IMG/VR virus record: IMGVR_UViG_3300042484_002006
Source of the DNA: a virus
Length of the DNA: 64,000 nt
Strand: one strand, 5' to 3'
A program made the translations under genes and the position numbers. A model generated the notes under the pieces. That model saw nothing but the letters and a program-made list of their open reading frames with translations. It did not search any database and was not told where the DNA came from. Positions 1-64,000 of the stretch are shown here, one piece after another. Each line of letters opens with the position of its first letter. Position 1 is the stretch's first letter.

Positions 1-96
1 CGAAGCTGTCCTTTTATGCTGAGTCCCTGCACCATACGTAGGGGTATGGACGACCGCTTATTGTCGTTTATTACTAGAGGCCTTGTAACTATCCTC

Positions 97-144
97 AAAA
101 AAAGAAGTTCATGCATATGGTTAATTAAACCCATATACATGAAC
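97..144 (-). terminator. Rho-independent terminator for the 162..416 gene
   Basis: 14-bp stem 107-120/131-144 (one G-U pair on the minus strand) followed on the minus strand by TTCTTTTTTT. Confidence 0.75.
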
Positions 145-161
145 CCTTTTATTCTCAATCA

Positions 162-416
162 CTAGTCAAAGTGATCAAAGTAGCCCCCTTCCTTCCAGAA
201 GAAGTACAAGTCAAGAACCACAATGTTCATGTGGTTAGCTTGTTCTGATGTGTTGAACGGATCAACACTGACCATGACAGTCCGAGCATAATCACACTCG
301 AACAAGAACAAACCAAACTCATACTGCACCTGTGCAGCAGAGATGGCAGCCTCCAACACTCTCTGCTCACTAGACTTACCACTTCTTGACACTAACTTCT
401 TAGCAACTCCGTACAT
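162..416 (-). CDS. Hypothetical protein (84 aa)
   Basis: ATG preceded by GAAAGGGGA Shine-Dalgarno on the minus strand; terminator directly downstream. Confidence 0.75.
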   Translation of the reverse strand: MYGVAKKLVSRSGKSSEQRVLEAAISAAQVQYEFGLFLFECDYARTVMVSVDPFNTSEQANHMNIVVLDLYFFWKEGGYFDHFD

Positions 417-559
417 AACAATCCCCTTTCTAAAGGATTAACTGACCCCATACCCGGGTGGGCACGTTAAAGATCAGAAGTACACACATATACTCACTAT
501 CACCACCCCATAAATTTTCCCTAGTTTTTACCTTAATAAGTTTATATATGTTTATACAT

Positions 560-597
560 CCTCGAGTTTAGAAACAAATGACCCTCGAGTTTAGAAA
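560..597. repeat. 15-bp perfect direct repeat CCTCGAGTTTAGAAA x2 (23-bp period) in an AT-rich divergent intergenic region
   Basis: Copies at 560-574 and 583-597. Confidence 0.9.
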
Positions 598-800
598 AGC
601 CCGCAACACCTGTCATCCATTTCAGTCCAAAAATTTTTCCCTATAATTTTTCCCATATAGAGATTCGCCCCAAAAAATTTGGAATATTTTCTAACACAGG
701 TTGACAAAGACGCCGCCAAGTAGATATAGTTCAAGACGTTCCCAGTAGGGAATGATTCACACAACCAGCATCCCATGCTTACAATCACAAAGGAATAATC

Positions 801-1019
801 ATGAAATCATATATGGACTGCCCACACTGTGGCACAGAATATATCGTCAATGAAGACCTCTCAGGATCCAACACAAGATGCCCTGACTGTTTCCAATGGG
901 TAAACCCCTTCGGAGGCATGGCTAATACATCCTTCGCTATGTCTGCAAATGACTATGGTTCCTCATATGGAAACCAAGTGTGGGAAGAGCTAGGCTACGA
1001 ATCCGGTTACGATTACTAA
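801..1019 (+). CDS. Small zinc-ribbon protein (72 aa)
   Basis: CPHC...CPDC; AAGGA RBS; terminator downstream. Confidence 0.8.
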   Translation: MKSYMDCPHCGTEYIVNEDLSGSNTRCPDCFQWVNPFGGMANTSFAMSANDYGSSYGNQVWEELGYESGYDY

Positions 1020-1039
1020 TAACACCCTGTGATAAAAAC

Positions 1040-1080
1040 AAAAAGAGGTGTTACCCTTTAGGGGGTAGCACCTCTTTTGT
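1040..1080. terminator. Bidirectional intrinsic terminator between convergent genes
   Basis: AAAAGAGGTGTTACCC-TTTA-G-GGGGTAGCACCTCTTTT hairpin with A and T tracts on either side. Confidence 0.85.
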
Positions 1081-1107
1081 ATATATCTTATTTGTTCCGG
1101 GCGAAAT

Positions 1108-1398
1108 CTATTCAAACTCCGTGGGATCGATGGTGATTGTTGTCAGGCTTTCGTCTTCTGATATTTCGCGTACAACATCTTCTACACTACGTTCTGATAA
1201 TTCACTAATACTTTCGATCATCTGCCATTCTTCTGTAGAGAAGATAGTAAAGATCATAAACCCATTAGCATCGGCATGGATAGATACGACACGTTGAGTG
1301 TTATCATCTTCTAGATCATAGGTGAAGTTGATCATGTCGCCATTTCGTTTCATGGCTGAACCTGAAAAGAACTCTAATATTCTACGTATGAATTCCAT
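1108..1398 (-). CDS. Hypothetical acidic protein (96 aa)
   Basis: ORF track; lies between an upstream TACTAT motif (1430-1439, minus) and the bidirectional terminator. Confidence 0.75.
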   Translation of the reverse strand: MEFIRRILEFFSGSAMKRNGDMINFTYDLEDDNTQRVVSIHADANGFMIFTIFSTEEWQMIESISELSERSVEDVVREISEDESLTTITIDPTEFE

Positions 1399-1429
1399 CT
1401 ACAGCATTCTTTCTTAAAGATGAGATACT

Positions 1430-1439
1430 GTAATAGTAC
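1430..1439 (-). promoter_or_regulatory. TACTAT-type putative phage promoter
   Basis: GTACTATTAC on the minus strand about 30 nt upstream of the 1398 start; same core as motifs before the structural genes. Confidence 0.4.
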
Positions 1440-1491
1440 TAGTTATTTCAGTTCGGCAAACAAACGCGAGAACTCAAGATAAAGACGCAGG

Positions 1492-1701
1492 CTATTTGTC
1501 ATCATCGTTCTCAAAAAAATTTCCGTCGCTAATGGGGGTCTCTGTATTCTCAAAAAAATTTTCACTCGGTTCATACCAGTTGTCGCCACAGTCACGGCAT
1601 TTGATGGAGTAGTACGGGATGTCTTCTTTGTCTTTTAATTCAAGAACAATAAAGTTTGGAGGGAAACTGCAATCCTCGCAAGATACTGGATTAAGACTCA
1701 T
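1492..1701 (-). CDS. Small zinc-ribbon protein (69 aa) with acidic tail
   Basis: CEDC...CRDC; start overlaps the recA stop. Confidence 0.75.
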   Translation of the reverse strand: MSLNPVSCEDCSFPPNFIVLELKDKEDIPYYSIKCRDCGDNWYEPSENFFENTETPISDGNFFENDDDK

Positions 1702-2726
1702 TAGCCTTTAATCACACTTACAATCTCAGGAGAAGACTTCAACTTCTCAATAGCGTTGTCTCTGCCTTGGGCAAAGTTCTCACCGTTGTAATAGACCCAT
1801 GCGCCCTTTTGGGTGAATATCCCCTTGTCAATACCGATGTCGAATATACATCCGTACTCGTCGATACCTTGAGCATAAATAATATCGAACTCTACGATTT
1901 TCATTGGGGGTGCCATCTTATTCTTAATAACCTTAGCTTTGACTTTAACTCCAACTGGATTTCCGGCTTTATCCTTAAGATCTTCTTTCTTGCGGACGTC
2001 AATACGGACTGAAGCATAAAACTTCAATGACATTCCACCAGGAGTAGTCTCTGGGTTACCAAACATGATTCCGATTTTATTGCGGAGCTGGTTAATAAAT
2101 ATAATAAGAGTGTTGTGCTGGGCAGCGAGTCCAGTAAGCTTACGCATAGCCTTAGCCATCATACGCGCCTGCAAGCCCATGTGAGCTTGCTCCATTTCGC
2201 CATCAAGCTCAGCCTTCGGAACTAATGCTGCAACTGAGTCAATCACGATGACGCCAATTTCCCCTGTGCGTAGGAGTCTGTCGGCAATGTCAAATCCCTG
2301 TTCGCCATAATCAGGTTGAGCCAGTAGAAGGTTGTCTAGATCAATTCCTACGGCTTGCATGTAGACTGGGTCTAAAGCATGCTCAGCGTCGATGTAGGCG
2401 CACGTGAGGCCCATCTGCTGGGCCTTGGCTACTGTTGCTAGAGCGAGAGTAGACTTGCCTGATGACTCAGGTCCATAGATTTCTACTACGCGCCCGCGCG
2501 GGAAACCACCAATTCCAAGTGCACTATCCAAAGTAAGTGCTCCAGTGGAGATTGAGTCCCATGGTTTGATATTAGTTGAGCCGAGTCTAACGACTGATCC
2601 AGCTCCATATTGACGTTGAAGTTGTGCGATTGCGAGTTCTAATACTTTTGATTCTTCTTTATCAATAACTTTTTTAGCTGCGGGAATAAGAATCTCGCCA
2701 GTCTCCATGTCGAATTCATCAGTCAT
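1701..2726 (-). CDS. recA: RecA recombinase (about 341 aa; start moved to the ATG at 2726)
   Basis: GFPRGRVVEIYGPESSGKST Walker A, YIDAEHALD, IVIDSVAAL, FINQLRNKIGIMFGNPETTPGG, KNKMAPP; ATG overlaps the upstream gene's stop. Confidence 0.97.
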   Translation of the reverse strand: MTDEFDMETGEILIPAAKKVIDKEESKVLELAIAQLQRQYGAGSVVRLGSTNIKPWDSISTGALTLDSALGIGGFPRGRVVEIYGPESSGKSTLALATVAKAQQMGLTCAYIDAEHALDPVYMQAVGIDLDNLLLAQPDYGEQGFDIADRLLRTGEIGVIVIDSVAALVPKAELDGEMEQAHMGLQARMMAKAMRKLTGLAAQHNTLIIFINQLRNKIGIMFGNPETTPGGMSLKFYASVRIDVRKKEDLKDKAGNPVGVKVKAKVIKNKMAPPMKIVEFDIIYAQGIDEYGCIFDIGIDKGIFTQKGAWVYYNGENFAQGRDNAIEKLKSSPEIVSVIKG

Positions 2727-3036
2727 AGAATAATCTTCCTTGTACCTCATGCGTGATCTGCGTCTCCTTAGAGTATACAACAATTTTCTTGATATCTTGC
2801 TTGAACTGAAGAATCTTTTTCATAATTTCTTTGTCGACAAATTTGATTACATCTACGTCCGTAGAGTAAAAGTTATAGAAATCTTTTTCAACTAAATCGA
2901 GCATCGATATCGCATTCTCGCGTAGTACCGTTAATGCTCGATTCACATCATCTAGATCCACATCTTTTACACCTTGACGAGGAGGCGAATTTGTTTCGTT
3001 ATGCTGGGGATATTCCACCTGGTAATAACCTTTCAA
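2719..3036 (-). CDS. Hypothetical protein (105 aa)
   Basis: ORF track; its stop overlaps the recA start (ATGACTGA). Confidence 0.65.
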   Translation of the reverse strand: MKGYYQVEYPQHNETNSPPRQGVKDVDLDDVNRALTVLRENAISMLDLVEKDFYNFYSTDVDVIKFVDKEIMKKILQFKQDIKKIVVYSKETQITHEVQGRLFYD

Positions 3037-3039
3037 TAA

Positions 3040-3048
3040 TGGTATAAT
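3040..3048 (+). promoter_or_regulatory. Extended -10 (TGnTATAAT) host sigma-A/70-type promoter
   Basis: TGGTATAAT 31 nt upstream of the ATG at 3080. Confidence 0.55.
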
Positions 3049-3079
3049 TGATATATATATTATATCTTAAGGAGATTAA

Positions 3080-3241
3080 ATGAGCAAGTCGCGAGAACAA
3101 CAAAAAGAAGAATTCCAGTTGGCGTTGTACTTATTAAATAAAAGATTCAATAGACCGATTGACTTAATCAAGTATTGGTCTTTCGCAGGGCCATGCATAG
3201 AAGATCATCCTAGCATAGAGGATTATAAGAAAAATGATTGA
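3080..3241 (+). CDS. Hypothetical protein (53 aa, not in the ORF track)
   Basis: AAGGAG RBS; MSKSREQQKEEFQLALYLLNKRFNRPIDLIKYWSFAGPCIEDHPSIEDYKKND*. Confidence 0.7.
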   Translation: MSKSREQQKEEFQLALYLLNKRFNRPIDLIKYWSFAGPCIEDHPSIEDYKKND

Positions 3242-3282
3242 GGCTAGACACGACTTGATTTCGTGTGATAAGCTAGCCATAA

Positions 3283-3389
3283 CCCCCCCTTCCCCCCTTC
3301 CCCCCTTTACTATATACTTATATGTTTACATATAATAATATATTCTTATATGTTAATATATAATAATATTATCCTATATACTTATATGT
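3283..3389. repeat. C7-TT-C6-TT-C6 tract followed by AT-rich direct repeats
   Basis: C tracts at 3283-3305; CTATATACTTATATGT at 3310-3325 and 3374-3389; CTTATATGT x3 (3317, 3345, 3381). Confidence 0.85.
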
Positions 3390-3414
3390 GCAAGATAAAA
3401 GAAAGAAGTCGCTA

Positions 3415-4833
3415 ATGCAGATATACCAGATTTTCGTACCCGAGTTGCACGCTAATGTAAAATTTAAAATTATTCCCACTGAAGATATAGAAGCATTTGT
3501 TATTAAGCATAAGAAAAGCAAAGATCTTCGTAAGCAAGTTTTACAGTATGTAGTTTTTAATTTAAATACTGATGTTGCGTCTTCGTTAAACGCAATGTCT
3601 CGTACAGCCGCAGAGAGAGCACTCGAAGCAATCTACGCAGGATGTGTTATGCTTAATCCTGGTTTAGATATCGATTACTGGGTAAGCATTGCTTATTCGA
3701 CTGCCCCACTAGAGATTTCTCCTGAGGATGAAGATTATGATCTTAATGAAGTAAAGAAATTTTTACAAGAAGCTCAAAGAAATGTTAAAAGAAAAACAGT
3801 CAAAGAGGTTATTCCAAAGAATAAAAAGATTCCAAAACAAAAGTTTTTAGGATTAGAAGGATTCTTGAAATCAAATGTGATAGGTCAGGATCAGGCAATA
3901 GAAGAAATAGTTTCAGCTTTATTTAGATCACAGGCTGATTTGCATGATTCCAATAGACCATTAGGAGTATTTTTATTTGCGGGTTCTTCCGGTGTTGGAA
4001 AAACACACTTAGCAAACATGCTGAATAATTACATGTTTGGTGGCGACTCTCAGATAGTAAGAATGGACTGTGGAGAGTTCCAGCACAAACACGAGAACCA
4101 AAAGCTATTAGGTTCTCCTCCAGGTTACATCGGTCACGACGAAGGTGGACAGTTAACTAACCAAGTTAAGAAAAATCCTTACTCAGTTGTTTTAATAGAT
4201 GAAGTTGAAAAGGCACATCAAGATATTTGGAATACATTCTTAAGGATATTTGATGAAGGAATAGTTACAGATAATAAAGGTGAACCAGTAGATTTTAGAA
4301 ATACAATTATTATCATGACAACCAACTTAGGCAATGAAAAAACAGTTGACAATCTAATTTCTACTGGAACAGGATTTGCTAGAAGCATTATCTTTGAGCG
4401 TCAGACTTCAGAAATACCAGTCAGATCTATCGTCGAAAGAAATACCCATCAGGCAATTGATAAATATTTTAGACCAGAATTTATTAATAGAATAGATAAG
4501 ATAGTTGTCTTTAATCACTTGAATCGACAAGATTGCGAAAAGATAGCTGAATTAGAGATGTCTGTGATTGCAGATAAGCTCTCCAAAAAGGGAATCTCTG
4601 TCTCCTATACCGATAACGTTATTGACGGTCTCATTGAACGTGGTATTGACACCATTAAAGGTGCTCGTGGCATAGCTCAAGTAAGAAGAGACGTAATAGA
4701 AACGCCTTTAGCAAAAACAATTGTGCATAGTAATGTACCTAAAGGTACTATATTCCATATCGACTATGTCAATAAGAATTTTACTTTTGACATGCAAAAA
4801 CCAATAAAGAGAATACGATCTCAATTATCTTAA
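3415..4833 (+). CDS. Clp-family AAA+ ATPase with only the ClpA/B/C D2-type module and an unrecognised N-terminal domain
   Basis: GQDQAIEEI, RPLGVFLFAGSSGVGKT (Walker A), LLGSPPGYIG (pore loop), VLIDEVEKAH (Walker B), MTTN, FRPEFINRID, GARGI; ATG at 3415 preferred over GTG at 3388. Confidence 0.92.
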   Translation: MQIYQIFVPELHANVKFKIIPTEDIEAFVIKHKKSKDLRKQVLQYVVFNLNTDVASSLNAMSRTAAERALEAIYAGCVMLNPGLDIDYWVSIAYSTAPLEISPEDEDYDLNEVKKFLQEAQRNVKRKTVKEVIPKNKKIPKQKFLGLEGFLKSNVIGQDQAIEEIVSALFRSQADLHDSNRPLGVFLFAGSSGVGKTHLANMLNNYMFGGDSQIVRMDCGEFQHKHENQKLLGSPPGYIGHDEGGQLTNQVKKNPYSVVLIDEVEKAHQDIWNTFLRIFDEGIVTDNKGEPVDFRNTIIIMTTNLGNEKTVDNLISTGTGFARSIIFERQTSEIPVRSIVERNTHQAIDKYFRPEFINRIDKIVVFNHLNRQDCEKIAELEMSVIADKLSKKGISVSYTDNVIDGLIERGIDTIKGARGIAQVRRDVIETPLAKTIVHSNVPKGTIFHIDYVNKNFTFDMQKPIKRIRSQLS

Positions 4834-4848
4834 CGGGAGAAACTAACA

Positions 4849-5130
4849 ATGTTACGAAGAGCTACAGGACTTGCGAAACAAGGGGTTAACGCGATAAAGG
4901 GGAGAGCTACATCTGCAAATGTCTCAAGAGCAGCTACTGGTACTTCATCCGCTGTCAGAGGTTTTGCTAAAAATAATAGAATGGCGCAGTACGCTATGAA
5001 GAATAAAGGCAAGTCTGCAGCTATGGGTTTAGGTGCTGCTAGCGTTGGAGCATATGGATTAAGCGGTCGTAGAGGTCGTGGAGTAGATAAATTTCCAGGT
5101 GGCAGACCCACTGGAATGTATGGGAGATAA
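4849..5130 (+). CDS. Small basic Gly/Ala/Arg-rich protein, putative internal virion protein
   Basis: GGGAG RBS; basic, with hydrophobic GLGAASVGAY segment near the C-terminus. Confidence 0.75.
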   Translation: MLRRATGLAKQGVNAIKGRATSANVSRAATGTSSAVRGFAKNNRMAQYAMKNKGKSAAMGLGAASVGAYGLSGRRGRGVDKFPGGRPTGMYGR

Positions 5131-5132
5131 TT

Positions 5133-5453
5133 ATGAAACCAAGGCCAATAATGAAGGCACTCTATGGGACAGTAGGGAAAATGACACCTCAGGGCAGAAA
5201 AGCAGCGCAGGCAGTAGCAGCACACACGTCTTTGCCAGTTGGGATGAGAGGAGCTGGAGCTAGTGCTAAACATTTGGCGCTTCAAAGAACTGCAAAAGCC
5301 ACAGCAATTCGTGCTGGTAAAAAGCCAACTTTAATAGGAATGGGAGTACTAGGAGCTGGGGCGATGACCGCAGCTAGACCTAATTCAAATCAATCCAGAA
5401 CAGCGTACCGTGGACCAATGCAAACAGGTAGAGGCGTAGGGAGATTCGCATAA
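5133..5453 (+). CDS. Small basic protein, putative internal virion protein
   Basis: Coupled to neighbours; GMGVLGAGAM segment; basic tail. Confidence 0.75.
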   Translation: MKPRPIMKALYGTVGKMTPQGRKAAQAVAAHTSLPVGMRGAGASAKHLALQRTAKATAIRAGKKPTLIGMGVLGAGAMTAARPNSNQSRTAYRGPMQTGRGVGRFA

Positions 5454-5731
5454 TGAACTATAAGAACATTATAGGAAAAGCTCTTATGATGGATTCTGAA
5501 AGAGCTGTCAAATATCTAGGATCAGGAGCAAAAGGCGCAGAAAGAATAAAAAATGCAGCCGCTATGAGTGGCAAGGGTCACAATGAAATGATTAGAGCTA
5601 GACAATATCAGCAAGGCGCCGTAAGAGCTGGTTTAGGAGTTGCAATAGGCGGAGGCATAATGTCCACAAGAAGGAAGCCAGAACCGATGAATGCCATGCC
5701 AACAGCTAAAGGATCTGGAAGATACGTTTAA
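5453..5731 (+). CDS. Small basic protein, putative internal virion protein
   Basis: TAATG overlap; GLGVAIGGGI segment; basic tail. Confidence 0.75.
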   Translation: MNYKNIIGKALMMDSERAVKYLGSGAKGAERIKNAAAMSGKGHNEMIRARQYQQGAVRAGLGVAIGGGIMSTRRKPEPMNAMPTAKGSGRYV

Positions 5732-5755
5732 TTAATAAGAAAGATGTAGTATGTT

Positions 5756-6169
5756 ATGAATGATTGGAAAAAATTTACAGATGTTAATGGTGATTTTCAG
5801 CTAGCTAATTTCTTATACAAAGGTATTAATGATCTCATGAAACATTCCTTGGATATGGGCACATTACTATCAAGTGATCCCCATAAACTTAGGGCCTATA
5901 AAGAACAGACTAAAAAGTTATTTAAAAACAAATGGTTTGAAATAGCTCAGTCTTTAGAATTCTTTGATATCATAGAAAAATGCATCTGCTACAATGAAGT
6001 TCAAGAAACTTATTGTGAAGTATGCAAAGGTGCAAGATATAAATTATCTTCATATTTAAACTCTGATGAAATTAGAGAAATTGGAATTTTCTTTAACGCA
6101 GCACAAAATGCGGACCTAGCAGGGAAACTGCAAAAAGGTTTAATGAAAGCATTGGATGAATTGTCCTAG
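5756..6169 (+). CDS. Hypothetical protein with CxC-x8-CxxC putative Zn site (137 aa)
   Basis: CICYNEVQETYCEVCKG. Confidence 0.8.
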   Translation: MNDWKKFTDVNGDFQLANFLYKGINDLMKHSLDMGTLLSSDPHKLRAYKEQTKKLFKNKWFEIAQSLEFFDIIEKCICYNEVQETYCEVCKGARYKLSSYLNSDEIREIGIFFNAAQNADLAGKLQKGLMKALDELS

Positions 6170-6326
6170 ATGTGACAAGAGAACTGAAACAGTTAGCGAA
6201 TATTTTGATTTCAAAAGTGACTGTTTAGTTCGTGATGATTATTGTTTCTATTGCAAAAGTGTTACCATACAAAGGTTCTATTCAGATAGTTCCTACAGTA
6301 CCGAATGGATTGATTTAAATGTCTAA
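6156..6326 (+). CDS. Zinc-finger microprotein (56 aa, not in the ORF track)
   Basis: MNCPRCDK...DDYCFYCKSV...WIDLNV*; overlaps both neighbours by a few nucleotides and fills the gap exactly. Confidence 0.75.
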   Translation: MNCPRCDKRTETVSEYFDFKSDCLVRDDYCFYCKSVTIQRFYSDSSYSTEWIDLNV

Positions 6327-7032
6327 TATAGAAAAAGCAAATAAGAGTGATTTCATGAAACAGTTTGAGTCTTTACGACCAGATTTGTTTTTTCCAGAGA
6401 GTTGGAGTGATGATGAAAAGAAAAGAGCAGTTGAACTAGTTAGACCACAGAAAACTAGAACTTCAATGTTTTCTTCTATTCCCATGAACTGTGAAGCAAC
6501 AAAGTGTACCTTCGCTGACACATGCCCGCTACTTAAAGAAAATCTTGCACCAAAGGGAAATCCATGTCCTATTGAAATGTCAATAGTTGCCCAGTTCACA
6601 GCGGAATACATGGAACAATTAGATGTTCAGTCTGATAATCTTGTTGAAGTTTCTATGATTAGAGATTTAGTAGATCAAGAAGTTCAATATATTCGTAAAA
6701 CTAAATTACTTGCAAAAGAACATTTCATTCAAGAAAATATTATTGGCATTGATCATCAAGGTCAGCCAATAATTAAAAAAGAACTTCACTTAGCTGTGGA
6801 ACTAGAAGATCGTTTACATAAGCGCAGAAAAGATTTACGTAATCAATTACTGGCAACAAGAGAAGCTAAAGCAAAAATTGGACAAACGCAACTCGATACT
6901 GCTCAAGCAATTTCAGATATTATTCATAAAGTTCAGAATATCGAAATTGAAAGAGAAAAGCTTATCAAGAAGAAACTTGGCACTTACGATAAGGACGACT
7001 ACATCTTAATCGAAGAAGACAAAGATAGCTGA
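6319..7032 (+). CDS. Cys-rich, helical protein; candidate terminase small subunit (237 aa)
   Basis: C-x4-C-x5-C-x13-C cluster followed by long amphipathic/coiled-coil helices; upstream of terL; assignment is positional inference. Confidence 0.4.
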   Translation: MSNIEKANKSDFMKQFESLRPDLFFPESWSDDEKKRAVELVRPQKTRTSMFSSIPMNCEATKCTFADTCPLLKENLAPKGNPCPIEMSIVAQFTAEYMEQLDVQSDNLVEVSMIRDLVDQEVQYIRKTKLLAKEHFIQENIIGIDHQGQPIIKKELHLAVELEDRLHKRRKDLRNQLLATREAKAKIGQTQLDTAQAISDIIHKVQNIEIEREKLIKKKLGTYDKDDYILIEEDKDS

Positions 7033-10000
7033 TGTCAACACTAAGGGGAGGTGTAGGGGCTAGATCACAGATGATAAGATCCCTTAAAGGAATCGTAGAT
7101 CCTAGGGCTCAAATCGGAAAAAAGGTAACTGAAGAATCTTTCTTTCAACCAAAAGGTGCCATTACAAGTACTCAATTAGAAAGCGTTTTAGGAACAGAAA
7201 CAGAATTTTTAGAAAGATATTCAAATTTCCAAAAAGAGTATCATGCAGCTATTGGTAATAAATTAAATCACGCCAAGAACGCCAAAGTAAATGTTGAGTT
7301 AATGAAAAGGCAAGGAAAGATAGACCTTTCAGTCCTCAATAAAGAAGTGTCAGATAGATTGTATAAATCTTATACTAATGATGTATTGCGAATGGGAAAT
7401 CTTATACGTGAAGTTGGCTTACCGGCATACGAAATGCCAAGCGCAAACTTGTATAGCAAAGTTTTTAAATTTGCAGTTGATAACAAACAGGGCATAATGC
7501 ACCCAGCTCAGATTCTTTTAAATAGAATGATGCTTAACTTCAATCCTAATAAACAAGGATTAGAGTCACTTGGTATAGGTAGAAGTAATATAATGTCACA
7601 AGACACTGTATCCCAGCTTTATGAAAGATCTACAAAATTTAAAACTGGAGAAATATTTGGTGCAAAACCAGCTGCGGGTAAACAATTAGAAATATTAACA
7701 TTCGACGTTGAAACAACAGGCGTAACTAAATATTCAAATGTTAGATCTATGTCCATGGCATCAATGACTATGGATTCTTCAGGAAAATTGAGTAAAGCTG
7801 AAACAGTTCCAGGATATAACGCAGCGTTTAAATCGCCTCAGATGTCCGGTATGACAGTAACTTCATTGGATACGCAAACAAAGAATTATGCGACTCGCAC
7901 AATGCATGAGTTCCTAGCAGCAGCTGAAGGAACGACCCTAGGAGAAATGGGTGAAGGTGGCAGTAAATATCTAGATGAAACTGAAAAATTCTTCAATAGA
8001 CTACTTCAGGCTGATAGGGTTGCAGGCCATAATATTGGATTCGACATCGATGCAATGATAGATACAGCTATGAAGCAAGAAGCTTTCGGAACACACACAG
8101 GTGTACAAAAAGCTATAGATGAGTTCACTAAGAAAAGATGGTCCGACACAGATTATTTAGTTGATACTCTAGAATCTACAAGATCCTATTTGCAAGGGCA
8201 AGTTCAAGAACTTGTAGATCTTGGTGGAGCAATGGATCTGGATAAAAGATCTCAATCATTTGTCAACAATTTATTTTCTCATGAAGTTTTAGCTAGAACT
8301 CATATCGGAGGAAGTGCATCATACGGTAGCGTCGAGAACATTGCGTTGAATACTAATTTATTTGAATTGATAGAAAAAGATGGACAGGCAGAAGAACTAT
8401 TTGGTTTAATAACTAAAGGATCTCACATCGCAGAAACTGACGTTCATCTGCAATCATATGTTGGAAAATATATACAAGAAGGAACATTGAAAATACGCAA
8501 TATGGCGGAGCATGAAAAAGACGTCATGTTAACACAAAATTCAGCGGCAAGAGTTCCTAGCGAACTACTTGAAAGCGAATTTGGTAAGTTTGCTAGAGCG
8601 AAAATATTACAATCATCTGCAATAACCCCAACAACAAATATCGCGAACGTTCAGCATATGTCTGAAAATGTTTTTAATTATATAAGTCAAACACCAGAAG
8701 GAAAAATGGGAGTGTCCCTATCTGTAAGTAGGGAACAAATTAATCAAATATCAGGGGCAAACCTATCTGGAAATTTAACTAAAAAAGGTGTCTTAGAATA
8801 TACAACAAGCGATGCTGGAAAAGGTTTCCATTTCGTTACTGGTGAAGGCAAAGAACTAATTGATCAAACACACGCAGAAAAAGTGATTGACAATATTTTA
8901 GAAGCTGCCAGGATGGAAACAAATATGACCACCCTTAAAGTTGGCAATATAACTCGAGCTAGAAATTTGGCTTCAGAAGCAATTATAGATACTGGAATCA
9001 GTTTCCAACGCGCATCAAATGCAGATGAAATAAAGATGTTATCAACATCAGTTCAAGCTGTTAACGCCGCTAATATGACAACTCAAGATGTGATAGATAC
9101 TTTAGGAACTACATATAGAGAACTTGGAACTGGATTATCAAGTAGTGATCAGATGAGACTTGCTCGAGGTAGAGCTCCTATACAATCAGTATTTCAACAG
9201 GGTTTTGATAATTATACTGGACAAAAAGCTGTTGATATAGCTCAAGCTTTTGCTAAAGTGGGAGACCCATATGCAAATATTTTATCTATGGATGATAGAG
9301 TGTTCTCTACAATTATGGCAAATGCGACATCAAGCCTTGCTCATGAAGCAAATAGAGCAGGTGCAACAGCTGGATATACTGCAGAACACATCGCACATTC
9401 ATCTAAGTCTCATCTTACTTCTGAATTAGGAATGACATTTTATCGCTCTCAAAGACAAGTGAAACTTTTAAATACACTAGATTCCGGTACAGCAATTCAA
9501 AAAACTATGTTGCCACCAGAAATAGTGCGTGAAGCACTAAAGATGATGGACCCAGACGCATCTATGAAAACGATAGGAATTTCAGTTGCAAAAAGAGACA
9601 TGCCAGGTCAAGCTGACATAGTTAATGCAGTTTTCGATGTAAAGAGTCAGATGAGTCAGGCTGAGGCACGGCAGCTTTCAGAAAATATCTTAGAAATCAT
9701 GCAAGATAAGAGTAGAGTTATTGGCTTATTTGGCGGAGATGAAGCTAAAGTTGACGCAGAAATATTAAGTGGAGTTAATCACGTTCAAGCCGTCTCTAAA
9801 ACAAAAGCAGGACTTGGCGCACATCTTGACTCTATGACTGAAAGTATTATGGAAAGAGGCATTGTAGTGGGACATGCCGATGAGAGAGCATCAGCAGAGA
9901 TTATATCAAATCTTGCGCAGCGTGGAACTGATATGTCAAACGACCAGGTCATCGGGCGTACAGCAGCCGAACTTACTACAGGACATACTTCAGAGAGTCT

Positions 10001-10535
10001 AGTAGTTGGCCCATATATGGATAGAAAAGCTGTAGAAATAGGTGGATTGTCGAAAGAACTGGAAGCAGCAGAGGCAGTTGTCGATCATAATGGAGTTAAA
10101 TTATCTCGGTCAGTTGTTAATGCTAATAGAGTAGCTGAAGTAATAGGTTCAGACAGCTCTGTCAATACATCAATTGCTAGAAATATTCGTCGAAGTAAAT
10201 CTGGTCTTGAAATTAACAAAATGGCAGAATTCTACGCATCCCATAAAATGAAATTAGGTTATGGCGCACTAGGAGTGGGCGCAGCTGCAACTGGTTACTA
10301 TATGTATAAGAAACATAAAGAAAGACAGCTTTATAACGAAACTTTAGATCAACAACCAACTGAAAGAGCTATTACTACAGACCAGATGCAAGACTCAAGT
10401 AGAGCATTTAGTCAGGTTTCTTCCACTAGAAGAGATCCATTGGCCACCGCTGGAGTTGTCGGAAATCTAGATCGAGCAAAGATTGGGCATACTCAAATGG
10501 GCCCAAATAAATATAATCATCTTTTTGGAGGATAG
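7032..10535 (+). CDS. 1167-aa putative internal virion protein with embedded DEDDh (DnaQ-like) 3'-5' exonuclease domain and C-terminal hydrophobic helix
   Basis: ExoI ILTFDVETTG (about 7692), ExoII VAGHNIGFDID, YLVDTL, ExoIII HIAETD (about 8424-8441); GALGVGAAATGYYMYKK near the C-terminus. Confidence 0.8.
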   Translation: MSTLRGGVGARSQMIRSLKGIVDPRAQIGKKVTEESFFQPKGAITSTQLESVLGTETEFLERYSNFQKEYHAAIGNKLNHAKNAKVNVELMKRQGKIDLSVLNKEVSDRLYKSYTNDVLRMGNLIREVGLPAYEMPSANLYSKVFKFAVDNKQGIMHPAQILLNRMMLNFNPNKQGLESLGIGRSNIMSQDTVSQLYERSTKFKTGEIFGAKPAAGKQLEILTFDVETTGVTKYSNVRSMSMASMTMDSSGKLSKAETVPGYNAAFKSPQMSGMTVTSLDTQTKNYATRTMHEFLAAAEGTTLGEMGEGGSKYLDETEKFFNRLLQADRVAGHNIGFDIDAMIDTAMKQEAFGTHTGVQKAIDEFTKKRWSDTDYLVDTLESTRSYLQGQVQELVDLGGAMDLDKRSQSFVNNLFSHEVLARTHIGGSASYGSVENIALNTNLFELIEKDGQAEELFGLITKGSHIAETDVHLQSYVGKYIQEGTLKIRNMAEHEKDVMLTQNSAARVPSELLESEFGKFARAKILQSSAITPTTNIANVQHMSENVFNYISQTPEGKMGVSLSVSREQINQISGANLSGNLTKKGVLEYTTSDAGKGFHFVTGEGKELIDQTHAEKVIDNILEAARMETNMTTLKVGNITRARNLASEAIIDTGISFQRASNADEIKMLSTSVQAVNAANMTTQDVIDTLGTTYRELGTGLSSSDQMRLARGRAPIQSVFQQGFDNYTGQKAVDIAQAFAKVGDPYANILSMDDRVFSTIMANATSSLAHEANRAGATAGYTAEHIAHSSKSHLTSELGMTFYRSQRQVKLLNTLDSGTAIQKTMLPPEIVREALKMMDPDASMKTIGISVAKRDMPGQADIVNAVFDVKSQMSQAEARQLSENILEIMQDKSRVIGLFGGDEAKVDAEILSGVNHVQAVSKTKAGLGAHLDSMTESIMERGIVVGHADERASAEIISNLAQRGTDMSNDQVIGRTAAELTTGHTSESLVVGPYMDRKAVEIGGLSKELEAAEAVVDHNGVKLSRSVVNANRVAEVIGSDSSVNTSIARNIRRSKSGLEINKMAEFYASHKMKLGYGALGVGAAATGYYMYKKHKERQLYNETLDQQPTERAITTDQMQDSSRAFSQVSSTRRDPLATAGVVGNLDRAKIGHTQMGPNKYNHLFGG

Positions 10536-10539
10536 CTAA

Positions 10540-11202
10540 ATGCCAGGCATGGGAATATTAGATTCATTAGGAAAAGTGGTAAGAGGAGGAGGCAGGGGTC
10601 TATCTCGCCTTGGCAGTAACAGAGGTTCTTTGCTGGCAATTGGAGCTATTGCAGGAACTGCTGGTCTTGCGAGTAAGGTTGGTCCAGCAGCAAGAGATGC
10701 TACATTAGAGGTTGGACTTGGGGACAAAGACGCAGATAGATACTTTATGGGCAGTAAACTTTCTGCCAGGTCATTAGTTGGTGCGGGAATGGGTGGTCCT
10801 TTAGGAACAGCCATTCAGATGACTAGTCCTGGAGATTTTTATAAAACTAATCCAATAATGCCAGCAGGCGTTGGTGGACAGGCGATTGCTGGAGCTGGGG
10901 TTGGAGGATTGGCGGGAGGAATAGGTGGAGCTTTATTAGGAGTTAAATCTGGTGGTAGTACATTTGGAAAAGTTGCTAAGGGAATAGTTGGTGGAGTCAT
11001 GGGCGTAGGAATGGGAGCTACTATCGGCGGCGCTGCGCCTTTGGCTGGTGCTGGAATTGCAACAAAAGCCTATATGAACGACAATGCAGACTTCTTTGGT
11101 AGTTCACCTTACTCCCGTAAAGGCACTCAGCAAATAATGAATGACCTAGGTGCATCAGGAAATATAGTTTTAGGAATGCATAACTCTAGAAAGGGTTATT
11201 GA
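10540..11202 (+). CDS. Glycine-zipper membrane-type protein (220 aa), putative internal/ejection protein
   Basis: Repeated GxxxG runs (AGAGVGGLAGGIGGALLG; GIVGGVMGVGMGATIGG). Confidence 0.7.
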   Translation: MPGMGILDSLGKVVRGGGRGLSRLGSNRGSLLAIGAIAGTAGLASKVGPAARDATLEVGLGDKDADRYFMGSKLSARSLVGAGMGGPLGTAIQMTSPGDFYKTNPIMPAGVGGQAIAGAGVGGLAGGIGGALLGVKSGGSTFGKVAKGIVGGVMGVGMGATIGGAAPLAGAGIATKAYMNDNADFFGSSPYSRKGTQQIMNDLGASGNIVLGMHNSRKGY

Positions 11203-12719
11203 TAATGGCAGTTATGAGGGAACAAGTAATGCAAGAAGCCATGGATATATCTAATATCCAGGCACCTCTAGCAATGCGTATGGCAGAGCATATACCAGGT
11301 ATAGCAACTTCGATAGGATTTAGCTCCGGAAGAGGAGCTAATACCTTAATGCGTGGTGGCTATATGGATTATAAATACGCAAAAGGGTCACGCATGGCCA
11401 ATAAATTCAGGGTCATGGATCAAACTGGAGCTCTTTCCGCAAGAAATAAGGCTAATTTTTTTGGTGGCGGAAGGATAGCAGGTGGTGGTGGGATCCTTGG
11501 AAGGAGAGCAAGCAAAATAGCCACGCAAGGCGCCTCTAGGGGTGCATTGGGAAGTATGATGGGGTCATCAGCAACTCAAAAAGCTGGATTCTTACGTGGA
11601 GCTAGACTCAACAATATAACTGCAAGGCCAAGAGCCTTAGGTCGCTTTCATTCCATGAGTGTATTCAGTGGACCTGGAGCCTACACTCCATTTGGCGCAT
11701 CAGGTTTCTTGGGACAGACTAAAATGGGTCAAAAAATTGCGGCAAGCGCAGGAGTAACTCCTGTTGCTGGAGAGTCAGCATTTGGTCCAGGTCTACTATC
11801 TTTCATAAGTGCAGGTAGAAAAACAGACTTATTAGAGAGACGAGCTATGGGAGGCTCATCAAGAGCTTTGAAGAAATTAGGCATAGTAGATAAAAATATT
11901 TCTTCTTTAGCAAAAATCAATAATCCAGCTATGTTTCAATCTAAAACTGTAGTTCAAGCAGCTGCTGGCATGCGTACCGCCCCTATTGGAATGGCCAATG
12001 CATCACCTGCTCAAAGATTAGCTGCTGTCAGAGCTGGAGGTTATCAAGCAACGGCGTCCCCAATGCTTAAAGCACAGTCCAGTATGGTTCGAGTAGGGGC
12101 CGGTGGAGCTATGGTAGGTGATGTTGGAGTTAGAGGTAATATGATGGCTTCTTCCATGTATGGAGGCGGGAGCAGATATATGGCTGGCTATTTTAGAGGA
12201 GCAGGTGGTTTTGCTGGTAAAGCCGGACTACAAGGACAAGCTCTAACAGGTGCAAACAAAGCGGTTGCCCACATGGCGGAAGCTTTAGGGCAAAAGCAGA
12301 TCGCGGGCAAGGCTGGATTACAAGCTGCTAGTCACGTTCTAGAACAAGGCGCTTTTAAAACGCTTGGCACAAAAGGAGTCATGGAAGCACTTGGTACAAA
12401 ATCAGGTGCAAAAGTTCTTGGAGCTAGAGCAGCAGCAATGGCTATACCCGGATTGAATGTTATAGCTACAGCAGCCTTAGTCTATGACTTGGGTAAGATG
12501 GCAGGAGAAGTTGTCAAGAGCGGAATTAACTTAGCTAAAGACGCTGGAAAATCTTTACAAGGAGATATCTATAAACCATCATTTGGCATGGGGTACAAAG
12601 ACACAGAAGCAGCAGCAACTTCAAGATCACGAGGAGTTATGGCTATTCAGAATTCTAGATTAAATGCGAGAAGTATGCTAGGATCAGAGGGCGCAATGAT
12701 GGCTGCCCACTATGGATGA
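11199..12719 (+). CDS. Gly/Ala/Arg/Met-rich basic protein (506 aa), putative internal/ejection protein
   Basis: Low-complexity basic composition; hydrophobic AAAMAIPGLNVIATAALVYDLG segment; directly upstream of terL. Confidence 0.7.
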   Translation: MIMAVMREQVMQEAMDISNIQAPLAMRMAEHIPGIATSIGFSSGRGANTLMRGGYMDYKYAKGSRMANKFRVMDQTGALSARNKANFFGGGRIAGGGGILGRRASKIATQGASRGALGSMMGSSATQKAGFLRGARLNNITARPRALGRFHSMSVFSGPGAYTPFGASGFLGQTKMGQKIAASAGVTPVAGESAFGPGLLSFISAGRKTDLLERRAMGGSSRALKKLGIVDKNISSLAKINNPAMFQSKTVVQAAAGMRTAPIGMANASPAQRLAAVRAGGYQATASPMLKAQSSMVRVGAGGAMVGDVGVRGNMMASSMYGGGSRYMAGYFRGAGGFAGKAGLQGQALTGANKAVAHMAEALGQKQIAGKAGLQAASHVLEQGAFKTLGTKGVMEALGTKSGAKVLGARAAAMAIPGLNVIATAALVYDLGKMAGEVVKSGINLAKDAGKSLQGDIYKPSFGMGYKDTEAAATSRSRGVMAIQNSRLNARSMLGSEGAMMAAHYG

Positions 12720-12722
12720 TTT

Positions 12723-14579
12723 ATGACTTTATCAAGTAAGACAAAACAATTTAGAGAATCTTTAGAGGCTCTTTCAAGAGAAGATCTTCTTGAAATAATT
12801 AAAGCACAAGATCCTGAATTAATAAAGCAAATTAATAGAATTGAATGGGTTTTTGAAAACAAACTAAACCATTTGTCATGGAACGATGGAACACCAGTGT
12901 TAAATAGGCAGTTAAGTAATCAAGAATTAGCACTTCTTATAGATGAACCATTTGAACTAGATAAAGAATTATTAGCTGCGGGAATTAGTTCAGAGCATCA
13001 AAGACAGTTGCATGCAGCAAAAGATTCTGTTGTTTGGGCTAAGCAATTTCTTGGAGCTGAACTTAGAGTATATCAAATACTTATTCTACGAGATCCATCT
13101 CTAAGAAAAGTACTCAGGGCAGGTCGTCGTCTCGGTAAAACATTTAGTCTTGCAATACAACTACTTCATTATAGTTATACTCATAAAGATGGCAGGTCAT
13201 TGGTTATCGCGCCAATGAAAACTCAAGTAGAACTTATCTATCAGGAAATATTAAGAATATCTTCAAAAAATGAAGTAGTAATGAATTCTATTAGTAGAAA
13301 AGTTACTAGTCCACAGTTTATGATACAGTTCTCTAATGGATCAACAATTAGATTCTTCACTTCAGGAATGAAGAGCGGCGGAAAAAGTGATGTTGCTCGT
13401 GGTCAGGAAGCACACTTAATTATTCTTGACGAAATGGACTATATGCATGCGGATGACCTTGACGCTCTCTACGCCATGCTACAGAAGACAGCGGAAGATC
13501 AACCAGACAAGGTTATGATTGGCGCATCTACTCCAACTGGTCGTAGAGAAAGATTTTGGGAATGGTGCAATAGTCCAAGGTTCAAAGAGTTCTGGTTTCC
13601 ATCATACTGTAATCCATTTTTCAGTAAGGAACAAGAAGAAGAATTTAGAGAACAATATTCTTCTAGTGGATATCGACATGAAATAGAAGCTGACTGGGGA
13701 GAAGACTCAGAAGGAGTCTATCCAAGAAAGTTTATTGACCGTGCATTCGTTTCGCCATCATGGAAATACCATCCTGAGATTATGTCCGCTCGATCATTCC
13801 ATGTTATAGGAGTTGACTGGGATAAATATGGAGCAGGCACTAATATAGTTGTATTGGAAGTTTGCGCTGACAACTATGAGGACCCAAGATTTAGAGGCAA
13901 AGTAAGACTGTACTATCGAGAAGAAATTAGTAAGTCTGAATACACGCTCACGCGCGCGGTAGATAGAATTATTGAACTTAATCAAATCTTTAATCCTAAA
14001 CATATATATGTTGACCGTGGATATGGAGAAGTCCAAGTGGAACTCTTGAGAAAGCACGGCGTAGAAAATCCATCCTCAAAAATGAAAGAAAGAGTTAAAG
14101 GTATTGGATTTGGTGAATCTATAGAAGTTCGAGATCCTTATACTAAATTAATGATTAAGAAAGAAATGAAACCTTATATGGTTGATAATCTTCGTCAGTA
14201 TTTAGAACGTGAAAATATACTATTTCCCGAAGATGACGAAGAAATGTATCTCCAGTTAATTTCGTACGTTGTAGTTAGAATGACTAGTAGTGGCAGACCA
14301 GTTTTTGAAGCTGGTGGATCAGCTGTAGACCACGCCCATGATGCCCTGATGCTAGCCCTATTGGCAATCACTCAGAACTATGGTGATTTCGCTAGAACTA
14401 ACTATGCAGATAAGACCCAGTCATTTTCTAATGAGTTTTTCATGACTAAACCCAGTACTAAAGATGATGAAGAAGAAAAAAGTCCCAGTAATTTTATTAC
14501 TGGAAGAGTCCAAGCTTTATCTACTGGGATGAGTCGAAAAAAGAATTCTAGTAGTCGAATTTCTAGAAAGATGTTTTAA
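12723..14579 (+). CDS. terL: Terminase large subunit
   Basis: VLRAGRRLGKT Walker A, LIILDEMD Walker B, IGASTP motif III, IGVDWD and DHAHDALML RNase H-fold nuclease motifs. Confidence 0.93.
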   Translation: MTLSSKTKQFRESLEALSREDLLEIIKAQDPELIKQINRIEWVFENKLNHLSWNDGTPVLNRQLSNQELALLIDEPFELDKELLAAGISSEHQRQLHAAKDSVVWAKQFLGAELRVYQILILRDPSLRKVLRAGRRLGKTFSLAIQLLHYSYTHKDGRSLVIAPMKTQVELIYQEILRISSKNEVVMNSISRKVTSPQFMIQFSNGSTIRFFTSGMKSGGKSDVARGQEAHLIILDEMDYMHADDLDALYAMLQKTAEDQPDKVMIGASTPTGRRERFWEWCNSPRFKEFWFPSYCNPFFSKEQEEEFREQYSSSGYRHEIEADWGEDSEGVYPRKFIDRAFVSPSWKYHPEIMSARSFHVIGVDWDKYGAGTNIVVLEVCADNYEDPRFRGKVRLYYREEISKSEYTLTRAVDRIIELNQIFNPKHIYVDRGYGEVQVELLRKHGVENPSSKMKERVKGIGFGESIEVRDPYTKLMIKKEMKPYMVDNLRQYLERENILFPEDDEEMYLQLISYVVVRMTSSGRPVFEAGGSAVDHAHDALMLALLAITQNYGDFARTNYADKTQSFSNEFFMTKPSTKDDEEEKSPSNFITGRVQALSTGMSRKKNSSSRISRKMF

Positions 14580-14587
14580 GGATCATT

Positions 14588-16267
14588 ATGTCTATAAACA
14601 ATATCCAAAGTTACTCAACTGACGCCAAAGAAATATACGCAGATTATAAGTTTGGTGACACTTTTTACAGAGATAAAACTGACGCAAATCAAATTCCACC
14701 CCGTTTAGCAGGAATCTTACCTAACGCTTCGGACTACAGTTTTAGGACTGAATACTATATTCCACTAATTTCAGTCAAGCAACAGATATTAAATTCTGAA
14801 AATATGTTAGTCGCAACTAAAGATAATATAGAAAATAATTTATTAAGAAAAATATATATTAATCCATATCTTGATCCAGATCTTGAAGAATCTCATTTTA
14901 GAATTTGGAACGAAGCATCTCCCCTAATGGATATTCCAGATAAAAAAGAAGAAACTGTTTTTCGCACAACTGAGTACATTGAAGATGGTCAGATGGGCAT
15001 TATGCCGATCATAGTTGGTAATCCTGACACAATATCTAAGAATAACCCACCAAATTACATTTGTTTTGATGAATACCTATTCGCTGAAAGACACGCCTCT
15101 ACCGCAGGAAGGAGATTAGTTAATGAATATGATCAAGCTGTAGCCCAAGCAACATTCTCATATTTTTATCAATTAAGAAAATTATTAAACTTATTTTTAA
15201 ATGAAATTAGTTATATTAAAAATTCACTACTACTTGATTTTGGGGATGAATATGAAAATCCAACACAGCAGCAAATCGCGTTACAATATGACACATGGGG
15301 GAAAATCGCAGTTCACTATTCGCAACGGATTGCAAAAACAATCGTTTCAAAGCCGGGAGAAATACCCAATGCCGAACTGGATAAGATATCTAAGAAACAA
15401 GCCGCTCAATTCCAAGCTTTTTTTGCGATTAGATTAAACGCAGTTGATGCTGAGATTAATGATCAAATAGCTTCTCTCAAAAGAGATTTAATAGATAATT
15501 GTGAAATATTCTATAATAGATTTATTAGTCCATCTTTAAGAATATCTAAGGATATATCTAATCCTTTAGAATTTGATTTCCTAACCACTAGATTCTCTAA
15601 AGATAATCCAATGTTATCCGGGGAGCTAGTAGTCGCTACAAATCTAATAAAAGGAAACTTTGCCTCCATCCACGCAGACTGTATGCAGAGATTTGAAATG
15701 ATGTCTGCGCGCGTAGATTCTATGATGTCTTTAATCCATGAAAAAAGAAAATACGCAAACTATATTTCTCAATTAGGAAACAAATCAGTACAGAAAAGAC
15801 AAGTATTACAGACAGTCCAGAACGATCTATATTCTCCATTATTTAGAAATATATATAGCAATACTAATAGAAATAATACATTTCTATCTAGTCATTCGAA
15901 ACTTGATGGCCTATTGGATAATGATCACCCGCAATACCTTCTTAGAGACAACGGAAATATTACAGGGCATATAACAGCAGAAAGAGGAGCTACTATAGAT
16001 GGAGTTGATCTAAGTGAACACGCGCATACTGGATCAGATGGTTCCCGTCGGATTAAGTCTACAGATATTGACTATGAAAATACTAGGGCACTCAATGCAG
16101 CTGAAAATACATATGCAGTTAAACCTTTATCCGTTACAGTTGATGGATTTATATCTGATATAATTCCTGGCGGAGTTCCAGTATTTGATACAGTTATTTC
16201 GATTGAAGTAGATGACCTTACAATAGGTAGCTATGATTATGAAATTTTATATACGGAAGTAATTTAA
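14588..16267 (+). CDS. Putative virion structural protein (559 aa)
   Basis: Helical core; C-terminal HSKLDGLLDNDHPQYL...IDGVDLSEH motif of the kind seen in phage fibre proteins. Confidence 0.55.
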   Translation: MSINNIQSYSTDAKEIYADYKFGDTFYRDKTDANQIPPRLAGILPNASDYSFRTEYYIPLISVKQQILNSENMLVATKDNIENNLLRKIYINPYLDPDLEESHFRIWNEASPLMDIPDKKEETVFRTTEYIEDGQMGIMPIIVGNPDTISKNNPPNYICFDEYLFAERHASTAGRRLVNEYDQAVAQATFSYFYQLRKLLNLFLNEISYIKNSLLLDFGDEYENPTQQQIALQYDTWGKIAVHYSQRIAKTIVSKPGEIPNAELDKISKKQAAQFQAFFAIRLNAVDAEINDQIASLKRDLIDNCEIFYNRFISPSLRISKDISNPLEFDFLTTRFSKDNPMLSGELVVATNLIKGNFASIHADCMQRFEMMSARVDSMMSLIHEKRKYANYISQLGNKSVQKRQVLQTVQNDLYSPLFRNIYSNTNRNNTFLSSHSKLDGLLDNDHPQYLLRDNGNITGHITAERGATIDGVDLSEHAHTGSDGSRRIKSTDIDYENTRALNAAENTYAVKPLSVTVDGFISDIIPGGVPVFDTVISIEVDDLTIGSYDYEILYTEVI

Positions 16268-16268
16268 T

Positions 16269-17186
16269 ATGACATGGTTTAAATATTTTAAACAAGGAGA
16301 ATCTACGACTTATTCTTATCCGTTGATTAAAAGAACTATTAATAAGTTTACACCTAAAGATAAAATATTAAAAGATACGTGGCTATTTATAGACGTAACT
16401 GATCTGGAAATAGAAAAATATTACAATAGTTCTTTAAATCTTTTAGATGATCATTCTTCATATCTCGTAGTTTATGAATCTATTGAATCAGACTCTGAAA
16501 TGATTCCAGTAAGCAATGTCATTAATAACAATACATTATATTTTCAAGCTGCCAAAGACCATGAAGCAGGCATAGAAACGATAAGTCAATATAGCATATA
16601 TTATAAAACTCCAAATTTACGATATATTAAATTATTAGACTCAGAAAATTATCAAGTCACATCAGCAGGAGAGGCTGAATTCAATTCATTATCTACTGAA
16701 GTAGATATAACTGATTATGACGTCTTTGTTGGATCTGAATCATCCTATAATATTTCTTTCATAAATCCAAATCTTGATTGGAATAATGGTCTTTCCTCAA
16801 ATCCAGGTTCAAAATTATATTTAACTTTCTCAGGACCAAGTATTCAAATATACGGAAATAAAGGACCTGATTATGGAAAGTTTAAATTTAAATTAACTGG
16901 TTTACAAAATACAGAGTTTCCAAATATGTCCCTAGAGCTTGACTGGACAATAGTAGATTGTTATAATTCAACGTCACAAGAAAACGTTATTGTATACGAA
17001 AATAATGATTTAAATGATAGAGATTATAATTTAGAACTCCAAATAATTGCCGATAAAAATATTATATCTTCTGGAAATAATATTAAAATATCTTCTTATT
17101 CTTTTAGCTATAATTTATACTTAACTATTAATAAAGAAGAAATTAGTGATCAAGCAGTTTTTGTGTCTATAGGTGGAATTAGATAA
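16269..17186 (+). CDS. Putative structural protein with C-terminal beta-sandwich/carbohydrate-binding-like domain
   Basis: LTFSGPSIQIYGNKGPDYGKFKF...VDCYN pattern. Confidence 0.55.
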   Translation: MTWFKYFKQGESTTYSYPLIKRTINKFTPKDKILKDTWLFIDVTDLEIEKYYNSSLNLLDDHSSYLVVYESIESDSEMIPVSNVINNNTLYFQAAKDHEAGIETISQYSIYYKTPNLRYIKLLDSENYQVTSAGEAEFNSLSTEVDITDYDVFVGSESSYNISFINPNLDWNNGLSSNPGSKLYLTFSGPSIQIYGNKGPDYGKFKFKLTGLQNTEFPNMSLELDWTIVDCYNSTSQENVIVYENNDLNDRDYNLELQIIADKNIISSGNNIKISSYSFSYNLYLTINKEEISDQAVFVSIGGIR

Positions 17187-17187
17187 T

Positions 17188-18801
17188 ATGGCTATTATAA
17201 AAAAGAAAATAGAAAATTTAAAGCCTGGAAAAGAATATGTTCTTACCGTCAGAGCTAAAAACTCTGATTTAAATGTGCTATCAGATTTCTCTGATAGCAT
17301 TAGATTCCAAGTACCAAATGATTCAACAACGCCCTCTGCATTAACTAATCTCCAGCTATTTGCAGGGCTGGAAAATGTTATGTTTGTTTTCGATTATAGC
17401 CAAGACTTAGATGTAAAAAGATATGAATATGAATTATATCAAAACTCAAATATGTCAGATGAAGGCGGACCACTAACTGGATTTGCAGATGCCAATGTCT
17501 TTACTGTCAGAGTAAGTAATCTTCGGCTAGAAGAAGATGGTGGCGGGCTTGCGCCTTTCTGGGGTAGAGCAAGAACTATCGACACAACTGGAAACGTAGG
17601 ACCGTGGACTTCATTGGTCCAAACTGATCCACATACGCCGCTAATTGACAACCAGTATATTGGATCTCTCACCGTTTCAAAATTAACTGCCGGAACAATT
17701 GGGGCTCATACTATTAATCTTAATGGAGCAAACTCCATTATTCAATCAACTACTTATAGCGACACTTTTGGATTACAAGGGTGGCAGATCAAAGGAGATG
17801 GTAGTTTTAGTCTAGGTGGACCAGATGGTATTACGTATGACAATGACACTATAACAATTGGATCTGATGTTCAGGTCCAAGCAAACTTAGCTGCAGATAG
17901 TATCAGTGTGGGTTCAGGCGGAAACCTGTTAAATATTAATGACTCCATAAATGCTGGTGCAGGTGGAATGACACTGGGCTCTGGAGGATTCAACTATTGG
18001 TACACCAACGGACAGTTCAGAACTGGAAATGCGACTAATTTTGTTTCATGGAATGGTACAGCTCTATCTATAAGAGGAACCTTGCAGTTTGCAGATGGAA
18101 CAACTCCTGGGACATTTGATAATGGTGATGCGATTACTGGTGGAACAATTGCAGGACTAACTATAGGTCCTACAAAGATATACTTTGGAACAGGAACTTT
18201 TAATAATCCGAACACAGCATTTTATGTTGACAACGCTGGTCAGTTTTCCTTAAAAGATCAATTGAGTTGGAATGGAAATACTCTAACTATTGGCGGTACT
18301 GCAGCAACAAGTTTAATTACTGGGGCACAAGTAAACTCTAACGTAACCTCGATTAGTGGTGGAGTTATTACTACTGGAACAATCAATCTAGGTATTGTAA
18401 ATGTTCAAACTGGATCGAGTGGAGCAAGACTGCAAATAAATTCAACAGGAATAAAAGCATATAATGCGTCAGGAACCAATACTGTTTCAATAGGTTCAGA
18501 TGGCATAGCATCTTTTACAGGAGTAATAACTGCGTCATCTGGATCAATAGGTGGCTGGAGCATCGGAGATCCAGGAGGATATGGTGGTAGTATATATGCA
18601 GGGTCTGGGGCAACTTTATCATTTATTTCTCCAACTGGAGTAGCTTGGTTTAGTGGTGGAGTTGTTACATCAAGTATCAATGGTTTTGGTGCTGGCGTGA
18701 CAACTAATGGTGGAGCTTTAAGCACTATGATACTAAGAAATATTAAATATGGTAGTGGAAGGCCAACTGATGGTGCTATTGGAGATATATATCTTTCTTA
18801 G
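17188..18801 (+). CDS. Fibre/spike-like protein with N-terminal FN3-like domains
   Basis: LKPGKEYVLTVRAKN and ARTIDTTGNVGPWT FN3-like strands; Gly/Thr/Ser-rich beta-repeat C-terminal half. Confidence 0.65.
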   Translation: MAIIKKKIENLKPGKEYVLTVRAKNSDLNVLSDFSDSIRFQVPNDSTTPSALTNLQLFAGLENVMFVFDYSQDLDVKRYEYELYQNSNMSDEGGPLTGFADANVFTVRVSNLRLEEDGGGLAPFWGRARTIDTTGNVGPWTSLVQTDPHTPLIDNQYIGSLTVSKLTAGTIGAHTINLNGANSIIQSTTYSDTFGLQGWQIKGDGSFSLGGPDGITYDNDTITIGSDVQVQANLAADSISVGSGGNLLNINDSINAGAGGMTLGSGGFNYWYTNGQFRTGNATNFVSWNGTALSIRGTLQFADGTTPGTFDNGDAITGGTIAGLTIGPTKIYFGTGTFNNPNTAFYVDNAGQFSLKDQLSWNGNTLTIGGTAATSLITGAQVNSNVTSISGGVITTGTINLGIVNVQTGSSGARLQINSTGIKAYNASGTNTVSIGSDGIASFTGVITASSGSIGGWSIGDPGGYGGSIYAGSGATLSFISPTGVAWFSGGVVTSSINGFGAGVTTNGGALSTMILRNIKYGSGRPTDGAIGDIYLS

Positions 18802-18810
18802 GATTATATT

Positions 18811-20952
18811 ATGACTATACAAATTAAAACAGGATCTGGAGCCAACGATTGGGCAACTGTAACTAATCCGCAAATTAAAACAGGACCCGGAGCTAACGAT
18901 TGGGCAAGTGTTAATAAAGGAGAAATTAAAACTGGTGCGGGAGCAAATGATTGGTCAACTTTTTATTCAAGAATAACTAATACCAATCCAACTTTTAGCT
19001 TTGTAAGTGCAACTCCAACCTCCGTAACAGTAAGAGTACAAACATCAAGTTCTGAAAATAAAAGAGTCTTCGCCTATCGAACAAATGACTCAGGAAACTT
19101 TCAGAGTAGCCCAGCTTCACCAACGACTAGTGCAATAAATCAAACATTTACCTTTTCTAATCTAAGTCCAGGAACGTCCTATAACTTTTCTAGCTACATC
19201 GCATTTTATGACGCAGAGGGAATTTTTGTAGAGTTTAGTGTGGTATCAACACTCGACGCCTCAACGGCATCCTATTCAAAAACAACTCCAACAACACCAA
19301 CAAATACAGGAACAATCAGTTCCACAAAACTGTCATTTTCATCTAGCTCTAGCGCCAACTATTCAACTAACGGAGTTACTGCGTATATCAAATTTGACTT
19401 ATACATCTATGGCGGAACTACGCCTGTCCAAACAGTTAATAGCAGCATTCTCCCCTTAGATAATACAACTGCTTCTAGAACTGTTCAATTTACTGGTTTG
19501 ACACCAAATGTAACCTATTACTGTACGGCAGCAACGTATTATGCGTCTCCGGTAAACTCTTATAGTACTTATAGTTCTTTTTCTAGCGGAACTGCTACTT
19601 ATCCATTCCACAAACCAACCATACCGTTTAGGATTGATCTATATACTTGGGATACCAATTTAGCCATACTTACTGATATTAATGCGTATAATAACGGTAA
19701 TGCAAAAATTCAGTGGGAATGGCAATATAGATCACGTGGTACTTTATCTTGGTTGGGAACTACTACATTCTTTGGAACTGAAGTTGTTACCGGAACTAGT
19801 ACGAGTTATTATGGGCAAAATTTTTCTGTTATTCAATCAAGAGAATACCGATTTAGGGCAAGGGTTTATTACGAAACTATCGTAGAGTATGGGGACTGGA
19901 GTGATTGGTCTGGCGCAATAAGAGGGAAAACATGGACTTCCCATACTACCGGGTGGATATCAGCTAGTAGTACAACATCCAGTTCTGACGCCTCAGGCCA
20001 TAGCTCATCTGAGGGTTCAGATGGCAATCAGGGTTCTGTATGGTTCTCTTATCCTTATCGTACAGTATACGGAACTAGTACCAATTATCAACCAATAACT
20101 TATTTTCAACGAAATGCTACTTTTGCCACAAACTTATATTACTTAAACTCCAATCATGCAATTGAGGCTGGAAGACCATCAGTATCTACAACAATTTCCA
20201 GTTTAAGATATGGAGTTACTTCTTTATCAAGAAATACAACACAATCGGCATATGTTGTCCTGACATTAGACTCCGCCACCAGATGTATATTACAGTTTGC
20301 CGATGAAGTTAGAATTTCGGGAAGTAGTAATAGTGCATTTAACCAAAATTACTTAGTATATTCCGCTTCTGGAAGAACAGTTTATTTAGCTCCAACAGGA
20401 ACAACACCAGGTGACTGTACTAGTTCTTCTGGAGGTACTTTAATAGTGAGTACTACGGCTGGAAATAGTGTTAGCGTTTTTGGCGGAACTAGTGACTATA
20501 CATCAGCAGCAGATAACTACTTCACAAGAACAGATGGTGATTATGGGGCTGATGTTCCATTATCTGCAGCAACGGGTCAAGCATCTTATGTTGTCACAAC
20601 ATCTAGTAAAGTATCATCCAGAGTGACAGAATCATTCTCGGCAAACTTCACTCCAAGTCTACCCAGTGGATATAGGAACGCAAAATTATATAAGTTTTCC
20701 ATTAGGGTTGGCCCTACGGGTTCACCTCAAATATCTAGTCTTGTTGTTGATGGAATTAATTATACACAGTATGGTAATATATATAATCTTTCGGCATATC
20801 AGACATATACGGTAACTCCTAATGTGATTAATGATCCACCATATAATATATCTTTTGACATAGATTCAGCTCTTTATTCGAATGATAATTTGTACTATGC
20901 CACAGTAACAGAAGTGCAAGTAGAAATAACCTATGAAACATTGGATGATTAA
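18811..20952 (+). CDS. Ser/Thr/Tyr-rich adhesin/fibre-like protein with FN3-like domains and three N-terminal 17-aa repeats
   Basis: IKTGxGANDW x3; LSPGTSYNF, LTPNVTYYC and REYRFRARVY FN3-like signatures. Confidence 0.65.
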   Translation: MTIQIKTGSGANDWATVTNPQIKTGPGANDWASVNKGEIKTGAGANDWSTFYSRITNTNPTFSFVSATPTSVTVRVQTSSSENKRVFAYRTNDSGNFQSSPASPTTSAINQTFTFSNLSPGTSYNFSSYIAFYDAEGIFVEFSVVSTLDASTASYSKTTPTTPTNTGTISSTKLSFSSSSSANYSTNGVTAYIKFDLYIYGGTTPVQTVNSSILPLDNTTASRTVQFTGLTPNVTYYCTAATYYASPVNSYSTYSSFSSGTATYPFHKPTIPFRIDLYTWDTNLAILTDINAYNNGNAKIQWEWQYRSRGTLSWLGTTTFFGTEVVTGTSTSYYGQNFSVIQSREYRFRARVYYETIVEYGDWSDWSGAIRGKTWTSHTTGWISASSTTSSSDASGHSSSEGSDGNQGSVWFSYPYRTVYGTSTNYQPITYFQRNATFATNLYYLNSNHAIEAGRPSVSTTISSLRYGVTSLSRNTTQSAYVVLTLDSATRCILQFADEVRISGSSNSAFNQNYLVYSASGRTVYLAPTGTTPGDCTSSSGGTLIVSTTAGNSVSVFGGTSDYTSAADNYFTRTDGDYGADVPLSAATGQASYVVTTSSKVSSRVTESFSANFTPSLPSGYRNAKLYKFSIRVGPTGSPQISSLVVDGINYTQYGNIYNLSAYQTYTVTPNVINDPPYNISFDIDSALYSNDNLYYATVTEVQVEITYETLDD

Positions 20953-20958
20953 AAAAAA

Positions 20959-22062
20959 ATGAAATACGTAACGTTTTCTCAATATAAAAATAATATAAAT
21001 ATATATGAAACTTTAGGTAATTTTTTTCCGCCTAGTGATAAAACATTTTTTTTACTTGATTCTTATTTTGGTCAATTATCTATTTCTAAAGTTAATGATG
21101 ATTTTGATTTTTTAAATTTGACAGAAGAATTAATTAATTTTTTTAATATTAAAATTCATTCTATTGAAGAACTAAGAGAATTTGTAAATAACAATTCTGA
21201 TTATCCACTTCAAGTCATGAATGGAACTAGAGATGTATTTAATATTAGTACGCCCCCCCCGTTTGATGAGTTAAACGGACATACCGATCCAGAAAAGATT
21301 CCCCATGAACAATGGGTATGGAATCAGGATAAAGGGCATTGGACTCCGCCAAAAGAAAAGCCAGCCCTGTCTCCAGATTTTGATTTAACATGGAATCAGA
21401 ATAGAATAGATTGGGATATAGCATTGTCAGGATATCCGGATAATAGAATGATTAGGTCTTTTGCACTATGGAATGCAACGCCAAAAGTAAATGGAGAGAT
21501 GTATGCAGAAGTTTGTTCAGCTAATAATTTTATGATGCAGAGCATGCAGGAACTAAATAATAGTGATAATTTCATGAAAGAACAAATTGAATATGGAAAA
21601 GCTATCGCTGAGTCAGGCAAGTATCACGGAAGATTAATTACCATGTTAGACCTATGTCCCCATGCATTTATTATGTACCATGAATCGATTCCTGAGTATG
21701 TAGAAAATGGTGGACATCTGACGTGGAAAAAGCATCCCCATATTGAAGCTCGAACAATTCATGAATTATTTAGAATAATCCTAGAATGGAACTGGGCTTA
21801 TCTAGAGTTGGAAAACAGAGAACCAGCAGCTATCCTATCTCATGAGGTTGTTATGGCATTAGAAATTCCTCAAGAAATCATGGATGAGATAATGTCATTA
21901 ACTCCACAAACTTTATCTAAATTTATATTTAGTGATCCAACAATTCTGGAGGAAGATCATTTAGACCCTGAATGTCCAGAGGGTTTTAAATATTGGATTA
22001 TGGATAAATATAAAAAATTTCCAAGAAGAGAAAAAGATCAAGAACTTCATATTAAGGTATAA
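20959..22062 (+). CDS. Hypothetical protein, paralogue of 22066..23208
   Basis: PHEQWVWNQDKGHWTPP motif; collinear similarity to the next ORF. Confidence 0.8.
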   Translation: MKYVTFSQYKNNINIYETLGNFFPPSDKTFFLLDSYFGQLSISKVNDDFDFLNLTEELINFFNIKIHSIEELREFVNNNSDYPLQVMNGTRDVFNISTPPPFDELNGHTDPEKIPHEQWVWNQDKGHWTPPKEKPALSPDFDLTWNQNRIDWDIALSGYPDNRMIRSFALWNATPKVNGEMYAEVCSANNFMMQSMQELNNSDNFMKEQIEYGKAIAESGKYHGRLITMLDLCPHAFIMYHESIPEYVENGGHLTWKKHPHIEARTIHELFRIILEWNWAYLELENREPAAILSHEVVMALEIPQEIMDEIMSLTPQTLSKFIFSDPTILEEDHLDPECPEGFKYWIMDKYKKFPRREKDQELHIKV

Positions 22063-22065
22063 CTC

Positions 22066-23208
22066 ATGAAATATATTAGTTTTTTAAAAGAAAATCAAGG
22101 AATTAGCATTTACGATATTGCGGGAGATTACATTACTTCTTCTAATCGGATTATTCTCGAAACACGCAATGGAATAACTATATCTCAAGTCGATAGTAAT
22201 TTTAAAATTTCTAATCTAAAAAAAGAAGCAATTAACTTTTTTAATATTAAAACTTATACTTTAAAACAATTAATCACATTTCTCAATACTCAAGCTGGTA
22301 TTGAAGCTCAGGCTATAGGGGAAAATTCAGATATTTTAACAATATCATATTCTCGTTTTAATGATTTAGTGGACAATAAGGATAAACAAAAGCAGCCGTA
22401 TAACAATTGGGTCTGGAACAAAGATATGAATTGTTGGAGACCTCCAGTTGAAGAACCTAAACTTTCAGCAGAATTTTCATATTCATGGAATCAAAATAGA
22501 CTTAATTGGGATATTGAATTAAGAAATCCATGCGAAAGAAAATATAGAGGTTTTCTATTATGGAGAGCAGTTCCAACATATAGTGAAAGTTTTTATGGTG
22601 ATGTTTGCTCTAATAATAATTATATGATCAAAAGTTTTGAAGACATAACTCATGGAACAATGGATTTTATGTCTAAAACAATTTCCAATCATGGAATAGA
22701 AAGACTAGATAATAATCCCTTAGGAAAATTTAAGATTGTAACTAGACATGAAACCGTTTTGGATTTAGCACCTCACGCTATAATAACTTACGATGAAATT
22801 GATCAAGATTACATAGACCAATTTTCTAAAGAAGATTCAAAAAGTCTTTGGGCCATACACCCGCAGTGCATAGGCTCTACCTTGGAAGAATTGTTTAGAC
22901 TTATCATAGAATGGGGTCTAGCATATTTAGAGTTTGGGAATAGGGAACCAATAGCAGTCATTAGCGATAGGGTGCTCAGAGCGATTCAAATGCCCTTAGA
23001 GGTAAGAAATGCTATACTAGAGATACCTGCACAAACGGTAGAAAAGTATATTAAGAATGATTCCACACTACTCATTAAAGATCAAGAGGATCCGATAGTA
23101 CCAGAATTCGTCAAGCATTGGATTATGGAAATGTATCGAACATATTCTAAAAGACTAAATGATCAAGAAGTATACGTAAATACTCTGCTAGACTCCTATC
23201 CAATGTGA
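22066..23208 (+). CDS. Hypothetical protein, paralogue of 20959..22062
   Basis: PYNNWVWNKDMNCWRPP; shared LDLxPHAxI and ELFRxIxEWxxAYLExxNREP. Confidence 0.8.
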   Translation: MKYISFLKENQGISIYDIAGDYITSSNRIILETRNGITISQVDSNFKISNLKKEAINFFNIKTYTLKQLITFLNTQAGIEAQAIGENSDILTISYSRFNDLVDNKDKQKQPYNNWVWNKDMNCWRPPVEEPKLSAEFSYSWNQNRLNWDIELRNPCERKYRGFLLWRAVPTYSESFYGDVCSNNNYMIKSFEDITHGTMDFMSKTISNHGIERLDNNPLGKFKIVTRHETVLDLAPHAIITYDEIDQDYIDQFSKEDSKSLWAIHPQCIGSTLEELFRLIIEWGLAYLEFGNREPIAVISDRVLRAIQMPLEVRNAILEIPAQTVEKYIKNDSTLLIKDQEDPIVPEFVKHWIMEMYRTYSKRLNDQEVYVNTLLDSYPM

Positions 23209-23214
23209 TATAAT
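23206..23214 (+). promoter_or_regulatory. Extended -10 promoter (TGATATAAT)
   Basis: 30 nt upstream of the ATG at 23245. Confidence 0.5.
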
Positions 23215-23244
23215 AATTGCCTATGATTTCAATGAAAGGTAGAC

Positions 23245-23436
23245 ATGGACGATTTAGATATTAACATTCTAGTTCAAACATTCAGCGAAAAAATTGGCCA
23301 GTTAACAACCGATTTGGTTGTAAAAGAGGCAACGATTAAGCAGCTGAACATCAAGGTTGCAAACTTAATCGCTGCAATGCAGCCAGTTAAAACAGAAAAA
23401 ACAATTAAACAAACAAAAACAGACAACTTTGAGTGA
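23245..23436 (+). CDS. Small coiled-coil protein (63 aa)
   Basis: GAAAGGT RBS; heptad pattern. Confidence 0.75.
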   Translation: MDDLDINILVQTFSEKIGQLTTDLVVKEATIKQLNIKVANLIAAMQPVKTEKTIKQTKTDNFE

Positions 23437-23656
23437 GGTAAATAAAATGTCAGAAGAAACAACTGAAATAATTGAAGAAATTCAAACAAATGAGCCAGTA
23501 GAGGCTAAGGAATTTTCAATCGAAATTAAGATTTCAAACGCAAATCTCCAGTACAGAAGCGATTTTAATGAAGCGGAGACAATTTTTTGGATTGAAGCTG
23601 TTAAAAATATCATTATGAAAAACGCTTTCGATAAAGCTAATCTCGACGTTAACTGA
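23429..23656 (+). CDS. Small acidic protein (about 70 aa)
   Basis: ORF track; GAGGT RBS before the in-frame ATG at 23447. Confidence 0.75.
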   Translation: MSEVNKMSEETTEIIEEIQTNEPVEAKEFSIEIKISNANLQYRSDFNEAETIFWIEAVKNIIMKNAFDKANLDVN

Positions 23657-23683
23657 TTAACTTATAAAAAAACACCACTTTAG

Positions 23684-23693
23684 CTACTATTAT
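23684..23693 (+). promoter_or_regulatory. TACTAT-type putative late promoter (portal)
   Basis: CTACTATTAT 26 nt upstream of the portal ATG. Confidence 0.55.
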
Positions 23694-23719
23694 ATATAGT
23701 TTTCATATTGGAGAGATAC

Positions 23720-25378
23720 ATGGCAGTCTTTGACTATTTGCCGTTTAGGCAAGTTGATAAAAATAATAATTTTACAGCCAAAGCACTAGATGGCGAAGAA
23801 ATCAAATCAGTTAGTAGATCGATGAAAGTCGCATCGTTAGCTCTTGGTTTTCAAGGTAATACTTATTTTTACAGCAAAAGATCTACATTCGAACCTTCTC
23901 CGTATGATTTCCATAGAATCATGCAGGCAGCTGACACCGATTCATATGTAAAGCAGGCTTTAAATAAATATAAAGAGTTATTCTGGAAAGAAAATTGGAA
24001 AATTGTAGGTGAAAATCCTGAAGCAATTTCCTACTTATATCAAAGAATAGATTATATGGAATTGGCAATGAAGCGCCCTTTCTTAGATTTTCTGATAGAA
24101 GTCACAGATCATCTCTTTAAATATGGGAACGCATTCATTGTTAAGGCACGTGGAGACATATCGGAATACTTTCCAAGTCCTTTAGAGGGAGTCAATGCTA
24201 GTCAGCCTGTTGTTGGTTATTACTTAATACCTACTGAGCAAGTAAGGATTTTAAGAGATAGACACAATAGACCACAGAAGTATGAACAGAGCACAGATCC
24301 GCTGACGTATATGCCATCAGATCGTGACCCTGTATGGAGCGCAGACAAAGTCATTCATGTCTATATCGACAAGAAAACTGGCAGAGCATTTGGGACGCCA
24401 TTCATAGAATCGGCCTTGGATGACATTGTCGCTCTTCGACAAATCGAAGAGGATATTCAAAACCTGGTTCATAGAGAACTATTCCCATTGTACAAGTACA
24501 CCATAGGAACTGCAGATCAACCAGCAGAACCTCATGAGATAAGCACCGCTGGCCAAGAATTAGAAAATCTTAGAGCAGAAGGTGGATTGATTTTACCTTT
24601 CCGTCACAACATAGAAGTTATCGGGGCTGCCAATACCGCACTCGATGCATCTAAGTATCTTGATCATTTTAAGGAAAGAGTATCTGTTGGATTGGGTGTT
24701 GCGCCTCATCACCTTGGTATGTCAATGGGCGGCGGTAACAGATCAATGACAGATAGATTGGATACAGCTCTTTACGACAAGGTCAAGCAATATCAAAAGC
24801 TTTTCTCTGAAATGGTAAGAGTACATTTGTTTAATGAGCTTTTACTTGAAGGTGGATTTGACCCTATGACTAATCCACTTGAAAGTGATGCGTCAGATCG
24901 TTGTTACTTTAAGTTCAACGAAATAGATGTTGATACTCAAGTTAAAAAAGAAACTCATACTATTCAAAAGTTTACAAGTAATTTAATAGGACTGTCAGAA
25001 GCTAGAATGGAATTAGGCATGGACGCCGATCACGATCCAAAAGATTTCTATGCAGCTATTCAATCACAAATTCAAATAAATGCGAATAAAAAACAAACAG
25101 AACTAAGTGCTTCACTGAAGTCTAAAGACGCCACTATGAACGCCGACAAACAAGAGCCAGCACAAAAAGGTCAAACAAATCTTCCTAATAAAAGAAAAGG
25201 TGCGGGTAATGTAATTCGCCCGACTAATCAGCAGGGAAGAAGCAGCTCAGCAAATATTAGAAGATCAGATAACGCTTGGTTGACACTAGTTGAAAATGCG
25301 CTTGAATCAGAGTATACTATAGTTTATACAAATGATGAAAAGGATGAAATCAATGTCGAACAAAATGATAATAAATAA
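23720..25378 (+). CDS. Portal protein
   Basis: Size and position; HLFKYGNAFIVK, VIHVYIDKKTGRAFGTP and helical stem pattern typical of portals; GGAGAG RBS. Confidence 0.85.
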   Translation: MAVFDYLPFRQVDKNNNFTAKALDGEEIKSVSRSMKVASLALGFQGNTYFYSKRSTFEPSPYDFHRIMQAADTDSYVKQALNKYKELFWKENWKIVGENPEAISYLYQRIDYMELAMKRPFLDFLIEVTDHLFKYGNAFIVKARGDISEYFPSPLEGVNASQPVVGYYLIPTEQVRILRDRHNRPQKYEQSTDPLTYMPSDRDPVWSADKVIHVYIDKKTGRAFGTPFIESALDDIVALRQIEEDIQNLVHRELFPLYKYTIGTADQPAEPHEISTAGQELENLRAEGGLILPFRHNIEVIGAANTALDASKYLDHFKERVSVGLGVAPHHLGMSMGGGNRSMTDRLDTALYDKVKQYQKLFSEMVRVHLFNELLLEGGFDPMTNPLESDASDRCYFKFNEIDVDTQVKKETHTIQKFTSNLIGLSEARMELGMDADHDPKDFYAAIQSQIQINANKKQTELSASLKSKDATMNADKQEPAQKGQTNLPNKRKGAGNVIRPTNQQGRSSSANIRRSDNAWLTLVENALESEYTIVYTNDEKDEINVEQNDNK

Positions 25379-25652
25379 TGAAAAATTATCCCAATACCTA
25401 GGAACAGAAGACGCTGTTAAGGGCCTTCAAAAGGTCGTAGATAATGGTCAAACTAGATTAGCTCTTGAAGTAATTTTCGATATCATTACCCAGCTAATTG
25501 ATAGAATCGATACACTTGAAGAGATTGTATCCACTAAAGAAGATCTATCTCCTGAGCCCGCGCCTACACCCGCGCCCGCGCCCGCGCAAGAGAAACCAAT
25601 TACGAAGGCAAAAGAAACTACCACTGAAATATCAGAGGAAGAAAAGAAATAA
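25353..25652 (+). CDS. Small head-region protein with PAPTPAPAPA linker
   Basis: AAGGA RBS; helical N-terminal part, Pro/Ala linker, charged tail. Confidence 0.7.
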   Translation: MSNKMIINNEKLSQYLGTEDAVKGLQKVVDNGQTRLALEVIFDIITQLIDRIDTLEEIVSTKEDLSPEPAPTPAPAPAQEKPITKAKETTTEISEEEKK

Positions 25653-25655
25653 TTC

Positions 25656-26435
25656 ATGAAACTCTTAATTGGGACTCCAATGTACAAGAGATCATGGATT
25701 CTTCCACATTGGATACGTTGCCTGATAAACCAATCAGTTAATTTCAAGGAAATTGGTTTTGTTTTTGAAGTTTCTCCAGATGATAAAGAAACAATAGCTT
25801 CATTAGAAGCTTGGAAAAGATTCGATAAAAATATACCTTACTTTGAAATTAAGGTAAGAGAAGATATTCCTCATTTTGAACATTCAAACAATGGAAGACA
25901 ATGGAATATATCTAAGTATGTAAATATGGTTTCTTTGAGAAACTCTCTATTGCAAACAGTTAGAGATATCCAACCAGATTATTATTTTAGTTTAGATTCA
26001 GATATTCTATTAACAAATCCAAATACAATAGAACTATTAATAGCTCATATTAAAGCTGGAGCAGATGCAGTTAATCCACTCATGTTTATGACGCCAATTG
26101 GAACACTATATCCGAGCGTCATGGACTGGAGACAGGATGATACATCAAAAGCTTATAGAAAAGAAAAATATGAACTTGGAACATATTTTCAATCAGATGT
26201 AATCATGGCTGCAAAAATGATGAGTAAAGATGTATACAATAATATATCTTATGATGTTCATCAACAGGGTGAAGATGTCGGCTGGTCACTAGCTTGCAAA
26301 AAAGAAAATTTTAAGCTATACTGTGCATCGTATATTTACGCTCCACATATTATGTCAGAAGTATTTTATCAGTCATTTCTCCAAAACGGAGATAATAGAT
26401 ATGAATCTTTATCAGACAACTATACTAAAGTCTGA
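25656..26435 (+). CDS. GT-A fold (GT2-like) glycosyltransferase
   Basis: LLIGTPMY N-terminal strand, RNSLL, YFSLDSD (DxD), GEDVGW. Confidence 0.85.
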   Translation: MKLLIGTPMYKRSWILPHWIRCLINQSVNFKEIGFVFEVSPDDKETIASLEAWKRFDKNIPYFEIKVREDIPHFEHSNNGRQWNISKYVNMVSLRNSLLQTVRDIQPDYYFSLDSDILLTNPNTIELLIAHIKAGADAVNPLMFMTPIGTLYPSVMDWRQDDTSKAYRKEKYELGTYFQSDVIMAAKMMSKDVYNNISYDVHQQGEDVGWSLACKKENFKLYCASYIYAPHIMSEVFYQSFLQNGDNRYESLSDNYTKV

Positions 26436-26474
26436 TATATTCATATAAATTTGTTTAATGTTATAAAAATAAAC

Positions 26475-26484
26475 TTACTATATA
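26475..26484 (+). promoter_or_regulatory. TACTAT-type putative late promoter (protease/capsid operon)
   Basis: TTACTATATA about 30 nt upstream of the start. Confidence 0.55.
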
Positions 26485-26515
26485 AAAAAGAATTATACAT
26501 CAATAGGTGATTTAC

Positions 26516-28138
26516 ATGTCATTTGACTTTATAGAAAATTTTACATTAGAACTTCCTGACTTCTCTAAGTCGGATATCAATTTTTCAGAGTCATTTAATT
26601 CAAAGCACGGTTTAATAATAGAAGTCGCTGCAATCCATGAGGGTCTCACTTCTAACTACAATAATTATTCCGCACAAGAATTAGAAAAAGCACTCCAATC
26701 ATGGGTGGATCCATATCCAAAGCCAATCATCCTTAATCATGATTTAAATACAGAAGCTATTGGCAGGGTTATGGCTGCAAAAATGGACAAAGAAGAAGAT
26801 GGTTCCTCATTCGTTCGTTTACAAATAGCAATTACTGATCCCGTTGCTGCTCAAAAAGTTCTTGATAAGAGATACTTGACTGGCTCGGTTGGCGGAAGGG
26901 CTGGTAAAGCAGTCTGTAGCGTCTCAGGAGAAGATTTAGCAACGGAAGATGCATCAGGCAGGCCGAAGGTTGTAAAATACAAAAGAGGCAAAGTCTATAA
27001 AGGTAAACTCGCTTATGTAGATATGCAAGACATTAGCTTTAAAGAGTATTCATTCGTCAATCAACCCGCAGATCAAAAGTCTGGCGTTAGATCCCTAAAA
27101 GCTGTTGATGGTAAAGCAGAGCTTTTTGATTCAGAAAATTGGATTGCACGAAGTAACGCATTTGTTTTAAGTATGGATAATGAGGATATCTTCTCAATTC
27201 AAGAGAATAGATCAATTCTTTCTGATATGAAGAAGAAAGAGTCTAAGCCAATTTATCTCCAACTAAAGGGAGCATTTCTAACGGCCCTGTCCATACAGGA
27301 GAACGAAAATTACAAATACAATGATAGTTCATTACTATCTGATCAGAATAAAAATATCGATAATTGTCAGGAGAATTCCAATATGGATCAAGACACTAAC
27401 GGCGATGATATCCTCGCTGCAGTCCAAGAATTAAGTGATGATCTTTCTACAATCTCAGTAGCTAAGGAATCAGAAGAATTAGAAGAGGCGATTGAATCAG
27501 AAGAAACGATTGAATCAGAAGTCGTTGTCACCGAGGCAGATTCCGAGACCACTGTAGAAGAAGTGGCTTCTGAGGAATCTGAGTCGAAAGAAAATGGATC
27601 TAAGGCTTTGCCTGAAGAAGCAGAAGAAATAGGTAATCAAGAAGTTGATTCAGCTAATTCATCTGAGGCCGAAGAAGATCAAGGGAAAGAAACAGCAGGA
27701 GCAGACCTCACTGACACAAATGTAGTCTCTGAGCAGGATGCAATTGCGAAAGCTAGAATTCAATCCCTTGAAGAAGAAAATAAAAAACTCAAGAGTGCAT
27801 TACATAGAACATTGATTGAAAGAGTTGTTGATACTAGAATCGGACTTGGTTTTGAACTATCAGATGATCGTGAAAAACTAATCGAAGAGTATTCTACAAG
27901 AACAGCATCTTCTTTAGCTGATAGCCTGAGAGATCTTGCTAAGACACCAAGTAAGTCTGGTAAAAGAATTGGCGAGATGTTGAATATGCCCACAATTGCT
28001 TCAGAAGCCGAAGTTTCGGTAAAAGAAGAAAATGTGCTTACTATAGACATGGAAGAGGAGCCCATTAAGGCTTCAGATCCCAAAGAGTCTTTCGAACAAA
28101 TTCTAGTTGATGCCCTTATGGGTAGACGTAAACTTTAA
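26516..28138 (+). CDS. Prohead protease fused to acidic scaffold
   Basis: KPIILNHD...IGRV, LTGSVG, KEYSFVNQPAD protease motifs; Glu-rich region and coiled coil at the C-terminus. Confidence 0.85.
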   Translation: MSFDFIENFTLELPDFSKSDINFSESFNSKHGLIIEVAAIHEGLTSNYNNYSAQELEKALQSWVDPYPKPIILNHDLNTEAIGRVMAAKMDKEEDGSSFVRLQIAITDPVAAQKVLDKRYLTGSVGGRAGKAVCSVSGEDLATEDASGRPKVVKYKRGKVYKGKLAYVDMQDISFKEYSFVNQPADQKSGVRSLKAVDGKAELFDSENWIARSNAFVLSMDNEDIFSIQENRSILSDMKKKESKPIYLQLKGAFLTALSIQENENYKYNDSSLLSDQNKNIDNCQENSNMDQDTNGDDILAAVQELSDDLSTISVAKESEELEEAIESEETIESEVVVTEADSETTVEEVASEESESKENGSKALPEEAEEIGNQEVDSANSSEAEEDQGKETAGADLTDTNVVSEQDAIAKARIQSLEEENKKLKSALHRTLIERVVDTRIGLGFELSDDREKLIEEYSTRTASSLADSLRDLAKTPSKSGKRIGEMLNMPTIASEAEVSVKEENVLTIDMEEEPIKASDPKESFEQILVDALMGRRKL

Positions 28139-28155
28139 AACTAAGGAGATAAAAA

Positions 28156-28932
28156 ATGAGTTTAGCAAAATTTCGCAAAGTACATAGTAAGACCGGTTCT
28201 GGTCGCTTCGTTGTTTCCGAGGGCATAGCCCCCGCAGCATACCTGTTGCCGCACCCCGGTCTTCCTACTTGGTACTATGACAGTGAAGATGATCGCTTTG
28301 AAATCGTTATTCCAAAGGGAACTATTCTTTCAGTTATAGCCGATGCTAATGGTGACGCTCGCATTGTGCCTGCTAACGGTACAGGCTCAAGTAAGGTCTG
28401 GGGCGATGACATGAGCAATACAGCATGGGACCCCACAGCTGGTGCAACACCCGCTTACTCGTCCGGAGCAACTGACACAGTCACTGTGCCTGCTCGTTCG
28501 ATTCCTATCGGTTGCGCACAGTATGATCTTTACAGACCCTTCGATAAAGGTACCTCGCAAGGTGCTGGATTTATCACTCACGGCTATGTAGAGTATCCAA
28601 TGGTCAGCGGTATTAACAATGACGTGACAGTTGGTTCAGTAGTTCGTTCCGACGTAATGGGACGTCCAGTATTGGCTGCAGCTACCGATTTCCTCGATAC
28701 CAGCAGTGTATACAGCTACTTGCAAGTAGGTAAGGTTGTCGAAGTCGAAAAGTTTGCTACAAACTTTGATGACGGCCTCCTCAGCTACATGCAGCTTCCA
28801 TCAGATCCGGGTGCGTTGAAGACCGTTTATGAACTTACCAAGGCTGGTCCTAATAATGGTAAGCTCGGTATTCGTTCGAATCTAGATGTAACTAATGTCA
28901 TTGGTGCATTCCGCGTCAACCTGACACTCTAA
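28156..28932 (+). CDS. Capsid decoration/cement-type major head protein
   Basis: Between scaffold and MCP; AAGGAG RBS; C-ending codon bias suggesting high expression. Confidence 0.65.
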   Translation: MSLAKFRKVHSKTGSGRFVVSEGIAPAAYLLPHPGLPTWYYDSEDDRFEIVIPKGTILSVIADANGDARIVPANGTGSSKVWGDDMSNTAWDPTAGATPAYSSGATDTVTVPARSIPIGCAQYDLYRPFDKGTSQGAGFITHGYVEYPMVSGINNDVTVGSVVRSDVMGRPVLAAATDFLDTSSVYSYLQVGKVVEVEKFATNFDDGLLSYMQLPSDPGALKTVYELTKAGPNNGKLGIRSNLDVTNVIGAFRVNLTL

Positions 28933-28970
28933 TAAAAAAGAAACAATAACACAGGAGGAATATTCCTAAG

Positions 28971-30029
28971 ATGACTAAGACAATCCAAGAGCTCCTCTCG
29001 GGTCTCCCAGCTTGGGAGACAGCAATGACCGAGGACGGGTATATCGACGCAGACAATAGAGTAACAATTAAGGAAGCTTTTGCATCGTCAGACGCAGCAG
29101 CACTTTTCCCGAAAGTTCTCTCACGTACGCTCAGAGAAGCAGCAGAGCCACAGCTTTTAGTGACTCCATTGCTTTCCACTGTTCGTCTCGGCAAGGGACG
29201 TTCATTGGAATTCCCGGCCGTCAATGCTATTCAAGCTGCTGAGATCCCAGAAGGACAAGAGTATCCAGAACAAGCACTCGCTTTCGCAAAGCAGGTAGAG
29301 GGCAAAGTCTCAAAGAAGGGCGTTAAGCTTTCTTTTACAGAAGAAGTGATCGCTGATTCACTTTGGGACATTGTTGGTCTACATGTTCGCGCAGCTGGCC
29401 GTGCTATGGCTCGCCTTAAAGAGCAAATTGCTTTGAGCCGATTCAAAGATGCAGCTACAATCGTTTTTGACAACGATAGTGGTTCATACGATGACACAAC
29501 CGGTCTTGACATTAATGGCGTTGCCAATAAGACAGTCAAGTGGGACGATATCATCGACATGGCTGCCGTTCTCATGGCTGAAAACCATATTCCAACAGAC
29601 TTTATTCTACACCCCCTCATGTGGTCGATCTTCCTCAAGGATGCCATCTTCCATCAAGGTGGCGCAGCATCAGGCGTTGGAACAAGCTGGGGCTATCGTC
29701 CCCAGTCTGCAGATGGTGCTTTGAATCAGACTGCCCCTATGGGATTGAACGTTATTGTTTCTCCTTTCGTTAGCTTCACGGCTAAGAGTGGTGCAACAGC
29801 AGCTAAGTCAGACCTCTTCCTCATCGACCGTAATGAAGTCGGAACACTTCTCGTCAAAGACGAGATGAGTACCGATCAGTTCGACGATCCGGGCCGCGAT
29901 ATTCGCCAGCTCAAGATGAAAGAGCGTTACGACATCGTGATGCTGGGTGATGGTGAAGGTATCACTGTTGCTAAGAACGTCAGACTCAGCCGTAACTACG
30001 AAGTACAGGTTACTAACGACATAGCCTGA
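28971..30029 (+). CDS. Major capsid protein (HK97 fold)
   Basis: GGAGG RBS; LFPKVLSRTLREAAEP, EIPEGQEYPE, KKGVKLSFTEE, MARLKEQIA, KMKERYD pattern; terminator downstream. Confidence 0.9.
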   Translation: MTKTIQELLSGLPAWETAMTEDGYIDADNRVTIKEAFASSDAAALFPKVLSRTLREAAEPQLLVTPLLSTVRLGKGRSLEFPAVNAIQAAEIPEGQEYPEQALAFAKQVEGKVSKKGVKLSFTEEVIADSLWDIVGLHVRAAGRAMARLKEQIALSRFKDAATIVFDNDSGSYDDTTGLDINGVANKTVKWDDIIDMAAVLMAENHIPTDFILHPLMWSIFLKDAIFHQGGAASGVGTSWGYRPQSADGALNQTAPMGLNVIVSPFVSFTAKSGATAAKSDLFLIDRNEVGTLLVKDEMSTDQFDDPGRDIRQLKMKERYDIVMLGDGEGITVAKNVRLSRNYEVQVTNDIA

Positions 30030-30067
30030 TAGAAACCTTAGGGTCGTTATAGTTACAAATTACCCTG

Positions 30068-30112
30068 AAGCTTGGGGGGCGGTGGAGAAATCTACTGCCC
30101 CCTCTGCTTTTT
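30068..30112 (+). terminator. Intrinsic terminator after MCP
   Basis: GGGGGGCGGTGGA-GAAA-TCTACTGCCCCCT followed by CTGCTTTTT. Confidence 0.85.
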
Positions 30113-30126
30113 ATTGAATTGATTTA

Positions 30127-30136
30127 TTACTATTAC
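30127..30136 (+). promoter_or_regulatory. TACTAT-type putative late promoter
   Basis: TTACTATTAC right after the MCP terminator, 28 nt before the next start. Confidence 0.55.
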
Positions 30137-30164
30137 AATAGGTTTTGAATTTGGAGTGTGTTGA

Positions 30165-30938
30165 GTGGCCTTATATCTTATTGATAACGCTACAGTAAGC
30201 GTTAATACTGTTAATATTAAATTCGGTAGGACTATTAAAATAGCATCCTTAGTTGATGCAAATTTTTTAGTATATACTGACGCAGCTACACCTGTTCAAG
30301 TAAGTTCCCCATTTAGGACTATCAATACTATTACTGATTATAATCAGATTAGTAGAACTTTAACTTTATATTGGGATGTCATTCTACCCGGTAATATAGA
30401 CTATGTTGTCCGCGTTCAAAACTTACTAGATTCCTCGGGTATGACTGTCCCTGAAGAAAGAATCAGTTTCACGAGTCAAACACAGTCAGCAACTCCGTCA
30501 ATCCTACAGGAAAGTAAAGCTACTGTTTTAAATGAAGTTTTAGTAGAAGATAAATCTATTAGAACAGATATTGAAACTGGTTATCAAATATTAGCTAAAA
30601 ATCCTAATTTCTATATAGAATCTGTCAGTCCAAATAATGGAGATTTTTATATAGGAAATGATGAAAATAATGGAAGAACTATTATCTCATTTAGTTCTCG
30701 CCCAGCATCAAACTTTTTAACCAGTAAGTATTTTAAAGCACAACGTAAGAAGATGCAAAAAACGCCAACCAGGTGGGAAACGCTTCCTACCCAAGTGTCC
30801 ATGCATTCATGGAAACCAGATGTTTATATAGATTTTCCATCTACCGACGCAACTCCGGTTTATTACACAGATAGCAAGACTTATTTCGAGACTGGATATA
30901 AATATAGAGTTATTGTCTCTTCGGAAGTCGGTATATAA
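30165..30938 (+). CDS. Ig-like domain structural protein (257 aa)
   Basis: Two beta-sandwich-like segments (VNIKFGRTIKIASL; IESVSPNNG...IISFSSRP); GGAG RBS, GTG start. Confidence 0.6.
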   Translation: MALYLIDNATVSVNTVNIKFGRTIKIASLVDANFLVYTDAATPVQVSSPFRTINTITDYNQISRTLTLYWDVILPGNIDYVVRVQNLLDSSGMTVPEERISFTSQTQSATPSILQESKATVLNEVLVEDKSIRTDIETGYQILAKNPNFYIESVSPNNGDFYIGNDENNGRTIISFSSRPASNFLTSKYFKAQRKKMQKTPTRWETLPTQVSMHSWKPDVYIDFPSTDATPVYYTDSKTYFETGYKYRVIVSSEVGI

Positions 30939-31348
30939 TGGCTAATTCATTATATGCAAAAGGCAAAGAAGGCTTATTAGAGGGCCTATTTGACTTGACT
31001 GACAATAATATAAAAATTGCATTAGTAAAAAATACTTATACAGTAAATTTAAGCACACATGAATTCTTGTCAAGCATTAGTGAAGATTCAGTCGCAGCAA
31101 CTACTAGTTTACTAGCCGGAAAAACAACAGCTTCTGGTGTCTTTGACGCTGATAATATTACGGTAGAAGATTACGGGACTAGCGGTTTTGCCTATCTGGT
31201 TTTATATAAGGATACTGGAGTTAGATCTACATCAAGGCTTTTGGCCTACATAGATACAGCCACAGGTTTGCCAGTAGCTGCTACTGCTAGTCCTATCTCC
31301 ATCACAATTAGCTGGAGTAACGATCAATACAAAATATTTAGTTTATAA
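30938..31348 (+). CDS. Small virion structural protein (136 aa)
   Basis: MANSLYAKGKEGLLEG...IKIALV...VFDADN pattern common in phage structural modules. Confidence 0.7.
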   Translation: MANSLYAKGKEGLLEGLFDLTDNNIKIALVKNTYTVNLSTHEFLSSISEDSVAATTSLLAGKTTASGVFDADNITVEDYGTSGFAYLVLYKDTGVRSTSRLLAYIDTATGLPVAATASPISITISWSNDQYKIFSL

Positions 31349-31357
31349 AGGATTTTT

Positions 31358-31696
31358 ATGAGCACCCAGTATCCCGCAGCGTTGGATATATTGATTAATC
31401 CGACATCGTCTGACCCACTCAATTCAGCAACAGTGCCTCACCATCAACAGCACGCAAATGCAAATGATGCCATTGAAGCCATACAAACGGTTATTGGATT
31501 GAATCCAGCAGGCAGTCATTTAACAGTAAAAGATAGAATAATATCTGCAGAAACTGCAATTACTACTCAATCAGTTTTAAATGGATTGACTGACGTTACT
31601 ATTACCACAGTGAACTCAGGTAATATTTTGCGTTACAACGGTTCAGCTTGGGTGAACCACCCCGAAGAAAATCTTACCGATGGAGGAAATTTTTAA
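31358..31696 (+). CDS. Small structural/fibre-associated protein (112 aa)
   Basis: YPAALD...HANANDAIEAIQTVIG; LNGLTDV...ILRYNGSAWVN repeat unit. Confidence 0.7.
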   Translation: MSTQYPAALDILINPTSSDPLNSATVPHHQQHANANDAIEAIQTVIGLNPAGSHLTVKDRIISAETAITTQSVLNGLTDVTITTVNSGNILRYNGSAWVNHPEENLTDGGNF

Positions 31697-31698
31697 TC

Positions 31699-33885
31699 AT
31701 GTCTAATACAATCAGAATTAAAAGAAGAGCGGTTGGAGGAATATCTGGAGCTCCAGGATCTTTAGAAAACGCAGAATTAGCTTTTACAGAAGTAGACGAC
31801 GTACTCTATTATGGAAAAGGAACCTCAGGAGCTGGAGGAACAGGTACTCCCATAGCTATTGCTGGCCCTGGCGCATTTACTACATTAACTAGTACTCAAA
31901 CTATTTCTGGAAATAAAACATTTTCTGGAACAGTAGCCTTAGGATCTTCTGCAACTGCAACAACACAAACAGCAGGAGATAATAGCACAAAAGTCGCAAC
32001 AACCGGTTATGTAGATTCTGCCGTAACTGCTGCTACATATAACTTTACTTTAGCAGGCGATTCTGGAACATCACAGACAATTGACGACGCGGAGACTGTA
32101 ACCATATCAGGTGGAACTGGGCTTTCATCAATAGCATCATCTACAAATACCATAACCCTACATCTTGACAATACAACAGTTACTGCTGGTTCATATGGTT
32201 CAGCTAGTGCAATCCCAACCTTTACGGTTGATGCTCAAGGTCGTTTGACCGCAGCAGGAACAGCTTCTATTTCTACTTCATTTACAGTAGATGCAGACAA
32301 CGGTGACAATTTAACAATTTCTGGTGGAGATACCTTCACTATAGTTGGTGGCATAGGCTTAACATCGGTTGCCTCCGCAACTGACAGACTTACTTTAGAT
32401 CTTGACAACACTGCAGTAACAGCTGGCTCATACGGCGGTGCTGCATCAGTCGGTAGCTTCACGGTTGACGCTCAGGGTCGTTTAACTGCAGCAAGTTCGA
32501 CAACTATAGAAATTGCGCTTGGAACTAATACCAGTGGAAACTATGTGGCAACAATAACTGGTGGAACTGGCGTTACTTCTTCTGCAGCAACAACAGGTGA
32601 GGGAACAACTCACACATTATCTATTGGTCAAGATGTAGCAACCTCTGCAAGTGTAACATTTGCAGGGCTTACACTCAATAGTGGAAGCATGGTTTTTGAA
32701 GGTGCAACTGCAAATGACTTTGAAACAACTCTTGCAGTCACAGATCCAACTGCAGACCGCACTATCACTCTGCCAGATGCAACAGGTACGGTTGCACTTA
32801 CTAATAATAAGCTTTCGGATTTTGCAGCAACTTCCTCAGCAGAACTTGCTGGAATTATATCGGATGAAACTGGTACTGGAGCACTTGTATTTGCTAACAC
32901 GCCAACTCTTGTAACGCCAAACATTGGCGCTGCCACTGGCACGTCCCTTGTCCTTTCCGGCGATCTAACAGTTAACGGTACAACAACTACAATCAATTCA
33001 ACTACCGTAACTGTTGACGATAAGAATCTTGAACTTGGCTCAAGCGCCTCTCCGACAGACGCAGGTGCCGATGGTGGTGGCATCACTCTTAAGGGTGATA
33101 CAGACAAGACTTTTAACTGGGTTGATGCAACTGACGCATGGACGTCTTCAGAAAATCTTAATCTTCTGACGGGCAAGTCATTTTTAATTGCTGGAACGTC
33201 TGTACTTTCTGGCTCAACTCTTGGCTCAGGAGTAACTGCCTCAAGCCTTACTTCAGTTGGAATAATTGCAACTGGCACTTGGAATGGCACAACCATAGCA
33301 ATAGCTAATGGTGGAACTGGAGCTACAGATGCTGGAGCAGCTAGAACTGCTCTTGGCCTAGCTATTGGCACTGATGTTCAGGCATACAACGCTACACTCG
33401 CTGCGGTGGCTGGTGGAACCTATTCTGGCGATGACAGTATTACGACTGTAGGAACTATCGCAGTTGGTACCTGGAATGGTACAGTAATCGGTTCAACTTA
33501 TGGTGGAACTGGAGTAAATAATGGAGCTAGTACCATTACTCTTGGTGGCAACCTTGTTACATCTGGAGCTAATGCAATAACTTTCACCTCGACTGGAACA
33601 ACAGGCGTAACTCTTCCAACATCTGGAACTCTTGCCACTTTAGCTGGATTTGAAAGTCTTACAAATAAGACAATTGATTCGTCCAATATAGGCGCAACAA
33701 CTAAAGGCACAGGAGCTTTCACTACCTTAACCTCAAACGGTGCTACAACATTTACTGCAGCAACAGCGTCATCATCTTACACAACTGGTACTTTAGTTGT
33801 GACTGGTGGAATCGGAGTCTCAGGCGCATTGTACGGAAATGGCAGTACATTAAGTGGTTTCTCCATTGATTGTGGAACATTCTAA
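31699..33885 (+). CDS. Fibre protein with Mtd-N-like N-terminus and internal repeats
   Basis: IRIKRR...GAPGSLENAELAF; two 79-aa repeats (237-nt period) containing TAGSYG...FTVDAQGRLTAA; WNGT...GGTG repeats; start at the ATG at 31699. Confidence 0.75.
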   Translation: MSNTIRIKRRAVGGISGAPGSLENAELAFTEVDDVLYYGKGTSGAGGTGTPIAIAGPGAFTTLTSTQTISGNKTFSGTVALGSSATATTQTAGDNSTKVATTGYVDSAVTAATYNFTLAGDSGTSQTIDDAETVTISGGTGLSSIASSTNTITLHLDNTTVTAGSYGSASAIPTFTVDAQGRLTAAGTASISTSFTVDADNGDNLTISGGDTFTIVGGIGLTSVASATDRLTLDLDNTAVTAGSYGGAASVGSFTVDAQGRLTAASSTTIEIALGTNTSGNYVATITGGTGVTSSAATTGEGTTHTLSIGQDVATSASVTFAGLTLNSGSMVFEGATANDFETTLAVTDPTADRTITLPDATGTVALTNNKLSDFAATSSAELAGIISDETGTGALVFANTPTLVTPNIGAATGTSLVLSGDLTVNGTTTTINSTTVTVDDKNLELGSSASPTDAGADGGGITLKGDTDKTFNWVDATDAWTSSENLNLLTGKSFLIAGTSVLSGSTLGSGVTASSLTSVGIIATGTWNGTTIAIANGGTGATDAGAARTALGLAIGTDVQAYNATLAAVAGGTYSGDDSITTVGTIAVGTWNGTVIGSTYGGTGVNNGASTITLGGNLVTSGANAITFTSTGTTGVTLPTSGTLATLAGFESLTNKTIDSSNIGATTKGTGAFTTLTSNGATTFTAATASSSYTTGTLVVTGGIGVSGALYGNGSTLSGFSIDCGTF

Positions 33886-33898
33886 TAAAAGGATTTAG

Positions 33899-34351
33899 AT
33901 GCTCTACAATGGAGATATAGCCTATAACCAAGCTCATTTCAATTATAGTGGTGTATATGTAGTTTCTCCTGAGTCTTTTGGAATAACTACTAATTTTGGT
34001 GGCCTAAAAGTATTAGGCGTTATTGTCATATCACCACCGTCTGTAAATAGCACATTAGTTTTTGTTGATAGTCATTCTGTTCTTACCCCAAGTGGAATAT
34101 TAGAAAATACAGAAACTTCATCCTCAATGACATTCGCCATGTTTGACGGTTACGGGTCTTCGGAGATAGATATAATAAACGCAGACGCCTTTGCTATCTC
34201 AAGTCTGGATAGCGAAGAAATATATAGCTCTGGCTATATAGCAATATCAATAGATAAGAATGAAGCTTATGCTATTTCCAGTGCAGAAAGTATTATTCTA
34301 GAGGACAATTCAGCTGGAACAATTAACGTTACTATTATATCTAACGCATAA
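33899..34351 (+). CDS. Hypothetical structural protein (150 aa)
   Basis: AAGGA RBS; beta-rich. Confidence 0.65.
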   Translation: MLYNGDIAYNQAHFNYSGVYVVSPESFGITTNFGGLKVLGVIVISPPSVNSTLVFVDSHSVLTPSGILENTETSSSMTFAMFDGYGSSEIDIINADAFAISSLDSEEIYSSGYIAISIDKNEAYAISSAESIILEDNSAGTINVTIISNA

Positions 34352-34366
34352 ACCAAGAGGTAAAAA

Positions 34367-35245
34367 ATGTCAACAGATAGAGTTGTAGTCAGTGACACAG
34401 TTAGAATAACTGTAAAATTTAAAGATATTGACGCCAATGGAAATGAAGTAGCATTATCTCCTGTAGCCAATCCACAAGTAATAATAAAAAACTCTTCCAA
34501 TGCGACTGTCGTTACAGATACTTCTAGTCAAATATCTAGTTCAATATTTTACTTTGATTACACTCCAACTATAGCTGATACATATACAGTTAAGTTTACT
34601 GGCATATTAGCTAATTCTAATACTGTAGTTATAGAACAAAGATTATACGTTAGTTCCACAGTAGAAGAATATCAGCCAACAGTAACTCTCAAAAATGATG
34701 AGACTATTACTTTTGCCCCAGATGTGGCACCTCTTTACATCGACCCTGAGCAATTACTCTCTTATTTCCCTGACGCAACGATGTTAGAAATAGGCGAAAT
34801 TGCCCACAACTTCTCTAATGAGGTTAAAGGCATCTATAGTCTCATAGAGACCGACGACGGTAGTGATCTGTCATTTATTGTATATGAATACATTAAAGCT
34901 GCTACAGCGTGTGAGCTAAGTAGAACATACGGTTATGGCAGTGATGATGAAATATCTATAAGCCTTGGGGATTTTAGCCTCACAAATAAGTCTATACCAA
35001 GGAATAAAGTTACAAGAGACAATGCCACGACATGGTGCCAAATTGCCACAGCTCTTAGAAAAGAAATGTTATCAAATAGAGTTAGTCCAATGGGATTCCA
35101 GATGAAAGGCTTACCAAGTGCTGGTCCGTTTTATTCTGGTGGACAAATTGCCCATCTTACTGATAGAGATTTATATGGTGTAGTAAGAACTGTCCCAGCG
35201 AGTCATGACCCTATGCCCAATAGAGGTTTGAGAAGCCGTGATTGA
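34367..35245 (+). CDS. Head-tail adaptor/neck protein with N-terminal Ig-like domain
   Basis: Position; helical C-terminal domain (EYIKAATACELS...ISLGDFSL). Confidence 0.6.
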   Translation: MSTDRVVVSDTVRITVKFKDIDANGNEVALSPVANPQVIIKNSSNATVVTDTSSQISSSIFYFDYTPTIADTYTVKFTGILANSNTVVIEQRLYVSSTVEEYQPTVTLKNDETITFAPDVAPLYIDPEQLLSYFPDATMLEIGEIAHNFSNEVKGIYSLIETDDGSDLSFIVYEYIKAATACELSRTYGYGSDDEISISLGDFSLTNKSIPRNKVTRDNATTWCQIATALRKEMLSNRVSPMGFQMKGLPSAGPFYSGGQIAHLTDRDLYGVVRTVPASHDPMPNRGLRSRD

Positions 35246-35609
35246 TGTCAAGAAAACTTTCAAAAAGATTCTTAGAGAATGGGGACATAACGTTCATATT
35301 CAAAGAATACTTGCAAATGGAAATCATTATAATCAATTCGAGTTAGTCACAACTAGGCAGGTTGGCCAATCGGGGGCCGTGAATTCTAATTCAACACAAG
35401 AATATGATGAAGGTCTTTTGACAAAATATGATGCAGTATATTATTTTGAAGACATCGTTTACCCTAAAGAGGGTGATAGAATATATGAGAATTATTCCGC
35501 CAAAGCAACAAAAAACTATACAATGTTCAAGATTGATGCTATCACTGCAGTAAGAGGCAGACATGGTAAGATTAATTATTGGATAGTTGGCGCAACTAGA
35601 GAGAAATAA
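35238..35609 (+). CDS. Head-closure/stopper-like protein
   Basis: About 120 aa, YYFEDIVYPKEGDRI pattern, position after the adaptor. Confidence 0.55.
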   Translation: MIDVKKTFKKILREWGHNVHIQRILANGNHYNQFELVTTRQVGQSGAVNSNSTQEYDEGLLTKYDAVYYFEDIVYPKEGDRIYENYSAKATKNYTMFKIDAITAVRGRHGKINYWIVGATREK

Positions 35610-35610
35610 T

Positions 35611-37206
35611 ATGTTAATAGTTAGCAGAGGTCAGTCGGTACAATTTAAATTTATATTTATTTCAGAAGGAAATATATATGACCCAACCGCCAATTCAACA
35701 CCAGTAGACATATATTTTTCTGTTATTAGAGGAGAGTATGGTAGCGGTCCAGTAATAGATGGTCCATATTCTTATCTAATTCAAGAAGAAAATCCTTCAG
35801 GACCTATTTATATTGAAAAAAGTAATTCTAAAGAATTTACTTTTTATTACCAAATTCCAGATAAATTATATGAGGGAATTTATTCTGTTATTGCACAAAC
35901 AACTAACTCCACTGGAAATTTAAACATAAGTGCAAAGTTTCAAGTTAAAGGTGAAGTATCGACTTTAAGTCCAATAGTTATTTCCCCAAATAAAAGTACC
36001 GTAGTAAACTATAAGCCAAGTTATGAACAGTTAAACTCAAATAATACTAGTACGATTTTATTAATTGGCCACGCAAATGGAATGGAATTTAATAACCCCG
36101 TTAATGTTAGGTCAATGCAAAGTGCTATTGATCTTCTTGGAGCAGATCTTTCTAGTCCTTTATTAAGAGGAGTATTTGACGCATACGCGGCTGGCGCCAG
36201 AGACATTATGATTTGTGCAACAGCTCCAATGTCAGAATATGTAGATAAATATTCAGATAGGAATACTTCCAATACTCTATTCGACAGAAATGCTGCCACA
36301 CCCAGCGAATATACTTTTTATGAAAGATATTACGAAAGATTAGAAGAAACATATTCAATAATTAAAGATTTAGATTTTATTGATATTATTGTTCCATTAG
36401 AAACTTCCATTATTAAAACAGGTGGAGTTGATTTTATAACTCAGTTAGCTGATTATTGCGCAGATTTTCATAATACAACCGGCTATGTACAAATTGGAGT
36501 AATAGGATCAAGAAGTGGTGGAGTAATATCTTCAGATATTGACCTGTTGGAAGCAAATTCTATTTTAACAGATAAATTAACCACTACAAATACGACTGGT
36601 CAAATCTCTTCAGATAATGGAAGATTTGTTATTCCAGTATATGGCGAAGCTGTGTATCAGCATGATCAAATAAAGACATCTTATGTTTCATCTATAGCAG
36701 CATCACTAGCTGGAATGTTGGCATCAAGACCTCTCAATATGGGTCTCATCAGAACAAGAATACCAGGAGCCATGTCTTTATATGGATCAGACTTATCTCA
36801 ATCCGAATACAAAAGATTAGATGATATAGGAGTTAATAGCATATATAGAGGTAAGAAGACTAGAAGATCCGTTCCATTTGAAGTTTATTTAACTAACGAA
36901 TACACACTTTCTCATCCAGAATCTACTTTGCATAAAGCAGCACAAATGAGACTTGTAGCTCTCCTAGTCAGTAGAATTAGAGGATATGGGTATAAGGCTA
37001 TTGGCCAACTCGGATATGATAAAGTTGTAGATGATGTAAGATCTTTATTAGAGTCTTTAAAGAGCGATAAAATTATAGTTAATTATTCTTTTAACATAGA
37101 AGTAAGTAGTACCACTGTTGGAAGTATAATATTCTACATAGAAGTTCTTTCTGCCCTAGGGTTAAAGAAAATTGACTTTGCTTTATCAACAGGACCAGGA
37201 GTTTAA
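35611..37206 (+). CDS. Second, divergent tail-sheath-like protein with N-terminal Ig-like domain
   Basis: DIIVP, QLADYC, IGVIG, ASLAGMLAS, YKRLDDIGVNSI and MRLV in sheath-domain order. Confidence 0.7.
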   Translation: MLIVSRGQSVQFKFIFISEGNIYDPTANSTPVDIYFSVIRGEYGSGPVIDGPYSYLIQEENPSGPIYIEKSNSKEFTFYYQIPDKLYEGIYSVIAQTTNSTGNLNISAKFQVKGEVSTLSPIVISPNKSTVVNYKPSYEQLNSNNTSTILLIGHANGMEFNNPVNVRSMQSAIDLLGADLSSPLLRGVFDAYAAGARDIMICATAPMSEYVDKYSDRNTSNTLFDRNAATPSEYTFYERYYERLEETYSIIKDLDFIDIIVPLETSIIKTGGVDFITQLADYCADFHNTTGYVQIGVIGSRSGGVISSDIDLLEANSILTDKLTTTNTTGQISSDNGRFVIPVYGEAVYQHDQIKTSYVSSIAASLAGMLASRPLNMGLIRTRIPGAMSLYGSDLSQSEYKRLDDIGVNSIYRGKKTRRSVPFEVYLTNEYTLSHPESTLHKAAQMRLVALLVSRIRGYGYKAIGQLGYDKVVDDVRSLLESLKSDKIIVNYSFNIEVSSTTVGSIIFYIEVLSALGLKKIDFALSTGPGV

Positions 37207-37207
37207 T

Positions 37208-38104
37208 ATGGCATATATAAATAGAGGCTTTCCTTCTCACGGAAGAAAAAGTAGATTTACTGAACCAATTTGGGCTAGTCAACTAAAAGATTCAGTACTC
37301 CAATCTCCAGGCTACCGAAGACTGGATGAGAATGGCGTAGAAGAAATATATTCCGGTAATCTAAGCTATCTTGAATTTATAGGTTTAGTTAAAAAAGTAT
37401 GGGAAGAAAGTTATCCGACAATACCAATCTTACCCAGTGGCATAAATAGAGAAACTAGTAGTACGTATTCAGATACTATGGCATCTAGTACACAAGTTAG
37501 TGAAATATCTTCTTCGCCACCATCATCAAGTTCTGGATTAGCATCCTTAGATGAATTCCCAGCAATTATTGTTTATTCTTTGGAATTAAGAAAAACTCAT
37601 ACTACAGAGCCAAAGCCTAGAATGAGACAAAATGTATTGGAAAATACGGTAACAGTCTATGGTCAAAAATTCCAAAATATAGTTTCATTTTCAGTTCTTA
37701 CAAAAGTAGGAACATTCCAGAATAATAATATTACGACAACCAGAGATGACCTTGACGCGTCAGTTCTATCCGATCAAGTCATAGAAGCCTTTGAAGATTT
37801 TATGTTGGAATATACTCCAATTTTCAAAGCTGCGGGTGTTTCAGAATTAGTTTATTCTAGAAGACTTTCCGATTCGGAAATAAATAGAGATGGTAAAGAT
37901 CTCCATAAAAGAACCGTAACCTACATGCTAACTACAGAAAAAACATTTGCGATTAAGAATGACAGAATTCAGCAGATCGCCGTGGATGCAAGAACTTGGA
38001 TGGCTTACGAGAAGAGTATTGTTGAATCATTGGCTACACCAAATTTTGAAGATGTGACTATAAATATAGTTGACTTAGAACAATCTGCTACTCCAAGCGA
38101 CTAG
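37208..38104 (+). CDS. Tail terminator/completion-like protein
   Basis: Position upstream of the sheath; FPAIIVYSLELR, QKFQNIVSFSV, EAFEDFM pattern. Confidence 0.55.
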   Translation: MAYINRGFPSHGRKSRFTEPIWASQLKDSVLQSPGYRRLDENGVEEIYSGNLSYLEFIGLVKKVWEESYPTIPILPSGINRETSSTYSDTMASSTQVSEISSSPPSSSSGLASLDEFPAIIVYSLELRKTHTTEPKPRMRQNVLENTVTVYGQKFQNIVSFSVLTKVGTFQNNNITTTRDDLDASVLSDQVIEAFEDFMLEYTPIFKAAGVSELVYSRRLSDSEINRDGKDLHKRTVTYMLTTEKTFAIKNDRIQQIAVDARTWMAYEKSIVESLATPNFEDVTINIVDLEQSATPSD

Positions 38105-38165
38105 TTAAACCTATATATTTATCTTGAGATAAAATCTTTGTGAAGTTGTTTTTATAACTTACCTG

Positions 38166-38175
38166 TTACTATAAA
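38166..38175 (+). promoter_or_regulatory. TACTAT-type putative late promoter (sheath/tube operon)
   Basis: TTACTATAAA about 42 nt upstream of the sheath ATG. Confidence 0.55.
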
Positions 38176-38217
38176 TGAAGATTCTAAAAGATTCCTAATC
38201 GGAGGTCTAAAAATAAT

Positions 38218-39489
38218 ATGGCTATACCTGGAGTAACAACCTTAATAAGAGATCGTTTTTACAGTGTGTCGAGACAAGATGCACCTGTTGGTCCGAGAAT
38301 TGTCACCATTGCAAAGCGCAGCACAGCTGACGGTACTGGTGGGGTCCCCGACCTTGACGTAGTTAGAGTATCGAACGAAGCTGATGCAATCACCGCATTC
38401 GGTAGTGGATCAGACGCACACCGTGCGTTTGTTGAATTGGTCACCGCTGGCGCTGAAAGAATTTTCATTGTCCCGCTTCCAAGTGATACAGTATTTGACC
38501 ACACACTATGTACAGTAACAAGTGCAACTTTTGGTGGATCTGTTTTTGATGCAGCCTTCATTGCAGCAGAATCAGCAGTCCCCGACATGATCATTCCTTG
38601 GGGTCGTGGCGCAGAAGCAAATGACTGGAACGCAAATGCTGCCACGCCTAGTGATGACAGAGAATATGGCTTCCACGCTGATAATAACAGCGCCTATGCA
38701 ACAAATTGGGCCTACAAAGTCGGAGTTGCCGTTAAGTCAATTTCAGAAAACACAAATCCCTGTTTAGGAATCATGGGCGTTAAGCCTTTCTTGGCAAGTA
38801 CGACTCTTGGTGGCACTAATACTAACGAAAGAATGACACCAAGTCAAACAGCGACAAAAATTGCCTTGTCAGGATTGCCAGACAGAGACGCAGGCGACGC
38901 CTGGAAGTCAGTCGGACCATACATTTCAATTATTGCCACTGAAATTAAGCCAGTTAATTACAAGTCGGGAACAACAGATTTTGGTTACTCAAATGGCGCA
39001 GCATTCTTGGCAGCTTCATTGAGCAGACTGCCTTCGTATAGTTCAGTGGTCAATAAACCACTTTATAATATCGAAGCTCTTCGTTACGCCCCCACAAGAA
39101 CTCAGCAGCAAGCCTTGAGTGCAAAGGGAGTTAATACTGTTGTTCTCAACTTTAATAAAGTAGCAGTATTTGGTGAAGGTTTGACATTCGGTCAGACAAC
39201 ATCAGACTACACGCGTTTGTCAACAAAAAGAATTGTTGACGAAGCTTCTCTTGTCATTAGACAAGTTTGCCAGAAGTTTATTGGTGAGCCATCGAACATT
39301 CAAGTTCGCAATGCGATGGAAACAGCAATTACTTCCGGTCTAAGAGGAATGCAGCTCATGGGTGCTTTATTGGGAAGCGATTTTACAGTTTCGTATGTTC
39401 CCAATCAGAATAAAGCGATTGTTGACCTCATTTTAACACCTGCCTTCGAACTTAAAACAATCGAAGTCCAGGTAGCCATTAACTTATAA
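38218..39489 (+). CDS. Major tail sheath protein
   Basis: MAIPGVTT, AITAFGSGS, LSAKGVNTV, RLSTKRIVD, FIGEP, LTPAFELKTIEV; GGAGG RBS. Confidence 0.9.
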   Translation: MAIPGVTTLIRDRFYSVSRQDAPVGPRIVTIAKRSTADGTGGVPDLDVVRVSNEADAITAFGSGSDAHRAFVELVTAGAERIFIVPLPSDTVFDHTLCTVTSATFGGSVFDAAFIAAESAVPDMIIPWGRGAEANDWNANAATPSDDREYGFHADNNSAYATNWAYKVGVAVKSISENTNPCLGIMGVKPFLASTTLGGTNTNERMTPSQTATKIALSGLPDRDAGDAWKSVGPYISIIATEIKPVNYKSGTTDFGYSNGAAFLAASLSRLPSYSSVVNKPLYNIEALRYAPTRTQQQALSAKGVNTVVLNFNKVAVFGEGLTFGQTTSDYTRLSTKRIVDEASLVIRQVCQKFIGEPSNIQVRNAMETAITSGLRGMQLMGALLGSDFTVSYVPNQNKAIVDLILTPAFELKTIEVQVAINL

Positions 39490-39514
39490 TATACCGATTG
39501 GAGGGTAATTCAAA

Positions 39515-40192
39515 ATGGCAACTGAAGATTATACATCAGTAAATAAATACCTAAATACCTACACCACCTTCTCAGGTGCAGACATTGTAGCCACTTTTGG
39601 CGGAATTGAAATTGGTGCTCTTTCGGGCATTACTTTCTCTGTCACCAGAGAAAAAGCTCCCATTTATACAATGGGTTCACCTAATCCTCGTTCATTCTCA
39701 AGAGGCAAAAGAGGTATTGCAGGCTCATTGATTTTCACAGTTTTTGATCGCCCAGCGTTGTACACAATGTTGGACAAGAACCGTGCAAATGGTGACCCAA
39801 CACAGGTCTTCTACACAAGAAGTCATAATGCACTTCCTGGTGATACCGCTTACAAGTATCGCGGAATAGCTGATGTTAATGATCAGGCTCTCAGTGTTGT
39901 AAAGAAAGTTCCTTACTACGCTGACCAGATTCCTCCCTTTGATATTACTATCACATTTGTAAACGAGTATGGCCAAGCTGCCGTTAGATCAATCTACGGT
40001 GTTGAACTTTTGAACGAAGGTTCAGGCGCCTCGATGGATGACATCGTCATTGAAGAAACAATGACTTATGTTGCTCGTGAGCTCGGCCCGATGTACACAA
40101 TCAAAACAGATGGTCTCATCGACAACGCTGACGTCGATGCTCTTGACTTCATTCAGTCAAACGCTCTTAAGTCAGATATCATCAGACCCTGA
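39515..40192 (+). CDS. Major tail tube protein
   Basis: Follows the sheath; TFSGADIVA...ITFSVTREKAPIYTMG...RGIAGSLIF; GGAGG RBS; terminator downstream. Confidence 0.85.
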   Translation: MATEDYTSVNKYLNTYTTFSGADIVATFGGIEIGALSGITFSVTREKAPIYTMGSPNPRSFSRGKRGIAGSLIFTVFDRPALYTMLDKNRANGDPTQVFYTRSHNALPGDTAYKYRGIADVNDQALSVVKKVPYYADQIPPFDITITFVNEYGQAAVRSIYGVELLNEGSGASMDDIVIEETMTYVARELGPMYTIKTDGLIDNADVDALDFIQSNALKSDIIRP

Positions 40193-40216
40193 TAGAAACT
40201 ACTCTAGGTTGACAGG

Positions 40217-40254
40217 TGTGCACGGGGGATCTTCTCCCGTGCACATTTCATTTT
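40217..40254 (+). terminator. Intrinsic terminator after the tube gene
   Basis: TGTGCACGGGGGA-TCT-TCTCCCGTGCACA followed by TTTCATTTT. Confidence 0.85.
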
Positions 40255-40268
40255 AAGGATAATAAATA

Positions 40269-41003
40269 ATGACTAAAATTTTTACTGGAAAACCAAAAAT
40301 TATTGTTGAACCGCCACAAGACAGTGAACCTCGTGGTACTTACGATCCTAAATCTTCTTTTCAAAACATATCATTTTCAGGCGCAGATGCAGTAGCGACA
40401 ATGATTATACCAGTCATAGGGGAAGATGGAAAAATCACTAATGATGGCGATGTTATTGAACTAGGCGAACTGCAAACATTGTCATATTCAATACATAGAG
40501 AAAATTCGCCTATTAGAACTCTTGGACACGTAAATGTAAGAGGCTTCATTAAGGGTGGCAGAACAATAGCTGGAAGTTTAATATTTACCGTATTTAATGA
40601 GTATGCGTTCTATAAAATTAAAAAATATAGAGAACTACTCGCAAGAAGAAATGGTTTTTTTGCTCCTTTAGCAGACATGCTACCCCCATTTGATATAGTA
40701 ATTTCTTTCTTTAATGAATATGGTCAATCTGCCAAAATGAAGATATTCGGCATTACTATTGTAGATGAAGGTCAAACAATATCAATTGATGACTTAATTA
40801 CAGAACAGACATACACCTATATGGCTCGTGGAATTCAACCAATGGTTAAGATGGATATTAGTTCTGAACTAGACTCAACTAGAGATCCAGCAGTAGTCCA
40901 AAGAGATGTCCAAATATCTAGAAATATATTTGGTGATGAAGCAGTAGATAAAATATCTGAATTTTATAATCAAAATATGATAGAACGTATCGTGAGACAG
41001 TAG
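40269..41003 (+). CDS. Tail-tube paralogue 2
   Basis: SFSGADAVA...LSYSIHRENSPIRTLG...RTIAGSLIFTVFN...LPPFDIVISFFNEYGQ aligns with the major tube. Confidence 0.85.
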   Translation: MTKIFTGKPKIIVEPPQDSEPRGTYDPKSSFQNISFSGADAVATMIIPVIGEDGKITNDGDVIELGELQTLSYSIHRENSPIRTLGHVNVRGFIKGGRTIAGSLIFTVFNEYAFYKIKKYRELLARRNGFFAPLADMLPPFDIVISFFNEYGQSAKMKIFGITIVDEGQTISIDDLITEQTYTYMARGIQPMVKMDISSELDSTRDPAVVQRDVQISRNIFGDEAVDKISEFYNQNMIERIVRQ

Positions 41004-41009
41004 GTAATA

Positions 41010-41975
41010 ATGCCAGATCCAAGATTGGATAATAAAAAGTTTTGGAAATTTGATAAAGAATATGATCCATTATCAAATCACATAGATAGAGTCTGGGCCG
41101 GTAGAGCGCCAGATAATGATAAAACTTTTAATAATTACTATGATTATTACTTTAGTGGAGAAGATGTAAAAGTATACATTGATGGTCTTTTTGGGCCAGA
41201 AGACGAACTAGATATTGCCTCCTTTGCATACTCGGTAAGGCAAGAGAAGCAACCTGTCTACGGATTCTGGTCATACAATTATGATACCGTAATGCTGGGT
41301 TCTAGAATTATTAGTGGCGAAATAACTATATTTACTAGATATCCACGCAGAATGACAGAACTATTAGAGAAAGCAGCAAAGTCTCGAGTTACGAATAAAG
41401 ATGTTAGAACACCAAAAGACACAATTATTTCACGATTAGATTCACAACTTTCTTCAGATGATGAAAGTAACATAGAAAAATATTGGGCTTACAGTCAATT
41501 GGATAGAATAACTTCTGACCCAGCAGTTTCTGGATTTGACACTAAAAACCTATTCAGCGCACATCCACCATTTAATTTTGTTATCTTGTATGGATTAGAG
41601 GAAACAGCCCTAAGTCCATTTAGCGCAAATGCGTCTGAAGATACAAGTACTTCTAGTTATTTGAATAACCAAATGTCCTTTGATGTTAACCAAAGAAGTA
41701 TTAAAATGGATAATAAAGTCAGCCCAATGAAAATAATACTCCAGCAAGTCAACTTAATGAATATGTCAACCAACTATAGCCCAGGTGGGCAACCCGTTGC
41801 CGAGAGCTATCAATTTATAGCTAGAGATTTTTATTTTACTGAAGCAAAACTTGATTTCATAAAAGGAATGTCTGCAAATAATATTTCAGATTCTGACGCA
41901 CCATCTAACGCTAATCCTGGCTCGCCCACGCAGGAGCAGGTAATGGGTGATCCAAACACAAGTTATAATGGTTAA
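41010..41975 (+). CDS. Tail-tube paralogue 3 (more divergent)
   Basis: YFSGEDVKV...FAYSVRQEKQPVYGF...RIISGEITIF...HPPFNFVI. Confidence 0.75.
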   Translation: MPDPRLDNKKFWKFDKEYDPLSNHIDRVWAGRAPDNDKTFNNYYDYYFSGEDVKVYIDGLFGPEDELDIASFAYSVRQEKQPVYGFWSYNYDTVMLGSRIISGEITIFTRYPRRMTELLEKAAKSRVTNKDVRTPKDTIISRLDSQLSSDDESNIEKYWAYSQLDRITSDPAVSGFDTKNLFSAHPPFNFVILYGLEETALSPFSANASEDTSTSSYLNNQMSFDVNQRSIKMDNKVSPMKIILQQVNLMNMSTNYSPGGQPVAESYQFIARDFYFTEAKLDFIKGMSANNISDSDAPSNANPGSPTQEQVMGDPNTSYNG

Positions 41976-41991
41976 TTTTAGTGATTTATAA

Positions 41992-42020
41992 TTGAAAAAA
42001 AAGTAATTTTATGATATTAT
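41992..42020 (+). promoter_or_regulatory. Near-consensus host sigma-A/70 promoter
   Basis: TTGAAA-17 nt-TATTAT with extended TG; AAGGAG RBS and ATG 31 nt downstream. Confidence 0.65.
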
Positions 42021-42051
42021 GTACTGATACATACTAAGGAGAAACATTAAT

Positions 42052-42600
42052 ATGGCAAATGAAAGAAAAGTAGTAATAGCAGATACCCCAGAGGATATCA
42101 AAAATTTAGGCTTTGATGAAGCAGTCACATTGGCGACAACTGATGACCCAGATGTCATGGATGTAAGAGCCCAAGAAGCAATCGAAGAATATGATCTTCA
42201 AATTGAAGCTGAAGAATCAAAAGATATTGAAGATCTGGCGGATGATGTAGAAATTTGGGACGGTGGCCCCAACGCTGGAATGATTAAAGAATGGAAGCAG
42301 TATTATGGAGATGTCTATGTAACATCCATCTCTTACGATAAGCACATTGTTTGGCGAGTACTAAATCGAAATGAATACAAGCAGATCGTCAAGAAAATGG
42401 AACAATTAGTTCAGGGTGGACAGCTCACGTCAGCTGAAGCTAACATGTGGAACGAAGAAGCTATCACTGAACTTTGCGTGCTTTATCCTAAATATGATAA
42501 AAAAACAGCACTTGGAGTCATGGCTGGTATGCCGTCTCTTATTGCTCAAGAAGTACTCGAAGCTTCAGGCTTTGTTGCCCTTGAGGTTAGACAACTCTAA
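42052..42600 (+). CDS. Tail assembly chaperone
   Basis: IKEWKQYYGDVYV...VWRVLNRNEY...GMPSLIAQEVLEASGF; position before the tape-measure-like gene. Confidence 0.7.
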   Translation: MANERKVVIADTPEDIKNLGFDEAVTLATTDDPDVMDVRAQEAIEEYDLQIEAEESKDIEDLADDVEIWDGGPNAGMIKEWKQYYGDVYVTSISYDKHIVWRVLNRNEYKQIVKKMEQLVQGGQLTSAEANMWNEEAITELCVLYPKYDKKTALGVMAGMPSLIAQEVLEASGFVALEVRQL

Positions 42601-42604
42601 TTAG

Positions 42605-43228
42605 ATGCTAGGTAGCCAATTAATTTTTGATCTTAAAAATAGATACGGTAATATCTATTCTGTTAATATTAAAAATAAAGATGTAGTTTTTAGAGAACTG
42701 ACATTTAAAGAATATAATCAAATTCTTTATTACAAAGATCTAGAAGACTTCTCTTCAGCAGATGTTGAAGATTTAGTTCTAGAATTCAGTATTGTTTATC
42801 CTGAAGATTTTGATATTGCTCGAATACCTCCTGGGAATGTTTCTTCTTTAGCCCAGGAGGTATTAGACATTTCTGGATTAACTTCTGCCAGATTAGCTAA
42901 AAGAATCCTTCAGGAAAAAAGAGAAGAAGCAACAGAAGTTAAGAATTTAATGAAAGCCTTTGTTCTCGCTACTATAAGTACATACAGCCCAGAGCAATTA
43001 GATGAAATGACTTTCTCTCAGTTAGCAGAAAGAGTTGCTCTAGCTGAAAAAATAATAGAAATTAAACAAGGCATTAATGGCATTGAATCTACTAATCTAA
43101 CTCTTCAATTAATAGATCCTGAAGAAGAATTAGAAAAGCAAAAGATGCATGCAGCAAGACACAATGCCTCCAAGATGCCAGGCGCATCTACATATGATGA
43201 TCCTATTGCTCAAAAGCTATGGGGATAA
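42605..43228 (+). CDS. Tail assembly chaperone paralogue with C-terminal extension
   Basis: LKNRYGNIY...VFRELTFKEY...GNVSSLAQEVLDISGL aligns with the previous ORF. Confidence 0.7.
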   Translation: MLGSQLIFDLKNRYGNIYSVNIKNKDVVFRELTFKEYNQILYYKDLEDFSSADVEDLVLEFSIVYPEDFDIARIPPGNVSSLAQEVLDISGLTSARLAKRILQEKREEATEVKNLMKAFVLATISTYSPEQLDEMTFSQLAERVALAEKIIEIKQGINGIESTNLTLQLIDPEEELEKQKMHAARHNASKMPGASTYDDPIAQKLWG

Positions 43229-43245
43229 TAATCTAAGGAGTTAGA

Positions 43246-46200
43246 TTGATACGCGATCCAGGACCAATACAAAACTTAGGGTATGGCGTAACATCTAGAG
43301 ACTTGCCCGCTACTGAGGGCGAATCTGATGGCGTAGCGCCAAACTCAGGTATGGTAAGCCGTGCCTTAAATGGGCACCCCATTACAAGGTTCTTGGCCTC
43401 AACTGCATCTGTCATGGTTGCCGCAGGAGTCGCATCTAAGTTAACTAAAAAGGGTGGACTAAAGCTAGGAAAATTCCTACAAAAATCTGCTGACTCAGGC
43501 AATGGGGTTTCAACAAGAGTAGTGCAAAGCGCTCTTCAAATTCGCCGTCAATTAGACGAGCTACAAGGCGTCAGCAGGTATGTCGACAGTGGCGAAGATT
43601 TATACAGTAAATTAGTTGCGTATGATAATTCTGGAAAATTAACTACAGGTTATCATGGAATGGTCAGTGAAAGAGCTGGGTATCAATATCTAACCAAAGA
43701 AGAAAAGAACCTCGCAGGATCTGGATTCCTGACTGAACCTACAGCAGTTTGGTCCTATAAAGACCAACTACAGCAAAGGTTAGTTAGAGCTGGACGCAGA
43801 ATGCCGTATGAATTGCCAGCAATGTACGGCGCAGAAAAAGCAATTGTTGATCCACTTTTCGGTAATCGTGAAGAAGGACAAAGAAAAATAAAATGGTATA
43901 ATCCAGCAGACGTAATTACTGATTTTACTAAATCGTCCTTGACAATGATGGCGACAATGATTGCTCCATTCGAAGCTCTTGGAGCTGCAGCAGGAGCTGG
44001 TAAAAGTTCATTAAATAATCTTCGTTATTCAATGAATGATATGCGAAATCTAACTCCATTTAATAAAAAAGTACGCAAAGGGTTTGTTGATATAACAGAA
44101 ACTTTAGCAGATGTTGGTCACGACTTCGCTACACTAACTAATAAGTTTTTAAGAACTTCAGCGCAGACTTCTGGCGGACTAAGCGTTGCCACAAAAGCTT
44201 ATACGGAAAATCAACAAGGATTTGTACAAAATCTTCACAGCTTAAGACATGGCGTTAAAGCAGCACGCGATCAACAAATTGCCCAAGGAGCATCTAAGGA
44301 AGCTATTAGAAAAGCTGGCTCAGGTGCTTTCCTTAAGGGATTTACGGATTCATCTGGAAATACTTCATCTGGAATTACAGAACTTCCTCCAGTTTTTAGG
44401 GGCCTAAGAAAGGCTTTTGTTGCCGGTAAAGATGAATACAAAATTCTCGGCAAGGGATATGATGCCCTAGAGAATTCAATTGCACACTCCAGAGTATTGA
44501 AGGCAATGGGAGGTACCCCCGAACATGCACAAACGCTACAAAACGCAATGCAAAGAATTCAATCGCAACACTCCAGTAGATTATCTAGTTTTGCCACTGG
44601 TGTTAGGGTCATGGGAGGCGGAGGTCCAGGAGACTCAGCGGTTACTAGATCTGCATTTGGTTATGGCCATCAACACGACGCATTTAAGGATCTATTAGAA
44701 AATCAATTAATTTCACGAGGCTTAGAAGGAAAACAAGCTAAGCAATTTACCGACTATCTCAAAGTATCATTGCCTAAGCAGAATATGCACAGCACCAATA
44801 TAATAACTATTGGTAAAACTAAGATATATGAAGATGGTGCGGACGCAGTAGATCTAAGCGATGACTTTTTTGCAAAAATAATTAAAAGATATCGTGGAAT
44901 TTCTGGTGGAAAAAGTTTTGATGATGTAATTAAACCTGATGCACTTAGAGCTTCAGTCGAAGACGCAAGAGATATCTTTGCATCAAAAGAATTTCAAAAA
45001 GGTTTAAATAATAAAATACAAAAGAATTGGAATAAATTCTATAGAGATGATTTAACCACCGTTGGTGGCGGAATGCTCAAGCCGATGAAGGCTTCCTACA
45101 ATGATTTTATTGGCCCACAAACAGCAGCTAAAACGGAATTCCTACAAAGAAAAACAGCTCAGACTCTAGGTATCAAATTAACAGACGATGCCGGAAGGCA
45201 AGTATCTAATGACGTTATTGCCGGAGGCTTAAGAAATCGTGGTTTTGACCCCAATGCGTTTACTGATCTAAGAGCATTTTTAATTAAGAATCGTCAAATG
45301 TCTTCTGGTGTTATTGGCGGAGGATACAACTTATTTGGAATGAAGTCCCTAACAATTGACGAGGCTCGTCAGTCTGGGCGCTTCACGCACATGAGGCCAG
45401 ATGAACAAAAAATAATTCATGACTTAGCTTCACGAATGGCCATTAATGATCCAGTTTCTAAATCAATTGGATTCAGTAAACTTGATGGAGTATATCAATC
45501 TAGATCAGGTCAAATATTAGATTTTACATCAGTTAAATCTACGTTCACTAAAACGGCAAACTTTTTTGCTTCAGAATTTAAAATTCCTATATTAGGTTTT
45601 AATCCAGCTGACTTATTTGGTTATAGATCATTCTCAGAAATGGCCAACAGATCCCCATTGCAGTATGTTTCTTCTAGAACCGTACAGCCATTTATGCCCG
45701 AAGGAGCTCAGAGCAAAGCAGACTTCCATATGTGGTTTAAGACCAAGGGCACTAAGGGTAAATTGATGTCTTTTAGGACGGACAATCTGTCTGACGCAGT
45801 CCATAGTACAGTGATGAATGGTACATATAGAGCACTTCCAACTAACACTACAGACTTACTCACTAGACACACGCGCTACGCATCAAATATGCAGGGCGAA
45901 ACAATTAATGAGATCAGAGATTCAAGTGGTTCAAAATTCCTAGATAGAATTCTTGGCGGAGAAAGAGCAATACGTTTCAAGAGAAAAATGAGTATTGACT
46001 CTGAACAGCCAAACTCTTTATTTAGTTTAGCTTCTAGATTTAAAGGTCGTTCAAGTGATGTAAATAATCATGGAGTTATGTCTCGATTATTATCTGGGGA
46101 AGATGTCAAATATAATTCTGGTGGCAAAGAAAAAATAATAAAATTATCCGTAGGACAGAATAAAGAAATTGGTGTAGTAGATAATTTTGGAAATATAGTA

Positions 46201-49200
46201 GATGATTTTGCAGAAGCAGATATTCTAAGAGGATATCAATCCTTAAGAAAAGAAGCTTTCCAATATGGGACTCCAACTAAACTTATCAAAGAATTAGAAA
46301 CTAGCAGGCCAGATTTATTTACATTTGGTGGAAAAAAAGTTAGTGAAGCAGTTACTGAAGTTCAAGCTGTGCAATTTGCCGAAGAACTTTTAGCAGCACA
46401 AAAGTTAACATCTCAACAATTAAGAGCTCAGGGTATAGATCCGACTTTCTTGAGTTCCTCTGCATCAAGAATTAAGTACTTAATGCAAGAAACTAATCTA
46501 AATGCAATATCTCAAATGGCTGAAAAGTCTCCAACTATTACAACTAGATTAGATCAATTAAAAAATGAAATATTTAGATACGTTTCACAAACCAACCAAA
46601 TGCAACTTGGAGGCGGAAGTTCTGCAGACATATTTATTGAGATGCAAACTGCTATTAATAAAATGGTTAAAAGTGGAGCAATTAGTTCCTCAGAAAGAGT
46701 TGAAGCTCAAGCTGCAGCTCTATCGAGCATGTTTAATATCAGCGCATTTAAAACTTTTCAACACTCAGCGTCAAATATCCAGAATGCTCGCGCGGGCGCA
46801 GCAGAAATGTTCGGTCTTTCAACTCAAAATCCTAGTCTAAAAAATGTCTTTGATCCTTTTTCAAAGGCTGAAGTAAACCAAATTAGTAGTGGTATTCGTA
46901 AAAAATTCGCACCAGCACTTTCGCTAAGGCAAAGAGCTTTTGGAACTTCAGGCTATAAGGTTGATGATTTAGCTGTTGACCCATTAGGTTCTGGACAAAG
47001 TATCACAGTAGTGCCAACTTTCGGAACGGTGTTTGGCAGAGATCCAATGGGAGCCATTAAGAGCGCAATTGGCTTGACAACTTATTCAGATCCACAGAGT
47101 TTTTCTATGGGCAGCGTTCCTATCTCGCAAGGTGTAGAAAGATTAAATAGATATTTTGGCACTTTGGGTGGTCAATTAAACGTATCAGATTTTAAAGGTC
47201 CATTAGATCTTTTTGCTAGAGGAATGGTTGGCAAGCGAGTATTACCATTATATGCAACCGGTGTGACAGCTTTGACTATAGATCGAACGTTGGGTGGAGC
47301 CGTTAACGGTAAGGATGATAACGGAGAAAGAATTTATTCTCCACTAGTCCTTGGCCAAGTGGCTAAAGGAGCAGTTGAACTACAATCATTATCTGCAGGT
47401 ATAGCTCCTGGTGGAATGAGCTATGAAGAAAAGAAAGAGCAGTTAACCGAAGGTGAAGTTCCAATCAGGCAGGGTAGATGGTGGCCACTTGGAAATACCC
47501 CATTTAAGGGCGGAAAAATTCAGTATTACAGACCTTCTTGGTATCGTAAACTCCAAGCAGGAGCAATGTTTACCAGTGACACCTATGGAAGTCCAGCTGA
47601 AAAATTCTTATACTATAACGACATTTCACCACTAAGACCTTTTGACCCATATAGATTTGAACGTAAACACTATGAGGATAGGCCATATCCCGTTACTGGT
47701 GAATATTTCTCTGGTCCATTTGGTCCGCTCGTGCCCCTTGCTAATATGACAGTCGGAAAGCTCTTAAAGCCCCAAGTTCGAATGCATGAAAACGAAACTG
47801 CACAAGGTTTAGCAAACTACGTTAGGGCTGGACAATCAGGTGCCTACGACGCTTCTGCCTATGGGCAAACTCCAAGTTATGTCAATGGATTGGGCTTCAC
47901 TAGAGAAATGGGCGGAGGAGGCTCTGGAGGGGCCATAGGAGGCCTTGGAATGATGGGTGGAGGTGCACCTACCCCTGGATCTATCGGAGGCGCAGCAGCA
48001 GTTTCTGGAATGAACTCAATGCTAGCCAGTAGAGCAGGTAGCACGGGCGCTGCAGGATCAATGGTTAGGTCTTCACTAAAAGATATAAACTCTCAATACA
48101 GCGATTTGTCCTATGGTCCGCCCAGGGTGCCTGGTGTAATGGCTCCCAGAATAGTTGGAGCTGGAGCTCCGTTGGAGCCCAGTACTAGTTCTTTCCAGGC
48201 AGGTGAGCTTGGATTTAGAATGCAAGAAATGGCAGGTATCTACGGGTTTGCTTTTGCTAATGCAAGAAAGACATTGGGATTTGGGCAAGCAGATTATCAG
48301 CCACAAAGAAGTGTTTTACAATCAGCATCAAAAGCCTATGGAACTACTAGAGCATTCTGGGATCTTAACTTAGGAGGCTTGGGAGACGCTCCGTTAGGAA
48401 ATAAAGAAGGCGTAGGTAACTTTGAATTTTCTGAAATTGTTAGACGATTCATTCCAAAAGAAAGAACTAATGTTGATTATTTAAATCCAATAGAAAATAC
48501 TATGGGAAAGAAATATCCATTCCTTCCTGGGTCTGAATATTTTACAGACTTCACTAGAGGGGATCCATTTACAAAGGTTCAAGAAGGTGAATTAAGACTA
48601 CCCGGAGTTGGTTACGAAAGATTTAATAGACTTAACCCAGATTCAACTGGTCGATATGGAGCGTTGGATCAACTTAAAATATTGGGTGATGTTGCGCCTT
48701 ACTCACAACAATATAAAATATTAGATAAAAAAATTGACAGCATGAATTTAGGTCCAGCCGAAAGAAACCAAGTAGCTGATATTAGATCTCAAGTTCAAAG
48801 TATGACAACTAAAAATGAATTCACAGATTACAAATATAAAGGATCTTCTGCCGAAGAAATGGGGCAACATCCATTGAAGTTTGGCGCAGGAAGAATGGGA
48901 GAATATCTAGCTCACTCTGACAACTTTGTTGTGAGCAAGACAATAGGCAAGAGGACTGCTACTGAAGATTGGGAAAGAAAACATGTCTACGGCGCCACTT
49001 TCCCAGAATGGCAAAGACCATTTGAAAGTTATATTCAGCCAATGATTAATAAAGCCACACAAAGAGATCCAATAACGGCAGCAGCCGGACTTGGTGTAGC
49101 TGGAGCACTATTTGGAAGAACAGCTAAAGCTAAATTGTTTGGAACAGCAATTGGCGTAGCGACTGGATTAACTGCATCTGCATATGGGCAAACTTCAGAA

Positions 49201-49887
49201 TTAGTAACCGGTGAAAGATTCGTGCCAGCAAAAAGAAAGAAAGAATTAGCACTCGAAGAGTACTCTGATATTTTAAGCTACGTAAAAAGCAAAAGATTAG
49301 AAACTATGGCTAAAGCTTCTGGCGATGGAAAAGCAGCGATGCAATATAATATGGCTGCAAAAAGAACAATGTATGGAGCTGATCTTTATGGGAAAGATAT
49401 CGATACATTATCTTTAGCTATCCCTAAAAGAAAAAGAGAACACTTCAAAGCAATGATTAATGCCCCAGAAGAAGAAAGAGGTAAAATACTTTCTACTGCG
49501 GGACGACTTGAAAGAAGAATCTACGAAGCTTCTTGGGGGATGGATGTTGAGAAGAGACCAGATTTAGGAGAATATTTTACTCGTCATGAACTTCCAGATT
49601 TATCATGGGAAGGTTGGCATCCTAATACCAATATGGATCAAGTAAAGATTAAAATGGGACAATCAATGGGTCTAGAAATGTCGCAGATGGGTTACTATCC
49701 TCAACAGATCCGTGAAGCAAATTTAGCTAATCCAAGCTTTCCTCAATTTGGGAATGGTGGAGATAGACAAGATACTTTATATAAATTGCGCGGACTAATG
49801 AATGGTTCTGGATTTTCTGGAAGTGTTACTCCAGTTATGAATCCTTTTGGCTCACAGGGTATTGACGTTTCGGCAGGAGTTAGATAA
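43246..49887 (+). CDS. Tape-measure-like / ejected virion protein (2213 aa)
   Basis: Position after the chaperones; size; Ala/Gly-rich helical regions with hydrophobic segments; TTG start with AAGGAG RBS. Confidence 0.7.
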   Translation: MIRDPGPIQNLGYGVTSRDLPATEGESDGVAPNSGMVSRALNGHPITRFLASTASVMVAAGVASKLTKKGGLKLGKFLQKSADSGNGVSTRVVQSALQIRRQLDELQGVSRYVDSGEDLYSKLVAYDNSGKLTTGYHGMVSERAGYQYLTKEEKNLAGSGFLTEPTAVWSYKDQLQQRLVRAGRRMPYELPAMYGAEKAIVDPLFGNREEGQRKIKWYNPADVITDFTKSSLTMMATMIAPFEALGAAAGAGKSSLNNLRYSMNDMRNLTPFNKKVRKGFVDITETLADVGHDFATLTNKFLRTSAQTSGGLSVATKAYTENQQGFVQNLHSLRHGVKAARDQQIAQGASKEAIRKAGSGAFLKGFTDSSGNTSSGITELPPVFRGLRKAFVAGKDEYKILGKGYDALENSIAHSRVLKAMGGTPEHAQTLQNAMQRIQSQHSSRLSSFATGVRVMGGGGPGDSAVTRSAFGYGHQHDAFKDLLENQLISRGLEGKQAKQFTDYLKVSLPKQNMHSTNIITIGKTKIYEDGADAVDLSDDFFAKIIKRYRGISGGKSFDDVIKPDALRASVEDARDIFASKEFQKGLNNKIQKNWNKFYRDDLTTVGGGMLKPMKASYNDFIGPQTAAKTEFLQRKTAQTLGIKLTDDAGRQVSNDVIAGGLRNRGFDPNAFTDLRAFLIKNRQMSSGVIGGGYNLFGMKSLTIDEARQSGRFTHMRPDEQKIIHDLASRMAINDPVSKSIGFSKLDGVYQSRSGQILDFTSVKSTFTKTANFFASEFKIPILGFNPADLFGYRSFSEMANRSPLQYVSSRTVQPFMPEGAQSKADFHMWFKTKGTKGKLMSFRTDNLSDAVHSTVMNGTYRALPTNTTDLLTRHTRYASNMQGETINEIRDSSGSKFLDRILGGERAIRFKRKMSIDSEQPNSLFSLASRFKGRSSDVNNHGVMSRLLSGEDVKYNSGGKEKIIKLSVGQNKEIGVVDNFGNIVDDFAEADILRGYQSLRKEAFQYGTPTKLIKELETSRPDLFTFGGKKVSEAVTEVQAVQFAEELLAAQKLTSQQLRAQGIDPTFLSSSASRIKYLMQETNLNAISQMAEKSPTITTRLDQLKNEIFRYVSQTNQMQLGGGSSADIFIEMQTAINKMVKSGAISSSERVEAQAAALSSMFNISAFKTFQHSASNIQNARAGAAEMFGLSTQNPSLKNVFDPFSKAEVNQISSGIRKKFAPALSLRQRAFGTSGYKVDDLAVDPLGSGQSITVVPTFGTVFGRDPMGAIKSAIGLTTYSDPQSFSMGSVPISQGVERLNRYFGTLGGQLNVSDFKGPLDLFARGMVGKRVLPLYATGVTALTIDRTLGGAVNGKDDNGERIYSPLVLGQVAKGAVELQSLSAGIAPGGMSYEEKKEQLTEGEVPIRQGRWWPLGNTPFKGGKIQYYRPSWYRKLQAGAMFTSDTYGSPAEKFLYYNDISPLRPFDPYRFERKHYEDRPYPVTGEYFSGPFGPLVPLANMTVGKLLKPQVRMHENETAQGLANYVRAGQSGAYDASAYGQTPSYVNGLGFTREMGGGGSGGAIGGLGMMGGGAPTPGSIGGAAAVSGMNSMLASRAGSTGAAGSMVRSSLKDINSQYSDLSYGPPRVPGVMAPRIVGAGAPLEPSTSSFQAGELGFRMQEMAGIYGFAFANARKTLGFGQADYQPQRSVLQSASKAYGTTRAFWDLNLGGLGDAPLGNKEGVGNFEFSEIVRRFIPKERTNVDYLNPIENTMGKKYPFLPGSEYFTDFTRGDPFTKVQEGELRLPGVGYERFNRLNPDSTGRYGALDQLKILGDVAPYSQQYKILDKKIDSMNLGPAERNQVADIRSQVQSMTTKNEFTDYKYKGSSAEEMGQHPLKFGAGRMGEYLAHSDNFVVSKTIGKRTATEDWERKHVYGATFPEWQRPFESYIQPMINKATQRDPITAAAGLGVAGALFGRTAKAKLFGTAIGVATGLTASAYGQTSELVTGERFVPAKRKKELALEEYSDILSYVKSKRLETMAKASGDGKAAMQYNMAAKRTMYGADLYGKDIDTLSLAIPKRKREHFKAMINAPEEERGKILSTAGRLERRIYEASWGMDVEKRPDLGEYFTRHELPDLSWEGWHPNTNMDQVKIKMGQSMGLEMSQMGYYPQQIREANLANPSFPQFGNGGDRQDTLYKLRGLMNGSGFSGSVTPVMNPFGSQGIDVSAGVR

Positions 49888-52800
49888 TGGTAAATATTAA
49901 TGAGATGTATAAAACACTGCCACAAAGAATGGCGGCTGCTAGATCAGCATTAATGAGAACTACCTATGGAATGGGTGGTGTTATAAAAATAGAGCCAGAT
50001 GGCGATGAAATTAAATATGTATTAACCGCTACTGGTGAAAGTTTTAAAAATGTTGATAGAGCATTTAATGCAGCTGCTTCACTTCATGTTACACAGGTTA
50101 ACCCACTCCTAAAACCAAAACTAGGAAATAAAGTTAGTGGTATGGCTGAGATCATGGAGGATATCAGAGGAAAAGCAAGCAATTTTAATGCTGGCCAAAT
50201 TCAAATGTTACAAAATGCAGGTATTGACGTAAATGCGATAAAAGATATGCAGGTTGACCTCCTAACCATGCACGCTGATAAGGGAGGCGTAAAAGGAGTA
50301 GCCAGCAGAATCCAAACACTAAGAGACCGTGGAACTTTGCATGGTATTACGATAATGGATGATGAAGGCGCACGAATGTTGAATATGCGTGTAGGCCAAA
50401 AAATGCTAACGAGCTACCAATCAAACTTACTCCTTTCAATTACTGGTCACGACATGTTAGATCCAGAATTATTCTCAGCCATTATGGGCAAGGGCACTTC
50501 TCCATCAGAATCTTTAATTAAACAATTAATGAAAGTTGGAAAAAGATTCAGATCATTAGCATCTGAAAGAGAAGTCTCTTTAGCAGGAAATGATCTAGCT
50601 AGTTTTATTGGTGGAAAGCTGAAAGCAGAGGACTTTCATAAATCAATGTTAGTAGTAGATCCTCAATATGAGCTACTGCAGAAGATGGCTCACGGGAGCG
50701 CCTATGACTTTGGCGGAGGAAAAAAGGGAGCAGAATTAGCCGCCTATTACAAAAATGCAGAAGCTGAAGATTTTATTGGCAGCATAATGGGGAAACTATC
50801 TACTAACGAACAAGACGAATTAAAAAATGTAATTAAATCAGGTAATTTTACTTATGGGGGACGAGGAAAATTTGCTAGCGATCAATTAATGACACATTTA
50901 AAAGATAATTTTATTACAGTTAATGGTGTAGTTGATCAAAATCGAGAAAAAATTGTTAAAGAAATGTTTGATAATATCGAATATGCGTATGATGGTTCTG
51001 ATTTAATAAATTCAAAAAATATAGATGGCTATATTAAAAATATGCAAAAAAGAGCAAGTAGGATAAGAAAGCAAATCGACGATTCGCAGAAAGGTATTAG
51101 GCCACTGACAGCAGAAAAAATGGAAGAACTTGCTATGGAACTAAAAGATGTAAGTAACATCGAAAGACAAGTTTCTCGTGCTAAGAATACAGGTGGGCTG
51201 GAACAATTTACTGGTAGAGGTCACAGCGAAAAATATGGAGATATTAAAACAGCTTTCCAGTCAGTAGAATTTGATCCTAAATTAAATAAGTACTCAATGA
51301 TTGTTAGCAAGATGGGATTCAAAGGCGAACTTGGTCTAGCTGGTGAAAGTAACATACTTAACTTAAGCGGAATGGGAGCAGGGCGCGATTTAGTCTACGC
51401 TGACCCAGTATCAACAGCTTTTCATCCAGAAATTTTTGCTGATCCAGATACGATTAAGGCAATGGAAAAAAGATCTCAGGCTATCCTTCAAGAATTTGAA
51501 GGAGCCATTAAGAGCGGAACGGTTCCTAAGCGAGTAAGAGCAATGTTGGAACAGGCAGCAGAACGTGACATAAGTCATCTGCCCTCGTATGCTCGTGGAT
51601 CAGCACAGAGAAATAGGGAATTTGCAAAAGCTATTACGGATATGATAAATAGAGGAATTAGCCCTAATCAAAATCCAACTATGATGAATATGATGCATAC
51701 GTTCTTTGCAACAGAGGCATTCCGAGAAAAAGGCAATTTTGTTCAAGCTGTTCTTCCTGATACTTATCGCTTTGCTATTGATAGTGAAGCAGTCCTCATG
51801 GGAACTAAAAAAGGAAAAATGCTACTCAACAAGGGTAGAGGTTACGAAAAGATATCTATGTCTGGCCTAAATGCCGCACAAGAAGCAGCATTAGCAAGTC
51901 AAGACATTCTAAAGTTCAGAGTAAGTGGACATAAGATGATGTTGTCAGCGGATGCTATTGGTCAGTTTAGGCACGCCCTTGGTGGATTTGACTTAGACGA
52001 CAAGGCACTACCTAAGCTTTTGACATATGAACAAAAAATAGCAGATGGTCAAGGTGGATTTAGAACAGTAAATAGATTAGGATTTAATATTTTCAGACAA
52101 CCATCTGGTCCTGAAGAATTAATTTTTGCTCGCATGAATATGGATCAAGAAACTATTAGAGGATTATTTGGTGGAGGAGATGATGTCTTTGCAGTAAAAC
52201 ATTTTAGGGACGCACTAGATCATCTGCAATCTACGACTACTCCCAAAGACGAATTGCATAAGACCTATTCTAATCTACAAAATATTTTAGATAAAAAACA
52301 TTTAAAATTAGATAAATCAGGCAATGTCATAAAAGATAAATACGGCAAAGCAATGGAAGCCGAATTATCTCCAAAATACTTTCAAGAATATGAACAAGCA
52401 ATTTATAATGTTTTTGAAAGATTAGAGGCTGATGGAGTGACCCAACTCCAAAGAATGTCACCAGAAATGGCTGCCAAAATCGCTCAGTATGGATCTTCTT
52501 CATTGAAAACATCTGAGTTAGCGTTTGAGCCTAGATATACTAGAGAAGGAGTATTTAAAGCATTTACTAAAGAAGGTGCTTTTGATATGAGTGAAGAATT
52601 ATTATCTACAATGCGAGCTAATAATGTTGACCAGGCGACAATTAATAAATTATCAAGAGCAAAAAACTTTGACGAAATGCTCAACCTAATGCAAGCAGAT
52701 TATAAAAGTAATCCAGCAGTACGAGCAGCATTTGCAAGCTCAATCGAAGAACTTGGCATAAAAAAGAGCATTGAAGGTGCAGATATTCTTGGTCTATATG

Positions 52801-54782
52801 TGAATAGATCAATGGCTGTGGGTTCTTCATTGAATCAATATGAAGCTTTTTTAAATGACGCAGGGACATCTTCTGCAGTTAAAAAATACATGTTAGAAAA
52901 CTATAAAATTGGTTTACTTTCGCAAGAAACAGCCATTGACCTTTCGGTCAACCTTGCGGGCACAAAACAATTAATGGGAAATGTTACGGAGCTGCTTGCT
53001 AACTTAACCGCATCAGACGCTAGCATGTATAATGAAAAAGGAATACAAAAAGCGCTAGGAGAGTTAGGGATTGCTGGCGCTGGACAAAAGGGCATGACAC
53101 TAGCTGGCTTTGGAGAACAAAGTATGGCTAATCTTGGAAAAATGATTGGATTTAATCGCGCCGTTGGTTCTGCCCAGGATGATCTCCAATTAGGTATTGA
53201 TGAATTCTTATTGCGTGAAAGAATTAAAGGTAGCGATACTAAAATTATTCTAGATAATATGATCCAAGGAATGCGAGATGCGCAAACTGCAGGACACGCA
53301 TCTCAAGTAGATTTAGATGAAACAATCAAGCAACTTCAAGCACTTTCTGCTAGCAATGATGAAGGTAAAATAAAGGAAGAATTAATAAAAAGAATTGGCC
53401 TAGGCGCAGACCACAAGTATGCCTCAATATCTAAAGTTCATGATGTGGGTGTCAGATATCAAGCTTACCTAGATAAAGTAAGAAGAGCCTCGATATCCCG
53501 AATGCCAGCAGATGACATATTATCCTCAACATCTACCTCCGCTGAAGCAGATTCTCTTGCCAGAAGAATTATTGCAACGCATAAAGATTCTCTAGAGCAA
53601 ATTTTTAGTGTTACAACTGATGAACTAAAATTAATGAGTGAGCCTGAAAAATTCAAGCACGCGGCTATGTTAGACAATGTTGGAGAAAATGTATTGCGCA
53701 CTATTGGTCAGGCATCGCAGTTAGAAAACATTAATGCGCTAGATCTTATCACCGCCATAGATAAACAAACGCTTGGCGCAGGTTCAAGAATAGATGTTGG
53801 AGGTCTAAGATATTTGAGCTCAGCTTTCGATGGCAATATGCCACAAGAGGTTTCGCAAGTAGCTGAAATGATTACAAGTGCTAGAGACTATAGAAGAATA
53901 AAATTCTATGAAAGCTTCGATCAAGACTACGCTAACCAGGTCCAAGCAAGCTTGGGTAATAAAAATACTATGAATGAAATTACAGAAGAAGCCCAAAGAA
54001 GACTAAAACTTGTTAGTGAAGCTCAGGAAAGAATAGATAATGGTACGAACAGCATGTTTGATATTTTCGAAGCAACCAACGAACAAAATGATGTACTAAG
54101 AGCCTTAGTGGGTGAGTCAGATCAGATTGCTGATGAAATGGTCAGGGAAAATTCTAATCACCAAGCAACCCTTATACAGCACCAAATGAGAAGAAGAGAA
54201 TTAGAAGATGCCGGACTCATAAGTCCAACTGGACAAGATGGCGTGCTAGAAAAGGGTGGGACTATAATAGACTCACAACAAGCACAGGCTGCTTTTGGTG
54301 ATGATTATAATTTAACGGATGACATTATTAGATCTGTTAATGACTTAGATAATGGATTAGTGGAGAATAAAGCTGTATATAAAAGAATAGGCGAAAAAAT
54401 GGGAGATCTTAAAGATCTTTTTAAAAACCCCACTATCAGGAAAAGTACCCTAGCATTAGGCGCTCTTATAATGGGAAGCTTCGCCTACACAGCGATTAGG
54501 GACAGGACTCATGAAGATATGACAGGACCTCCCCTATTGCCAGGTGGATCAGCCTATGAAAGCGGTTTTCCAAATCGAGTTCCCGAAATTGGCACTTTTG
54601 GTGGACCAGGTTATGATCCTGGCGTTAGCTATAAGGTAAATCTATATGGAGACCAAGACACCGTAAGAAGATTTAATGCTGCTGCCGGAGGGTTAGTTAA
54701 TGGCAATATTAACACTACTATGTATAATAGAATCCCCGATGTGGCTCAAGATCCATATACAAGAATGGCAGCCAATTATTAA
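49887..54782 (+). CDS. Putative single-chain two-barrel (YonO/crAss/QDE-1-class) RNA polymerase-like virion protein with C-terminal hydrophobic helix (1631 aa)
   Basis: Ordered motifs YDGSDLINS (D369), TGR...DIKTAF (R444/K454), IVSKMGFK (K479), YRFAIDS, GGFDLDD (702-705), FRQP (R737), LGLYVN (G969/N973), QETAID (D1018). Confidence 0.65.
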   Translation: MVNINEMYKTLPQRMAAARSALMRTTYGMGGVIKIEPDGDEIKYVLTATGESFKNVDRAFNAAASLHVTQVNPLLKPKLGNKVSGMAEIMEDIRGKASNFNAGQIQMLQNAGIDVNAIKDMQVDLLTMHADKGGVKGVASRIQTLRDRGTLHGITIMDDEGARMLNMRVGQKMLTSYQSNLLLSITGHDMLDPELFSAIMGKGTSPSESLIKQLMKVGKRFRSLASEREVSLAGNDLASFIGGKLKAEDFHKSMLVVDPQYELLQKMAHGSAYDFGGGKKGAELAAYYKNAEAEDFIGSIMGKLSTNEQDELKNVIKSGNFTYGGRGKFASDQLMTHLKDNFITVNGVVDQNREKIVKEMFDNIEYAYDGSDLINSKNIDGYIKNMQKRASRIRKQIDDSQKGIRPLTAEKMEELAMELKDVSNIERQVSRAKNTGGLEQFTGRGHSEKYGDIKTAFQSVEFDPKLNKYSMIVSKMGFKGELGLAGESNILNLSGMGAGRDLVYADPVSTAFHPEIFADPDTIKAMEKRSQAILQEFEGAIKSGTVPKRVRAMLEQAAERDISHLPSYARGSAQRNREFAKAITDMINRGISPNQNPTMMNMMHTFFATEAFREKGNFVQAVLPDTYRFAIDSEAVLMGTKKGKMLLNKGRGYEKISMSGLNAAQEAALASQDILKFRVSGHKMMLSADAIGQFRHALGGFDLDDKALPKLLTYEQKIADGQGGFRTVNRLGFNIFRQPSGPEELIFARMNMDQETIRGLFGGGDDVFAVKHFRDALDHLQSTTTPKDELHKTYSNLQNILDKKHLKLDKSGNVIKDKYGKAMEAELSPKYFQEYEQAIYNVFERLEADGVTQLQRMSPEMAAKIAQYGSSSLKTSELAFEPRYTREGVFKAFTKEGAFDMSEELLSTMRANNVDQATINKLSRAKNFDEMLNLMQADYKSNPAVRAAFASSIEELGIKKSIEGADILGLYVNRSMAVGSSLNQYEAFLNDAGTSSAVKKYMLENYKIGLLSQETAIDLSVNLAGTKQLMGNVTELLANLTASDASMYNEKGIQKALGELGIAGAGQKGMTLAGFGEQSMANLGKMIGFNRAVGSAQDDLQLGIDEFLLRERIKGSDTKIILDNMIQGMRDAQTAGHASQVDLDETIKQLQALSASNDEGKIKEELIKRIGLGADHKYASISKVHDVGVRYQAYLDKVRRASISRMPADDILSSTSTSAEADSLARRIIATHKDSLEQIFSVTTDELKLMSEPEKFKHAAMLDNVGENVLRTIGQASQLENINALDLITAIDKQTLGAGSRIDVGGLRYLSSAFDGNMPQEVSQVAEMITSARDYRRIKFYESFDQDYANQVQASLGNKNTMNEITEEAQRRLKLVSEAQERIDNGTNSMFDIFEATNEQNDVLRALVGESDQIADEMVRENSNHQATLIQHQMRRRELEDAGLISPTGQDGVLEKGGTIIDSQQAQAAFGDDYNLTDDIIRSVNDLDNGLVENKAVYKRIGEKMGDLKDLFKNPTIRKSTLALGALIMGSFAYTAIRDRTHEDMTGPPLLPGGSAYESGFPNRVPEIGTFGGPGYDPGVSYKVNLYGDQDTVRRFNAAAGGLVNGNINTTMYNRIPDVAQDPYTRMAANY

Positions 54783-54794
54783 GGTTAGGTATTT

Positions 54795-55238
54795 ATGATT
54801 TTTGGTGCAGGCGATCAGAACAAAAGGCTTAGTAGCGCAGCTGGTCGTCCCAAAGATACATCTCATAGGAAAGAAAATTCGAATACCTACTCAGCCAAGA
54901 TTTCTTCTAGTAAGTCTTCTGTGGCTAAAACCGTCGGTGAATCAAAAGTCACTGTTAGAAAATCTAATTCAGATAAGCTAAGAGGCTCATACGAAGGTTT
55001 GCAACACAGCTCTTCTACTGTCTTACAGATGAATGGTGTGGGATATGATAATAAGTCCCTGCAAAACGCGCGTTATAACAAAAATCAAATATCTCATAAT
55101 AATCATAGGTTTAACTTTAATATGTCACCTGTTGATAAAAATTATAGTATAATGGATAATTACAGTTCTATGTCTGCGACTGGATCATCTAGCAATAAAA
55201 TTAGCAATATAGTTAAAAATAATATGATGTTTAAATAG
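54795..55238 (+). CDS. Basic Ser/Asn/Lys-rich low-complexity protein (147 aa)
   Basis: ORF track; AGGT RBS. Confidence 0.65.
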   Translation: MIFGAGDQNKRLSSAAGRPKDTSHRKENSNTYSAKISSSKSSVAKTVGESKVTVRKSNSDKLRGSYEGLQHSSSTVLQMNGVGYDNKSLQNARYNKNQISHNNHRFNFNMSPVDKNYSIMDNYSSMSATGSSSNKISNIVKNNMMFK

Positions 55239-55247
55239 GAAAATTAC

Positions 55248-58200
55248 ATGGCTATTAATAATACTTCTAAAGATTACATAAAAGGTATCGTAGAAAATGA
55301 TGATCTTTATTTTTGGCTATATGATTTTTTAAATCCGGATAATAAAACCAGCACTGCTGGAACAAAAGAACAGATAAGAGAATTTTTTCTATACGGAACA
55401 ATTGACGGAGATGATGTAAACGGCTTTAGTATCGCTGCCGGTGGCAATATTATCGCACTACAAGAAAGTGATCCTTATTCTGTCGCCGTCTTTAACTATT
55501 GTATATCTATGGCAGTGGTTGGAGCTGAAGTTTCAAATGTGGCAATTGTTCCAAAAGAATATGAGGCAGTAGCTCAAGCTACGGCAGCAATATTTCAGGG
55601 ATTTGAATTAAGTTCTTTCCCAGCTTGGATCCCACAAAGCACACAAGAACAATCAGCTGCAGAGAAGAACGCAAAGCTGCTCAGGGAACATTTTGATTAT
55701 AACAACATAATGTTTTATGAAGATAGATCATTTTTTACATATCAAAAGTATGCCTTCCAAAGACTAAACACTTGGTATGAATTTTCTGCAGGAGATAATG
55801 ATTTATCTGAGGAAGAATATTTAGAACTAGAAAAATATGAATCTACTTATTCATCAGAGTTAGAAGTAATTAACTCAGGCGAAGATGTAACTAGTGCATT
55901 TAATAATGAAGCTTTTATTTCTTTTATAGCAAAAGCTTATAATAACGTAAATGAAACAGATGAAAAATATATCTTTGATCCCTTACTCAGGGCAGCTTAT
56001 GGAAATAGAGATATTAAAAATAGTAGTAATTTTTTCAATATCTTTCGGGGAACTAATTCACAAGTTGGCAATCTTCAAGCCCACGAAGCATCAACATTAT
56101 TTAATAAAATGGAAGAAATTGGATTATTTAATCTAGCATCCTATGCCTATGAAATTTCTAACTTCGCAAAGAAAAGATTGAGAACTAAAGATACATTGCA
56201 AGCCTCCGCAGATAATGTAGTTGATGCTACTGTCGATCTACCCTGGTTAATTTCATTGGGTGAAGTTATACAAAGGTTAAAGCGCGATCCTCTAACTTTT
56301 GCAGGAATAAATTATTATTTTCCAAGCCTATCAGTCTTTCTAGTTGATGCTCTAGCTGTTGTTGGCGATTACTCTGATAATGGCAAGGGTGGAGGAGAAG
56401 AAGATACTCTTAACAACGCAGATGACTTTGCACTATCTTTAGAAAAAGCTTTTGGAGTTACTTCCGTACTTGTAGCTCCCGGCATTGAAGAGCGTCGATT
56501 TGGAATTGGTTTTGTCGAAAGTGCAAGAGCCATTTTTCAGATGGCTTACAAGTTTACTAATACAGCGCAACGTATTGAAAATGTATTAAAGACATCACCA
56601 TTTAGAGCTAATATAGCTCCAAATACTCCGGATAATTTTCATCTAAGATTAGGTGCAGCAAACTTCTACATCCCCCCTGTATCAATAGATGTAAATTCTA
56701 GTTTTAAAACTGGAAGTCTTACTGGCGCGGCAATTAGACAAAAAAATAGTCCTAAGTTTAATTCTGGATATAAAGAAACCAGTATTAGAATGAGATTATT
56801 CTTTCCAAATTATGAAGAAATTTGGGGACTGTCAGTAGATGCGCTATCAAAGATAGATTTAAATGATACATTCAAAATTGATTTTAAAAATGGCGGAGAT
56901 AGTGAAATAAAGATAGATAAATTCTTATCTTCATTGAGAGGACTAGTTGCCGCGTTTAAGTATTCTCCGATTCTTCCAATTAAGAATCAATATTTAAATT
57001 CTGTTCATGGAATAACAGCAGTAGCTCTTTCTAATATGAGTATCTCAACTATTCCGAACTACCCTTTTGCATTAGCTGTTGATATTGAATTATTAAATTT
57101 TAATCATGAACCATTTCTCCCAATGATTAAAGATTTCAATCAAGCAATACATTGGGGCAAATATCGTCATTATATGGGTAAGGCAGCAGGACATCTTCAT
57201 GACTATGTTAATGAAGAGTTTTTATTAAAGCAGTCTGACGTAAAAGAAACCGATGTAACTCCTATGACTATTACTGGAAAAGCTGTAACTGATTCTGATA
57301 CTGACACAGATCCAGAAACACCCGCAGTTCCACCGAATGTATTTGATAATGATGTATTAAATATCAACGTAATTTCTGAATGGAAGAATGGAAACAATAT
57401 CTCTCTCTTCGCCCCAGCTGAAACTCAAACAAAGATATATTTGCCCGATACAGCTTCATTCAGAACTAAACAAGAAAAAATGTTTACTGATCTAGGACAA
57501 AGTACTTGGCAAGGACTACTTTCTAAGTTTGGCATAGATGTTAATCAATCAGATTCATATGGAGTATCTTTACAAGAAGTTCAGGATATATCGCTTTCAA
57601 GTACTTATTCTAAATCAATAGCAAATACAATAAAAGACTCCATAGATATATTGACAGCTGGCATTACATCAGATGATAAAGCTGAACAAATATATGCATT
57701 CTTTGTCACCTCGTTTATTGCAGAAAATAAAAAGATTAATAAGATTCAAGGAGATTGGTTAAAGAGTAATTTTAATACTTCAGCAATGGATTATCCTGAG
57801 CAAGATACATATGTTTTCCAAGGAAAATTTATAAATAACGTATCCCTTAATGGCATGAAAGATACTTTTACTGATATCTCAAGAAAACCAGCATCTTACC
57901 TAGACTTAATAAAGAGCGGAATAACTCAAGAAAAGATTAACAAACTTGGAATTCCAGATCCTGAGGTAACAGATGAGATGAGAAATTCTATTGAACAAAA
58001 TGTTCAAAATGAATTAGCTCAAGCATTTAGCGTATCTTTATATGAAAGATTCTTTAAGAGTGGACCTATTCAATCTTTAATGGAAGCAGCCAGAGCAAAA
58101 GGCAATTACAATGTAGATGAAGAGGGAAATGTAATTAGAGAAAGCGGTTACTCTTTTAAGGAATGGGAAGTTCCTATGATACGAGTTGATTTGGATCCTC

Positions 58201-61200
58201 AATCCGTAATCGTTAATGGAGTGACAGTGTCCATGGGCAACAGCCTAGCTAAACTACAAATACAAATGCAGGGTGAGCCAACCTATCAACACATTGGGGG
58301 CAGGGACAGCAGTATCAATATATCTATGACTGTAATTGGCGAAAAAGAACTAATTAAATTAAAAAATGTTTTTGATCATATATCCAATTTAGCAAGGTTA
58401 GAACATGCCACCGGAGTAATCGGCTTCCTAGGTATTAAGAACATTATTACGGCGCTGTGTGGAATTAAATATGTTTTACCACTTAGCTATAATGTTAGCA
58501 CAATACCAAATTATCCTCACGCATACAATGTCCAATTAAGTTTAATAGACTTTGACATATTTCAGCAAAAACGAGAAGAGCTTAGTAGCACTCAGCAAAA
58601 AGAATTAATAGAACAATTTAGTACAAAGAAAAATCCATTTTTAAGAATTAAACAATTCTGGGGAACCTTCAACGCCTACCCAGATTTTCCTTTAAGTCTA
58701 AAAAATTCCGAAGGAGATGTTGTAGGGCATTTGGATCCAGATTATTATTTCAGAAGTTTTGAAATGTTTGATAAAGATGTAATTAATAGTTTTAGTACAC
58801 AGCATCCAAAAATTCAAGATTACAACTTCGATACTCATTCCGATGGTTCTGGTGGATGGGGCGGTGAAGGTTCTGATGTGTTAGGCATAACTGCAAAAAT
58901 ATTAGAATTTATTCAATTATATAATAATACAGAAGATAACATAGCTTCTTCAAATATTGTCGAACAGATGAAAGATTATATAATTGCAGAACAAATTGGA
59001 TTGTCTAGATTTATTCATCTATTAAGAAATGTTATTACCGGTGATACAGAATTTAGTAGTTCCGCAAATGTTCAGTTGTTAACTGATTTTATCACATTGA
59101 CCGAAGAAACTAGTGAAACAAATCCATTCTTTGATGCAGTTACTCCAGCTCGTTTTCAGCAGGGTGACTTATCCCCCAATGATGCAGCAAACGCTAGCTC
59201 TATTGAAGCAGCTTTGACCGGAGCCTTCAGTCTATCAAATGAAGAATTTGTAAGTTTTGATCCAGATGAAGTTGATTTTCACAAACAGATTTTTACAGTA
59301 CCCGCATCAGATCCAGATGACATTTTAAATAATAAAATTCCATCTATATTACAAACAGCAGGAGGCACTCATTTTGGATACATTAGTAGAGACAATGGTA
59401 GATTTTACTTAACCGCTAACGGCACTAATATCAAAAAGGTCGTCGACGAAAGTGGTAATAGTAGTTCAGGAATTGTAAAATTTAGATCAAATTTCTTAAG
59501 AGACGTACAGACTCCAGAAAATGGAAATACTACTGTTAACACAGGGGTTCCTGGGGCAAAAGCAGTTTCAGAATATCAGAACGCCTACTCAGGAGATGTA
59601 CAATCACACTGGGAAACTATGATGGTCGACGCCTCTTACAGGGACATATCAGGGCGTATGATACGTGCGTTCCCAACATACATGCTATGGTTGATAGATG
59701 AAGGTGGCATGTTTGCGGGCGTTAAACTATTCGACAATTTCTATGGACTACAATCTATTATTGATTTCTCTGTAGTCAGCTCAGAAGATTTATTAGGTGA
59801 TACTTTAATTTTCAGAGTTTCCAATCTTTATAGTAAATTAACAAAAAATGAATCTAGTAAAATATTTAACCCTAATAATAAAGATGGAAACAATGATCCA
59901 CTTTCTTTGACTGATGGATTAACTTCTATTATTGAAAGAACTTTAAATATGTCAAGAAATATTCTTGGGCATATGAGAAATGAATATGTTGTTGACATAG
60001 CAAATATACGCTTGAAGCCAGGGGTAAGGGTCCATCTAAGAGCTGGTTATGGGTCAAATCCCAATTCACTTCAAACTCTTTTCAACGGAATTATCACTAA
60101 TGTTGAACAAGGTGAAATAGTTACAATTACAGCACAGTCCGATGCAATTGAATTGGGCGCAGTAATTAATTCAACAAATAAAAAAGGCGATAGTGGAAAA
60201 ATCGATGGCGGTGTTGATACTGGCATGTATATGTCAGAGCCTAGAGACTTGATGGTAAGATTACTTTCCATGGGCGCATCCAGAACAAGGGAGGCTATAG
60301 CTCATGCTACAAGAGGAACGGTATTCTCTGAAAATAGATTTGGCATTAGACACTTTGGCAATATTCTATATGAACCATTAACTACGGGGGAACGAGCAAA
60401 GAACGACGCCATTCGAGATAGCATTACTGGAGCATTCAGTATTGCCGGAAGCAATAATAGTTTCATGAATAGGGCAGTTGGAATTACCGAGGGTTTTAGC
60501 ATGAATTATAGAGGTAATTCATTTTCGGCAGTAAGCCAACTATTTGCTAATTTCTGCGCTCAAGTAGATCTTGAAATATTTAAAAGAAATATCTATCCTG
60601 GAAATGGAACCGGAATTGCTCAGTTCCTTGGTGGAGACCTAGATGACGGATGGTCTACAGCAGCATCTTTAACTAAAGAGGATAGTTACAACGAAAGAAT
60701 GGAAGGCTATCTTGGTAGATTAACGGATAGAACTTGGAATGATTTAATCTCTAATTCAGAATTAGAAAATGATGGCCTATTAGACACTGGCGCAAATGGC
60801 ACATTAGATTTCTTAACTCAAGATAATCAATTGGTAAATTCAGATGGAAGAGCTGGATTAGTAAAAGGCTTATTTGCTGGCGGTATAACTGCAGGAGCTT
60901 TTGCACTAGGAGGACCAGCTACTGCATCCATAGCTGGAGCAGGATTGCTTGGAATACTACGTGGCAGAGGTGGCACTAATCTATTCAGAACTATGGGAAT
61001 CATATCTCCTAATTCCGATGATGATTTACCTGGTTTTGATGAAGTCTCATTTAGAGCTCAAACTTACATGAGAACTGTCTGGGATTTATTTCAAATGTGC
61101 GCAAAATTACTGCCTAACTATATCGTAGCGGTTAGACCATTCGAAGATAGATCAACAGTATTCTATGGTAAACCACATTGGCTCTATACATCTGGTGTAG

Positions 61201-64000
61201 TTCCAGTTACCACTGGTTTTCCTGGACAAGAAAAAGCTGAAGAATTAGGAATTATTGCTCCTCAGCCCAAACAACCAGACCAAGATCTGGTATCTATTCT
61301 AGATAAAATTAATAAAGACTCCAATCCTCTTGCAGACTACGCGGCATTCTTTCAAGCATCGGAACCAAGTCAAACAATTCAAGATATTTCTGGATCTATG
61401 ATGAGTTCGGGTGGCATCTATTCACCTACATCACATTTAACTGGAAAAATATTAAATTTTTATTCAGAACCATCTACAACATATTACGATCCATATGACA
61501 CAACTAAAATTTTAGCTAAATTGCCAGTATCTAAAGGTTATGTTAATGTTGGCTTCCACTTACCAGTAGGTGTCTCTGGAGGTGGAACAGAAGATAGTCT
61601 AGCTATTCAGGCAGATAAACATAAGCAATTACCTAATCTTCCACCAAGATATAGCTTCCCATACTTTACCGCGAATGAAGACCTCCCTGACGATCAATTA
61701 ATTAATGCCCCGTTTATTTCTTTGGCACGTGATATTAAAGATCATATGGATGACAGTGATGGAGATCATATAACTCAAGGCAATAAGGACTATTATAATA
61801 ATTTATTAAAACTTCAAAGTTTAGAATATATTTTCTTTGAAGAAACAAAACAGACACTTATTCCCTCTGATGACATTATTAATCTTGATAACCCATTAAA
61901 TTTTGGACAACTTAATGAACAATCGACAAAGCTATATCCAGATGCACGAAAAGTAATGGTTCCATTACCTAGGATTAATCTTTCAACTAATGGGTCAGGT
62001 AGTATCGGTACAGGTTCAATAAAGCAAGAAAATGTTGATGATAACTTTTCTTTTGAATATCAATCAGGTAATTATGGAGAATTAACCTATAAGGAATGGG
62101 GAACTCCTGCTACAGCTGAAGATGAACAGTTCTATATAGCTATGAGATGGCCATATAACCCAGTCTCGCAGAGTGAAACAAATAGAACTGGCGCAGATGA
62201 AGATACTATTAGTCAATTTAAATCTAATTATGATTTTGAAGATTTATATGGAACAGTAAAAGATTACAAATCTAGAAAAGTTTTAGTTTATAATCCGAGC
62301 AATGGAAGAGCAGTAGTTTGTCGTCCAGCATACTTCTTATGGGGTAGTGAAAAAACAATTAGCGGCATTGATAGTGACGGCACTGCTAAGGATTATCAAT
62401 TGTCTGATGCAGTAGTTTCTCCTGACGCAGCTTATTACTTGAGTATAATTACACGAAATTCTGGCGAAAAAGATATGGATATTTCTAGGGCAGGGGAGGG
62501 CGACACTAAGGACATGAATAACTGGAGAAATTCTGGATTCAGACCTTATCCCATCATGCAAGAATGCTATATGGCATTTGTTCCAGATATTGTTCCCGTT
62601 GGAGTCATAGCGGATGCAGTTGCACCAGCATCTAACTTTTCGTTAAAGGATCAAAATGGAGAAAAAATTGAGGAAGATCAATCTCAAATAATTGGTTTTG
62701 GAGCTTTTAAGCCAAAAGAAGGTTCTGTAAATTATGCAGTAAAGAGAATAGCATCAGGCGATAGAAGCGGTTCTGCAGATACAATAGAAAGAAGATCTGT
62801 TGCACTTAACGATTCATTAAATGCGTATAAACCATTAGATACTTATATGGTATCAAATGTTGAAGGTTTACAATATGGCGGCAATGCACTAAATGTTGTA
62901 AAAGAGGGCGATCAAAAAACTTATTTCCAGGCCGTAATAGATGGTGCAGATAATGATTATCTTTCACTAACAAGAGATGAACTTCATAAAATACTAGATG
63001 ATGAATTAACTACAACAGGGACAGATAACTCTACAGGCTCTGGAAGAGCTTCTTTTGCTCCAGTTTATTCTCCATTAGATATAGTTAGCGTTGAAGCAAG
63101 GTCTTACTATGATGAAAACTTTGATGCGTCAGTCTCAGTTATTGCTGGAGATGGCAGAACTCTAAGGCAGGCTGAAGATATTTGGGATCAATTTAGATTT
63201 GGTTATCATAATTATGAAAGTGTTAAACAAATATTTTTTGATACCTTTAGCTTAGATCCTGATAATGAAGATGAATTCCCAGATTTTTATACAAATATAT
63301 TATCTGGATCTGGAATATCTGGCATTGAAGATTCTATTACCCCTTTTAACGATAGTAAGAATGGTTCAGCTGGAGCCTTAGATGAGTTTTCAATCCTATT
63401 AGGTGCAGATTTTATAAATAATTTAGAAGGTACAAATAATTCTTCCAGTGAATCTAGCGCAGAAAGTTCCGCTAATCAAGCATTTAAAGATGCAATTGAA
63501 TTTGCTAGAGCAAACTATATTGATGCCAATATAGATAAAGGTGGAATAGTAGCCTACTTTAACACTATTATTATTAAGTCACTAACTTCAATTCACGATA
63601 ACTTTCTAAGTGTAGATAATACTACTGTTAATAATGTATTGAGCTTTAGTCTTTCTGCAGATAAAGAGAATCCAACACTTACGGCTGAGTTAATGAAAAA
63701 AGTTAGAACACCAAAACAATTATTCTTGTTAATGGTTGGTATTTTTAGACAAAGAATGTGGGAAGACCCTTATGCAAGAGCTTGGCTAGTTCTAAAGCCA
63801 GATAGAAAGAAAACTGGAGATGATCAGTGGAGCTTTAAGTCAGTGGATAAAATATTTAGAGCGTTTATTGACCCATATAATGATTATGCTAAACCAGGTA
63901 AGCAAGATAAATTTAGGCAATTATTAGCTGCAACAAGAGGCGAAGGCAATAGTTCGACCAATATTGTTGCCGAAGCCGCAGACTCAATTAATGATTTCTG
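55248..64000 (+). CDS. Giant baseplate-hub-like protein (>2917 aa, 3'-partial, absent from the ORF track)
   Basis: ATG at 55248 with AGGA RBS; frame open in every segment translated up to the window end; two tube-like domains, hub-like IRLKPGVRVHLRAGYGS...LFNGIITNVEQGEIVTITAQSD, and an RlpA-like segment at about 62.1-62.4 kb. Confidence 0.85.
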   Translation, partial: MAINNTSKDYIKGIVENDDLYFWLYDFLNPDNKTSTAGTKEQIREFFLYGTIDGDDVNGFSIAAGGNIIALQESDPYSVAVFNYCISMAVVGAEVSNVAIVPKEYEAVAQATAAIFQGFELSSFPAWIPQSTQEQSAAEKNAKLLREHFDYNNIMFYEDRSFFTYQKYAFQRLNTWYEFSAGDNDLSEEEYLELEKYESTYSSELEVINSGEDVTSAFNNEAFISFIAKAYNNVNETDEKYIFDPLLRAAYGNRDIKNSSNFFNIFRGTNSQVGNLQAHEASTLFNKMEEIGLFNLASYAYEISNFAKKRLRTKDTLQASADNVVDATVDLPWLISLGEVIQRLKRDPLTFAGINYYFPSLSVFLVDALAVVGDYSDNGKGGGEEDTLNNADDFALSLEKAFGVTSVLVAPGIEERRFGIGFVESARAIFQMAYKFTNTAQRIENVLKTSPFRANIAPNTPDNFHLRLGAANFYIPPVSIDVNSSFKTGSLTGAAIRQKNSPKFNSGYKETSIRMRLFFPNYEEIWGLSVDALSKIDLNDTFKIDFKNGGDSEIKIDKFLSSLRGLVAAFKYSPILPIKNQYLNSVHGITAVALSNMSISTIPNYPFALAVDIELLNFNHEPFLPMIKDFNQAIHWGKYRHYMGKAAGHLHDYVNEEFLLKQSDVKETDVTPMTITGKAVTDSDTDTDPETPAVPPNVFDNDVLNINVISEWKNGNNISLFAPAETQTKIYLPDTASFRTKQEKMFTDLGQSTWQGLLSKFGIDVNQSDSYGVSLQEVQDISLSSTYSKSIANTIKDSIDILTAGITSDDKAEQIYAFFVTSFIAENKKINKIQGDWLKSNFNTSAMDYPEQDTYVFQGKFINNVSLNGMKDTFTDISRKPASYLDLIKSGITQEKINKLGIPDPEVTDEMRNSIEQNVQNELAQAFSVSLYERFFKSGPIQSLMEAARAKGNYNVDEEGNVIRESGYSFKEWEVPMIRVDLDPQSVIVNGVTVSMGNSLAKLQIQMQGEPTYQHIGGRDSSINISMTVIGEKELIKLKNVFDHISNLARLEHATGVIGFLGIKNIITALCGIKYVLPLSYNVSTIPNYPHAYNVQLSLIDFDIFQQKREELSSTQQKELIEQFSTKKNPFLRIKQFWGTFNAYPDFPLSLKNSEGDVVGHLDPDYYFRSFEMFDKDVINSFSTQHPKIQDYNFDTHSDGSGGWGGEGSDVLGITAKILEFIQLYNNTEDNIASSNIVEQMKDYIIAEQIGLSRFIHLLRNVITGDTEFSSSANVQLLTDFITLTEETSETNPFFDAVTPARFQQGDLSPNDAANASSIEAALTGAFSLSNEEFVSFDPDEVDFHKQIFTVPASDPDDILNNKIPSILQTAGGTHFGYISRDNGRFYLTANGTNIKKVVDESGNSSSGIVKFRSNFLRDVQTPENGNTTVNTGVPGAKAVSEYQNAYSGDVQSHWETMMVDASYRDISGRMIRAFPTYMLWLIDEGGMFAGVKLFDNFYGLQSIIDFSVVSSEDLLGDTLIFRVSNLYSKLTKNESSKIFNPNNKDGNNDPLSLTDGLTSIIERTLNMSRNILGHMRNEYVVDIANIRLKPGVRVHLRAGYGSNPNSLQTLFNGIITNVEQGEIVTITAQSDAIELGAVINSTNKKGDSGKIDGGVDTGMYMSEPRDLMVRLLSMGASRTREAIAHATRGTVFSENRFGIRHFGNILYEPLTTGERAKNDAIRDSITGAFSIAGSNNSFMNRAVGITEGFSMNYRGNSFSAVSQLFANFCAQVDLEIFKRNIYPGNGTGIAQFLGGDLDDGWSTAASLTKEDSYNERMEGYLGRLTDRTWNDLISNSELENDGLLDTGANGTLDFLTQDNQLVNSDGRAGLVKGLFAGGITAGAFALGGPATASIAGAGLLGILRGRGGTNLFRTMGIISPNSDDDLPGFDEVSFRAQTYMRTVWDLFQMCAKLLPNYIVAVRPFEDRSTVFYGKPHWLYTSGVVPVTTGFPGQEKAEELGIIAPQPKQPDQDLVSILDKINKDSNPLADYAAFFQASEPSQTIQDISGSMMSSGGIYSPTSHLTGKILNFYSEPSTTYYDPYDTTKILAKLPVSKGYVNVGFHLPVGVSGGGTEDSLAIQADKHKQLPNLPPRYSFPYFTANEDLPDDQLINAPFISLARDIKDHMDDSDGDHITQGNKDYYNNLLKLQSLEYIFFEETKQTLIPSDDIINLDNPLNFGQLNEQSTKLYPDARKVMVPLPRINLSTNGSGSIGTGSIKQENVDDNFSFEYQSGNYGELTYKEWGTPATAEDEQFYIAMRWPYNPVSQSETNRTGADEDTISQFKSNYDFEDLYGTVKDYKSRKVLVYNPSNGRAVVCRPAYFLWGSEKTISGIDSDGTAKDYQLSDAVVSPDAAYYLSIITRNSGEKDMDISRAGEGDTKDMNNWRNSGFRPYPIMQECYMAFVPDIVPVGVIADAVAPASNFSLKDQNGEKIEEDQSQIIGFGAFKPKEGSVNYAVKRIASGDRSGSADTIERRSVALNDSLNAYKPLDTYMVSNVEGLQYGGNALNVVKEGDQKTYFQAVIDGADNDYLSLTRDELHKILDDELTTTGTDNSTGSGRASFAPVYSPLDIVSVEARSYYDENFDASVSVIAGDGRTLRQAEDIWDQFRFGYHNYESVKQIFFDTFSLDPDNEDEFPDFYTNILSGSGISGIEDSITPFNDSKNGSAGALDEFSILLGADFINNLEGTNNSSSESSAESSANQAFKDAIEFARANYIDANIDKGGIVAYFNTIIIKSLTSIHDNFLSVDNTTVNNVLSFSLSADKENPTLTAELMKKVRTPKQLFLLMVGIFRQRMWEDPYARAWLVLKPDRKKTGDDQWSFKSVDKIFRAFIDPYNDYAKPGKQDKFRQLLAATRGEGNSSTNIVAEAADSINDF

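What the first reader, a model, noticed from the sequence alone, without database searches (positions are those of the whole stretch)
51930..52200. Non-canonical catalytic loop (DLDD) and reversed motif order in the putative RNAP barrel
Seen: the Asp loop reads GGFDLDD, not the DxDGD/DFDID of characterised two-barrel enzymes, and the strand ending in RQP comes about 30 aa after it, whereas canonically RxP precedes the Asp loop. A second pseudo-symmetric element, RMNMD-QETIRGLF-GGGDD-VFAV (D765/D766), follows RQP. Inference: either a topologically permuted DPBB, or an enzyme whose metal-binding loop sits on the symmetry-related half of the barrel, or an inactive fold reused structurally. Any of these would be unusual for the family.
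Basis: partly seen in the sequence, partly recalled or inferred. Interest (0 to 1): 0.75.

Follow-up and report, generated by a model that had tools for sequence, protein, structure and literature searches.

The report
Phage tail-gene polymerase, unusual active site
An unannotated 1,631-residue gene among the tail genes of an uncultured, roughly 200-kb phage is predicted to fold like a single-chain cellular-type RNA polymerase whose metal-binding loop is one residue shorter than in all characterised relatives (D-x-D-D instead of D-x-D-x-D) and whose Arg-x-Pro loop follows that loop instead of preceding it, while the catalytic barrel itself does not look permuted.

Summary
ORF 49887-54782 reads GGFDLDD at residues 699-705, RQP at 737-739 and GGGDD at 762-766.

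In about 120 divergent relatives and 72 viral contigs the first loop is always [F/Y/M/H]-D-x-D-D, never DxDxD. It is always followed about 32 residues later by R-x-P. GGGDD is not conserved.

Two high-confidence AlphaFold models (pLDDT 86 and 88) match only single-chain two-barrel RNA polymerases at the top of unbiased searches of 48,161 PDB chains: QDE-1, plant RDR2, and Thermus phage P23-45 gp96 and gp64-type. The Z-scores are modest (5.3-8.6).

A model cut just after the loop aligns up to 10-12 residues past the catalytic Asp loops of QDE-1 and gp96. So DLDD sits at the canonical catalytic position.

Covariation places strand 629-633 in the slot of the canonical R-x-P strand, with Glu634 where R-x-P normally lies. 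It also places R737-Q-P next to the Asp loop through a hairpin.

My reading: an active two-barrel polymerase, normally threaded, with a shortened metal loop and a relocated Arg-x-Pro loop. It is probably delivered by the tail. Permutation, a loop on the symmetric half, and an inactive fold are not supported.

The scan has noted this family before on other DNA.

The parts
49887..54782 (+). 1631-aa ORF (P0001): single-chain two-barrel polymerase-like protein in the tail module. Its start overlaps the stop of the upstream giant ORF (TAATG).
   Evidence: about 112 homologues, 166 representatives and 173 IMG/VR contigs; no Pfam, PHROG, PDB-sequence or INPHARED match
50979..51401 (+). First barrel (DPBB-B / QDE-1 DPBB1-like), aa ~365-505, interrupted by a helical hairpin at aa ~376-435. 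Invariant D369 (nt 50991-50993), R444 (51216-51218), K454 (51246-51248) and K479 (51321-51323).
   Evidence: Invariance. By offset in the structural alignments, D369~QDE-1 D709, R444~R738, K454~K743, K479~K767. The equivalences are approximate, within about 6 residues.
51720..52043 (+). Second, catalytic barrel (DPBB-A / DPBB2-like), aa ~612-719: strands 612-615, 618-622, 629-633, a ~40-aa insert at 635-673, strands 674-680 and 683-686, helix 688-698, the Asp loop, and strand 706-719.
   Evidence: DSSP of two models; alignments to QDE-1 730-1023 and gp96 525-793; covariation contacts 632-683, 633-682, 631-686, 613-620, 611-713
51762..51788 (+). Strand aa 626-633 (R628 invariant) plus E634, in the slot where canonical enzymes carry the R-x-P 'Pro-gate' strand. 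No R-x-P here (family consensus RFAxxTE).
   Evidence: E634-G700 contact at 3.7 sd; 632-683 at 8.9 sd
51981..52001 (+). GGFDLDD (aa 699-705): invariant D-x-D-D loop, the proposed metal-binding catalytic loop at the canonical position, one residue shorter than DxDxD.
   Evidence: end-point test, with Asp-loop positions
52002..52094 (+). Long beta-hairpin, aa 706-719 / 725-736, leading away from the Asp loop and back to it.
   Evidence: DSSP; covariation ladder with i+j ~1443-1446, for example 715-728/729 and 719-726/727
52095..52118 (+). R737-Q738-P739 ... E744: invariant R-x-P (x = Q/D/T/A/R/G across the family) 32 aa after the Asp loop, brought next to it by the hairpin register (706 opposite 738). 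Candidate relocated Pro-gate.
   Evidence: S740/G741 covary with 508-512 (end of the first barrel) and with 611/625.
52143..52145 (+). D753, invariant or nearly invariant acidic residue after strand 746-750. The segment packs on strand 674-680.
52170..52184 (+). GGGDD (aa 762-766): not conserved in the family, not a second catalytic cluster.
52713..52853 (+). Long helix aa 943-989 carrying invariant G969, N973, R974 and nearly invariant Q984. Candidate bridge-helix-like element, unproven.
54384..54779 (+). C-terminal ~130 aa: a moderately hydrophobic stretch, then the most conserved block of the protein (GPPLLPGGSAYE ...). Function unknown; possibly a tail or membrane anchor.
43246..49887 (+). 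Upstream 2213-aa ORF of nearly constant length in relatives (2137-2234 aa): candidate tape measure protein.
   Evidence: no family match
55248..63998 (+). Downstream ORF of more than 2917 aa (over 3000 aa in relatives), hub-like, with a weak PHROG 'endolysin' match.

Best explanation
The ORF encodes a catalytically competent single-chain two-barrel (double-psi beta-barrel) nucleotide polymerase, most likely a DNA-dependent RNA polymerase. The first barrel supplies D369, R444, K454 and K479. The second, normally threaded barrel supplies the metal-binding loop D702-L-D704-D705 at the canonical place, between helix alpha2 and strand beta6. That loop has lost the residue that separates the second and third Asp in every characterised enzyme. 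The canonical Arg-x-Pro 'Pro-gate' at the end of strand beta3 is absent, and E634 sits there instead. An invariant R737-x-P739 is presented to the same neighbourhood from the return strand of a long hairpin that starts directly after the Asp loop. The gene lies between a constant-length giant ORF (a presumed tape measure) and the hub. It is single-copy and is the only polymerase-like gene detectable in near-complete relatives' genomes. It is therefore probably carried in or with the tail and ejected to start phage transcription.

Shown here: the motifs, their invariance, the predicted fold, its best matches, and the synteny. Inferred: metal binding by DxDD, the role of R-x-P, RNA as product, and virion delivery.
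For: Invariance of GGFDLDDK, R-x-P, E744, D753, D369, K454, K479, R628, R678, N973/R974 and D1018. Models with pLDDT 86/pTM 0.86 and pLDDT 88. Foldseek PDB top hit is the crAss-like phi14:2 virion RNAP 6vr4_A (E 0.07), with QDE-1 and RDR2 in the top 17. Unbiased VIA search of the 801-residue model: QDE-1 ranks first, Z 8.2, 368 residues aligned. Its second look: the top 7 are all QDE-1 or RDR2, Z 6.7-8.6, 303-373 aligned. For the 287-residue model, the top 5 of 48,161 chains are QDE-1 (Z 6.1, 219 aligned), P74-26 gp62, maize RDR2 and P23-45 gp96 twice. End-point test: model residue 280 (D705+10) aligns with QDE-1 1023 (D1011+12) and gp96 793 (D783+10). Covariation (Neff 132): the hairpin register puts 706 opposite 738; 629-633 is antiparallel to 682-686; E634 contacts G700. 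BFVD: weaker hits to crAss-type RNAP fragments and an annotated RdRP. Synteny is conserved in all 18 loci inspected. There is no PF00623 or PF00940 match and only one copy of this gene in four 92-100% complete ~200-kb genomes. A tail-delivered two-barrel RNAP has a published precedent (PMC10770324).
Against: All structural scores are modest (Z 5.3-8.6, Foldseek E >= 0.07). No sequence or profile method links the family to any RNAP: phmmer and hmmsearch against PDB found nothing, and hhalign against the crAss gp66 family gave probability 1.5%. The alignment to P74-26 gp62 ends at residue 341, 12 residues before its DYDGD at 353 in GenBank numbering; I could not check the PDB numbering. Residue-level superposition and 3D distances were not available. 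The covariation map is noisy at Neff 132, and invariant residues cannot covary. No characterised two-barrel enzyme is known to me to work with DxDD. No proteomic, transcriptomic or biochemical data exist and no cultured member was found. Bridge helix and trigger loop were not identified with confidence.
Confidence: 0.62

Rival explanations
1. Rewired (non-cyclically permuted) barrel: the strand ending in R-x-P (aa 725-739) physically takes the place of canonical strand beta3 inside the barrel. The barrel would then be threaded in a different order, which is the first reader's option 1.
For: No R-x-P at the canonical position, while R-x-P after the loop is strictly conserved and has the canonical form with a variable middle residue. 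In the model truncated before that strand, extra low-confidence strands appear at 653-657 and 671-675 that are not strands in the longer model.
Against: Strand 629-633 covaries strongly and antiparallel with 682-686 and touches helix 688-698, as expected for a resident beta3. The truncated model lacking the R-x-P strand still aligns to QDE-1 and gp96 through the whole barrel. The R-x-P strand covaries mainly with its hairpin partner and with 746-755.
Confidence: 0.15
2. The metal loop lies on the pseudo-symmetric other half of the barrel, and the canonical loop position (about 762-766) is vacant.
For: Counting strand-strand-helix-strand units from aa 674 would put DLDD in a first unit and GGGDD in the equivalent loop of a second unit (DSSP). 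A low-confidence hhalign path aligned the D753 region with the gp66 Asp loop.
Against: The end-point test places DLDD, not 762-766, at the Asp loops of QDE-1 and gp96. QDE-1 DPBB2 already begins about 90 residues before its Asp loop (Y919), matching a barrel at 612-719. There is no strand after 766 in the model. The hhalign probability was 1.5%.
Confidence: 0.05
3. It is a two-barrel fold with some other chemistry, or none. It could be a DNA polymerase or primase-like enzyme, as PolD is. It could be an RNA-dependent polymerase, as QDE-1 and RDR2 are. It could be a structural tail-lumen protein that has lost catalysis.
For: The best structural matches are RdRPs. The DxDxD signature and the canonical Pro-gate, which reads the 2'-OH in QDE-1, are both altered. 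In some relatives the gene is split into 2-4 ORFs.
Against: About 20 invariant polar residues at the positions of catalytic and nucleic-acid-binding residues argue against a purely structural role. The relatives encode a separate DNA polymerase-like gene in the window. The phage precedents with this fold in virions are DNA-dependent RNAPs (PMC10770324; bioRxiv 10.1101/2020.03.07.982082). The split forms keep all motifs.
Confidence: 0.15

Closest known systems
Thermus phage P23-45 gp96 (and P74-26 homologue): virion two-barrel RNAP fused to the tape measure protein (PDB 8H2M/8H2N; PMC10770324)
   Same: A single-chain two-barrel fold encoded in the tail module next to or within the tape measure. 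It is among the top 5 structural matches (Z 5.3-5.4), and its Asp loop aligns by end point. The presumed delivery route is through the tail.
   Different: gp96 is fused to the tape measure in a siphovirus. Here the gene is a separate ORF after the presumed tape measure in a contractile-tailed ~200-kb phage. gp96 has canonical R-N-P about 46 aa before DFDGD; here the loop is DxDD with R-x-P 32 aa after it. No sequence similarity was detected. P23-45 also has a second, non-virion paralogue; none was found here.
Neurospora QDE-1 and plant RDR2 (cellular RNA-dependent RNA polymerases; PDB 2J7N, 7Y7P, 7W82, 7ROZ)
   Same: The best structural matches over both barrels (Z up to 8.6, up to 373 residues aligned). 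By offset, the invariant residues fall on QDE-1 D709, R738, K743, K767 and D1007-1011.
   Different: These are eukaryotic and dimeric, with DxDGD and an R-x-P Pro-gate at 962-964, 45 aa before the Asp loop. Identity is only 9-12%, and there are no shared accessory domains.
crAss-like phage phi14:2 gp66 virion RNAP (PDB 6VR4)
   Same: Foldseek's top PDB hit. It is a giant virion protein with a single-chain two-barrel core and a non-textbook loop (DFDID followed by K, as here DLDD-K).
   Different: gp66 keeps the DxDxD spacing, with R-I-P 39 aa before it. It belongs to a podovirus. Profile-profile comparison found no relationship.
Multisubunit RNAP beta' (E. coli RpoC)
   Same: Catalytic barrel with an Asp loop. 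It also has a conserved Pro/Gly-rich segment (SPANGEP, aa 492-498) 28 aa after the loop, at a spacing similar to RQPSGPE here. This is a resemblance only.
   Different: NRAP at 424-427 precedes NADFDGD at 458-464. The barrels sit on two subunits. No structural match above noise appeared in the lists.

Membership tests
Two-barrel (DPBB) RNA polymerase superfamily | Two double-psi beta-barrels in the QDE-1/gp96-like mutual arrangement | tested here: met
   Only two-barrel single-chain RNAPs lead the unbiased searches of two models. Z is modest (5.3-8.6), with 116-373 residues aligned spanning both barrels.
Two-barrel (DPBB) RNA polymerase superfamily | Signature D-x-D-x-D (DxDGD / DFDID) metal loop in the catalytic barrel | tested here: not met
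   The loop is D-x-D-D in all 122 representatives and in all loci. Three Asp are present, but the spacing is one residue shorter.
Two-barrel (DPBB) RNA polymerase superfamily | Acidic loop located between helix alpha2 and strand beta6 of the catalytic barrel | tested here: met
   End-point test: aa 715 (D705+10) aligns with QDE-1 1023 (D1011+12) and gp96 793 (D783+10). The gp62 end point is discordant by about 24 residues in GenBank numbering.
Two-barrel (DPBB) RNA polymerase superfamily | R-x-P Pro-gate at the end of strand beta3, 35-46 aa before the Asp loop | tested here: not met
   There is no conserved R-x-P upstream; the consensus is RFAxxTE. The invariant R-x-P lies 32 aa downstream. 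Canonical positions.
Two-barrel (DPBB) RNA polymerase superfamily | Conserved basic residues (two Lys) and an Asp in the other barrel | tested here: met
   D369, R444, K454 and K479 are invariant or nearly so. By alignment offset they fall within about 6 residues of QDE-1 D709, R738, K743 and K767.
Two-barrel (DPBB) RNA polymerase superfamily | Bridge helix and trigger loop after the catalytic barrel | tested here: inconclusive
   Long helices follow at 768-801 and 943-989, the latter with invariant G969/N973/R974. The alignment to QDE-1 extends to 1148-1164, but no residue-level mapping is possible.
Two-barrel (DPBB) RNA polymerase superfamily | Template-dependent RNA synthesis | not testable with these tools
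   Requires biochemistry.
Tape-measure-fused virion RNAP (P23-45 gp96 type) | [quoted passage not shown] | tested here: not met
   It is a separate ORF whose ATG overlaps the stop of the upstream 2213-aa ORF (TAATG). The same arrangement is seen in the relatives.
Tape-measure-fused virion RNAP (P23-45 gp96 type) | Presence in the virion and ejection into the host | not testable with these tools
   Only gene position supports it. No cultured member was found.
crAss-like virion RNAP (gp66 type) | Sequence or profile homology to gp66 and a DFDxD motif | tested here: not met
   hhalign probability 0.1-1.5%. The motif is DxDD. There is only a weak fold match.

The most novel reading that the evidence does not exclude
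This would be a distinct, unannotated lineage of two-barrel RNA polymerases that works with a D-x-D-D metal loop. Its minor-groove/2'-OH-sensing Arg-x-Pro loop has moved from strand beta3 to a hairpin after the catalytic loop, with a conserved Glu at the vacated site possibly helping metal binding. The enzyme would be the only RNA polymerase of a widespread clade of ~200-kb contractile-tailed aquatic phages, delivered through the tail beside the tape measure. That is an independent re-engineering of an active site otherwise invariant from bacteria to eukaryotes.
Probability: 0.4. Interest if true: 0.85.

Novelty: new variant of a known kind. Interest (0 to 1): 0.7.

Why it matters
The DxDxD loop and the preceding R-x-P Pro-gate are among the most conserved features of cellular-type RNA polymerases and are used as the search signature for new ones. 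A large natural family that keeps the fold but shortens the metal loop and moves the Pro-gate would show how much that active site can be rebuilt. It would explain why motif- and profile-based surveys miss the gene. It would also add a third kind of tail- or virion-delivered two-barrel polymerase, in phages that otherwise appear to have no RNA polymerase. The family is easy to test: an expressible core of about 800-1200 residues, clear point mutants, and a published assay for the nearest analogue.

Tried and rejected
- **Family libraries.** Pfam and PHROGs on the ORF and its giant neighbours gave nothing relevant.
- **Sequence searches.** phmmer and a 41-sequence profile against PDB sequences gave no polymerase hit. 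tblastn against 50,697 phage records found no match.
- **Prophage search.** A scan of 185,579 prokaryote genomes found no relative, so no prophage or host clue.
- **Profile comparison with crAss gp66.** hhalign of the family against gp66 alone and against a 34-sequence gp66-family profile was not significant. Its path is not trustworthy.
- **Foldseek PDB.** E-values never reached 0.001, so the fold assignment rests on ranking and on VIA-align.
- **Second look at the small model.** It added nothing about beta'.
- **First local MAFFT run.** Timed out.
- **R678 as the counterpart of the Pro-gate Arg.** I considered the upstream 'F-R678-x-x-x-H' motif and dropped it. Covariation and strand counting put R678 in beta4, and 629-633 in the beta3 slot.
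- **RQPSGPE as a homologue of beta' SPANGEP.** The spacing is similar but the secondary structure between differs, and there is no statistical support. I keep it only as a lead.
- **Hydrophobicity scan.** No strong transmembrane segment in the ORF at a strict threshold.
- **Link to 'moraphages'.** A possible link to the published aquatic jumbo phages said to lack RNAP and tape measure genes (PMC12619734) could not be tested.
Full report
**The sequence.** The finding lies in a 1631-codon ORF at 49887-54782 on the + strand.
- GGFDLDD is at residues 699-705.
- RQP is at 737-739, so R737 is 32 residues after D705.
- GGGDD is at 762-766.

**Genomic context.** The window is a phage with these recognisable genes:
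- a large terminase (12723-14579);
- a portal (23708-25378);
- a major head protein (28971-30029);
- two sheath-like genes and tube-like paralogues.

The tail module continues with a 2213-aa ORF (43246-49887), then this ORF, a 147-aa ORF, and a hub-like ORF of more than 2917 aa. This ORF's ATG overlaps the upstream stop (TAATG).

**Conservation.** No curated library, PDB sequence or deposited phage genome matches the protein. It nevertheless has about 112 close to distant homologues of very similar length. It also has 166 representatives at 50% clustering and relatives on 173 IMG/VR viral contigs of up to ~210 kb. None of 185,579 prokaryote genomes carries it.

In 41 full-length sequences, down to 21% identity, these positions are invariant:
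- L698-GGFDLDDK-706, R737, Q738, P739, E744 and D753;
- D369, G370, K454, K479, D506, R628, R678, G969, N973, R974 and D1018.

In 122 representatives the loop is always [F/Y/M/H]-D-x-D-D, with x = L, F, M, N, H or Q, and never D-x-D-x-D. The downstream motif is always R-x-P, with x = Q, D, T, A, R or G. Every IMG/VR locus that covers the region shows the same. GGGDD is not conserved: the consensus there is LFGxxxxF.

**Fold.** I made two AlphaFold2 models.
- Residues 340-1140 with 52 diverse homologues: pLDDT 86, pTM 0.86.
- Residues 436-722: pLDDT 88.

The fold searches gave these results.
- Foldseek on the larger model put the crAss-like phi14:2 virion RNAP first (6vr4_A, E 0.07), with QDE-1 and maize RDR2 in the top 17.
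- VIA-align against 48,161 PDB representatives put QDE-1 first (Z 8.2, 368 residues aligned).
- The second look listed only QDE-1 and RDR2 entries in the top seven (Z 6.7-8.6, 303-373 aligned). Everything below was a 60-residue helical match.
- For the small model, the top five of 48,161 chains were QDE-1, P74-26 gp62, maize RDR2 and two crystals of P23-45 gp96. gp62 is the homologue of the P23-45 non-virion RNAP.
- BFVD gave three significant uncharacterised proteins from uncultured phages. Weaker hits were crAss-type RNAP pieces and an annotated RdRP.

The scores are modest, but the top ranks contain only single-chain two-barrel polymerases. I accept the fold assignment with about 85% confidence.

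**Where the Asp loop sits.** I cut the second model at residue 722, just after the strand that follows DLDD. The end of any alignment then reports which element that strand matches.
- The alignments end at model residue 280, which is aa 715, or D705+10.
- In QDE-1 the end is residue 1023. Its catalytic Asp are D1007, D1009 and D1011, so this is D1011+12.
- In gp96 the end is residue 793. Its loop is 779-DFDGD-783 (the P74-26 copy is confirmed), so this is D783+10.

If DLDD sat in the first half of the barrel, the alignments should have stopped about 45-50 residues earlier. QDE-1's DPBB2 already includes Y919, about 90 residues before its loop. That matches a barrel spanning 612-719 here.

The same alignments give approximate offsets (within ~6 residues) for the first barrel:
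- R444 on QDE-1 R738;
- K454 and K479 near K743 and K767;
- D369 near D709, the first-barrel Asp that helps hold the second metal.

One discordant point remains. The gp62 alignment ends at 341, whereas DYDGD is at 353 in the GenBank sequence. I could not check the PDB numbering.

**Motif order.** In the comparators R-x-P precedes the Asp loop:
- QDE-1: 962-964, 45 residues before;
- E. coli beta': NRAP 424-427, with NADFDGD at 458-464;
- gp66: R-I-P at 1322-1324, with DFDID at 1361;
- P74-26 gp62 and its tape measure: R-R-P and R-N-P, 39 and 46 residues before.

Here nothing of the kind is conserved upstream. So the reversed order is real at the sequence level and holds across the family.

**Is the barrel permuted?** I computed mean-field direct couplings on 220 non-identical family sequences (Neff 132).
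- The positive control worked. The predicted hairpin 706-719 / 725-736 gives a ladder with i+j of about 1443-1446.
- That register puts K706 opposite Q738, so R-x-P returns to the foot of the Asp loop.
- The strongest long-range coupling in the barrel is 632-683 (8.9 sd), with 633-682 and 631-686. Strand 629-633 therefore runs antiparallel beside 682-686 and touches helix 688-698. This is the slot of canonical beta3.
- The end of that strand, where canonical enzymes have R-x-P, is the nearly invariant E634, which couples with G700 (3.7 sd).
- S740 and G741 couple with 508-512, the end of the first barrel. This places the loop at the inter-barrel cleft.

I read the barrel as normally threaded, with the Pro-gate function supplied from a new place if it is retained. 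The map is noisy and I could not inspect coordinates. I leave 15% for a true strand replacement.

**Function and delivery.** In the 18 related loci inspected, every one with enough upstream flank to read the neighbour intact has a 2137-2234-aa ORF directly upstream. In L053 the neighbour is cut by the locus end, and in L057 it is in pieces. That length constancy is what one expects of a tape measure. All 18 also have a hub-like reading frame downstream, over 3000 aa where intact.

Four relatives' genomes are estimated 92-100% complete. They show no beta'-type or T7-type polymerase domain and only one copy of this gene. Together with the P23-45 precedent, the most likely role is a tail-delivered polymerase for the first phage transcripts. 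This part is inference from position and analogy.

**Novelty.** The kind is known: a single-chain two-barrel polymerase, virion-associated in phages. The DxDD loop and the R-x-P after it are not features of any characterised member that I could find. The family has no annotation in any source. Earlier notes of this scan describe the same family on other DNA. I used them only as leads, and my threading result differs from one of them.

Noticed in passing
L057 10536-14890 and L074 (same arrangement); L033, L059, L034, L045, L046 near 9950-14624: In some relatives the gene is split. In two independent contigs, one from a 100%-complete 209.7-kb genome, it forms four consecutive ORFs. In five others it forms two ORFs, with the break about 60 residues after R-x-P (about aa 790 here, a poorly conserved, gap-rich stretch). 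All motifs are kept. These could be natural splits into subunits, frameshifting, or assembly errors.
   Followed up: partly
window 43246-49887: The upstream 2213-aa ORF has no family match. It is Gly/Ala/Ser-rich and has nearly constant length (2137-2234 aa) in the relatives where it can be read intact, as expected of a tape measure. Its stop overlaps the polymerase ATG (TAATG), which suggests translational coupling.
   Followed up: partly
window 54384-54779 (aa 1500-1631 of the ORF): The C-terminal ~130 residues are the most conserved part of the whole protein (GPPLLPGGSAYE and following), after a moderately hydrophobic stretch. There is no match to anything. It may anchor the protein in the tail or a membrane.
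   Followed up: no
window 55248-63998: The downstream ORF of more than 2917 aa (over 3000 aa in relatives) matches PHROG 20474, annotated 'endolysin', over aa 1450-1707 (E 3e-95) and has two hydrophobic segments. It may be a hub fused to a cell-wall-degrading module.
   Followed up: no
window 39515-41975: Three consecutive paralogous ORFs (225, 244 and 321 aa) all match PHROG 9206, annotated 'major head protein', although they lie between the sheath genes and the tail-assembly region. They look more like tail-tube paralogues.
   Followed up: no
window 35587-37206 and 38218-39489: There are two sheath-like genes separated by a 310-aa virion protein gene.
   Followed up: no
BFVD entries A0A6J5M9G6, A0A6J5NTF7, A0A6J5MEC6: Three 'uncharacterized proteins' of uncultured Caudovirales are significant structural matches to the model (E 1e-7 to 3e-6, 9-18% identity). 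They are probably distant or truncated members of the same polymerase family already in UniProt.
   Followed up: no
literature: PMC12619734: A 2025 paper on aquatic jumbo 'moraphages' reports that it found neither a tape measure gene nor any RNA polymerase homologue in those phages. If that lineage carries this gene family, those statements would need revision. I could not test the link.
   Followed up: no
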